Assembly: GCA_044892525.1 (NCBI GenBank)
Contig: CM097888.1
Coordinates: 91,264,001 to 91,328,000 of the forward strand
Direction of reading: 5' to 3'
Origin: Schmidtea polychroa
Taxonomy: Eukaryota
Length of the DNA stretch: 64,000 nt
Within the stretch, counting starts at the first letter, position 1. Each line of letters opens with the position of its first letter. The translations under genes and the position numbers were made by a program. The notes under the pieces were generated by a model. It saw nothing but the letters and a program-made list of their open reading frames with translations. It was not told where the DNA came from and made no database searches. This document shows, in pieces, positions 1 to 64,000 of this stretch.

Positions 1-5
1 AATAA

Positions 6-6
<1 letters not shown>

Positions 7-36
<30 letters not shown>

Positions 37-41
37 AAGAA
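7..41. repeat. (AAG)n microsatellite
   Basis: Run of aag trinucleotides at the window start. Confidence 0.9.
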
Positions 42-3000
42 ATATTATAAATGGGTTATACAAACAAATTGAAAAAAATCATAAAAACCATATATTTAAT
101 TTAAAATTTTTTTAATAAAAATTTATATTTAAATAAATATATTTTATTAAATTTAATAAATTTAATATTTTTACATGAGACATGAGTAAATAAGTAAACG
201 ATTTAAAACAAAACATTAGAAAGTGAATTTATTATAAGTATTGTTTTAATAAGACGAGGAAAAGAAAAGTAAGCGCGTCATTAAAACTTTATCGGTGTTG
301 AAAGAATGTCGCATGAGGTTTAATTAACCCACTCTCGATGACATTGCCTTTCATTATTGTGCCACACACACTTGCACATAATCACACACACACACACGCA
401 TATATACACACTAACACATTAAAGTTGTGTTTACAGCGCAAAATATGAAATTTTTAAATAATTATGTATTTAAAATTGATTTGAAATAAAGAGATTCTGT
501 ATATGAAGGATTTATATCAAAAACTGTGTTTTTATGGGTTGATTTTATTTCACATCAATTTTCCAAGTACCGCTTCAAATAGGGAAATACAAGCACAGTT
601 AAATCCCTTATTGTGCTCATTAATATTTTATTCCACAAATGTAACATGTCATTCTAAATAAAGTTTTTAATTTTTATTTTAACAGCAAAAAAATAATTAT
701 TATTAATTATTGTTGAATCGATATTTTACACCAAAAAATTAAATATTAAAATAATCTATTTATTAATCTATTTATTTGATTAGAAATAATAATCTTATAA
801 AAGTTGTATTGAAAAAGTTTTTATTTAAATAAAATAAATTATTAATTAATAAATTTTTAATAATAACTATTAATATCGTTGCGTTAAACATTATTTTAAA
901 TTTAAAATTTCTAATAAAAAATATTTTCTCAGTTAAAGAAAAAAAATTAATTAAATAACAAACAATTTGGCATTTCCCAAAGACATTGCGATAATTCCGA
1001 ATTATCCGTCTGGCATTATTTCATTGTTCGGAGTCATTTTGTCCCTCGTAATCAAAGTTTCCGGTCCGAAAGAAATTGAGATGCAAATTGTCACTCTGAA
1101 ATCCTTGAAATAATTGAAATTTTTCGCCTTTTCAAACACAGACAATTTATTAATATTTTCTAAATTAGCATTTCAAACAAAGAAATGGAACACGAACCAT
1201 CAATAAAACAAATAATTTCATAGAATTTGAAAGCACGGTTGAAAGGTTTCCAAGCTAGCTATAGCCTTATAAGTGACAATATGGCGTGAAGGAGCATATA
1301 ATGAGGCAGAAAGGTTGGGAGAAATATCGAATTGCTAAGGGATTTCGAGCGTCAAGGGATATTTGTCAATGTCGATGGGTAAAATTATAAAAATTAGAAA
1401 AGTAAAACAAAACTAAAAGTTATCCAAAGATAATTTTTTTAAAAAGTTCTTCATTTAATTTTGATAATTTTTTAATATTTTGCTATTAGAGCGGGAAATA
1501 TTGTCGGCCATCTTAATCGGCATTCAAGGCGGGATAATGACAAATTAAACAAAAAATTCCTTTTCTCTTTGAAGGGGACTCGAGAACGGGAATTGTGCTC
1601 CTAACCAGGAAATCGGATCGGTATATTCCATTATACATAGAATTTGATCTTCCCTTCCTTTAATGTATTCTCCTTTATTAATCGCCTTTATCTCTGACTT
1701 ATTTTTCTTTATTCGAGTTTTTGTGAAAAAATATCAAAATTCTTAATTCAAGCGAAGCCAGTAAAAAACGGATTATGAAAAATTGCAATTTAATGAGCTT
1801 TTCCATTAGCATGAAATTCCGTTGTTAGTCTGATGGGGAGAGAGGGGGGGGGGCATTTCTATGAATATTCTTAACTAATTTTTAATGAAACGAGAGAAAG
1901 TGTTCTTTGATTTTCTAATCTGACTTTATGTTTTTTCATGTCTTACACTTTGACCATGACGAGTCTCCCTACGAGAAAATTAGGTTTCACACCAAGCAAG
2001 ATTTTTAATTAAATATCCGCTCATTCATTATTTCAATTAAGCTACCTAATTTCATTTTTGACTGTGCTGAATATCGATGGAAATGTGAATGACAAATATT
2101 AAGGAGCCCCATATGAGGGACCTGGAATGTGATATAGGTAAATAATATATGGATGGGTTGATCATTCACCTGGGAAGGCGTTGAGAAAGGGAAGATTCCT
2201 TTAAGATACAAAAATGAAAACATAATTTTAACTATTTGCTTGTAAAATTAGTATCCGTCATCAATGATGCGCATCCTTACCAAATTTCTTTATTCTATAA
2301 AATTCTAACGAAAGGACATCCGGGATTATCAAAGGCTGGTGAAAGCCCATTCAGTGCTCAATAGGTATTGTCTATGAAAGAGGGATGCCCTATCGGAGAT
2401 ATTACCCATACGCCATATCAATCTCAACGGCTCTGGAAATCTAGAAATATAAATTATATCATATTTAATAGATAAAAAATAACAAAATTGTGCTCTACCT
2501 AAATTGAATGACTCCCAGTATAAATTTTTGACGAAAAAATATTTAATTAAATTCATAAAAAATATTTTCTTTAATTAATGGCAGAAATTAATTAAAAACT
2601 AATATTTCAATTTATTAATTTCTAAAAAATAAATAATTAAACTGACATATCAATGATATAATTATAAGAAAGCGCCAATCAAACATTCGTTTTACGATAT
2701 ATTTTGACAGTTTTCCTCTCATCATCACGTGGGATTAAATAATTATTGAAATTATTAATCTTATAAACAAATTTATTAATTATATTTTTTTCAGTAAAAA
2801 TATTTTTTTAAATTATTAAAATTATAATTTAAATAATAAATTATTTTTAATTTGTAACAAATATATATAAAAAAGATTTTAAAATATTTTAATTTTAATT
2901 TTACCTTAGCAAAATTTTTTGTTAATTACAACTGTCAAAATATATCGTAAAACGAATATTCGAGTATGTTAGACTTATCAATATATTGCAGCCAAAATGT

Positions 3001-3799
3001 GTTTCCTTTTTTTCGGTTATTTTCTTGCATTCTTTGCCAGTTGTTATATTCTTTGTCGATCTCCCCAATGGAGTTAAGAGGAACATTTCTTGGCATACTG
3101 TTTAAGCCATGATCAGTAGAAAGGCGCCGTTTACAAGAAATGATTTCATAAATTCAAATGTTTATGACAGTCTGGCGGATCGAGATCCAGATTATATCAT
3201 TATTGAAGTACAAATTATGTTCTTTCAAAATCTTAAAACTATTGATGAGTCGCTCTAGAATTATAGACGTTGTCATGATGTTAAAGGTCTATTTCTATAG
3301 ATCAGTTGGTATTCTAATAAGCTGTAGAAATTTGAAAGGATGTCTGGACCATCTACCAATAGATAGGCAATTCTATCAAATAGTAATCAAACCTTTCATC
3401 TCAAGCAGCCTTTGTTTTGTGCCATGTTCAGTGATTTGTTCGCGGTCCATTCAGTGTTCCCAATTGTATTGTTCTCATTGTTCGTAATTATATATTTATG
3501 AAAACTGTTGATCCTTCGAGCTTTCAAGTAATTTTGGAATTTCTACTCAAAGATTTACTGAACCTACGAAGATTTCATTTAAAACTTTACTTCTAGGGAC
3601 CCAATTTAAATATAGAAAAGGAATGGTGCATATATTCCTTATGTCACTGTATATGATGAACCTTAGAGCTTAAGGGTCTTCATGAAGCCTTGGTGAATGA
3701 AAAGTATTCAAGAAAGGTCAAAGATTAATAAATCAGATTGAATCCGGGAAAATAGTCAAAACGGTAATTGTAGGGAATCGCATAAATGTTCTCAATAAT

Positions 3800-4850
3800 C
3801 AATTTGAAAGAAAAATCTCGATTCTAAGCGAGAAATTGGCATCATTTTTGATGTAGTTCATTTGAATAAATTTATTTTCATCCATCTCAAGATTCCTAAT
3901 GTGAGATTTAGTGAAAAGTGTCAAGAAAACGTTCAAGTGCCCAGCAATATCCGTTCAGCCGTCCGCCATTTGTTGAAGGAGAATGTCGCGCTTGAGAGGC
4001 CAGATTGGAGACTTCAAATTTTATAGGCAATTTCATTTTCATCAAATATTCCCAATAATGTTTAAAAGATTTTTATATAAAAAACAATTTCATAAAAAGA
4101 TTTTGAGTTTTGATTGTTTACAAGACGCAGTGAAAGAAAATTGGCTAAACTTTAGCTATTACAGAAAAGCCAACTTGATAAAATGTCCATACTTGCAACA
4201 TAAATAAGTTTGCAAATTGCTTACCTTTCATTTTGTGAAGCTTCAAGGAAGGCATCAAAGGTTATCAAACCTCTCAATTCAGTCACTCAAATACATTGCT
4301 ATTATATGAAGTAATCTACCACTGAACCTTATCCCAAAAAGTGATTATTACATAGCTTAGATAGCATATGATCCTGTATTATTGGTGTCGGATATCCTCA
4401 ACGTCAATGTGATTCAATTCGGTTCAACGCATCAATATTACACAGAAGCCTTTGCCATTAATTGTAAGGGTTTCGCCATTTTCATTTTCATAAAAGAGTG
4501 TTTCATTGGAATTCTACTCTTAAAACATGTCAAACAGTGACGCTTTACAAATATATGGCCGTTGTTGCCTTTCTCAAATATATTTCAACATTCCTGATAC
4601 GGTCATGAAGGACGTATTATTTACATACTCCATATGGGACAGTTCGACCTCTAAGATATAATAATGCTTCATATTTGATAATGGTCTTGCTGAAAATATT
4701 GCTATCAACTGTTTTGCTTTAATGTATCCATTCAACAAATGTAAGATTGGTGACTAGAATATAGTGAAGATTCCAGCAACTACGGGGGACTATATAAGAT
4801 CTAACATATACCAAATGCTCACCAAATAAGATAAATGGTAATTACATAAG
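3800..4850 (+). mobile_element. Possible highly decayed DIRS-like (tyrosine-recombinase retrotransposon) RT/RNase H relic
   Basis: Broken frames give KKNLDSKREIGIIFDVVHLNKFI (cf. KKDG..R.I.DL..LNKFI), AISFSSNIPNNV*KIF (cf. ALPFGL..AP..FTK) and YMAVVAFLK (cf. DN.TVVAYIN), in the expected order. There are many stops and no YxDD motif was found. Confidence 0.3.
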
Positions 4851-7800
4851 ATAAATGGCAATCTGACCTATCACAACCTCGTGGATGTGTAACATACCAA
4901 CTTTTAGTGTTAAATTTTCCTTTTGTGTAGACACCGGAGCACGTGGAAGAAATTTTGATAGACCAGATGTCAGTAGACCTATTGTTTGTAGACGAAATGT
5001 CTCTAGAAGAATTGTCGTGATACCAATTGTATCCAGTAAGATCCTTTATTCTTCCAAATGAAGGTAACTCGATTTTATTCTCGAGTAATTCGAGCAAAGA
5101 ATTCTTCAAGGTCGCATTCCTATATTGAAAATAATTTAAAAAAAAATTAAAAAAACATAAATAAAAAAACACCGTAGATATATAATATTCTAGGTTTATC
5201 TCGGGCGCCTACGGCACCCTTTTATTCAAAATCCCAAGTCCTTCACGTGAATCTTATTACATGCATTCGAATCAGTGTGTTCGAAAACCAAAAATTGGTA
5301 TGTGAATGAGTTCAGTAAAAAGAATAAGTAATTAATTTTCAGTTCATAAGGATGATTTATTTATTACAAAATTTCTCTATACACAATATTGCGCGTGAAA
5401 ATGCGATTGGCGTTGAGTAAATGACCTTGTTGAGGATTTGGCTCAATTTTGATCTTCACTTGATTTGCATTTCGAAAAATTTATTTTTAGACTTACGAAA
5501 AATTTCCCTAGAACTTCTCAAAACTCATCGATAGACTTAGGGTTTGAAAGAAATAAAATTTAATTTCTCTTACCGAATATATAGTGGAATATTCCAGCTG
5601 ACATCATCAGGCAATAAATAATTTCAATAAAATGATTATAATTATCTAGTTATTAGTAATTATATAATTATATGCGCAATCCAATAACATTAATTATGTT
5701 AATGAAGGTAATTAAATCCTATCAAAATATATTGATTTTGGGATTAAATGATTTTACTATCAAAGCCTCACAATTAATACGTTCCTAACCGTTTTTGAAA
5801 CCCTTAGATAACATTTTAAAATTGCAAATGTTTATTGTCAGTTTGTATGTCATATTATGCTCAATAATATTACTATTTCCACTCAATCGGGTATGCTCTC
5901 GAGCTCATGCAGAGAGTTGATGGGCAATCTCTTCAATGTATATGGAATTACATCCGGCGTTAATCCGTTTAATTTCCTTGAAAATGTTTCTTCAATTAAT
6001 ACAAAAATTATTCGACATTTAAATTTTTAAATGTTACCTAAAAGTTTCAAAAACTATAGGAAACGTATTATTTGTGAAGCTTTGGTGATTTAATCTCAAA
6101 ATAATATACAAAATGCATTAATCGCGGCTGTTTTGATAGAATTTAATTTAACTTTTGTGGGCAGAAATATTTGTTCCATTTTTTATATCAGTTTTGTTTG
6201 TAAATGAATACTGGTGGCATGATATGAATTTCTAATTGATCAGTTATTTATAAACAATTGATAAACTTATAAGCAATATAAAAGTTATAGTAAATAATGC
6301 AAGTTTATTTTCCATGAAATTATTTGAAACAAGGATCAACGCATAAAGGTAAATGACAATCAGAAGACATATTTTATCCTTTTCTCTCTATTTTTAAACT
6401 ACAACACCTACATCTATGATTTGTGTTACCAAGAAATAAAAATACCAACAAATGTTTTTTTAATATGAAAATATTTATCATTTTCATTTATTAATTTATT
6501 TAAATAAATTTTAATAAAATTTAAAAAGCAATTAATTAAATAAAACAAAATTAAATATAGATAATAAAGAATAATTAAATAAAAAATAAATATTTACGAG
6601 ACATTAATAAGGATTATTTTTATAATCTAAAATTATTTCATTTTATTCAATACATATTTTGCAGAAAAAGTGCTTGTACTATCATTGATTGTTTAATATT
6701 TAATTAATGATGTTATCAAGAAATCTTACCTTTCAAACTAAAGACATACATAGTAAAAAATAAAAATAATAAGATAATGTAAATAAATTAAGGAATAAAA
6801 CATTGGATTGCTTTGGCATACTTTAATGACATTATAATGACCCTAGAAGGTTGTTGAGGTCAAGATGTCCTAGAGCCTTCACTACATACAAATCTAATGC
6901 TGCTTTCAATTCCTCTGTTCATTCAATCTTGTAGAATTAAAATTAAATATTTTTGAAATTTGTCGTGTAGTTGACCGAAAAATACGAAATAGTAGCGAAC
7001 TGTGTAAAACTCACATTTTTGGAACTTCAACTATTCTTGTAGAAATAAAAAATTGTTTTGTTAAATTGTATTTGTACGTAAACCCGAGATTTCACCTTGA
7101 AATGGAGACTATGGAGAAATTATATAATGGGATTCATATATTTGGACAAGCAGTCAAAACTAAGATTAAAACATGAGATCAACGCGATCTTACTGATATA
7201 GCAAACCCCTTGCGGAAATAGAACTTTTGATTTCCAATTTATTCCTGGCAATGTTTAACATGAGTTGAAAGGTAAACGGTTTCGGTGATCTGTTTAACAC
7301 ATTAATAAAACCGACATCAAAGGGTTTCTGTCGGTGAAATGCCACTTGTTGATTCTGCCTTTCGTCAGATTATTTACCCAAGAAATCCATCAAGGGAATT
7401 TCATAAAGCCTAAATAGTCTCCCTAAACACGAGGCAAGATTTTCTCTCTAATAAAAATACTTTGGAAAACTTTTTCGTTTGATTTTATCAAACATTTTTA
7501 TTCTTATTATGCTTGCGCTATTTAATTAAAAATTAATTAACTGAATTACCAAAATAACAATTAACATATTTCAGTAGAATTGGAAGCAGAAGGTAATTCA
7601 AATTGACATCAGGTCTTTATAAGGTGTAAATGAAAGGATAAAAAGCAATTTAATTATTAATTAATTAAATTGTTAATTCCACCAATCACCGTGAAGTAGA
7701 AAACAAAATTCATTTCTTGACAGCCTCAATATTTCAGGAGTATCTTAAATAAATATATTTGATTGAAGGGGAATATTCCAACATAAAATATTCTCATTTT

Positions 7801-10800
7801 GCTTTTTAAAAAAATGAAACTTGCAACAAATAATTATTAAAGTGAGCAAATATAGGGGAACGTATATAAGAAATGTCAAAAAATCGATAAAATCAAACAT
7901 TGAAATACGACAAGGTCACTTTTAATTAATAAGTACAAAACGGAGGAGGAAANNNNNNNNNNNNNNNNNNNNNNNNNNNNNNNNNNNNNNNNNNNNNNNN
8001 NNNNNNNNNNNNNNNNNNNNNNNNNNNNNNNNNNNNNNNNNNNNNNNNNNNNNNNNNNNNNNNNNNNNNNNNNNNNNNNNNNNNNNNNNNNNNNNNNNNN
8101 NNNNNNNNNNNNNNNNNNNNNNNNNNNNNNNNNNNNNNNNNNNNNNNNNNNNNNNNNNNNNNNNNNNNNNNNNNNNNNNNNNNNNNNNNNNATTTCATTC
8201 TAAAACTTGAAGAGTGATAACCAGGTAAGCTAGTAAGTATCGGCTGTCAGTGATGAATTATCCGCTGGAAATGGGATTCCTGAGACAAGATATATTTAAT
8301 AAGGGAAAGAAATGTATTATTTACTCTCAGATAATTCTCCTGACGACCTAGATGTAATCAATCAAGAATTGTAGACGGTTTCCCATTCTCCCCGAGCTGT
8401 TGTTGAGCTCATTGGCAACCGGATGCCGGAAGTGTATAACAATCAAACTGAAACAAAGTAAATAAGTTTTTTTCAATGTCGAATTTCTATAAAATTTTTC
8501 TGTTATTTACTATGAGTTGAGATTGAACAATAATTTTATTATTTTTCATTGATAAATCTGGTGAAGGGCCCCCGTAAGGAGGAATGAATGGAATATTTGT
8601 ACTCACTCTGTGATTATCTATGATTTATATAATTATTTACCGGACATTTTATCAGATTATGAGAATGAAGGGGAAATTTTAGCTGTAATTTGTAATACAA
8701 TGGGAAATATTGCAATTTCCTCAATGTCAACAACACAAGGAGTCAGGGAGTTACCGACTTTATTTATTTATTTTTAAATTATCAACAAGGTTTTCTTCTA
8801 TAAATTTATGATGTCATCAGCATAAGCACAAAATAATTATAAAGAATGTCGGTATTAATGGTGCATAGATATTATGACTTACTTTTTATGAAAGGGGGAG
8901 TGGGTGGGGTAGGGGAGATACATACATGTTTACCCTATATTGGTCTAGCTGTTCTAGAATTCTTGGCTGTCATGTTAGCAATGGCTAATATACAGAAATT
9001 CTAATCCATTCTTAAGTCCAACTTATTGTTAATGGAGAAATTAATATAAGGAAGGGAGAAGGGGAGGGGAGGTGAATCTATCGGAAAAGGGGAAATTGAG
9101 AAATGTTTAGAGTAGCTGTCAATATCTTTCCAAAATCCATTCAAAATGTTTTCTCATTTGACTTTATTCCAAATTTTATTTCTAATATCTATGCTTTCAG
9201 AGTTTTATTTCTGGAGAAATAATTTTTTGTTTTAATGAATGTAAGCAAATTTCTAATCAAATGATGAGTTACAGAATAAAGAGAAAAGTTCAAGAGTGAC
9301 GTCATGATAACTCGAGGCGCAACTCTACAGAAATGATCAACATTTCTCTCTCAATTTTTTTATGAGGCGAGTGAAATTGCTGGATGATTATCGCATCCGA
9401 ATGGGGGGGGGGGGGGGGCTCGCCAATATCTGGGATAATAAGCTATTGAAATGGGGGAATATGTTTCATGAATCATTATTAATTCTTTCCTTCGTATCAC
9501 TCTCAAAATTTAATATTACCCCCATCGAATCGCTTTTGGAATTGTTTTGCCAAGGGCATTGTTGTCAATTTATTATATGATTATTATTATTACTCTCACT
9601 CTAATTATTATTATTTAATTATTAATGGAAAAAATAATTCTTAGTCGCAAGTTTGAAATTTTATTGGGTGAGAATATTTGTTTACAAAATAAACTTTGAA
9701 ATATAATTATTTATAATCAANNNNNNNNNNNNNNNNNNNNNNNNNNNNNNNNNNNNNNNNNNNNNNNNNNNNNNNNNNNNNNNNNNNNNNNNNNNNNNNN
9801 NNNNNNNNNNNNNNNNNNNNNNNNNNNNNNNNNNNNNNNNNNNNNNNNNNNNNNNNNNNNNNNNNNNNNNNNNNNNNNNNNNNNNNNNNNNNNNNNNNNN
9901 NNNNNNNNNNNNNNNNNNNNNNNNNNNNNNNNNNNNNNNNNNNNNNNNNNATTAAAGGTAAAATTTATAAATTCGTTATCAAAAGAATAAAATGATAAAA
10001 TTCATTTTAGATAAATCTTAGCAAATTTAGTACCAATTTTGTTTAAATAAAAATTATGTAAATGTGCATTTGTACAAAATGTTGTTATTGTTTGAAATTA
10101 ATCTTAGTATCAAAATTTTCATGTTTTACATTGCATTTCTCTTTAAAAAATGGTATGGCAATATCTCATATGGCCCTAAGCAAGGAGAGGGTGTAAGGGC
10201 TCCTCCCTCACCGATGCTCGCTCCATTTGTGACGTTGGAAGTATTTCCTATGTAAAATATTAATTACAAAAATTAGAAAATTCATTAATATTTTAATTTC
10301 TCTCGTATCGATTACTAAATAAATAATTCATTTTCTATAAATGTCCAAAAAATTTTCTGGAATAAATAATTATATCATTTTCTGGCAGAATCCGATTTGT
10401 TTGTTTAGTGTTTTTATTCCTATCCAATCAGACGAGATTTCTTTAAGGAATTATGAAATTCAAATTGAAATTTATTGAATAATTTAATTAATTGAAAATC
10501 AATATTTCTATAAATTAATTATTTTTTATCCAAAGTTTTCATAGATGAAAATCCAGGCAGATTCTAGATGGAAATTTTATAAATGCTCAAAATGACATTG
10601 AAAATTTCTTGATATCTGAACAATTCAATTCAATTATAATCACCATTATGTCACTGAAAGCAGTTTCGATCGAGTCAATTGATTACAAGTGATTCAGCAG
10701 CGAGTTTAATAAACTTTAATTGGTTACATCAAAATTCATTGTGACGCAACTTTCAAATAACTAAGATAGCGATCATTTTAAAATCCATTAATTTTAATCT

Positions 10801-10838
10801 ATATTTTATTTCAACGGCATCATCAAAGCACCTAAATT

Positions 10839-11019
10839 CAGTGCCGGCTTTAAGTATAGGCGACATAGGCGGCTGTTTACAGTGGTATTACTTTAAGGGC
10901 GGCAAAATTATGAAAAATTTTAATTTAAAAATATTTTTTATATTATGAAAATTATTTGCTGTCCTTCGTGTTACTAATATCACTTTTATGTAGCAAAAAA
11001 TTGTCTAAAGCCGGCACTG
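10839..11019. mobile_element. hAT-like MITE
   Basis: Perfect 14-bp TIRs cagtgccggcttta (10839-10852) / taaagccggcactg (11006-11019). A near copy of the right end is repeated at 11068-11090. No clean 8-bp TSD. Confidence 0.6.
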
Positions 11020-11299
11020 CAATGACCCCCGTGATAACAGATTACACACTTAGAGCGATATTATTTCAAAATTGTCTAAAACCGGCACTGGTCTGAATTA
11101 ATTATCCTTTTAACACGTTGCGTGCAAACTTGATTTTGACCTAAATATCTTCAAAGGCGGACCACACTAAATCCAACTAACTAAATGGAGAAGTGAGTCA
11201 TCTTTCACAGTACATTCTGATTGGCTCAATAAAAAGTATGACTCATACTGTGTGTCAACGGACATTTTATATGAGCTGATGAGTCATTAAGACGATATA

Positions 11300-12008
11300 T
11301 ACCATTTCCCAGAGAAAAGTAAATTTTTACCAATTAAAAGTAAATTTTTTCCAAATAAAAGTAAATTTTTCCCATTTAAAAGTAAATTTTAAATTGCAAC
11401 CATAAATAACAAAAATTAATTTAAAATTTAAAAAAATATTGAAAATGTGTTTTAATATTATGTTCTGTTAAAATATGTTTACCGCCAAAATAGCATAGGA
11501 ATAAAGTTTTTAAAACCATAATGGAAGAAGAAAATTTAACAGACAGACATGATTCATTTATCATTTTCTCTCACCATATTCCTACATGCTTAATCCGATT
11601 GAATTCGCTTTTTCGAAAATAAAAATGTATTGTGCGTGGAATGTTAAGTACAGAAAATGTTGGAAATCTATCTCAAATGATTACTAATGCATCAACACAA
11701 GTGACTTCTGATGATGCACCAGGATTTTTTAGGCTAATGTCTAGAAATATAACAAATGCAGCTGCAGGTTTGCCTTACCATCACGTGTAAATAAAATTTA
11801 ATGCTTACTTATGAACCTTGTAATAATATTTGTTTAATTATATTTACTTGTTATAATAAATAATTTTTGTTTAAATTACTATACTTTTAAATGGGAAAAA
11901 TTTACTTTTAAAAGGGAAAAATTTACTTTTAAATGGGAAAAATTTACTTTTAAATGGGAAAAATTTACTTTTAATTGGGAAAAATTTACTTTTCTCTGGG
12001 AAATGGTA
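11300..12008 (+). mobile_element. Non-autonomous IS630/Tc1-mariner deletion derivative
   Basis: Long TIRs taccatttcccagagaaaagtaaatttt... / ...aaaatttacttttctctgggaaatggta flanked by TA. Each end has 4-5 subterminal ~20-bp repeats (aaaagtaaatttttcccatt). The internal frame from 11565 reads FLSPYSYMLNPIEFAFSKIK, the DDE_3 C-terminal motif FLPPYSPxLNPIE..WS.LK. Confidence 0.82.
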
Positions 12009-14637
12009 TAACAAAGACAATGAGTATTTTCAAAGGTTTTTTAATGTCGGTTAAATAAATTTTCTTTATGATCGGAATCATTTAATTTTTTATTTTGGAT
12101 TTTTTAGAAATAATTTTTAAAGACTTTAAGTATTTTTAACAAAGAAATTTTTTCAAAATATAAATTATAGTCGATTTTATGTATACTAATTGGAGAATAA
12201 TTACAGGGCGTCAGTCATTTGATTCATTTCATTGTTTTATATTTTTATATTAGTTGTTATTATTATTATGATTATTAACAAGAAATATTTTCATAATCGG
12301 AAATTATTTCATGTCATTCAATATATTCTGTGCAGCAAAAGGCTTCATCATTTACTTGTTTATTATTATTATTATAAACTGATAATATTTTCAAATATGC
12401 GAGAAAATAAAATTAAAACTTAGGTTTTAGAACTTTTGACCTTTGACCCTATGAGCCAGAATCTTCTCCATGATGATGTTGAAATTTGAGTGAAAAATAA
12501 ATTGTACATTTCTTTGTCCCTTTCGAGATATTAACCAATCATAGTTGAATCCTTGAAGGTTGAGGTAGCACCAGTAAATAGAGTTTACGTGACTTTGTCT
12601 ACACGAAAAATTGTAAACACTTCTTTTGACAATATTCAAATTTTCTGACCGTTTTGAAGGTTTTAAACCACCAAGAATTCATTTTTATCAATTTTATTAT
12701 CATTATTTGTTTTATTATTTTGAAATCGTTTTGATTACAGGGGTCATCTGGTGATATTCCTCCATTCATCTCTAGGTCAATGTCAGCCGGGCTTCATTGC
12801 TCAGAAAACATTCTTGTATAATTCTAATAGTTCTCATTTCATTTCCACAAATCTGTAAAATGCAAATTAACAGAATATTTGGCAGATTTTCCTAATTAAT
12901 ATTTCTTTGATTAGATTACGTTTTATAAGTAAATAAAGGAAATGACAAAGGAAGTTAATTGATGTTTTGCAAGAAAAATTAATCCCTCGATGAATTTTCC
13001 ATTAATTTTTCTCCATTTATAAAAATGTTAATTTCTATTCTTTGGCTTTCATTCGACAGATTTCTGAGCGAGAAATCACCATCAATGGAGCGAATTAGTG
13101 ACATCAAAAGGCGATTAGTTCTAGAAAATAGGAACGTGTTGATTCTAGGAAACATCAAAGAATAATTAATTTTTATTTAATTCTATCTTTAGAAAAATGC
13201 ATTTCAATTCTCGACAAAACGTTCGAAATAACTGTTAATTCTCCCGGGGAAAATGTTTGAATTTTCTGATTGGCACGTAAGGAAATCTGGCGGATTTCTG
13301 TGGGAGAAATAGCAAATTAGTTCTGATCCATCAAGCTGGATCTATTTCAAAGGATTTTGTAGATTTCTCGAGGAAAATGGCAATGAGAAAATGCATCCAA
13401 AAATGCCTGAGCTGTCATTATTTGTTGTTGTCCAATTTATACCGAAATAATTCTACTCGAATTTATCTAACGAATCTCCGATAACATATTTCTTTTTGTC
13501 AATTTCAATGAAATAGAATTTTGATTTCATTTCGTAAATAAAATTTTAAAAAAACTTTCAGAATGGCCAAATGGCGATATATAACGGATGTAGAGAATTA
13601 GTTGGAAATTGGTCACGCATGAAAAGGTTTTGACTGTTGGAGTTGAAAAAACAAGTTCAAAAATAAAATAAGAAATTGATTAAAAATTCAGTAGAAAATG
13701 AAAAATTAAATTCAATAATTTCAAATAATTGCAGAAGCCGTGAAAATGTAATTAAAAATATTTAATAAAGATTTTGTCGGAATTTATCCTTTCTATTTGT
13801 AGAAAATAAATTTATGAATAATTTTATAAATAAATTTATTTGCTACAGAGAAATACTTGGCAATACGTGAAATTTTTAAAATGATAGAATTTAAGGAAAT
13901 TTTTTTAAAAATAACTTATCTGCCAAGGGAGATAGTTTCCCCTCCAAGAAACCGTTTCTGTTAGGAAGTTGTAATCCATCACTAAATATTACTCCGGAGA
14001 GATCAATCAGATAATTGCCAAAATTTACAATTATTTATGCGAGTAAGACTTCATATAGCTGAATTATTAACCAAGCAGAAATCATTTCGATTCCCATCTG
14101 TATAAATCTCATGCAAAATAGATATCATTTGGCATTGATATAATTTGGTTTTCGCTCAGTTCGTAACATTCGAAGAGCGTGGATGTCGAGCAATCTGAGC
14201 CAATCACAGGATTCCAAATTAGATTAATTTTGAGGCCAACGCGGTGCCTAAGAAACCCAAAAAGAGTTTACCATTATAAATGTGATTTGTTAATTTCTAT
14301 TGAAACGTTAAATTTCAATATAAATCCAAATCACCGACCGCTCACCGCAACTGAACAAAATTTCAACGGATAATATTATTTATGCTGCCAAAATCCACCA
14401 AATCCTAAAAATAGCCAGTAAAAATCTTTACTTTCATATTTAATTGCGGTACTTATTCAGTTTAGCGCCCGCTATACATCTTCCAGTGCCATACAGATTC
14501 AAGCGTGATAATCGTTGATTAAAAGAATTTCTAAAATAATTTTTCAACATGTTCAATAAATAGCGTTACATTGTTTCGCTTTATTATATATACTAAGTAG
14601 TTTATCTGTCAACATAATGTGACCTCTTAGGTGTACT

Positions 14638-15268
14638 GTTACCAAGGATAACGTTATATATCACCGATTAGTGACATTCTATATAAATCACTTCCAGTAA
14701 TGACATTGAGCCTAAACTAGTCTCCATAATAAGGAGTGTCAACAAAGTAGTAACTAGTAACATCTGAATATTATATAGAACTCATAGTTAATCTTTTTTG
14801 TACCTAAATTTCTTTTTAATCAAATATTGAATATAACAAAAATGCTAACAGGTCAGCATTAGCCTTTCTTTCTGTCATTACTATGGGAATATCGGCGTTT
14901 CATTTAACCGACGATTTCTATTTTTATCGAACCTTGTATCAAAATTTTTTAAAATATACAGCGGTGGGTGACGAACCTGAATAAGTGGCTAAATTGACTC
15001 TCCATAGCAACGAATAATCACCATGGAATAATAAATTCCAAACATCATTTCTTGCAATTATCCCCGATTATTGAAAGCTCATAAAGTAAATTTAGCAAAC
15101 CCAAAAAGTTTGTTCACCTATTAAAAATTACGTTTCCATAGCAACAAATAATATCAAATTGGAGCCAGAAAATTCCATGGAAATGATACTGAAATTTCAC
15201 GCTTCAATTATTCCTAGATTAATACAAATGTCCGTAAAGTAAATTGAAAAATACATTTCCATAGCAAC
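14638..15268. promoter_or_regulatory. Cluster of RFX X-box-like motifs
   Basis: gtttccatagcaac at 15132-15145 (reverse complement GTTGCTATGGAAAC, a consensus X-box). Near-identical ctctccatagcaac 14998-15011 and atttccatagcaac 15255-15268, plus gttaccaaggataac 14638-14652. Confidence 0.4.
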
Positions 15269-15665
15269 GACCTGGTTATCCCTCCAATAAAGAGCTTGGT
15301 AACCCCCCAAATGAAAGAACAAAAACAAATTTATTAATAATAAAAACAGACAGCATCACACCGAATCCTCCTCGCTCCTCCCCAAAACTCTCTCGAGATC
15401 TAAATCAATCAATTCAAAACCGACAAATCAGAAATCATTTTCACCATTTTCCAAAGATTCGACATTTTCCCTGAATAAAAATTAGCGAAATTCCTAATAA
15501 AACAATTCCAACAACAACAAAAATCGATCAAAAAGCCTCACCTCAATCTCGACAATTCTGATTTAATCAATCGGACGGCTTCGACAAATTCCCTGAAACT
15601 GAACGTAATATTAATAATAATTTGAAATTGCGCATTTTATATTCAAATAATCAAATTAAAATTAT

Positions 15666-16265
15666 TTACTTTCTAAAATCTTTCTGACTTTCAACTTCTC
15701 TGGTTTCAACTTCGGTCATGATGCATTTGTCTTCCTGCTTTACTAGAGCACAATAATAAAATTAAAATAAATTAATTGGTTATCACTATGTTCAATTGAC
15801 ATTAATTCCACATCATTTATACAGCTTTCATTTTTACCTGCATCTAATCGAGAGACTTTTTTAAACAGATCATTATTAATGCTTTCGGTAGAATCGCATG
15901 AAAATTTTCTTTTATTATACTTATAATTCTCGGTAACTAGAAATTCTGTTAATTTTAACTTTTCAACCAATGCTAAAGGGCACTAGAATTCACTTTCAAA
16001 TATTTTAAGTGAAATATCATCATCTTACATAATAGACATTTAATTTTTTGTCGTAAAAATTAGTTTCATTATATTTTTGAATAGCATTTTGAGCCATAGA
16101 AATAGAATCGAATACAACAACTCCTAAATGATATGATGCTTTACCAGGTGCAATGACAGAAATCTTATTTATTTTCCCAAAAGTTTTTAGATGAGTACTT
16201 AAAACTGCAGCATTTACATCAATACTAAGATTTTGAAAAACAACTATGTTTGATTCATTTAACAT
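15666..16265 (-). CDS. Small single-RRM RNA-binding protein (3 predicted exons)
   Basis: Exon 16265-16029 encodes an RRM fold (VVFQNL RNP2-like; HLGVVVF RNP1-like; AQNAIQKYNETNFYDKKLNVYY). A 46-bp GTAAGA...TAG intron (16028-15983) joins in frame to the 15982 exon (CPLALVEK...). A second ~44-bp gtgata...ctctag intron gives the final exon ...VESQKDFRK* with stop at 15666; this last part is less certain. Confidence 0.6.
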
Positions 16266-18709
16266 ATTTAAATGATAACTTTATTTAAACAAACAAAGCG
16301 GCTGACATTATTGAAAATAATAATATTTAATTTCTTCGCAAATTCGAAAATACATGAATAATATATATATTGAAATATATATTGTTTCTAATTTTAAATT
16401 GGTAACTAAAAAAATAAAAATTTTAAGAATTGATTATATTAAAAACAGAATCGAACCAGTTAAAAACTAGTTAATCGCTAATATAAATAATACAATATTA
16501 TGAAAGAAGTAAATATTTTTAAAAACATTTTAGAATTATTACTAATGAAAATATTAAAATCTGAGCGTAAACACATTAAAACTCGTTAAATCTTACTCAG
16601 GGCCCAATTAGCCACGCTTCGGACTCTGTGGCTATAAAGGGTCTCGTCAGTTAAAAAGGCATCAAATTTATGGGACAATAGATTTTTATGTTAGGAATAT
16701 AACAATTTCGATATAAAGTAAGTCAGATATATTTTTAACTATAAATAAATAAAACTAATCGTCAAACACAATTCTTATTTCTTCCAAAAATGCTTAAAGT
16801 TGGATTCTACGATATCAAACAAATTATTTCCGTGTTCTACTGAAATAATTTATCTTCTACCTCTTTTCTCTTAGCAAATTTCTCCATATATTTATATAGG
16901 TAAATTATTGTTCCAATCGATAATTTGGTGATTCCAAGTAACCTTCCAAATTCTTCGTAATTTTCAACATTTTCAAAGGCATTAATTAGTCCAATTTTGT
17001 GATTTTCTTTTTAAAAATCTATTAAATTTATTAAAAATTTAAGATAAATCTTACGAAATAATATCTTCATTATCTATACAAATCAAAGTTGAGTTTAGAA
17101 TTTTCGTCAAAACTTTTTCGGTCATTTTTTGCTAAAAATTTCTAAAAAATTCTGTAAATGATTTATTATAGTGCGTTCATTCATTACAAAAATTCTACAT
17201 ATCGAAATGTTACATGTATATTTACATGTGTTTGCGTGTGTCACTTTATTTTTCTACCACTTTCTCACTTTCTATATAAAATGCTTTAATTCATTGTAAC
17301 GATAAAAATCAACACACAGGTAAGTTTATATGTTTATATAATATACACTTATTGATATTTTTTAGATTTTAGAAGCAATTTTTCACTACAAACGAGTGAA
17401 AATACCACAAGGAACTTTGTGTGCGAATTTTACTAGTGGGTGTGTATGTCAATTTTGTCATATTGTTGTGTAAACAAAATTACTAGGGTGGTATATATAT
17501 ATATAACATTTTGACCAGTGAGATAAGGTGTATGTACGCGAATAAATCCAACATTATTTAGGGCCACGGCCGAGAAGACAGTTACACACATATAAACTCA
17601 CACGACTTTATAAATGTAAGCATAAACTCATATATCTGATCATACTTCTGCCTGCACCCTTGTAACACTGTTCAGTAAATGTATTTATCCATTAATTTGT
17701 TTATAAATACCAGTGTTATAAGGTCCCAAATATGGTTTATATAGTTGCTTTGCGCTTCTATACAGGAGTACATTATACTAGTTTTCCGATTATGACCTGT
17801 GAGGAGTACTGGCGAGGTACTCTTTGATTCCCTAGGCAAGTAAATCCAGTCGGATTTATAGCTTTGGTAGACTTATACAGTTCCCATCCTCGTTCTTATT
17901 AACGTTCCATATTTCACAGATTGGTTTTAATTGCTCAGGAATCGAGTATAAGCCTAGTTAGATATTAAAAAAAATCAAAGTTTTATTATGATATAAAAAA
18001 GGCCAGTTAAGGCATAAGGGGAGAAGTATTCGACCCTTCATTCACTAAAGCTTTCTCTTTCTTTCTTTGGGTTGGAAGGTTTGGAACGCTCGCAACAAAC
18101 TTATTATTTAACTTGCTCTGATTCTCTGTTATGGACTACATATCCTTCTCCTTTGTGAATCTTTGTGATACTGTTGGTTGCAAATCAAAACTGTAGGTTG
18201 TAAATTTACTACAAGCCTGTAGTTATATCTTTGAGAGGTAAGTTGGGTTACTTCACTAGTGCTGTTGAAGGATCTTCAGACAGACATCCCACATTACAAA
18301 TTGATCTGTTCCAATCCTGATCTGTCGTGGCCGTAGGCGTAGCATATATTAGCGATAAATATTATAATAATTATACATTTAGGAGCGTAGCATATATTCG
18401 CTATAATAGTACTTGTAGTATAATAGTTATAGGTATATTTATTATATTAATAATAGTAACAATAGTATTTATAAAATCTTACGGTTTTTGGAGTAGGGGA
18501 AGTCCATCGTCCGAGGCCGGCTGGCCGATTATATTTACTTGTTGTTCCGGATCGTGATTCAAGCGGCTCAGTTCCACTTAATACGCATATCACCAGGGGA
18601 ACTTGTTACCTAACACTACGGCAAGGCAATCTGAAACTAGCTCCTAAACTCTTATATTTTTAGTCCCTAATCCAATGGACATGGGATATGATCCAAACAT
18701 CCACCGCAT

Positions 18710-19514
18710 TTACCACATTAAAAGTGAGAGAGGAGAGACCAAAGGTTTTTGACTAAACGAATAAGAGAAGTAGAGATTGAGTTTCAGTTTTTTCCAAGCA
18801 CTATATAATCTTGTTGTCCAATTAAGTACTTTTAGAGATAATATCATCATATCATGCTTGGTTAAGTTAACCTTCATCAAGCTCTCAAAGGAGGGTTTAG
18901 CCATAAGGCCTCGCCAGTTAAGAGTGACTGCTCTGAAGTCCATTGTATCAGCTCCTTTATTTTTCATCCAATTAGATATCTCCTCTAATTTGTACTTTGT
19001 TTCTTTTATTTCATTTCGATTAATAAGTCTTTCATTGTCGTTGATGATTTGGACGTCCAAAACCATCGCATGTCGGTTTTTGAAAAGAATTAGATCAGGA
19101 TAACGGTAGCTCGCCTCACAGGGACTAATCGGTTCCACTAGTGTTGCCCACTTTTCGACTCGTACACCATGTAAGCCTGGGCATTTTTGAGCAATGTGGT
19201 TGAGACTGCAAGGGTCCTCGCAACCGATTTTACATTTGAGGAGAGAGTTGTCGGAGTGTTGCATCCTACTGTTTCTGGTGTGTGTGTGTAATAGAGGTTT
19301 CCTCTTACTTTTACCGAGGTGATGAAAGTACAGCCTGTCATCAATTTTCCTTTTGCGATAATCCATTTGTGTGCAGCGGACACTTGAATTGTTTCTATTA
19401 GCCCCTTACCATCGAGCTTCTGGTAAAGGACACGGACTGTTTTTTCGTAGAATTCCTTTTTATTGTTCACTATTAAGTCGTCTTTGACGTGGATAAGTTT
19501 ATGCCACTTTTCTA
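18710..19514 (-). mobile_element. 5'-truncated R2-clade non-LTR retrotransposon (C-terminal linker, CCHC zinc knuckle, PD-(D/E)xK restriction-like endonuclease); frameshifted
   Basis: Overlapping frames 19514-19275 and 19275-18710 join into EKWHKL...LYQKLDGKGLIET...HKWI...MTGCTFITSVKVRGNLYYTHTRNSR...CKIGCEDPCSLNHIAQKC (C-x3-C-x7-H-x4-C)...LVEP...YPDLILF...VLDVQII...KETKY...AVTLNWRG...LSLKVLNW. This is the motif order and spacing of the R2 C-terminus. No RT domain is present. The 3' UTR extent is unknown. Confidence 0.85.
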
Positions 19515-19788
19515 ATTGAAAAATTATTGATTCATGTGTCATCAGAGAATTAATCAGAGAATCATCTAATTTTTCAATTTTCAGTTATTCAATTCAATTA
19601 GTTGCCACTTTTCTATAGCATAGATTTTCTAATCCTAATTTCTCCAATTCTTTCATCACAAATTCCATTGAACCATGAATATGATAAAATTGATGTTCTT
19701 CACGTATTTTCCGGCTTTACATACTTCATGACAAAAAACTTTGCAAGAAAATACAATTTCAAATTTGTATCGTGCTGTAAAAAATAAA

Positions 19789-19860
19789 GGGCTCAGCCGG
19801 GATTTGAACCCGGGACCACTCGCACCCTAAGCGAGTATCATACCCCTAGACCACTGAGCC
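19789..19860 (-). tRNA. tRNA-Pro(AGG), leftmost copy (last in transcription direction)
   Basis: Full cloverleaf; anticodon AGG at 19828-19826; T6 terminator at 19779-19784. Confidence 0.97.
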
Positions 19861-22800
19861 AACATCATTTTTCCATAAAATTTATCCAATATTCCACCCA
19901 CATTATTATTTTCAATAAATCATCATCCATTTCATGTTGTCTCATCTCATTTTTCAATTTTCAGTTATTCAATTCAATTAGTTGCCACTTTTCTATAGCA
20001 TAGATTTTCTAATCCTAATTTCTCCAATTCTTTCATCACAAATTCCATTGAACCATGAATATGATAAAATTGATGTTCTTCACGTATTTTCCGGCTTTAC
20101 ATACTTCATGACAAAAAACTTTGCAAGAAAATACAATTTCAAATTTGTATCGTGCTGTAAAAAATAAAGGGCTCAGCCGGGATTTGAACCCGGGACCACT
20201 CGCACCCTAAGCGAGTATCATACCCCTAGACCACTGAGCCAACATCATTTTTCCATAAAATTTATCCAATATTCCACCCACATTATTATTTTCAATAAAT
20301 CATCATCCATTTCATGTTGTCTCATCTCATTTTTCAATTTTCAGTTATTCAATTCAATTAGTTGCCACTTTTCTATAGCATAGATTTTCTAATCCTAATT
20401 TCTCCAATTCTTTCATCACAAATTCCATTGAACCATGAATATGATAAAATTGATGTTCTTCACGTATTTTCCGGCTTTACATACTTCATGACAAAAAACT
20501 TTGCAAGAAAATACAATTTCAAATTTGTATCGTGCTGTAAAAAATAAAGGGCTCAGCCGGGATTTGAACCCGGGACCACTCGCACCCTAAGCGAGTATCA
20601 TACCCCTAGACCACTGAGCCAACATCATTTTTCCATAAAATTTATCCAATATTCCACCCACATTATTATTTTCAATAAATCATCATCCATTTCATGTTGT
20701 CTCATCTCATTTTTCAATTTTCAGTTATTCAATTCAATTAGTTGCCACTTTTCTATAGCATAGATTTTCTAATCCTAATTTCTCCAATTCTTTCATCACA
20801 AATTCCATTGAACCATGAATATGATAAAATTGATGTTCTTCACGTATTTTCCGGCTTTACATACTTCATGACAAAAAACTTTGCAAGAAAATACAATTTC
20901 AAATTTGTATTGTGCTGTAAAAAATAAAGGGCTCAGCCGGGATTTGAACCCGGGACCACTCGCACCCTAAGCGAGTATCATACCCCTAGACCACTGAGCC
21001 AACATCATTTTTCCATAAAATTTATCCAATATTCCACCCACATTATTATTTTCAATAAATCATCATCCATTTCATGTTGTCTCATCTCATTTTTCAATTT
21101 TCAGTTATTCAATTCAATTAGTTGCCACTTTTCTATAGCATAGATTTTCTAATCCTAATTTCTCCAATTCTTTCATCACAAATTCCATTGAACCATGAAT
21201 ATGATAAAATTGATGTTCTTCACGTATTTTCCGGCTTTACATACTTCATGACAAAAAACTTTGCAAGAAAATACAATTTCAAATTTGTATCGTGCTGTAA
21301 AAAATAAAGGGCTCAGCCGGGATTTGAACCCGGGACCACTCGCACCCTAAGCGAGTATCATACCCCTAGACCACTGAGCCAACATCATTTTTCCATAAAA
21401 TTTATCCAATATTCCACCCACATTATTATTTTCAATAAATCATCATCCATTTCATGTTGTCTCATCTCATTTTTCAATTTTCAGTTATTCAATTCAATTA
21501 GTTGCCACTTTTCTATAGCATAGATTTTCTAATCCTAATTTCTCCAATTCTTTCATCACAAATTCCATTGAACCATGAATATGATAAAATTGATGTTCTT
21601 CACGTATTTTCCGGCTTTACATACTTCATGACAAAAAACTTTGCAAGAAAATACAATTTCAAATTTGTATCGTGCTGTAAAAAATAAAGGGCTCAGCCGG
21701 GATTTGAACCCGGGACCACTCGCACCCTAAGCGAGTATCATACCCCTAGACCACTGAGCCAACATCATTTTTCCATAAAATTTATCCAATATTCCACCCA
21801 CATTATTATTTTCAATAAATCATCATCCATTTCATGTTGTCTCATCTCATTTTTCAATTTTCAGTTATTCAATTCAATTAGTTGCCACTTTTCTATAGCA
21901 TAGATTTTCTAATCCTAATTTCTCCAATTCTTTCATCACAAATTCCATTGAACCATGAATATGATAAAATTGATGTTCTTCACGTATTTTCCGGCTTTAC
22001 ATACTTCATGACAAAAAACTTTGCAAGAAAATACAATTTCAAATTTGTATCGTGCTGTAAAAAATAAAGGGCTCAGCCGGGATTTGAACCCGGGACCACT
22101 CGCACCCTAAGCGAGTATCATACCCCTAGACCACTGAGCCAACATCATTTTTCCATAAAATTTATCCAATATTCCACCCACATTATTATTTTCAATAAAT
22201 CATCATCCATTTCATGTTGTCTCATCTCATTTTTCAATTTTCAGTTATTCAATTCAATTAGTTGCCACTTTTCTATAGCATAGATTTTCTAATCCTAATT
22301 TCTCCAATTCTTTCATCACAAATTCCATTGAACCATGAATATGATAAAATTGATGTTCTTCACGTATTTTCCGGCTTTACATACTTCATGACAAAAAACT
22401 TTGCAAGAAAATACAATTTCAAATTTGTATCGTGCTGTAAAAAATAAAGGGCTCAGCCGGGATTTGAACCCGGGACCACTCGCACCCTAAGCGAGTATCA
22501 TACCCCTAGACCACTGAGCCAACATCATTTTTCCATAAAATTTATCCAATATTCCACCCACATTATTATTTTCAATAAATCATCATCCATTTCATGTTGT
22601 CTCATCTCATTTTTCAATTTTCAGTTATTCAATTCAATTAGTTGCCACTTTTCTATAGCATAGATTTTCTAATCCTAATTTCTCCAATTCTTTCATCACA
22701 AATTCCATTGAACCATGAATATGATAAAATTGATGTTCTTCACGTATTTTCCGGCTTTACATACTTCATGACAAAAAACTTTGCAAGAAAATACAATTTC

Positions 22801-25800
22801 AAATTTGTATCGTGCTGTAAAAAATAAAGGGCTCAGCCGGGATTTGAACCCGGGACCACTCGCACCCTAAGCGAGTATCATACCCCTAGACCACTGAGCC
22901 AACATCATTTTTCCATAAAATTTATCCAATATTCCACCCACATTATTATTTTCAATAAATCATCATCCATTTCATGTTGTCTCATCTCATTTTTCAATTT
23001 TCAGTTATTCAATTCAATTAGTTGCCACTTTTCTATAGCATAGATTTTCTAATCCTAATTTCTCCAATTCTTTCATCACAAATTCCATTGAACCATGAAT
23101 ATGATAAAATTGATGTTCTTCACGTATTTTCCGGCTTTACATACTTCATGACAAAAAACTTTGCAAGAAAATACAATTTCAAATTTGTATCGTGCTGTAA
23201 AAAATAAAGGGCTCAGCCGGGATTTGAACCCGGGACCACTCGCACCCTAAGCGAGTATCATACCCCTAGACCACTGAGCCAACATCATTTTTCCATAAAA
23301 TTTATCCAATATTCCACCCACATTATTATTTTCAATAAATCATCATCCATTTCATGTTGTCTCATCTCATTTTTCAATTTTCAGTTATTCAATTCAATTA
23401 GTTGCCACTTTTCTATAGCATAGATTTTCTAATCCTAATTTCTCCAATTCTTTCATCACAAATTCCATTGAACCATGAATATGATAAAATTGATGTTCTT
23501 CACGTATTTTCCGGCTTTACATACTTCATGACAAAAAACTTTGCAAGAAAATACAATTTCAAATTTGTATCGTGCTGTAAAAAATAAAGGGCTCAGCCGG
23601 GATTTGAACCCGGGACCACTCGCACCCTAAGCGAGTATCATACCCCTAGACCACTGAGCCAACATCATTTTTCCATAAAATTTATCCAATATTCCACCCA
23701 CATTATTATTTTCAATAAATCATCATCCATTTCATGTTGTCTCATCTCATTTTTCAATTTTCAGTTATTCAATTCAATTAGTTGCCACTTTTCTATAGCA
23801 TAGATTTTCTAATCCTAATTTCTCCAATTCTTTCATCACAAATTCCATTGAACCATGAATATGATAAAATTGATGTTCTTCACGTATTTTCCGGCTTTAC
23901 ATACTTCATGACAAAAAACTTTGCAAGAAAATACAATTTCAAATTTGTATCGTGCTGTAAAAAATAAAGGGCTCAGCCGGGATTTGAACCCGGGACCACT
24001 CGCACCCTAAGCGAGTATCATACCCCTAGACCACTGAGCCAACATCATTTTTCCATAAAATTTATCCAATATTCCACCCACATTATTATTTTCAATAAAT
24101 CATCATCCATTTCATGTTGTCTCATCTCATTTTTCAATTTTCAGTTATTCAATTCAATTAGTTGCCACTTTTCTATAGCATAGATTTTCTAATCCTAATT
24201 TCTCCAATTCTTTCATCACAAATTCCATTGAACCATGAATATGATAAAATTGATGTTCTTCACGTATTTTCCGGCTTTACATACTTCATGACAAAAAACT
24301 TTGCAAGAAAATACAATTTCAAATTTGTATCGTGCTGTAAAAAATAAAGGGCTCAGCCGGGATTTGAACCCGGGACCACTCGCACCCTAAGCGAGTATCA
24401 TACCCCTAGACCACTGAGCCAACATCATTTTTCCATAAAATTTATCCAATATTCCACCCACATTATTATTTTCAATAAATCATCATCCATTTCATGTTGT
24501 CTCATCTCATTTTTCAATTTTCAGTTATTCAATTCAATTAGTTGCCACTTTTCTATAGCATAGATTTTCTAATCCTAATTTCTCCAATTCTTTCATCACA
24601 AATTCCATTGAACCATGAATATGATAAAATTGATGTTCTTCACGTATTTTCCGGCTTTACATACTTCATGACAAAAAACTTTGCAAGAAAATACAATTTC
24701 AAATTTGTATCGTGCTGTAAAAAATAAAGGGCTCAGCCGGGATTTGAACCCGGGACCACTCGCACCCTAAGCGAGTATCATACCCCTAGACCACTGAGCC
24801 AACATCATTTTTCCATAAAATTTATCCAATATTCCACCCACATTATTATTTTCAATAAATCATCATCCATTTCATGTTGTCTCATCTCATTTTTCAATTT
24901 TCAGTTATTCAATTCAATTAGTTGCCACTTTTCTATAGCATAGATTTTCTAATCCTAATTTCTCCAATTCTTTCATCACAAATTCCATTGAACCATGAAT
25001 ATGATAAAATTGATGTTCTTCACGTATTTTCCGGCTTTACATACTTCATGACAAAAAACTTTGCAAGAAAATACAATTTCAAATTTGTATCGTGCTGTAA
25101 AAAATAAAGGGCTCAGCCGGGATTTGAACCCGGGACCACTCGCACCCTAAGCGAGTATCATACCCCTAGACCACTGAGCCAACATCATTTTTCCATAAAA
25201 TTTATCCAATATTCCACCCACATTATTATTTTCAATAAATCATCATCCATTTCATGTTGTCTCATCTCATTTTTCAATTTTCAGTTATTCAATTCAATTA
25301 GTTGCCACTTTTCTATAGCATAGATTTTCTAATCCTAATTTCTCCAATTCTTTCATCACAAATTCCATTGAACCATGAATATGATAAAATTGATGTTCTT
25401 CACGTATTTTCCGGCTTTACATACTTCATGACAAAAAACTTTGCAAGAAAATACAATTTCAAATTTGTATCGTGCTGTAAAAAATAAAGGGCTCAGCCGG
25501 GATTTGAACCCGGGACCACTCGCACCCTAAGCGAGTATCATACCCCTAGACCACTGAGCCAACATCATTTTTCCATAAAATTTATCCAATATTCCACCCT
25601 CATTATTATTTTCAATAAATCATCATCCATTTCATGTTGTCTCATCTCATTTTTCAATTTTCAGTTATTCAATTCAATTAGTTGCCACTTTTCTATAGCA
25701 TAGATTTTCTAATCCTAATTTCTCCAATTCTTTCATCACAAATTCCATTGAACCATGAATATGATAAAATTGATGTTCTTCACGTATTTTCCGGCTTTAC

Positions 25801-28800
25801 ATACTTCATGACAAAAAACTTTGCAAGAAAATACAATTTCAAATTTGTATCGTGCTGTAAAAAATAAAGGGCTCAGCCGGGATTTGAACCCGGGACCACT
25901 CGCACCCTAAGCGAGTATCATACCCCTAGACCACTGAGCCAACATCATTTTTCCATAAAATTTATCCAATATTCCACCCACATTATTATTTTCAATAAAT
26001 CATCATCCATTTCATGTTGTCTCATCTCATTTTTCAATTTTCAGTTATTCAATTCAATTAGTTGCCACTTTTCTATAGCATAGATTTTCTAATCCTAATT
26101 TCTCCAATTCTTTCATCACAAATTCCATTGAACCATGAATATGATAAAATTGATGTTCTTCACGTATTTTCCGGCTTTACATACTTCATGACAAAAAACT
26201 TTGCAAGAAAATACAATTTCAAATTTGTATCGTGCTGTAAAAAATAAAGGGCTCAGCCGGGATTTGAACCCGGGACCACTCGCACCCTAAGCGAGTATCA
26301 TACCCCTAGACCACTGAGCCAACATCATTTTTCCATAAAATTTATCCAATATTCCACCCTCATTATTATTTTCAATAAATCATCATCCATTTCATGTTGT
26401 CTCATCTCATTTTTCAATTTTCAGTTATTCAATTCAATTAGTTGCCACTTTTCTATAGCATAGATTTTCTAATCCTAATTTCTCCAATTCTTTCATCACA
26501 AATTCCATTGAACCATGAATATGATAAAATTGATGTTCTTCACGTATTTTCCGGCTTTACATACTTCATGACAAAAAACTTTGCAAGAAAATACAATTTC
26601 AAATTTGTATCGTGCTGTAAAAAATAAAGGGCTCAGCCGGGATTTGAACCCGGGACCACTCGCACCCTAAGCGAGTATCATACCCCTAGACCACTGAGCC
26701 AACATCATTTTTCCATAAAATTTATCCAATATTCCACCCACATTATTATTTTCAATAAATCATCATCCATTTCATGTTGTCTCATCTCATTTTTCAATTT
26801 TCAGTTATTCAATTCAATTAGTTGCCACTTTTCTATAGCATAGATTTTCTAATCCTAATTTCTCCAATTCTTTCATCACAAATTCCATTGAACCATGAAT
26901 ATGATAAAATTGATGTTCTTCACGTATTTTCCGGCTTTACATACTTCATGACAAAAAACTTTGCAAGAAAATACAATTTCAAATTTGTATCGTGCTGTAA
27001 AAAATAAAGGGCTCAGCCGGGATTTGAACCCGGGACCACTCGCACCCTAAGCGAGTATCATACCCCTAGACCACTGAGCCAACATCATTTTTCCATAAAA
27101 TTTATCCAATATTCCACCCACATTATTATTTTCAATAAATCATCATCCATTTCATGTTGTCTCATCTCATTTTTCAATTTTCAGTTATTCAATTCAATTA
27201 GTTGCCACTTTTCTATAGCATAGATTTTCTAATCCTAATTTCTCCAATTCTTTCATCACAAATTCCATTGAACCATGAATATGATAAAATTGATGTTCTT
27301 CACGTATTTTCCGGCTTTACATACTTCATGACAAAAAACTTTGCAAGAAAATACAATTTCAAATTTGTATCGTGCTGTAAAAAATAAAGGGCTCAGCCGG
27401 GATTTGAACCCGGGACCACTCGCACCCTAAGCGAGTATCATACCCCTAGACCACTGAGCCAACATCATTTTTCCATAAAATTTATCCAATATTCCACCCT
27501 CATTATTATTTTCAATAAATCATCATCCATTTCATGTTGTCTCATCTCATTTTTCAATTTTCAGTTATTCAATTCAATTAGTTGCCACTTTTCTATAGCA
27601 TAGATTTTCTAATCCTAATTTCTCCAATTCTTTCATCACAAATTCCATTGAACCATGAATATGATAAAATTGATGTTCTTCACGTATTTTCCGGCTTTAC
27701 ATACTTCATGACAAAAAACTTTGCAAGAAAATACAATTTCAAATTTGTATCGTGCTGTAAAAAATAAAGGGCTCAGCCGGGATTTGAACCCGGGACCACT
27801 CGCACCCTAAGCGAGTATCATACCCCTAGACCACTGAGCCAACATCATTTTTCCATAAAATTTATCCAATATTCCACCCACATTATTATTTTCAATAAAT
27901 CATCATCCATTTCATGTTGTCTCATCTCATTTTTCAATTTTCAGTTATTCAATTCAATTAGTTGCCACTTTTCTATAGCATAGATTTTCTAATCCTAATT
28001 TCTCCAATTCTTTCATCACAAATTCCATTGAACCATGAATATGATAAAATTGATGTTCTTCACGTATTTTCCGGCTTTACATACTTCATGACAAAAAACT
28101 TTGCAAGAAAATACAATTTCAAATTTGTATCGTGCTGTAAAAAATAAAGGGCTCAGCCGGGATTTGAACCCGGGACCACTCGCACCCTAAGCGAGTATCA
28201 TACCCCTAGACCACTGAGCCAACATCATTTTTCCATAAAATTTATCCAATATTCCACCCACATTATTATTTTCAATAAATCATCATCCATTTCATGTTGT
28301 CTCATCTCATTTTTCAATTTTCAGTTATTCAATTCAATTAGTTGCCACTTTTCTATAGCATAGATTTTCTAATCCTAATTTCTCCAATTCTTTCATCACA
28401 AATTCCATTGAACCATGAATATGATAAAATTGATGTTCTTCACGTATTTTCCGGCTTTACATACTTCATGACAAAAAACTTTGCAAGAAAATACAATTTC
28501 AAATTTGTATCGTGCTGTAAAAAATAAAGGGCTCAGCCGGGATTTGAACCCGGGACCACTCGCACCCTAAGCGAGTATCATACCCCTAGACCACTGAGCC
28601 AACATCATTTTTCCATAAAATTTATCCAATATTCCACCCACATTATTATTTTCAATAAATCATCATCCATTTCATGTTGTCTCATCTCATTTTTCAATTT
28701 TCAGTTATTCAATTCAATTAGTTGCCACTTTTCTATAGCATAGATTTTCTAATCCTAATTTCTCCAATTCTTTCATCACAAATTCCATTGAACCATGAAT

Positions 28801-30807
28801 ATGATAAAATTGATGTTCTTCACGTATTTTCCGGCTTTACATACTTCATGACAAAAAACTTTGCAAGAAAATACAATTTCAAATTTGTATCGTGCTGTAA
28901 AAAATAAAGGGCTCAGCCGGGATTTGAACCCGGGACCACTCGCACCCTAAGCGAGTATCATACCCCTAGACCACTGAGCCAACATCATTTTTCCATAAAA
29001 TTTATCCAATATTCCACCCACATTATTATTTTCAATAAATCATCATCCATTTCATGTTGTCTCATCTCATTTTTCAATTTTCAGTTATTCAATTCAATTA
29101 GTTGCCACTTTTCTATAGCATAGATTTTCTAATCCTAATTTCTCCAATTCTTTCATCACAAATTCCATTGAACCATGAATATGATAAAATTGATGTTCTT
29201 CACGTATTTTCCGGCTTTACATACTTCATGACAAAAAACTTTGCAAGAAAATACAATTTCAAATTTGTATCGTGCTGTAAAAAATAAAGGGCTCAGCCGG
29301 GATTTGAACCCGGGACCACTCGCACCCTAAGCGAGTATCATACCCCTAGACCACTGAGCCAACATCATTTTCCATAAAATTTATCCAATATTCCACCCAC
29401 ATTATTATTTTCAATAAATCATCATCCATTTCATGTTGTCTCATCTCATTTTTCAATTTTCAGTTATTCAATTCAATTAGTTGCCACTTTTCTATAGCAT
29501 AGATTTTCTAATCCTAATTTCTCCAATTCTTTCATCACAAATTCCATTGAACCATGAATATGATAAAATTGATGTTCTTCACGTATTTTCCGGCTTTACA
29601 TACTTCATGACAAAAAACTTTGCAAGAAAATACAATTTCAAATTTGTATCGTGCTGTAAAAAATAAAGGGCTCAGCCGGGATTTGAACCCGGGACCACTC
29701 GCACCCTAAGCGAGTATCATACCCCTAGACCACTGAGCCAACATCATTTTTCCATAAAATTTATCCAATATTCCACCCACATTATTATTTTCAATAAATC
29801 ATCATCCATTTCATGTTGTCTCATCTCATTTTTCAATTTTCAGTTATTCAATTCAATTAGTTGCCACTTTTCTATAGCATAGATTTTCTAATCCTAATTT
29901 CTCCAATTCTTTCATCACAAATTCCATTGAACCATGAATATGATAAAATTGATGTTCTTCACGTATTTTCCGGCTTTACATACTTCATGACAAAAAACTT
30001 TGCAAGAAAATACAATTTCAAATTTGTATCGTGCTGTAAAAAATAAAGGGCTCAGCCGGGATTTGAACCCGGGACCACTCGCACCCTAAGCGAGTATCAT
30101 ACCCCTAGACCACTGAGCCAACATCATTTTTCCATAAAATTTATCCAATATTCCACCCTCATTATTATTTTCAATAAATCATCATCCATTTCATGTTGTC
30201 TCATCTCATTTTTCAATTTTCAGTTATTCAATTCAATTAGTTGCCACTTTTCTATAGCATAGATTTTCTAATCCTAATTTCTCCAATTCTTTCATCACAA
30301 ATTCCATTGAACCATGAATATGATAAAATTGATGTTCTTCACGTATTTTCCGGCTTTACATACTTCATGACAAAAAACTTTGCAAGAAAATACAATTTCA
30401 AATTTGTATCGTGCTGTAAAAAATAAAGGGCTCAGCCGGGATTTGAACCCGGGACCACTCGCACCCTAAGCGAGTATCATACCCCTAGACCACTGAGCCA
30501 ACATCATTTTTCCATAAAATTTATCCAATATTCCACCCACATTATTATTTTCAATAAATCATCATCCATTTCATGTTGTCTCATCTCATTTTTCAATTTT
30601 CAGTTATTCAATTCAATTAGTTGCCACTTTTCTATAGCATAGATTTTCTAATCCTAATTTCTCCAATTCTTTCATCACAAATTCCATTGAACCATGAATA
30701 TGATAAAATTGATGTTCTTCACGTATTTTCCGGCTTTACATACTTCATGACAAAAAACTTTGCAAGAAAATACAATTTCAAATTTGTATCGTGCTGTAAA
30801 AAATAAA

Positions 30808-30879
30808 GGGCTCAGCCGGGATTTGAACCCGGGACCACTCGCACCCTAAGCGAGTATCATACCCCTAGACCACTGAGCC
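30808..30879 (-). tRNA. tRNA-Pro(AGG), rightmost complete copy
   Basis: Identical to the 19789-19860 copy. Confidence 0.97.
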
Positions 30880-32276
30880 AACATCATTTTTCCATAAAAT
30901 TTATCCAATATTCCACCCTCATTATTATTTTCAATAAATCATCATCCATTTCATGTTGTCTCATCTCATTTTTCAATTTTCAGTTATTCAATTCAATTAG
31001 TTGCCACTTTTCTATAGCATAGATTTTCTAATCCTAATTTCTCCAATTCTTTCATCACAAATTCCATTGAACCATGAATATGATAAAATTGATGTTCTTC
31101 ACGTATTTTCCGGCTTTACATACTTCATGACAAAAAACTTTGCAAGAAAATACAATTTCAAATTTGTATCGTGCTGTAAAAAATAAAGGNNNNNNNNNNN
31201 NNNNNNNNNNNNNNNNNNNNNNNNNNNNNNNNNNNNNNNNNNNNNNNNNNNNNNNNNNNNNNNNNNNNNNNNNNNNNNNNNNNNNNNNNNNNNNNNNNNN
31301 NNNNNNNNNNNNNNNNNNNNNNNNNNNNNNNNNNNNNNNNNNNNNNNNNNNNNNNNNNNNNNNNNNNNNNNNNNNNNNNNNNNNNNNNNNNNNNNNNNNN
31401 NNNNNNNNNNNNNNNNNNNNNNNNNNNNNTTTATTTTACTACAGGACACTATGTGGTGTATGTGATGTGAGTAATTATTATCAAATTGACTTAACAAAAT
31501 AACATCAATTACAGGAGAAAAAACGAATCTAATCATGTCAAACCTTAGGCGAATGCATTAAAACTTAAGAATAAGATCAGATCTCTGCTCAGTTTTTTAG
31601 AGATAGTTTTAAATAACGACTATAAGGAAGTAGGGTAAAGGAAACTAATGTCGAATTCCTGCTTTGAAAAATAACAATTTAAGGTGGATCAAATAAAACT
31701 TGAAAATAAGGGCGGATTTATTCTCCACTGATCGATTAATAAGGATTCTGAAAGCAGTTTATAATTTGATCAATCAATCAGTTTACAAGTTCAAAAATAT
31801 CCAGCAAAACCACCCTGCAGATTCAATAGTTAATATAGAAGATTTACATTCCTCAAGTCATGTTGAAAATGGTATCATACAATAAAGAACTCCAAAGGAT
31901 TTATTATTGGTGGCAACATCATCCTTCGAAACACAAAAAATCGATCAAAAAATTATGTAATTAATTTCCAAATTGGTAATATTTCAAACGAAAAGATCTA
32001 GATAATATAAATATATATATTTAATTTCCATTAAAACCTTTTTAACAGTTTTTTTTTTTGGACAAATCAAATATAATATCGGGATACCAAAATAGGAATG
32101 AATGAAAAAAATAAAAATTCCATCGAAACTCCCACGCATAAATGAATAAAATTAAGAAATTATTGACTAAATAAAAATCGCCACTATAATCATTACAAAT
32201 CAAATTTATATAATATTGTAAAAATCAATAAGTTGGCCATGGCTTGATGATTTTAATAGATATTTATTTTTATTTA

Positions 32277-32633
<357 letters not shown>

Positions 32634-33254
32634 TCGGTTCAGAAATTGAAATATATTTGCGAATATTAATTTAAAAAATTAAAATTGATATCGATTTAAA
32701 TTAATTATTATTATTGTGTAAGATGAAACAAATGAAATATTTAAACAAAATCTGAAAATTTTCAATAAACAACATTTTCTTCTTTGTTAGAATGTATTGA
32801 AAAGAATTTTGTGTTGATTTATATTTTCATTAATTCGTATTTTAACATTAATTTAGATATTAACTATATTGATTTTACTAAAAAAAGAACTTTTATTATT
32901 TATTGACTTATTAATTTATCTAAATTTTCTTCTTTTATATTTAGTTTTCAGTTTTCTTATTTAGAATTTCATATTTTACATATTTTTTAAAATTTTATTA
33001 TTTCAAAGTTGAAATATTTTGCATTCTTGATTTCAAAAATTTGTGGAGTTATGGGTATTGAATTGATTTAGTCTTTTTGATAACTAGTTTGCTTCAATCT
33101 CTGAAACCACAGCCACGATCAAAACATAATTGAATCAAACCATACGTTTGGTACTATGTAGGTTAGATAGAATCTGAAAACAAATTTGAATCCTCCCGGA
33201 CTGTGTTAAGTTACGGATGCCTCGGTTTCATGGTACCTGTAGAAGGCATATATA

Positions 33255-33671
33255 CAGGGACGGATCTACATATGGGCTAATAGGTTTATAGCCCTGGGCC
33301 CAGATCCGCAAGAGGCCACCAATCTCTTGGGCATATACCTATTATATTATATACCAAGTCAGGCCTATAAGAGAAAAGATCGAAACACAAAAAAATTAAA
33401 ACACAAATTTACTAATACTTATTAAAAATAAACAAAAAATAATACATAACATTAAAACATGATTAATTTTCATCACTTAATCACCTCAAGGAACGATCAG
33501 AGTCATTTTTATTAACCGGTAGTGTAAGACGCAGCTGCAGAAATAAATAATGACCGTATTGTAACTACAGGTTCTCGACTAAGTATTATTGTGTCAACTG
33601 TTGTATCACTATTTGTATATATTTTTGGTATTTTTAAGCCCTGGGTCTCCAAAAAGCTAGATCCGTCCCTG
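33255..33671. mobile_element. hAT-type MITE
   Basis: TIRs cagggacggatcta / tagatccgtccctg; 8-bp TSD catatata / catacata (1 mismatch). Confidence 0.85.
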
Positions 33672-34320
33672 CATACATACTATAATTCACTAAGGTGGTT
33701 TCATATGATTATATATAACAATAATAATGAAAATTATAAAATTCAAAATCATTATGAATGATTAGAAATTTTAGTATAATTCTTTTGAACTCTTTGTCGT
33801 TATTTGACAACGTCGTACTCTGAAACCATTCTAATGTGATGCATATGCCTCACAGCCGCAGATTGATTGATCTTCAATGTAATGTGCCTTGTATTTTAAC
33901 GAAGATCAGCTTCAAGTATCGAGGATCGCCGAAATACACTGTCAGTATTTGAGTTGACCTGCATACATTTTATGAAAAAATTTCTAAGAATTTGGGAAAA
34001 AAATTTTTTAATTATTTTTATGCTTTAGAGTTGACTTAGATAAATTTTTTTAAGATTAATAATATACCGGCGCGTGGGTATATCAAAATTTTCGGTTTTG
34101 ACCGTCCCTGAAAACCTTCAAATTGAACCTTACAATGTCATTGATTACCACGTGTCACCATAATAGACATTCTGAAACCCTTAGTAAAACTCTTCGAAAT
34201 GAGCCATTGATTGCCGAAATAAAATGTCAGGGACTCTCAATAATCAGCTATGAGTTATCGAGCCACAACTTTTAAAGTCGATTTGACCTACGTCATTTTC
34301 AAAAAAAAATTCTATGTCAG

Positions 34321-34420
34321 TGAGTTGACCTACATAATTTTTTGAGTTGATCTACTTAATTTGAGTTGACCCATTTAATTTGGAGTTGACTTACTCAATT
34401 TTTGAGTTAGGACCTACATA
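34321..34420. repeat. Degenerate ~20-bp minisatellite (tttgagttgacctac core, 5 copies)
   Basis: Repeated gagttgacc/gagttgatc/gagttgact cores; related single copy at about 33950. Probably transposon subterminal repeats. Confidence 0.7.
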
Positions 34421-36221
34421 ATTTTAGTTTAAAAATTCCATTGTCTTTGAGTAATTTCATATTTTTTCAAAAATAATACTAAACCACAATAAATTTTAAA
34501 TCTTTCTTTAATTAGTGGTTCAATACAAATTTAGAATATGTATTATATTAACACGATATATTGGAAATCACGGATACTTATTTAATTTTTACAATTAACA
34601 TTACTAAATGAGAAAGGTTGATTTTATTATTTAAAAAGTTGAAAAATATAAATGTAAATTAATAATGACTTAACATTTTCCCTAAATTTTACCGGAATGT
34701 CAAGTTTAAACACTAATAATAATAATTTCCAAAATTAATAAATAAAATAAAATCACTCAAAAACTGTATTAATTATGCACATTGTGAGAATGTGCTTAAA
34801 TTAACTAATTAAATAAATAATTAAATAATTAAAAGTAAAATAAAATATTAAATGAATGTATGTTATGGGTTGATGTGGTATGCAAATTATTCATGCTTAC
34901 ATTAGTCGAAGTTGAATAAAAATCCTCGTAAAGATTTGTTTAAATATCGCAACCAAATTGCATTGTTTTTGAATTAATTAAATATTAATATTTTATTATG
35001 GATGTTATAAATATTAAAAGTATAACAACTAACAGACATTAATCACACATTCTTAACAAATATTACTAACAAGCTCAGTTATAGTTGTTTGGCCTGTAAT
35101 ATTTTTAAAATTTAAATTGATGTAAATTTTCTTGAGATTTTTCTTTGAGATTAAGTATTTTCAGAACCTTTGACATCATTAGAAATCATTTCAAATGAAG
35201 GTGAGACAGCAAAATGTTCAATTATGATGATAATGTAATGCTTAGACTCTATTGTATATAATTATTTATTTTTCAATCAAATTCATCTTTATAGTTTTCT
35301 TTTTGGTTTTCAGCAATTTTTAAATTCCCTAAGATTCTCACTCTTCGGATTTTGAGATCAAATATATTACAATATAATATTTGGGTCGTTTATAACTGTG
35401 TTATTTAAAATTTCCGAGCCCGTGGAACCCTTTTAACATACAAAATTTAGGCGCTACTATTCCAAAAAGTTTGTGACATGGCTGTTTAACTGAAATTCAC
35501 ATATAGTCCACTTTTATTTAATAAAAATAAAAAATTTAGTCTTTATTGAATGTACTCTTTTTTATGCATATGTGATCCCTCGGAGGTTTTGAGAAACCCA
35601 AATTGAAAATGACTGATTCCAAGTAAATTATTTTACTGTAATATTAATTATATATGTTCCTGGCATTCCAAATTAAATTTACAACTTTAAAAATTCGAGA
35701 AATTATTTTTAATGTGTCATTACAATCAGTTCTAATAATCAAATTGTAAGTTGACCACCATCTTTATTATATAGCTTTCCTACACAATACAATATAAATA
35801 TACAACCATATTTTGGTAATTAATTTTGTCTACGTTTTATCGTTCTTCAAGCATTGTATTTTTTAAACTCTCTATATTAGCTTCACTTTGCATATTTGAA
35901 TGTTTGTATGAACCACGTAAATCTTGCGTCGGCAAATTAACCTAAATCCCCTGATCGGATAGAGCTGAAATTTAACAGATAGATTTCTCATCGAGGACAA
36001 TGCATTCTTTCAAAATTGCAGATTGATCGAAGGTACTACAATTAACTTTTTTTGAAAATTTTCAATTTTATTAATATTTTCAAAATTTCTTTCAAAATAT
36101 TATAAAAAATGTTTCTTTCAAAGTAATTTCTTAACTAGGTGATTTTGCGTAATATAAAATATTCCATAGGATTGAGCACGCATATTGATATTTTAATTTT
36201 GAGAGAATGTATAAACGTGAG

Positions 36222-37045
36222 ATACACCTAAATCCGAAATATAAAAGTTTCTATAATCTAAAAAAATCGATAAAATTATAATATAGGAACACACAAACTT
36301 ACCTGTGTGCAAATATTTGATGTTTCGAAAGTTAAAAGTTTTATTATAGGAATTGAGAAAGTAACAGAAAAATAATTTTACATACAAACACGGCACACAT
36401 AATATAAAATACACGCAAATTTAATATAGAGTTTTTTATTCCGAAAGTTAAAAGTAATTAACATATTGTTAACATATCATTATTTTTAATATATTAAAAT
36501 TCATACCGGAAAAAAATTTGGATTTTCAATCGGACAACTCTACTTTTAGTTTTCGAGAAAAGAAGGACAAAACATCGTAAGATCTATTTATTATTTATTA
36601 TTTCTTTAGATTTTCAAAGGTTTCTTTGGAAACACTTCCTTTTTGCGAAGGTGAAGATCTGACAATGTAAAGAATTTTTTCATTTAATTACAAATAATTA
36701 AAATATTTTACAGCATATCAGATATTTCTTGTCAAACGCCTTTGTGTGAAGGTAGCATTTATAATATTTAACAAGTTCCATCGACATCTTTGGATTTGCA
36801 GTAAAAAATTCGAAAATCGTAAATTTTAATAACATATTTTAAAAAAAATAATATTTTCATAGAATTTCAGAAAATGATCATTTATGTAAAATTATTTTTC
36901 TGTCACTTTCTCAATTTCTAAAATAAAACTTTTAACTTTCGGAATATTAAATTTTTGCACACAGGCAAGTTTGTGTGTTCCTATATTATAATTTTATCGA
37001 ATTTTTTAGATTATAGAAACTTTTAACTTTCGGAATTAGGTGTAT
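36222..37045. mobile_element. Foldback/MITE-like element with ~165-bp imperfect TIRs
   Basis: 36222-36385 is the reverse complement (with scattered mismatches) of 36882-37045. A second, truncated copy is at 41664-42298. Confidence 0.75.
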
Positions 37046-37570
37046 AGAGAGTCTCTCTATACACCTAATTCCGAAAGTTAAAAGAGAGAGTTTTAAAAAA
37101 TATGTTTTTACGGTTAGTTTTATTTTTACTTTTTCTCTTGATGACAAATAATCTGTCCATTTACATGTCCATTTACAGATCTATTTATGTGTGAATGTTT
37201 GTGGTTTGATATTTGTAAAAAATACAACAATACAGAAATACACGTTACAGGTGCAAAGATAACGCGATTACTTGCACAAAATTTATGTTAGTAAGTAGAC
37301 TGTATCTTTCAAAAATGTTGTCAATCTAAGTACGTTCAGTTATTATTTTTTTTTTAATATATTTAATAAAAAAATATTTCGGTTAAAAAGTTTTATTTTT
37401 TCCCGGGAAACTCAATAATCCGACGATCTCATGAATATTTGATATTCCATAATGGCATTAGTGATTCCCGTAGACAATTGTAATAGATAATTCCATTTAT
37501 TCGTGGAAATCGATGTATATCTGCCACTGACCGATATGGAATCGATATAGTTTTTCCCCTTATTTTTATC

Positions 37571-39962
37571 ATGTGTAAATCGGAGTGCTTGAAAAAGTTT
37601 TTTGACTGGTTTTTGTCTTGTAGAAACGTTTTCAAATTGTTGACGATAGTTCTAAATGTTACGATCTGCTTCGTTGGGTTTGGGATCGTCATTACGTTTG
37701 GGATCGGGATTTGCAGCGTCATGGTGTATGATTTGGTGAACAATTTCGATCAGTATCTGAATATCCGTCAATGTTATGGTCTGGTAATCATTATCGGAAT
37801 ATTTATGATAATTCTGGCGATTTATTCGCTATTTTTAGTGTCCAAAAATAATATTTGTCAGTTATTTATTTCGGTTTGTTTGAAGTTGGATTTTGAATTC
37901 AGTTTGATGAAATTTTTCTTTAGGTTATATTTTACTTCTTTATGACGATTACGCTCGGAGCGATGTTGTTTCATACTTGGTATGATAAACAGGTTTACAC
38001 GAAAAATCGGGTGGTCACAGCAATCCGTTCGTACGATTGGAAAAGTTTCAATTCTCATCATTTGGACCGTTTGCAAAATACTCTCAGTTGTTGTGGTTAT
38101 GAAAGTAATTTGTTAATATTATATAGTCTCTGACTAATTAATGTTACCTATTGGGCACATTATGGCATAATACAACTAGTTTTGTAGTGAAAAATAATTT
38201 TTCAAAACCAAAAAAAAACAGAATGAATAATTCATGTTAACCGTTAATTTTTTTCACTCTGTTGGATTCAGTAAAATTTAAACTGAATTTTGATCCACTA
38301 GTCCAGTGTTGTCCAAACTGTGTGCCGCGACGGGTGCCCAGGTGTGCCGTGAAATTCTTTTAAAAAAAGTCAAAAAAACCCTGTTTTTCCAAACAACTTA
38401 ATAAAAGGAAATTGAATTGTGGATATTTTAACAGTTATTTCAAATTTAAATGTTAATCAGTCAATTAAATCAAAGAAGCGGGAACGTATGGTTAACATTG
38501 ATCAAGAATTAAGAGTTTGTTTGTCAAAAATTCCACCTCGATTGGAACTTATTTGTTCGGAACATCAAGCACATAAATCTCATTAACTATGTTTTATGAA
38601 TTTTTCATTCACTAATTTTTCTAAATTTAAAATTTTTTACATTAAATTTATTTCAAGTAAATAAGTTTTTCATTTCTTATTAAACAATTAGTAAAGGTGC
38701 AATATAAAATTGCAAATAAAGCAAAAAAAAATTTTAGGTGTGCCGCGAAAATTTTTAATTCAGCCAAGTGTGCCGTGGCTCAAAAGGTTTGGTCTACACT
38801 GCACTAGTCAAAAAGATTTCCTCGTCATTTCATTTTTCGTTACCTTTTTATTTTGAAGTAAATTATAAATAATATATTTTGTAAAATTTTGTAAAACGAA
38901 ATCTAGTTGGTTAATAGAATGATAAAAAAATTTATTTTGAAAGTAACTTAAACCTTATATACCCAAGGTCATTTTATTAGAAATTAGAATTTTCAATTTA
39001 AACATTAATTTCTTCGAATACTAGAACTACGATTACGTCATATATGTCATTTCAAAATAGAATGAAGTTAACTGCGCTTCATAAAATTGGTTTGACCGGG
39101 AAATTTTGAATATATTCATAGAAATATAGATTTTAACGATATCTTTTATGATTCGAGGGGTATTTAAGCGTTAATATAAATGGTCTTAGGTAAATAAACG
39201 GCTCATAGAAGCATATGTGAAATGTAAAATGCACAAATCTTTTCATATGGACACTTTGAACACAAATGGTGGATTTTGGTAAATCATTAGTCACGTCTGT
39301 CTAAGGGTCAGTATTAAATTTATCATAACGTTTTATAGTAATGTTTTAAAAGGTTAACTTTTGTTATTATTCTATCGAAGGGGCCTTTTAAGGTTATTAG
39401 AAATGCAAAGATATGGAAGGATGCATATATTCATAATTTCTATTATTATATCATATTATTACGATATTATATGATATTAATAACCATTTATTATCATTCA
39501 TTTACAGGTGGAGCTGACTACCATCAAAGCAATAACTTATTCAAGAAAGATAACGTTCCACAATCTTGCTGTTTAGATAATTCCAAATCCATCATCAAAT
39601 GTAACCCAAATGTAACCCAAATAACCCTAAACAATGCTTACCCCCCAGGATGCAGTAAGCAGCTAGATTCAATTGTCTGGTACACAATTTTCGGGATTTA
39701 TATCAGCTTGATTTCCATACTATTTCTAACATTTCTGACAATGGGATTATTAGTGATCCTAGAATATTGTTCAAAAGAAACTTATGAAAACAATGAGAAA
39801 ACTGGTGACATCGATATTGAGAACAAATCCGACAATCCAGATGAGATCGAGGAAGAAGAAGAAACGAAAGAAGGCGATCTTGAAAACGAATATGTTGAAG
39901 AGAGTGAAAATGAAAAAGACGAAAATGACAATGCAAATGAAAACAATCACACAAAAGAATGA
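37571..39962 (+). CDS. Tetraspanin (3 exons, about 312 aa) with long acidic C-terminal tail
   Basis: Exons 37571-37873, 37924-38104 and 39508-39962 join in frame via GT-AG introns (phases 0 and 1). Four hydrophobic helices. The large loop carries CCG (LSCCGYES), VPQSCC, a further C and the GC motif (PPGCSKQL). Confidence 0.9.
38304..38801 (+). mobile_element. hAT Buster/Charlie-type deletion derivative in tetraspanin intron 2
   Basis: TIRs cagtgttgtccaaac / gtttggtctacactg; perfect TSD cactagtc on both sides. Internal frame KKRERMVNIDQELRVCLSKIPPRLELICSEHQAHKSH* matches the Buster transposase C-terminus. Confidence 0.92.
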
Positions 39963-40913
39963 CTGTAAAATCAATACCAATTTTCCTCAAATTATAAATT
40001 AATTTACTAAAATATTAACTATTAATTTATTTTCTTTGACAGTATTTATATTATAAATTTGAATAATTCCACAAACGGTTTCCATGACATTTCCGAATCA
40101 TTGATTAGGAAAAACAAATTATTTCATTGATTATTTATTTGGAAATCGATTGAAATTCTTGCTTCGGTTTCGTTTGATCCGATTAAATCTTCATGAACAA
40201 ATTCTCGATAGAGAGGGTTAATTATGATTGTCTGATTCCACAATTGCGGCTGCGCTCCCTCTTTTGATTGGTCATTGAAACTTTTTCTATAGTTGACCAA
40301 CTTTGGCAACTTTGATCCCATGATCGAAAATGTTGGTTATTTGAATTTTTCAGCGCTAACTCGACTTACTTATTCAACAGTAGTCAGATTATTGGATCAA
40401 AAGTCAATTTGAAAATCTTAGAGATTTGAAAATTATTTTATCTAATCTTTTGATGATAAAATATTATATTAATTAATATTATATTAATAAATTCATTATT
40501 GTCAACAAAAAGATTACTATAAGTGACTTTGATATATAACATAATTCTCGTTAGTCTTCCNNNNNNNNNNNNNNNNNNNNNNNNNNNNNNNNNNNNNNNN
40601 NNNNNNNNNNNNNNNNNNNNNNNNNNNNNNNNNNNNNNNNNNNNNNNNNNNNNNNNNNNNNNNNNNNNNNNNNNNNNNNNNNNNNNNNNNNNNNNNNNNN
40701 NNNNNNNNNNNNNNNNNNNNNNNNNNNNNNNAATCTTCAACTGAAATGTTAATGAATTTGAAATTCATTCAATTCTTAGATTTGTGTTCACTAGATTGAA
40801 CCTGTCCTTTGGGATTCGAATCAATTCGCAGACCGCTTCTGACTCTCTCTCTCAGTGAATTCCGGTTGATTGATTATCTCCGTTCAACTAGTCAATGATT
40901 GAATCACTAAGAG

Positions 40914-41218
40914 CAGGGGTGGCCAACCTTTTTGGTAAAAGGGACATTACAATATTTTTGAATAATGCGGCGGGCCGCAGGTTTGAAAGGCGTAAATTTT
41001 TAACTAATGCTTCTGTGCTAATTCCAACTAAGGAACAGGAGAAGCGCAGTAATAGCCCGTAGTGGGGTCTGAGATTTTTATAGTTTGTATTGTAATTATT
41101 AACTATATATTCTTTGTGTTGCATTTATTACATTTTTTTGTATTATATCGTATTTTAAAAAGTTTTTATTATATTTTCAAAATATTAAAGCATGCGGGCC
41201 GCCGGTTGGCCACTCCTG
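40914..41218. mobile_element. hAT-type MITE
   Basis: TIRs caggggtggccaacc / ggttggccactcctg; perfect 8-bp TSD actaagag. Confidence 0.92.
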
Positions 41219-41663
41219 ACTAAGAGTGTTTCATGTCACATTTCATCGATTTTATCTACTAACGCTTCAGCAACATGCAATGTTATTAAAATAAATTCAT
41301 CAGAATTCGGAAGAACATTTGGATTCAAATCAGCATTATTCAAAGATTGTACTTTATCCATAATTTTGTATCATACACTAAATTGTATTGGCAAATGCTA
41401 AATTTTCAGAAAATAATTTTCGATATTCAACATTTCACGTTGAGAATGAAAAAATGAATGTAACTTACTTTTTCAAACTTTTATTAATCGAAAATTCCAA
41501 CAAATTTGAAAACACGATATGAAAATAAATAATTCCAGAAATTTCGATAAAATGACAAAAAATCAACAAAGCACTGGAAAGAAGCGCACACACAGACCTG
41601 ACAACACGAACAAAAAAGAGCACACACACAATTTTTAAACGCGCACAGAGAAGCAATACACCC

Positions 41664-42298
41664 AATTCCTAATTATAAAAGTTTCTATAATCTAAAAAAT
41701 CGATAAAGTTATAGTATAGGAACACACAAACTTATGTGTGTGTAAAAATTTAATGTTTCAAAACTTAAAAGTTTTTATATAGAAATTGAGAAAGTGGCAG
41801 AAAAATAAATTTACATACAAACACAGCACACATAATAAAAGATACATGCAAATTTTTAGAGCGTTTTTCTCTATAAAATTTTAAGATGATTAACATATTG
41901 TTAACATATTATTTTCAAAATATTAAAAATTCATGGGAAAAGAAATTTTGATTTTGAATCGGACAACTCTAATTTGAGCTGTAGATAAAAACACGATAAA
42001 ACATCGTTTTTAAAATAATTTTAAATTTAATATTTCTTTAGATTTTTGGATATTAATCTGCAAACGCTGCCTTTTGCGAAGTTGAAGATCTGACAATGTA
42101 AGATTTATTCATTAAATTACAAATAATTAAAATATTTGACAGTATATGAGATATTTCTTGTCAAACACTGTCTTTGTGGGAAGGTAAAATTCAAAAATTG
42201 AACAAGGTCCTTCGCTATCTTTGGATTTGCAGAAAAGATTTCGAAAATCGAAAATTTTAATAATTTATTTATAAAAAATAATATTTTCATAGAATTAA
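41664..42298. repeat. Truncated second copy of the 36222-37045 element (direct orientation)
   Basis: Colinear similarity to about 36245-36865 (aaaagtttctataatctaaaaa..., ggacaactcta, gaagatctgacaatgtaa, ttggatttgcag, atattttcatagaatt). The right TIR is absent. Confidence 0.8.
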
Positions 42299-42882
42299 AT
42301 AATATGAAAAAATTTGTTGAAAATTATGAAGAATTTGAATGATTACTTAGAATCAACAAAAAAGCGATTGGAACAATAATTTACAGATATAAAACAATTG
42401 GAGAAATTTTACATTTTACTTATATTATATCAAAATAATTCTAAAGATAATTTCATAAAAATCCTAAAAAATCTGAAAATTAATTAAAAATAATTTATAA
42501 TACAAATGTTGACTAAAAGTAATATTTAGGAGCTTGAAAAATATTCTCATAATAAAAATTCAAGTCTTAAAAGTTACTTGAAAATCATTTATAAAATTGA
42601 ATAAAGTTACGAACTTCATTTTCTCATAAACGGTGAGTCTCAACTGGTGTACACACTAACATGTATTAAAGAATCTTTTATATTTCGGAATTAGATTTAG
42701 GCTCAAACAAACGCAATTAGCCGAAACAATAATAATAATAGTGGAAATGTCAAAAAAGCCAGTGCAAAAAATTCGTGAATATCAAAAAAAAAATATTGAT
42801 ATCTTTATTGATTCATAGTCAAGCTTTTTAATAAATTGGATCAATTGAAAAGAAATCAGTGGTGAAAATTGAAAGAAGTTCT

Positions 42883-42883
<1 letters not shown>

Positions 42884-42948
<65 letters not shown>
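42884..42948. repeat. (AAT)n microsatellite
   Basis: About 21 uninterrupted aat units. Confidence 0.95.
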
Positions 42949-42949
<1 letters not shown>

Positions 42950-43629
42950 GAAAATATAACATTGCTATATATTTCAACCATTTAACAGTCTTCTTCCGAT
43001 CAACATTCGTATTAATAACAACTAAATAAAAATAAGAATATTCAAAGAAATTAACAAATAATAATCGTAATCAAATTGAATCAAACAAAAAATATTTTCT
43101 TTTTAATTTATAATATAAAAATTGTTTTAATTTTTAAAAAACAGACAAAATTATTAACAAACTCATACAAAAATATTCTTAAAATTAACATAAAACAAAA
43201 AAATTAATTTAATCTAAATTTAAAAATTGTTTTCATACAAAACATTTAACAAACAATAATATCATCCCAAATATTAAAATATACAAGTTAAATTATTTAA
43301 ATACATTTAAATTCACGGTAGACTGAGTACTTTGAATATTAATTATAGGATTTAAAGATTTAATTATCAACGTCTTTCACATTACTCGTTCCCAGTAATT
43401 ACTCAAACTCTTCGACAAGAACTTATTTTTTTACTGGTACACTTCCTAAAGTTATCACTAATATGGGTTAGTCCATTCCATCGGCAATGCTCAAGAACTT
43501 AAGTGCGGAGATAATGGGCAGTCATATTAAGAGGTTAAATAACTTAATGAGATTATATGGTCTTTATAAATTTGACGTTAAGAATACTATATTAAATATG
43601 AGCAAAATTGTTTTGTCGAAGCAGGAAGA

Positions 43630-43990
43630 ACAGACTACCTAAACTTCATAACGTGGGTATGCCAATGAGACCGGTCTTGTCGATGGTAGGAACTGCTCAA
43701 TACTAAATTGCAAAGTTTTTGGATGGGTTATTAAGACCTTTAATGATTACTTATTTTGAATGTAAGGATGGATTTGAATTTTCAACGTTTATTGCAAAGC
43801 TGAATAAAAAAGTATAGATGAATTTATGGTATCATTCGACGTGTATAGTTTTTTCACGAATGTCCTATTATTAGAAACGATTGATTTATGTAGCAAGATG
43901 TGAAAAGAAAATTTTATCGAACATGAGAAAGTTGATGAGATTGCTTTTCGTAAATTTCTTGAATTTTCAATGTTGAATGTGAATTTATTG
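43630..43990 (+). mobile_element. Penelope-like retroelement RT fragment (pseudogene)
   Basis: RLPKLHNVGMPMRPVLSMVGTAQY*IAKFLDGLL, then MVSFDVYSFFTNV..LETIDL. These match the PLE motifs GLPKxHK.G.PLRPIVS and SFDV.SLFTNVP. In-frame stops present. Confidence 0.85.
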
Positions 43991-44129
43991 GTCTTTATAC
44001 TACTCCCGAGAGCTTTTGCGAATATAAATATAAGTGAAATATGGTGAGAGAATTCGTTTTTTGTGCATGGTCTTTATTATCCACGTTTATCAATTCAGTG
44101 AAAAGCATTGATTTCGACAAAGTCATTTT

Positions 44130-44780
44130 ACCACCGGGCACTACAATTGAAGATCCAATTGGCTCTTCGTTTAATTTTCCAGATAAGTTATTGTCCGTAA
44201 TAACAGACATGACAAATAAGGAAGCTATCTAAGTACACACAAAAAATCAATATAAAAAACAGTCGAAACTAATTGATAATATTGAGATAGGGACATTTAT
44301 TGGGGTGTTGTTGAAAGTTGGTCATCTAAAATCGTCAGATGCGAGTATTGACCGATTATGGAGTAAAAATTACTGACCTCCAATTTATCGAGCGATCATG
44401 TTCAAAAATAGATATCACAAAATTTGTCGATTTATTAGATTCTATAATAAAAATTCACTAAATGAAATACGTGCCAATGATAAACTTGCACATATCAGAG
44501 ACTTGTGGGAACGAATACATATTAATTTGGGAAGAATTTTCGACAATTTTTGACTTCACAAAAACCTCACTTTGGTGTCATATGTGCCACGAAATGGATG
44601 TGATTGTGAAAGAAGATAAACAGAAACCGGAAATGATAATTGAGTATAACAAAACGAAAGAAAATACTGATCTTATGGACAAAATTCTAAAAACTTAAAC
44701 ATACAAAAGACAAACAGATGGCCAGTAGCATATTTTATGAATATTTTAGAATATTTAAAAAGAACGATAGAAGAAATAAA
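44130..44780 (+). mobile_element. piggyBac transposase relic with internal deletion
   Basis: FPDKLLSVITDMTNKEA, EIGTFIGVLLKVG, LWS, YRAIMFKNRYHKICRFIRF, IRDLWE, then KPEMIIEYNKTK..DLMDK and RWP.AYFMNIL. These are PGBD-type motifs with stops and frameshifts. TTAA ends not recognised. Confidence 0.82.
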
Positions 44781-44960
44781 TTTTTCGAAGAAGTTAGTGA
44801 GTCACTAATTTTACCGAATTTGACAGCATCAACACTTACGTAACAAAGACTTGAAAGAATCAATTAGTTTTATAAACTGTTCAATTGGAAAGAAATACGA
44901 AAATTCTTCGATACCTTCAACTTCATCAGAAAAGAAACGAACTAAGCAATGCCATTAGAA

Positions 44961-45378
44961 TTGCCAACTCCCACAACCTCGAACCCTGGAGATTATAAAA
45001 TTGCGAACAGTATAACGCTTAAGAAATAATAAAATAGGTGTTTTTTCCACTATTTTCTTTTACACTGTGTATACCAAAAAGTGAAACAAACCTGACAGTA
45101 ACGAACTAATAACCTGGGTAAGAAGAAAAACTTAAAATCACTCGCCGCGACCAAACAACTTAAACTTCCGGTGACTGTGAGCATAAATAAATCTTGACTA
45201 TCATTATTTTAGAGAAATCAAATAAAAGTTAAAACTTCAAAAACTGCTCTTATTTCTTGAAAAATTGTAAAATATTGTAAAAAGGGAAAGACGGGAGATT
45301 TATATCTCCCGGGTCATAGTTAACCAAGAGACGAACGCCGATTCCGGGAGACTCCGACAAAAACGGGAGAGTTGGCAA
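44961..45378. mobile_element. Unclassified DNA-transposon MITE
   Basis: Imperfect TIRs ttgccaactccc / gggagagttggcaa with internal cgggaga repeats; TSD unclear. Confidence 0.5.
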
Positions 45379-45639
45379 GCGTAAATGCCATTAATGTGAG
45401 AGAGAAAAAAGAATATTCCATTGTTGTATACGTTGCACTCAAAAAACATGTAATAATCATGCTAAAATGATTTGTGATAAATGTTTGAATCAATAAAAAA
45501 AGAATTGAAAATAATAGTTTTATTTTGTATTTTTAATTGAATATCAAGCTTATTTTGTTAATTAATTAATTAACACACTTTTATTTACTGAAAATAAATA
45601 AAATATAAGTAAAAAATCTAAGTTTTAATTTAAAATATC

Positions 45640-45876
45640 CAGCGGCGGAACTTCAAAATTTGGGCCCCCGCGCAATGTAAAATATTTCCACTTAAATCTT
45701 TCGGTTAAAGTTTAATACATAGTTATTCACAGCAGCCGCTATTCAATGATAGTTTTATGTTTGTAGGCAAATATAACTGCGGGGAAAAAAGTTCAGAAAA
45801 TGATTGTAAATATATTTTTAGTAATAATTTTGGGCCCCCGCAACGCAGGGTCCTGCGTCCACTAGTTACGCCACTG
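45640..45876. mobile_element. hAT-type MITE
   Basis: TIRs cagcggcggaact / agttacgccactg; perfect 8-bp TSD aaaatatc. Confidence 0.9.
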
Positions 45877-45999
45877 AAAATATCATAATTGATAGTATTA
45901 TTGCATTTAATTATTGCATATAATTGATACCGGCCTCTTACGCCGCTAGATGTAGGATGACTGACAAAACATTAGTATGAGGTTAACCGTTAACAATGT

Positions 46000-47280
46000 A
46001 TACTTTTAAGTATGTATATCTGGAATATTTAGATTTTTATATGTCCTTTCCATTTTACATTGATATTTTACATTTGTATAGATGCTAACTGATTTTGATA
46101 TTTTGTAGAAGTTTAATTTAGATGACAAGTTCGCAGATTCTGCATTTTGATCATTTGGTAAAACTTGTCCATGGTCTAGATTTGATTTGCGATCTTTAAC
46201 AATGAAAATCAATAGCTGACCTACAAATAGCGAATACTGCATAAAATAACTTTTGCTGCCTTATTAAGCTGCAAATCGATAGAGGTATTTGCAAAGCACC
46301 ATTAACTTCAAAGTTGCTACCTAATCAACTATTATCAGAATGCAAATTCAAATGATAATTTTTGACTATTATTCTTTAGTGGATCAGATGGAGAAATTCG
46401 AGGAAGACGTCACCCGATAAAATCCGTAAGTAAGCCAAACGGATCATTGAGATGCTAGCAGGGTTATATATGTATGTGGGTGTGAGACAAAATCCTGTGA
46501 ATTCAAAATTATCTCCTCCCTTGATATACTATTCATTTTCAAGACTTTGTGGCAACCTTTGTAAAATTTGAGGTTGTAATATTAACGATTTACCTAATTT
46601 TGCAACTGACATCTAGATCATAGTGAGCCAAGAAATCTGCTTACATTATTGGTCTACTAGTGTTTGCTATTGCAAATATCCATTCGAATAATTGTCGAAA
46701 ACCTTCAACTTTATGGTGATATCACTGTCCCCATAATACACAATGATGAAGCTGTTGGCACTGATTAGATTTCAATTTTCATTAAATAAAAGATTAGGTT
46801 CAAAGATTTTTGATGGCAATATACTCGCATCCGTGCCCGAGTTTAAAAGGAAATCGAAGCTGCTGTGGGCTGGAGTGATCTCAAAGGTTTTAGTTACCGA
46901 ATTCATTGGAATGTTTTCTAGTTTCCCAGTTTCTGATTTTCGATCCAAACGTTTTATGATAATATATTTGTCTGGACGATTTATGTGGCCAGCTGGATTT
47001 TATTCCTGCTATTTCGTCTTCTATGTTGTTCATTTCTGGTAGATTGAGAATCGCTTTCTTGGGTTGTGTCGAAAACGATACGAACTGGTAAAATGTGGAT
47101 TACCTGCCACCCAACATTATGAATTACTAGATCGTATGCATAATTTTAATTTGTGAACTTGGATCTGTGTTGTTTAGTCCTAGTAGATTTGATCGTCTTT
47201 GCATAAGACAGTCTCGTGTAATATGTTTTCCAATTTCACCAATTTCTTTTCTGTTGTATTTATTAAACAAGCTTAAAGAC
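46000..47280 (-). mobile_element. Decayed Ty3/Gypsy gag-protease(-pol) fragment
   Basis: Minus strand reads FDFLLNSGTDASILP (degenerate FLxDTGAxxSxLP), LISANSFIIVYYG, then after a frameshift FEWIFAIANTSRPIM*ADFLAHYDLDV (Gypsy protease C-motif F.W.F.VAD...PILGADFL). Multiple stops; no LTRs seen. Confidence 0.75.
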
Positions 47281-47337
47281 TATGAATCAGTAAATATATC
47301 GATGTCAATATGTTTGTGTATGTAGCATAGCATAAAT

Positions 47338-47421
47338 CAGGGGTTTCAAACTCGGTTTATACAGAGGGCCACATTTACTATAATTGCACATCATGTGGGC
47401 CACATAATATATTTTTCTGAT

Positions 47422-47491
<70 letters not shown>

Positions 47492-47708
47492 CGTATCCTG
47501 TTTTTCTGTACCACCGGACACTCTTCGTTTACTTTCCTTCTCTTTAAAAAAATGATTATAAGTTCAGAAAATAAACACAATATAAATAAAAACACGAACA
47601 CTCTACAATACACGCTATTTGGAGTTCTTCCTTTAAATTTTATTTTTAAGTTTTGTTTTGTTTTTTTTGTACTGATATATCAAGTGGGCCGCAAGTTTGA
47701 CATATCTG
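47338..47708. mobile_element. hAT-type MITE containing a (TA)n tract
   Basis: TIRs caggggtttcaaact / agtttgacatatctg; perfect 8-bp TSD gcataaat; (TA)n at about 47431-47489. Confidence 0.9.
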
Positions 47709-48241
47709 GCATAAATCAACGCCTGAATAACAAAATAAGTTAATTTATTAAAAAATTATATACATTGCCAATTCAGTTTTTACATCGTTATTAGTAAATC
47801 ATGCAAAACCTATATGTATAATTTTATGAGTCACACACACTCGTTATGGAAGAGCGTAGTTTACTAGTTTTATTACAATAATTAACATATTTTTTATTTT
47901 TATTTCACAAATATTATTTGTCATAACAAAAAACTTAAACTTAAAATATATTTAAAATTTTTTAGACTTTTTTCTTCAAACAATATTAAATTATCAAATA
48001 TTGGAAATTGGAAAATTTTGATTTTATAATAAAAATCTAAACCTGAAATTCAGCCAATTAAAAAATTGTATTTGTTATAATACTCCAAATTGTTTTCGTA
48101 AAACATAATAATTTTAAATTTCAATATCAAACATAATTAAACAAAGAAACACGCATTTTTATTGAAATTATATCCGATTACTAAAAATCGTCAGTGAACG
48201 GCTGGTATTGATTTTAAATGAGAAAGTAATTCTGGCCGAGT

Positions 48242-51200
48242 ATGACTCAGCCAATTTCTCCAAAATCTGTCAACTATTACCATGGTAGGATTACACGAGA
48301 TCAAGCTGAAGAACTTCTAATGGGTCGCGGTGGTACTGAAAGCTTATTTCTACTTCGAGAAAGTGTCAACAACAATTTCGCTGTATCAATTTGCTTTAAT
48401 AATCGCGTGCATCACTACAATATCGAGCGCCAAATTGATGGAACTTATCAAATACCAACGGGAAGACGGTTCATTGGTCCTATAGAACTTGTTAAGCACC
48501 ATTCACAACATTTGGACGGCTTTCTAACTCTAGCCCGCTATCCTCTAGAGCGATATCCCCCTGGATTATCCTACTTCGTTTTACAAGGTGTTACAGCGTC
48601 AGATTTAGAAGAAAGATTGCGATTGAAAGCAATTCAAATGGGCCTCAAAGTAAGCAGAAAATTACCCAGTATTTACTTAGTATTTACTATTATGTAATCC
48701 CAAATCAATAATTTTATGTTGATTTTAAGTTTTCGTATTTGCAAAACATTAGTATGAATATTAGGAATATTATATCACAATTATGTAATAATTACTAAAA
48801 TGGTTTTCTTATAAAGTGAATAAATTAAGTGTTTCAAAAGAATATTGATCACTCTACTGATCGGATTTAGGAAATCAATTGAATTTAGAAAATCAATATA
48901 ATTAGTAAATTAATATAAATCAATTTTCAACAGGATTGTGGTATATTATTAAATAACATTTGATCATGGTATATTAATTAATAAGTTTCCTTTAGTGTGT
49001 GATCTAAACTAATATCTTATTAAAATCATAAAAATCAGGTCATTTTGTCCATTAATTCACGTGAAAAATGAAGTAAAAGTTTTGTTTGGCTGGACAAGCT
49101 CATACAGAAACATAATAAAAACAATCTAACTTTGAATTTGTTAACTTCTTAAACCATTGAAGATTCTTGATTACTGTCAGGAATCATTTCGGTAGCACTC
49201 TGGTTGAAAATATAATTGAAAAAATAATTGAAAAGTGATAGATTATTTCATATGTAATATTAAAAAAAAATAATTAAATCGATTAAAATATTTTAAACAT
49301 TTGAAGTGCTACAAAAACATTTAAATTGCATTTTGTTGGAAAGATTATTTTCAGCAAAAACTAATTCGAAAAGACATTCATTATATATTTCATTAAATAA
49401 AATAGAATTGTCAATTATTTTTTGCCCCCCACCCCCTCTAAAACCCGGGTCATCATTTCGTATTCCCGAAATTTGTGCATAATCTATTTCACTTTCTGAA
49501 ACTTCAATTTTATCATTGTGGCACAGGTTAATGTTCAAGTCGTCGTGAAATTGTTGAATTTAGATGTTTAAATGCTTTCACCAGCCACAATACTATTTTG
49601 CGAAATCATTAAATCATGCATTAGTTTACTTGAAAAATGTGAAAAAAATAAAAAAAACCCTGAGAATCATCCTGTTTAATATTCACTTCGTTTTGTAAAC
49701 CCGATAACATNNNNNNNNNNNNNNNNNNNNNNNNNNNNNNNNNNNNNNNNNNNNNNNNNNNNNNNNNNNNNNNNNNNNNNNNNNNNNNNNNNNNNNNNNN
49801 NNNNNNNNNNNNNNNNNNNNNNNNNNNNNNNNNNNNNNTTAAAGCTTGACGAAAACTGTCAATTTTTTTGAATTCTTATGTAATTTTGAGCTTTTGGTTA
49901 AATTATATAAAAATAATAGATTCAATTATTTCTGTCTATAATTTGAAAAATAATAATCTGGATTGACAATCTAGAAAAACAATTTTTTGGTCTCCGTTTT
50001 AAAATCCTGTTCACGGACTTCTATAAACCTAGAAACTAATATCATATTAAGATGTTCCCTATTTTGGATAGTGTTATGCAGGAATATAATAAATAAGCAC
50101 GAATACAAACTCCTAGAACTTTCTTCAGAAATATCCGATTCTCCAAATTAGTAAATTAATTTCATGTAATTTATAAAGTTTAATTATTTTTGACATAAAA
50201 ATTTATTCAAATAATTTAAAATTTCTTGGAAGAGGTCGCTGAAAATTTTGATCCCAGAAAAGTGGAAATAGCCTTAAATGGGTTTGGATAACATTAATTT
50301 GGAATAGTTTTACTGATGATGATATAATATAACTTACTAGATTTCTGTTAAGGACAAGAATGCGTGGGCGTTCCTCTTAGTTCTCAGACAAGTAATATTC
50401 ATTCCAGTAAAGGAATAAAAATCGATTTCCCACAACGGATAATAATAGAGTTTTGGAATTCTATTTATAAATTAGAATTTCAGTGATATTTTAAATTTCC
50501 AATTTTCCATTTGCGTTTTACTAATTCGAATTGTTTTTTTATTTTCAATGTGTTAAATTTAAAATAGGAATAAAAGCCCACGAGATTACTAAAAACGATT
50601 TTTTAATTGTCAATAAAAATTTATTGAATAATAAATTATATATTTATCGTCAGTATTGTGACCAATCTATTTTTTAAATCTATATTATAAAGAAATAGCA
50701 TCAAAGAATTTTGTTTGGAATTGTCAACAAATGACTTTCAAAGCTACTTTTAATAGTAAATTTTCATAACTGATATTCTTAAATTCCTTGACATTTTCCG
50801 ATTGTATTGGTCATAAAGAATTGTAGATATCCCACACATTTCTAACACTGTTTAAGTTAGAATGTTCATGGGGTTCGGTTAAAAATTGTTTTTCCGTTTA
50901 AATTTTCAGTTGAAAAACTGAAATAATTGTAAAAATTTCACACTACAATTAAAAAATATATTCTTTAATAAATTAGGTATATCTTTCATGGTACTTTGTG
51001 ATCTATGAAGATTTATACATGAACTTTTAGCAATTCGAATTATTTTTATTTTGACCCATTGGAAATTATGGCACAGTTTATAATTTTATAATTAATTTAA
51101 TAAGGACGTTGATTGTTTTATTGTTTTGTAACTGCTTGGTTGATATATATATATATATATAATAAACTGCAGCGTCGTCATGACTAGACTCGATTATGTC

Positions 51201-53705
51201 CGTAAATCTGCTAATTTTTGCATGACCAATTTTTTCGGTCAAAAAGCATCTTAATATATGCTTGAATTGAAATGATATAAAAATAATAAGCTATTATAAT
51301 TTCATAAATTATTTGAATGTTATTTACAAAAATGTTTTAAATGAGATCAAAACTATTCCATCAGATCTTACATAGACCCAGCATGTAAAATATTTGATTA
51401 TACAGAGTCACATTTAAATATCTCTTCATAGCATTGCCCGTTCATTCATCAACAGTGATGTCATACTTTGTATCCGTTTCATAATACAATTCTTGTTTCT
51501 TGATTTCATAGAATAAAATTATCAGTTTGGTTGACAGTGGTTACGCTTTTTGGCATTGGATAGCCCCGCTTATGAATGAACTTGCGAATTGCACCGGACT
51601 TTGTTATTATTCATGCTGACATTCCGCCTTTAGCGGTACATTTTGTACAGAATTCCACCAATGTTTCACGTTTTAAGAATGTGTCAAGCACTGGTGGCTC
51701 AGAAGTAGGAGTATACTCGGTTTTGGTTTTGATGAGTATTCTTAGTATTGTTTTCATATGAGTGATAAACGTAGAAATGCTAGAACTCTTGCATTTGATG
51801 ACTGCATTACATGTATTGCATTTCTTTTTGTCAATCGTCTCTTGAAAAATAATTACAGGCAACAGGCATTGGTTTTGGCATATTACTGTTTTGGAAAAAT
51901 GGCATTTAATTAAAAAATAAGTAGATATATTTAGTAATTTTTAAATATAACAAGTTTTCATATTTAATTTTAATTTGTGCAAATGAATTTTCTGTTTAAT
52001 ATTCAATTAAAATTTATCAATAAACTTTAATTTTGAAATTTAACGTGACAAATAAAAATTGTTTTACAATTTTTTTCATTTGTTTGAAAACCGTGAAAAC
52101 CCGACCGAAAACCATTGGATTAATTATCAAAATCTCAATATACACCTGTAGTCAAATCAGCACTGACAACCCCGATAAATCGCATATTTTAATTATAAAT
52201 TACGTTAAAACAATTATTATTTGGATCTGTAACATGGAAAGAATTTTTAATTTCTATTTCTTTTTTTAATTTTATAAGACTAAATCAATAAATTTACATT
52301 CTACACAAATTCCTGGCACAATTGCTAAAGATTTTATATATTTGGAATTGATTAAATAATAGTCTCATAAAAACCGCCAACCCACAATTCACATTGTCAT
52401 AGTAACGGTGTTGGATTTTCATGATTTTATGGAATGTCTATCTGCGAGAGAAGTAGATAAACATTCAATAAATGGCATTTGTGGGCGCCGAACGAGCCCG
52501 AAGAAATCAAATCGAATTCCGAACCAAGTTTCACATAAATATTATCGGCTATTTTACAATTTATTTGACTGCTGATTCATCAGCACCGGTGGATATTTCA
52601 GAAAATATTTATTAGAGAATCGAAAGTAATTTTTAACTAATAGAATAATCCCTGTTAGGAGTCTTGATGAAACATTAAACACATAATAAAATGTGTTTAT
52701 GCGATAGATTTGCTGCTGGAAATTGAACATTAATTAAATTATTATCGATTCAGTCAGCGATACCTAATAAGTGCTTGATCCACCAAGCACTTCTGTCGTT
52801 CACTTTTTTATTAATTTTCTTTTTTTCTCTTTATAAAAATATTAAATGGGTACAATTAGTGCGTTTTTAAAAAAATTATTGGCTGTAACTTTCCTTCTAA
52901 CGGGGGAATAAATATTTGATTTATATAATTTATTAATTCGATTATTTCAACATCACTTAAGACTCATTATTTGCTTCACGCGCAACAATAAAAAGGATTC
53001 TTATGGAAATTGATTTCCTGCAAATTCTCTTGCCCATAAATTTATCAAAAAAAGATATTTTCGTTGGTGACTAGTAAATAGTTAAGAATAAAATACATTT
53101 TTGGCACCACTTTATCGCTTACGCTATTGATAACAAAAAAAAATCTTTATTTTCAATCAATGATTAAAAAATGAAATGAAAAATTCTAATTATTATATGA
53201 ATATAATTAATAAATTTCTATTAACTAATTTCCAATCAATATAAATTTAATATTTTTATTTTCACTTGATTTAATATTTTACTAATTCTTTAACATTTAA
53301 AATCTCTTTAAAAATCTGTATTAAAAATAATGCCAAAATTTTATAAAATTTAACAACAAAAAATTATTCTCTTTCTCTTTTGTTTTTACGGTTAGAATTT
53401 ATCGCATTGCATTTTCTACTAACAAACAAAGCTGTTTTTTTTGTTTAAATGAACGTGAAGAAATTTCACTGAATAATATTTATTGACGTATATTCTCTTT
53501 GTAGGAATTATCATTTTGCGTTAGAAAATAAAAGGAATGCAAACTTGGTGATGCTAATTTATAGATACTTGGAACTTATTTTTCTGATGGTAGGAGGTAA
53601 CATACAAACTTATAGTAATTTTCACTGAATTATTGAATGTACGCGCTATTTCTTCTGCCAGCATGCATTAGAATTTGGAATCGAACATGATCATTATTAA
53701 TTACA

Positions 53706-53768
<63 letters not shown>

Positions 53769-56700
53769 TTAATAATAAATAGGTAAATAATGATTGTAAA
53801 AAACAAAACAATTTAAACCAATTTCTTTTTTCACTACTTGCCAAAATGCTGATTGCATAACATATGATGATGGGCACTAAATATGTATTTCCAGTCTCCC
53901 CATCATTTGAATATTGCTTTACATGCGAATGCAGGTTTACAAAATTCTGAATTTCTTTTTTTAGTAACATCTATGAGCAAAATTTGTATTTTTTCTCTCA
54001 TTTGTTGGATTTATTTAATTTCTCTGTATTTTAATCCCGGAACAAAATTTTGATGATTGTTTGAATAATTACAAAACTGATTATTATTTATTTTAATTTT
54101 GCTTTTTTCTATCTAATTGATTTTCCGAAATAAATGCATTTTTGTTTCTATTTCAGAGTTGTTTTTATTTATTTATATTAAATGTTCAAAATGATCATAA
54201 TTAGTTTCTTTAACGATTATTTGATGCGATGTTAAGGGGTTTTATTGGTTATAATTGTGATTTATAAGTTTTTCACAAGCTATTGGCTGGCTTCATCATC
54301 CATTTTTATGGTTGCACATTTTGTCTGAGATTCACTAATGTCGATTCTATGAATTCCTATTTTATATTAATGATAATGATTAAATATCTCGAACAATTTA
54401 TTGAGAATTTACATCAATACAAATTAATAATAATTATTGAATTATTATTTCTTTTTAAAAAAGTTTTCATTTAAAAATTAAATTCAATATTAATTAATTA
54501 ATATTAATATATTTTATAACTAAATAAGAATTTGTTGATTAATTAATGTCAATTTGTATGTTTATAAATTTATAAATTTCAATTATATTTTACAAGTTTG
54601 TTTTTTTTGACATTATATCGAAGGGAATTTAATTCAGGACATCGGGTGAACTGAATTCTTCTATTGCAGAATTGTTGAAATTTGATCATTTAATCATTTA
54701 GATTGAAAATTAAATAATTACAACAAATTAGTAATCCATTTTAATTTTTAAAAATCTCATTGATATAGATATAGACGAATCAAATAAATTTTTAATTAAC
54801 TTTTAAATAACCATTTTATAACCAGTAATGTGCGAATATGACTAAATAGCTTTAAAAGTCATTTCATTTGTAAAAATACACAGTGGTTTGACTTCTTGAA
54901 CCTCATGGTTTGACTTCGTCATCAGATTACTGGCATTCAACATTTTATTGAATCCGATACAACAATAACCTTTTCCTTTTTGTGGAACAGACCGAGATCT
55001 TCTTATATAGTTCCTAGTATCACGGATTCAAATGTGAGACAAGTTATATTCTACAATTATTCAATTCTTACTAGCAAACACAAAATATAGATAAATCTGA
55101 AAAAGCAACATTTATATAAGTCTATTAATGTTTCCGAATACTTTTTCATGTTTCCTGCTATATGAAATGATTATTTTATGTGATTTGTCTATGCTTTGCA
55201 ATTGCATTTTCAAAGGTAACCAATCAATNNNNNNNNNNNNNNNNNNNNNNNNNNNNNNNNNNNNNNNNNNNNNNNNNNNNNNNNNNNNNNNNNNNNNNNN
55301 NNNNNNNNNNNNNNNNNNNNNNNNNNNNNNNNNNNNNNNNNNNNNNNNNNNNNNNNNNNNTTAATAAATTTATTTATTAGGGAAGTACAAGTATAGAAGA
55401 AGCATTAGCAGGTCCAATGAGAGAACATTTAAAGCAATTGGTATTACGCGACCTTCATTTATGCCAGCCATGGTATCATGACTCTATTCGTCGAAGTGAC
55501 GCAGAACAGCGATTGCAAGAAGCTGGACATACTGAAGGACAATATTTGTTAATTTTAATTACATTTTTAATTAGTTATTATTAATTTCACTTCAGAGTTC
55601 GCTATAGAAAAGATGATAATAACTTTGTGCTTTCTTTGAGTTATCAAAACCAACCGAAACATTACAAAATAAATTGCGCATCGGATAAATTCCAAATCGA
55701 CGGTGGTCAATATTTCAGCAGTTTGATCGAAGTAAATTAAAACACGTTTTTAAAATATAAGCAGTTATGTCAAAATAAAATGAATTTTAAATTAATTTAA
55801 TCGATTAAAAATTTCTTGCCAATAAAATTGTTGTGAAAATAATTGAATAAAATCGAATTTCTATTCATTTTCAAAATGTTAATCTAGATGATCGATCACT
55901 ATCATTTTCGCCAAGATGGACTGCTATGTAAATTGAGATTTCCAGTCGAATCTCCGAAGTATCAGAGATCGAGATCTGGTAATATTTTATTACTTCATGA
56001 CGTTTTTGTTGTTTTAATGTGACACATATGTCAATCGTTGACAGCGTATTTTTTTGTTCATTTCATTTATTGATGCATTATAAATGATGGAGAAAATATA
56101 TTTTTTTAATGTTTATTACAACTAATAAATTAATTGGCGGTAATATTAAAACGGAAATAAAATCAACCAATTATAAATGGTTCATATAAAATTTATTAAT
56201 TTTCATGTTAATCTGTAAATTTCCAAATTAATAAATTTTCTTGATTGTTTATGGCAGAGGTGTGCAGCCAAAAGTGGTCCGAGGGCCACTTTTAGGAAAA
56301 TTATTTTTATAGGGCCAGAAAAAATTTTAAAAAATGAACAGATTAATTATTTTATTCTTTCTGTGACTTTGAACTCTCCACAAGAGAATTAATGTCCGGT
56401 GAAATCCCGGATATTGCTAATCGCAAGGAACTTTCAAGATGATGATCAGTTATCCTGGATCTCTGAACTGATTTAACGAATTTCATTCTGGAGAATAGCT
56501 GCTCACACTTGTTTTTTTGCTTTCATCCTCAGCTCTATTCTCCCCTGCAAATCTATCAGTTCCAGTTGGATTTGATGTGGAGCTGTTGAAACATCAACAT
56601 CGAATGGAGAAGAAAAAATTTTAAATCCAATATTATGAATTCGAAAATCATTAAATCGGATCATAAATTCTTCATGTAAAATTTCCAATTCATTTTATAG

Positions 56701-59700
56701 GAACAATTAAAAGAAGAAGAATCGCGGAGCCTTTTAGCTATCATAGTATAAAACTCAATTTATTCGTATGTTTTTTGATTTCTACGGGCCAGAAAAATTC
56801 GCCTCGCGGGCCACCATTTGCACGCCACTGGTTTATGGAATATTGAAAATTTTATCAATTTTTGATTAGTAAATCAATAAGTCTCTAAATAATTGAATAT
56901 ACGGTGTAGGAAATTGACAATTTCACGGGTATATAATTGAAAATAAATATAGGAGCTACAAGTACAATTTAAACAATTTCGTAAACGTTTAGTGTGAGAT
57001 AGAAAGTTACTTATAGTTGTTGAAATGTCTGAATGGGTTCAATCTACGGTATATAGTCAAATATTTCATTCTCTTCATAATACATATTATAGTTGAGAAT
57101 TTTGTTGTGTAAAATAAAAAGAAATGAAGAAAATAAAAAGAAAATACAAGCTTGTCTATTAAATTGAAACTGATAATCAAATAGTAACTTCCTAAATCCA
57201 ATTTATTTTCATCAAAGACGATAAACTGAACTCTAATGTGTTATATACACCGCATATATAGGACATGGAAAAGGTTTTAATCTTACCTTTATGTCATTAA
57301 GATTTTGTGTCCGATTTTTCTAGTACCAACAACAACGAAGGGAAGAACTTAAAATTATATAGAAGTAATGTGAAATATTATATTCTGAATATAATGCCTA
57401 TCAACAGTATGAGTTAAATATGCCATATTGAATATTTGCTAAATTTTTTTCTTTGTAAATATTAAATACTTTAAAAGTACTATAATGTTGTAAATTCTAT
57501 TTTAAGCAAAATTTTGTGCTCAAAATGTTCATTTTTAAAATAATTATGGATTAATTCCTCATAAATATAAATCCTTTCTACGTGAGTTAAATGACATAAA
57601 GACAATTTAATAATACTTTATGAACTACGACACGAGATCATAAAAGTGCAAAAAATATGATTTAAGCGTTTATTCTATGAAAATTACCCACACAAATATT
57701 AACCAGTGCTTATAACCGCCTTAGTAAGAGAGCAATATTTTGGGTTAAACTCTAAATTTGGGACNNNNNNNNNNNNNNNNNNNNNNNNNNNNNNNNNNNN
57801 NNNNNNNNNNNNNNNNNNNNNNNNNNNNNNNNNNNNNNNNNNNNNNNNNNNNNNNNNNNNNNNNNNNNNNNNNNNNNNNNNNNNNNNNNNNNNNNNNNNN
57901 NNNNNNNNNNNNNNNNNNNNNNNNNNNNNNNNNNNNNNNNNNNNNNNNNNNNNNNNNNNNNNNNNNNNNNNNNNNNNNNNNNNNNNNNNNNNNNNNNNNN
58001 NNNNNNNNNNNNNNNNNNNNNNNNNNNNNGAAATTTTCGTTATACGGGGGAGCAAAACAATAAAATTAAACATTAAAGCATATTTATTTATTAATTTCAT
58101 CATTAAATAGATTTTCCAAATCGAACACTTTCATGGATAAAGCAGGCACAAGAGAATATAATTTTTCTTTAATATCAACTATTTTCTTTTTAAGTTCTTT
58201 TAGTTCAGATATTCTTTCGAATTCAACAGGCTAAATTGGTTCGTTTGCTTTTTCAAGCGCACGATCTGCTATTTCACGTGTTCCTAATTCAACAAACCTA
58301 AATTTAGAATCGCATTCAATATATTGTTTTAACAAAAGGGACGAAGTCATATATAAGTATAGTTATTACACTTGTTTCTTCAGCTTTAAAACTTGAATAA
58401 GGTATTGGTTCTGTCTGACTTAAATGATATGAATACATTTTTTTAAAACAATGGATTATAGTAGATTCTTTTACTTGGCTCCAAGCAGTTATTACATGTT
58501 GAATTGAGTTTAAAATATTGAAATTGGAAATCTTCGCTTGTAAAGTGTCAAGTATTAAAGAAAAAATAGAATTAAAAAAACTTTGTCGATATTTCAACTT
58601 GAAATGGTAGATAATTCCTTGACCTAGCGGCTGGATTAGTGATGTAGTATTTGGAGGCAAAAACATAAATTTAATATAAGAATAGTCAGGAACGGCATGG
58701 GAACTACAATTATCAAGAATAGACAAAATTTACAGTTCTGTGTAATAAATCGACTATTTAACTTTTCAAAATATTTTTTAAATATCTCTCGTCATCCAAG
58801 CTGAAGCATTATAATCATATAAAAGTCCAAGAGACTCAACCTTGACATTTTTAAATGCTTTTGGAAATTTACTATTGCTTTTCACAAGTGGATCCAGTTT
58901 CTCGCCAGTTTCACTGGCACCAAATAATATGCTAACCCTATTTTTATCATTTTTAGTACCTTCAAATTTAAAATCATGTGCTGCCAGGGTTCTATCAGGA
59001 AAAAGTTTCCAAAACAACCCGGACTCGTCAAAATTTAATATGTTTTTGGGTTCATATTCTTCCAGCTTGGCTCCAACATTCATAGAAAACTCTTTGGCCG
59101 AATTTTTGTCTGCAATGGAGCTTTCTCCAACTATTTTTCTTGATGACATATTGTGTCGTTTTTGGAATTTATATAGCCATCCATTTGAGGCTTTAAAATC
59201 TTTAATTTCGTGTTCTTCTGCAAACCTAATTGCAGTATTTTTTATTATCATTCCCGAAATCGGAAATGAAAGAGCGTTGCACTGAGCTACAAATGATTCC
59301 ATAAATTTTCCTAGCTCACCATGTGTAATATTTACTACTTTTCTTTTGCTTTTTGAATTTAACCATTTCATCATCTCATATTCCTTATTAGTTGTTTTTA
59401 AAATGCCACTTAAAGTTGATCCTGATATACCGTGATCAGTTTTAATGGTGGGTTTTTTATTATCTTATAAAAATCGATTATTTGAATTTTTTCCTCAACG
59501 TCTATTGATTGTCTTTTCTTCTAGAATTCACTCGTTAACTCGAGGTAGATTTTTAAATACTAATAATTTCCAATAGATTTTTAAAAATAGGAATTATTCG
59601 TTGTGTGAAGGGAACACAAAAAAATTAAAATAACCTGAATGAATCTAAATTAATAACAATACAAACCTAAACTCAAATATTACAGACAAAAGATTAAATC

Positions 59701-62700
59701 ACTATGTAATGTAGTTTAATTTAATGTTTATAATAACTTTTTTATGCCTTTCTATCATTTTTAGTTCAAGTTTTATTGGTCTTAAAAAATTTACTTCGTT
59801 AACTAGAAAAATTCCTTGTGTGTGGGTGGGACGTTAAATGGAACGTTAACTGGAACGTTAACTGGAACGTTAACTGGAACGTTAACCCTGGGCCATGAAA
59901 ATCAAGATTATAGTAAATTTTAACAACAAATAAGCTATTTAGATTACCAACTCAGGGATAATCATGCCATATAAAAATGAATACCTTTAAATATAAATAT
60001 TAATATAGAATATTTGACACATTCCGACTATTACAATTGTTTTTCTTTAATTTATATCTTACTAATTAATTAATTTTCAATTTTTATTCTGTAAATTTAT
60101 ATACTTTTTTTATATTATCAATGATTTAATAATTACATTTGTTGTAATTATAGCATAATCTTATAGCAATATGTCAATGTGCTCATATTAATTATATCCC
60201 CGGGAATATTTTAATGTGGTAAATTGTGAAATATTATTATTGAATCGTGTAATTAAATGTTATCAACAAATAAATTGATTTAATGCCTAACATCAACAAA
60301 TTAGATCGTTTTTCGATAAAAACGGAGTGCTGCGTCATAATTAAATTGTCTATTATTCCAGACGCATTTCTCAATGAATCGCCTAATTACTGTATGAAAC
60401 TCCCGGGAATCATTTCAATCGCTATTAGACTGCTGTCTTAGAAAATACGACGAATAAGCATTTACGATATGATCATTAATTGGCATACAAATATTACTTG
60501 ATATGTATACTATTTGTGAATGGATTTCTATTTTGATTATTTTTTATTCACCAATTGCTAAATCGTCTCCCTCCCGAGATGTAATAAATTATGTTGAAGA
60601 AAAGATGGTTTATTATTTGGAATTCAAATTAAGTTTCGACCGCCTGAAAGGTTTCCGGTCCTTAGTTATACCATTAATACTAACTCAAAAACATGCTGAG
60701 AATAGAAAATAATATCTATTTATAAACACTCTTGCATTTATAAATCACTAGAATCATGAAATTCCAAAAATACGCTTCAATCTGGAATGAAAATGACGAA
60801 GAGAATTAAAAGCTCACAATAGTCTTATGAAATTAAATATAATCGCCGATTATATATTTATTATTGGTATTAGCATTTTGGGATGACTTTCAGCTTATTA
60901 TTTGATAATTTTTGTAAAACTCCTTTACAAACTCCCCTAACCCTTTTTGTAATAAATGTTATAAACTTATGAATTTTATGGTATTTTTTTCATTTTCTTT
61001 AATATGACCTTCGTTTCCCTCAAAAATATGGTTACCCTTGTTAAAAGGTGATTTGATGAATACAATAAAGTGTTGCACTATTTCAAATTTCTATGCTGAA
61101 AATGATTGTCAATAAAACAGGATTATTATATTATTATTATTTATTTTAATTGTGAATAAATATAATATTAATAAATACGATATTATTCATTCGTGTTTTC
61201 GTAGGAGCTAATTCTATTACGTCCCGTTCATTGAGTGGAGCTTCGGTATGCCTTTATGCAATAATTTTGGTTGATAAATATTTATTGAAACAGACTCCGA
61301 GCAGCTTACCATTAGCCGGTGAAAAATCCACTCCTCCTCAGCTACGAAACATAAAACCTACTCAGCAGTTCAATCAGATCACCGGTCAATTGCCGACTTT
61401 CTCATCGGAAAGTTCCAGTGAATCCAGTGGTCCCGCCAGTCGGGTTTCTAATAACCCCTGGGGAATACCTGGTCCAGAAATAGCTACGCCTTCGGATTTG
61501 ATTTCATTTTCAGATTGGTCAAATCTTTCCTCGTTAATGAATAATAATGTAAGATCGAGGAAAATATATTTCCATAATATATTTACGAGATTTATTGGTT
61601 TATAATTCTTTTTTAGGAATTTTTTATTTTTAATCAAACATATTTCGGGCTACACACTAAAATGAGGAAGTATTCAGTTGTAATTGCTGTTGAAGGATTT
61701 TTTATTTTTTATCATGAATAAGCATAAATAAAAAAAATTTTAAATAGGAAAAGGTTCTTCATAAAATTTTTACTTTGCTCCACTAAGTGCACCATCAATA
61801 AGCTCAAAAGAGTTATAATAAATATTTTAATAATTGTTTATATTTGCGTCTTGAAAATGGTCAATGACGATTTGTCTAACGAGTTCGTTTTATAAAATCT
61901 TTGCAACAAATCATACAAATCCGACAAGGAAAAATGACTTTTAAACTTGATTCAAACTAAATACTTATACTGCACGTAGTCCTCTATTTTTGTCAAATTC
62001 CTATCTAATATATAATCAACCTGTCTGTCTGCCGGTATGTTCGCTGTTCAAATCCAATTTTCTGAAGAGATCTCAACCAAATTTTGCACAGGTGCCTCTT
62101 TCACACAGATTATAGGCTAAGTTCTACCCAAAATATTTGACCCCGTTTGGTACTTTATATACTACTGATCCTGTTTTCTGGTTACAAAGCAAAGTATAAG
62201 CAAACAGTATAATTCAGAAAATTATCAGGAACAAAAAGTGTTCCTCGGGATGGGTTTGAATGACAAAATGTTCATGCTTTTTTGACCAGCTAGGTTACAC
62301 CCCAATAAAACACCTTGCTTTTGTCATTTCCATCAATAAAACCCAGTCACTGAAAGTTTCAGGAATTAAACTAGAGAATCCCTGTAGTTTACATGGTCAA
62401 CATTTTCAACTTTCTTAAAATGTTAGGTTGACAGGGTAATTTGAAAATGTATTAATATTATGTTTTCTTTTGTATCAGCGCAATCCTTTATTTTTAAAGT
62501 TTTGATCTGTTTTTGCTAATATTTCAAATACAGAAAAAGTTTAGACTTCTTTGTTATGTCGTAAAAATTTCAGAACCTTGCAGCTGTGTGAAAAAGTTTG
62601 CAAGACATAAGGTGGATAGACAAGGAACGAAGTTTGAAAAACTTGTCGCTCACAAATATATGAATTCTATTAAGTTATCTCAATCATGCATAAACTTATT

Positions 62701-63334
62701 GCTGCTCACAGATACCTCTTAGTGTTTCTGATGTATAAATTCAAATTATTAAATTTATTTTAATTAACAAATATTATTTATCTAGGACACCTTAACAAAA
62801 TAAATAGATTTTGTTTCTTTATTAATTTATTTGTTATTCAATTATAAATTTTATAATATTAATATGAATAGAATGTTTCCTCGCAGCAGCCAATCGTAAC
62901 TCCATTGAATATTTTTGCTACAAGTAACATTTTCATGACTTCATCAACCTCAAATGTTTCCTCAGCACCTAATTCCACCAATTTACCAGTCTTTCACAGC
63001 CAAATGATTTCAAATATGATTGCTCCTCTTCATATTAATCAAGAAAAACTTATTGAAGCCTCTTCTAATTTTTCAACTGGATTTACTCCTACACCTACAC
63101 CTGGTAACTGTATGATCTCACAAAATCCCAATTTTAATCCTCTTCAAAATCCACTGTCAATTCGTGTGAATCATTCGTCTGAGTCTTTTGAGCAGCTTTC
63201 TGCAATTTCTGGCGGTAGATCTACTGGCAGCAATCAAAGTCCAAAAATGACTCCCCATCAGTCACGAACATCCAGTAACCAAGGGTTAAATCAACCATCA
63301 ATTATGGATGAACAATGGGAAGAACCGGATCTTG
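48242..63334 (+). CDS. syk: Syk/ZAP-70-family tandem-SH2 tyrosine kinase, 5' part (kinase domain not in window)
   Basis: Exons 48242-48649, 55381-55547, 55596-55731, 55888-55978, 61205-61245, 61294-61548 and 62887-63334 join in frame with GT-AG introns. N-SH2: YYHGRITRDQAE...FLLRES...HHYNIER. Interdomain A without ankyrin repeats (so not Shark). C-SH2: PWYHDSIRRSDAE...YLVRYR...MIDHYHFRQDGLLCKL. A long S/P/N-rich linker follows; the last three exons are less certain. Confidence 0.88.
51400..52165 (-). mobile_element. hAT transposase relic (BED finger to first catalytic Asp) in syk intron 1
   Basis: KKCNTCNAVIKCKSSSISTFITHMK (BED zinc finger), IRKFIHKRGYPMPKSVTTV, and KYDITVDE*TG..KRYLNVTL (hAT DEW motif). 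Subterminal aaaaccg repeats and a cagcactg end at 52158-52165. Confidence 0.78.
53707..53767. repeat. (AAT)n microsatellite
   Basis: About 20 aat units. Confidence 0.95.
56255..56830 (-). mobile_element. hAT Buster/SPIN-like (GTF2IRD2-related) deletion derivative in a syk intron
   Basis: TIRs cagaggtgtgca / tgcacgccactg; perfect TSD gtttatgg. Minus frames EEFMIRFNDF...FSSPFDVD...QLELIDLQ and QLFSRMKFVKSVQRSRITDHHLESSLRLA...PDINSLV match the Buster C-terminus. Confidence 0.92.
58316..59520 (-). mobile_element. Tigger/pogo transposase pseudogene in a syk intron
   Basis: N-terminal psq-HTH relic (RKRQSIDVEEKIQII), CENP-B HTH (FPISGMIIK...FKASNGWLYKFQKRH), NFDESGLFWK and AWMT. After a frameshift at about 58780: ILDNCSSH...FLPPNTTSLIQPLGQGII. 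The third catalytic Asp is replaced by Gly. Confidence 0.92.
59830..59887. repeat. 12-bp tandem repeat (ggaacgttaact) x about 4.5
   Basis: Directly visible. Each unit contains the palindrome gttaac, also seen at 59534 and 59797 near the Tigger 5' end. Confidence 0.85.
62000..62290 (+). mobile_element. Possible non-autonomous Helitron-like repeat
   Basis: Starts tcctatctaatatataa, followed by ctgtctgtctg and a ctcaaccaaattttgcacag motif, an arrangement common in short Helitron-derived repeats. 3' hairpin/CTRR end not confidently located. Confidence 0.35.
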
Positions 63335-63392
63335 GTAATTTTTATAATAACTCAACAATTCATTCTATCAATTTATTTTTATACTATTTATA

Positions 63393-63874
63393 CACCAATC
63401 CCTCGCTTTACGAAGTCTCTTTTTACAAAGTTTCGCTATAACGTAATTTAGAAAAAAATTCAGTTTCTGTTTACGAAAAAAAATTCCATTTACAAATTTG
63501 AATATTTTTGAATATACGGAAACAGAATCTACAAAATAAAACAAACGAATTATGTACTTATTGTTGTGATTACTTGAATATTATAAGTAGAACGTTAACA
63601 TTTTGTATAAATGAGATTTCCTTATTTGTGTTGTTTGGGATATATTTTAGCTGATTTTTTTATATTACTAATTTTATTCGAAAGTGTCTTGATTTAACTA
63701 AATATATTGTAAAATTATAAAAATTGGGAGAAATTGAAGAAATATTAGGACCTGCACCATAAACAATTGTGACAATACGCAACAATAATATTAAAATAAA
63801 AATTCGCTTAACGAGATTTCGATTTACGTTCAATTTTTTGGGAACGAATTAATTCGTTAAGCGAGCGATTGGTG
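63393..63874. mobile_element. Tc1/pogo-type MITE
   Basis: TA-flanked imperfect TIRs caccaatccctcgctttacgaa / ttcgttaagcgagcgattggtg. Confidence 0.75.
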
Positions 63875-64000
63875 TATTAATCATTGAACGAAGTCATATT
63901 TTAACCTATGTTTAAAACAAAAAATAAGTCATAATCAACTTTTCTAATAAAATTACACTAATTTAGTATATTTTTAATTGCTTAGTTAATAAAATTTCTT

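Follow-up and report, generated by a model that had tools for sequence, protein, structure and literature searches.

A 5'-truncated R2-type retrotransposon remnant joined to the edge of a tRNA-Pro(AGG) tandem array in Schmidtea polychroa

The window analysed here is a 64,000-nucleotide stretch of Schmidtea polychroa contig CM097888.1, and all coordinates below refer to positions within it. A single tandem array was identified with TRF at 19562-31189 (period 380, 30.6 copies, 99% matches). The array is oriented on the minus strand and is made up of 30 complete 380-bp units and one partial unit. ARAGORN and Rfam agree on 30 identical minus-strand tRNA-Pro(AGG) genes within 19789-30879. Each unit contains a 72-nt tRNA, a T-run directly after it, and a spacer of 308 nt. 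The array is highly homogeneous: 22 of the 30 units have the same sequence, and the rest each differ by one substitution or one 1-nt indel.

The two ends of the array differ in how much can be read from them. At the far (upstream) end, a stretch of Ns (31190-31429) starts within the expected 31st tRNA-Pro unit, and the sequence beyond it is not array sequence. The far end is masked by these Ns, so the true length of the array and its upstream boundary are hidden. At the near end, the last tRNA-Pro(AGG) gene (19789-19860, minus strand; ARAGORN and Rfam) is followed by a terminal partial spacer (19562-19788, minus strand) that comprises the first 227 nt of the 308-nt spacer. Compared to the other units, this terminal spacer differs at one base, 6 nt from the junction, and is otherwise identical. 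The 30 other units of this array are all free of insertions.

Several further features were recorded in the window. The window is AT-rich, with a G+C content of ~27%, and holds seven N stretches (7953-8191, 9721-9950, 40561-40731, 49711-49838, 55229-55360 and 57765-58029, in addition to the one at the array end, 31190-31429). An RRM_1 RNA-recognition motif (E=2.8e-10) is encoded in an open frame at 16023-16265 (minus strand), which is probably a host-gene exon; it lies ~2.4 kb downstream of the retrotransposon remnant described below and on the same strand. A 151-residue ORF at 48242-48697 (plus strand) encodes an SH2 domain (E=7.5e-17), and its only named relatives are cestode, trematode and monogenean proteins of 63-70% identity, including those of Hymenolepis, Echinostoma, Dibothriocephalus and Schistosoma. 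These relatives place the host among the flatworms, and the AT-richness of the window would suggest a free-living planarian. A 163-residue ORF at 39471-39962 (plus strand) has sub-threshold matches to PFF1_TM, FAM176 and Tetraspanin and is possibly a membrane-protein exon. At 58316-59374 (minus strand) there is a pogo/Tc5-like DNA transposase remnant with HTH_Tnp_Tc5 and DDE_1 domains, divided between two adjacent ORFs and probably broken. Finally, an unclassified, MITE- or SINE-like repeat of ~150 bp occurs in four copies (17227-17374, 36249-36391, 36892-37018 and 41683-41825), in both orientations and at 73-77% identity.

Adjoining the near end of the array is a broken R2-type protein remnant (~18710-19566, minus strand) that consists of a linker, a CCHC zinc knuckle and a PD..D..K restriction-like endonuclease. 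It represents the C-terminal quarter of the element's protein, roughly the last 280-300 residues of proteins that are 1050-1280 residues long. One frame piece aligns with residues 918-1091 of the 1114 residues of the Bombyx R2 protein R2Bm (8gh6_A; E=1.5e-6) and also matches two further solved R2 proteins in the PDB. An exhaustive protein search against 1.84 billion representatives returned 466 matches at E<=1e-3, of which 60 were at E<=1e-10; the best was P0001, with an E-value of 5.4e-19 and 39% identity. Across the remnant and seven C-terminal relatives, the alignment shows complete conservation of all four CCHC residues and of the endonuclease residues P-D, D, K and Y.

The second, upstream frame piece, searched separately, had no match in the PDB. 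It is colinear and gapless with the region directly N-terminal to the knuckle in many relatives that the first piece also matches, with E-values down to 4e-12 (against 155 fetched proteins). Pfam gave no useful match for either frame piece, and a word-index protein search with a 218-aa piece found nothing, partly owing to the length window of that search. Given the silence of Pfam, the identification of the remnant rests on PDB and library homology. A preliminary description of this DNA had proposed an R2-type C-terminal ORF. Homology bears out the CCHC knuckle and the endonuclease, but not a single ORF, as the remnant reads in two frames separated by one frameshift and also has one in-frame deletion, which amounts to 16 codons relative to all seven aligned relatives. 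Neither frame piece contains an internal stop. The remnant is a dead copy, yet little eroded.

When 41 full-length relatives were compared to the window by tblastn, matches were confined to 18782-19584, and no reverse-transcriptase or N-terminal R2 homology was present anywhere in the 64 kb. A missing reverse-transcriptase part is expected where a copy is 5'-truncated. The same truncation has removed the N-terminal zinc finger(s) and Myb DNA-binding domain, the part of an R2 protein that would carry target specificity. We also considered whether the array might have split a complete R2 element; this was rejected, as neither reverse-transcriptase nor other R2 homology occurs past the far end of the array or elsewhere in the window. 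No second copy of the R2 fragment was found within the window.

The comparator relatives place the remnant more closely. The best match (P0001) clusters with a full-length protein (P0151), which aligns with R2Bm at E=9e-148. In the contig that encodes P0151 (L001), the element is flanked on its 5' side by co-oriented 28S sequence that stops at LSU model position 2337. For two other relatives, P0013 (contig L002) and P0014 (contigs L006 and L007), the canonical 28S downstream sequence lies 269-296 nt past the stop codons. The 20-mer used to recognise this downstream sequence was taken from S1 Fig of PMC5035012. L006 (ENA ERZ27289751 k119_131542) spans a whole rDNA unit with the element within the 28S gene. 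On L007 there is a 5'-truncated relative whose extent is close to that of the window remnant (a 339-residue ORF and a 296-nt UTR) and which has 28S flanks on both sides that meet at a common model position of ~2331-2337. The relatives that could be placed by their context are thus canonical 28S-site R2s, and this supports an R2-group affinity for the window remnant, as judged against R2Bm and these relatives. The cluster names of the 20 top matches give no taxonomic signal; almost all are unnamed, and the only names are an ostracod, a butterfly and a wasp. The metagenome contigs L006 and L007, in which a 5'-truncated R2 copy sits at the canonical 28S site of a complete eukaryotic rDNA unit, served as the model of a targeted truncated copy.

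The junction between array and element falls at 19561-19568. Array homology ends at 19562, and R2 coding homology begins within a few codons of that position, in agreement with the earlier claim that the truncated 5' end abuts the terminal array unit. The claim that the element lies on the same strand as the tRNAs also holds, both being on the minus strand. The distance from the last tRNA to the element had been put at about 275 bp and is revised here to ~225-245 bp. The last six bases of the array, AGATGA on the minus strand, can be assigned to either array or element and form a 6-nt microhomology, and the sole mismatch of the terminal unit directly precedes them. Microhomology joins are typical for the 5' junctions of truncated non-LTR insertions. 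The junction has the look of a microhomology-mediated join, and any end-joining deletion would look alike. A tRNA-derived SINE with an R2 tail was also considered and rejected, as a T-run terminator stands directly after each tRNA and the R2 part begins only after 227 nt of spacer.

Because the array consists of 11.6 kb of near-identical units and has its other end at an N stretch, this is a hard region to assemble, and the array and the R2 fragment might have been brought together by a chimeric join at a repeat without being truly adjacent. However, the sequence across 19500-19650 is continuous, the 6-nt overlap at the junction is too short for an overlap mis-join, and the window contains no second copy of the fragment that could have misled an assembler. 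We therefore consider an assembly artefact very improbable.

A template switch is another way in which such a junction could have formed. Here, the reverse transcriptase would have jumped from a truncated R2 RNA to a read-through transcript of the array, and one or a few units, retro-copied to a new locus upstream of the R2 tail, would later have been amplified. Template jumping by the R2 reverse transcriptase is established, as are chimeric retrocopies of small RNAs and LINEs, and the locus has the corresponding arrangement: array and element share one orientation, array sequence is restricted to the 5' side, and a short microhomology marks the switch point. However, the junction is 227 nt past the tRNA and its T-run terminator, which calls for an unusual read-through transcript, and the copied sequence would then need to have been amplified to at least 30 units. 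Furthermore, the second junction that this model predicts, at the far end of the array, is masked by Ns. Among the explanations weighed here, we give this one the slimmest chance.

The 3' side of the element is less sharply defined. From the lengths of the UTRs in three relatives (269-296 nt), the 3' end might be guessed to lie near 18410-18440, the boundary being undefined in a single copy; the presumed 3' UTR would accordingly span 18410-18709 (minus strand), with a lower bound guessed from those same lengths. An Rfam E-value scan gave no match to an R2 3'-UTR family, and RNA folding of the presumed 3' UTR provided no boundary signal (z = -0.6). It should also be noted that a very AT-rich segment at 18337-18477, at the expected R2 3' end, contains two imperfect direct repeats ~48 bp apart; these could be 3' UTR, insertion target or unrelated sequence.

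We looked for sequence of the array, and of the canonical R2 target, around the element. No array homology was detected in 17000-19561 by blastn (word 11), and the earlier statement that no array sequence follows the 3' end of the element stands and is central to the reading of the locus. A 45-nt segment across the junction (19600-19556), made up of 39 nt from the array end and 6 nt from the element, has no k-mer of 8 nt or more in common with 17500-18712. Likewise, the 81 nt of expected unit continuation share no k-mer of 10 nt or more with the same interval. These results indicate that there is no target-site duplication and that the array does not resume downstream, while a very short array-derived stretch may lie at the true, unmapped 3' junction. 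With respect to rDNA, Rfam matched no rRNA in 16500-20000, even at E<=10, nor anywhere else in the window, and the canonical 28S downstream 20-mer was absent from the window with up to 3 mismatches allowed. The reported lack of 28S sequence nearby is thereby confirmed.

R2-type elements insert by target-primed reverse transcription, in which the endonuclease nick sets a precise 3' junction. Their 5' junctions are variable and often accompanied by deletions. As the 3' junction marks the target of an R2 element and array sequence occurs only on the 5' side, the array appears to be a bystander and not a recognised target. From this one copy we conclude, with a probability of roughly 0.7, that what remains here of a divergent R2-group non-LTR retrotransposon is the 3' part of a single copy, dead and truncated at its 5' end, and that its adjacency to the tRNA-Pro array is incidental and not targeted. 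The truncated relative on L007, which has its 28S target on both sides, is consistent with this conclusion. One point against it is that the truncation falls exactly at the array edge and on the tRNA strand; a targeted 5' junction would look alike.

An incidental insertion could have proceeded in a few steps. The endonuclease would have nicked unique DNA just past the array, and reverse transcription would have stopped early. The microhomology would then have served to join the cDNA end to the last array unit, where this was broken, with loss of the intervening DNA. Alternatively, a later deletion may have fused an older R2 fragment to the array, an outcome inseparable from direct insertion. 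The data also fit the suggestion in the preliminary description of an insertion that set the boundary of the array, and such an insertion is indistinguishable from a later deletion.

The preliminary description had also raised an R2 lineage that uses tRNA arrays as a safe haven, and this idea finds no support here: array sequence on the 3' side, a target-site duplication and other occupied units are all lacking, and the copy is dead. In this explanation, an undescribed and very divergent R2 lineage would have switched from 28S rDNA to the spacer of the tRNA-Pro array, and the downstream part of the array would have been lost afterwards. The 5' end of the element is indeed joined directly to an array unit on the tRNA strand, multicopy RNA-gene arrays are typical safe havens, and the behaviour of a family with no more than 39% identity to any library protein is unpredictable. 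However, it is the 3' side, the invariant junction of R2-type elements, that is without array sequence. Furthermore, 0 of the 30 other units are occupied, there is no target-site duplication, an extra deletion event is required, and a 2026 survey of 330 R2 sequences mentions tRNA 0 times. We consider targeting of the array unlikely in the extreme, though marginally less so than an assembly artefact.

Two known systems offer partial precedents for targeting. Dewa, a Tx1-group element with an AP-type endonuclease, is found in many copies at one spacer site, with target sequence on both sides. Neither this type of endonuclease nor the multi-copy, two-sided target applies to the window remnant. 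The likeness is that both are non-LTR elements beside a tRNA tandem array, in the case of Dewa reportedly the spacer of a tRNA-Leu array in zebrafish (PMC3706591). Within the R2 lineage itself, R8 and R9 are precedents for a change of target (PMC5035012). However, the targets they moved to lie in rRNA genes as well, and many copies with both flanks support them, which is not so for the window remnant.

No other copies of the family were found: there was no exact-product record, the library proteins reached at most 39% identity, and the metagenome contigs yielded no close relative. The targeting idea is therefore disfavoured and not refuted. A parallel is provided by R2NS-1_SMed of a planarian and R2NS-1_CSi of a liver fluke, two flatworm R2 families that have unrelated flanks and no target specificity and that, like the window remnant, are R2-group elements outside rDNA (PMC5035012). 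For R2NS-1_SMed, S1 Fig of PMC5035012 lists the flanks, and its likeness to the window remnant is one of host phylum and genomic location. A flatworm host, together with the R2NS precedent in flatworms, counts against an array-targeting lineage. Most likely, the element belongs to or resembles these non-target-specific flatworm families.

Compared to canonical R2 elements (R2Bm, PDB 8gh6/8ibw, and the elements on L001, L002 and L006/L007), the window remnant has the same C-terminal order of linker, CCHC knuckle and endonuclease. Truncated 5' ends are also common among canonical copies, the one on L007 being similar in size. The remnant differs from them in that it lies outside 28S, is broken, is at most 39% identical to any relative and has target-like sequence on one side only.

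If the array had been targeted, this would be the first known case of an R2 with a restriction-like endonuclease leaving rDNA for a Pol III gene array. It would also mean that the DNA-recognition module of R2 can acquire such a new target in nature, which would be relevant to the evolution of target sites in site-specific retrotransposons. Most likely, however, the locus is a further decayed R2-like copy outside rDNA in a flatworm, for which there is precedent. What it offers is then modest: it puts on record a very divergent R2-group sequence, with no more than 39% identity among 1.84 billion representatives, and a clean microhomology 5' junction at the edge of a homogeneous tRNA array.
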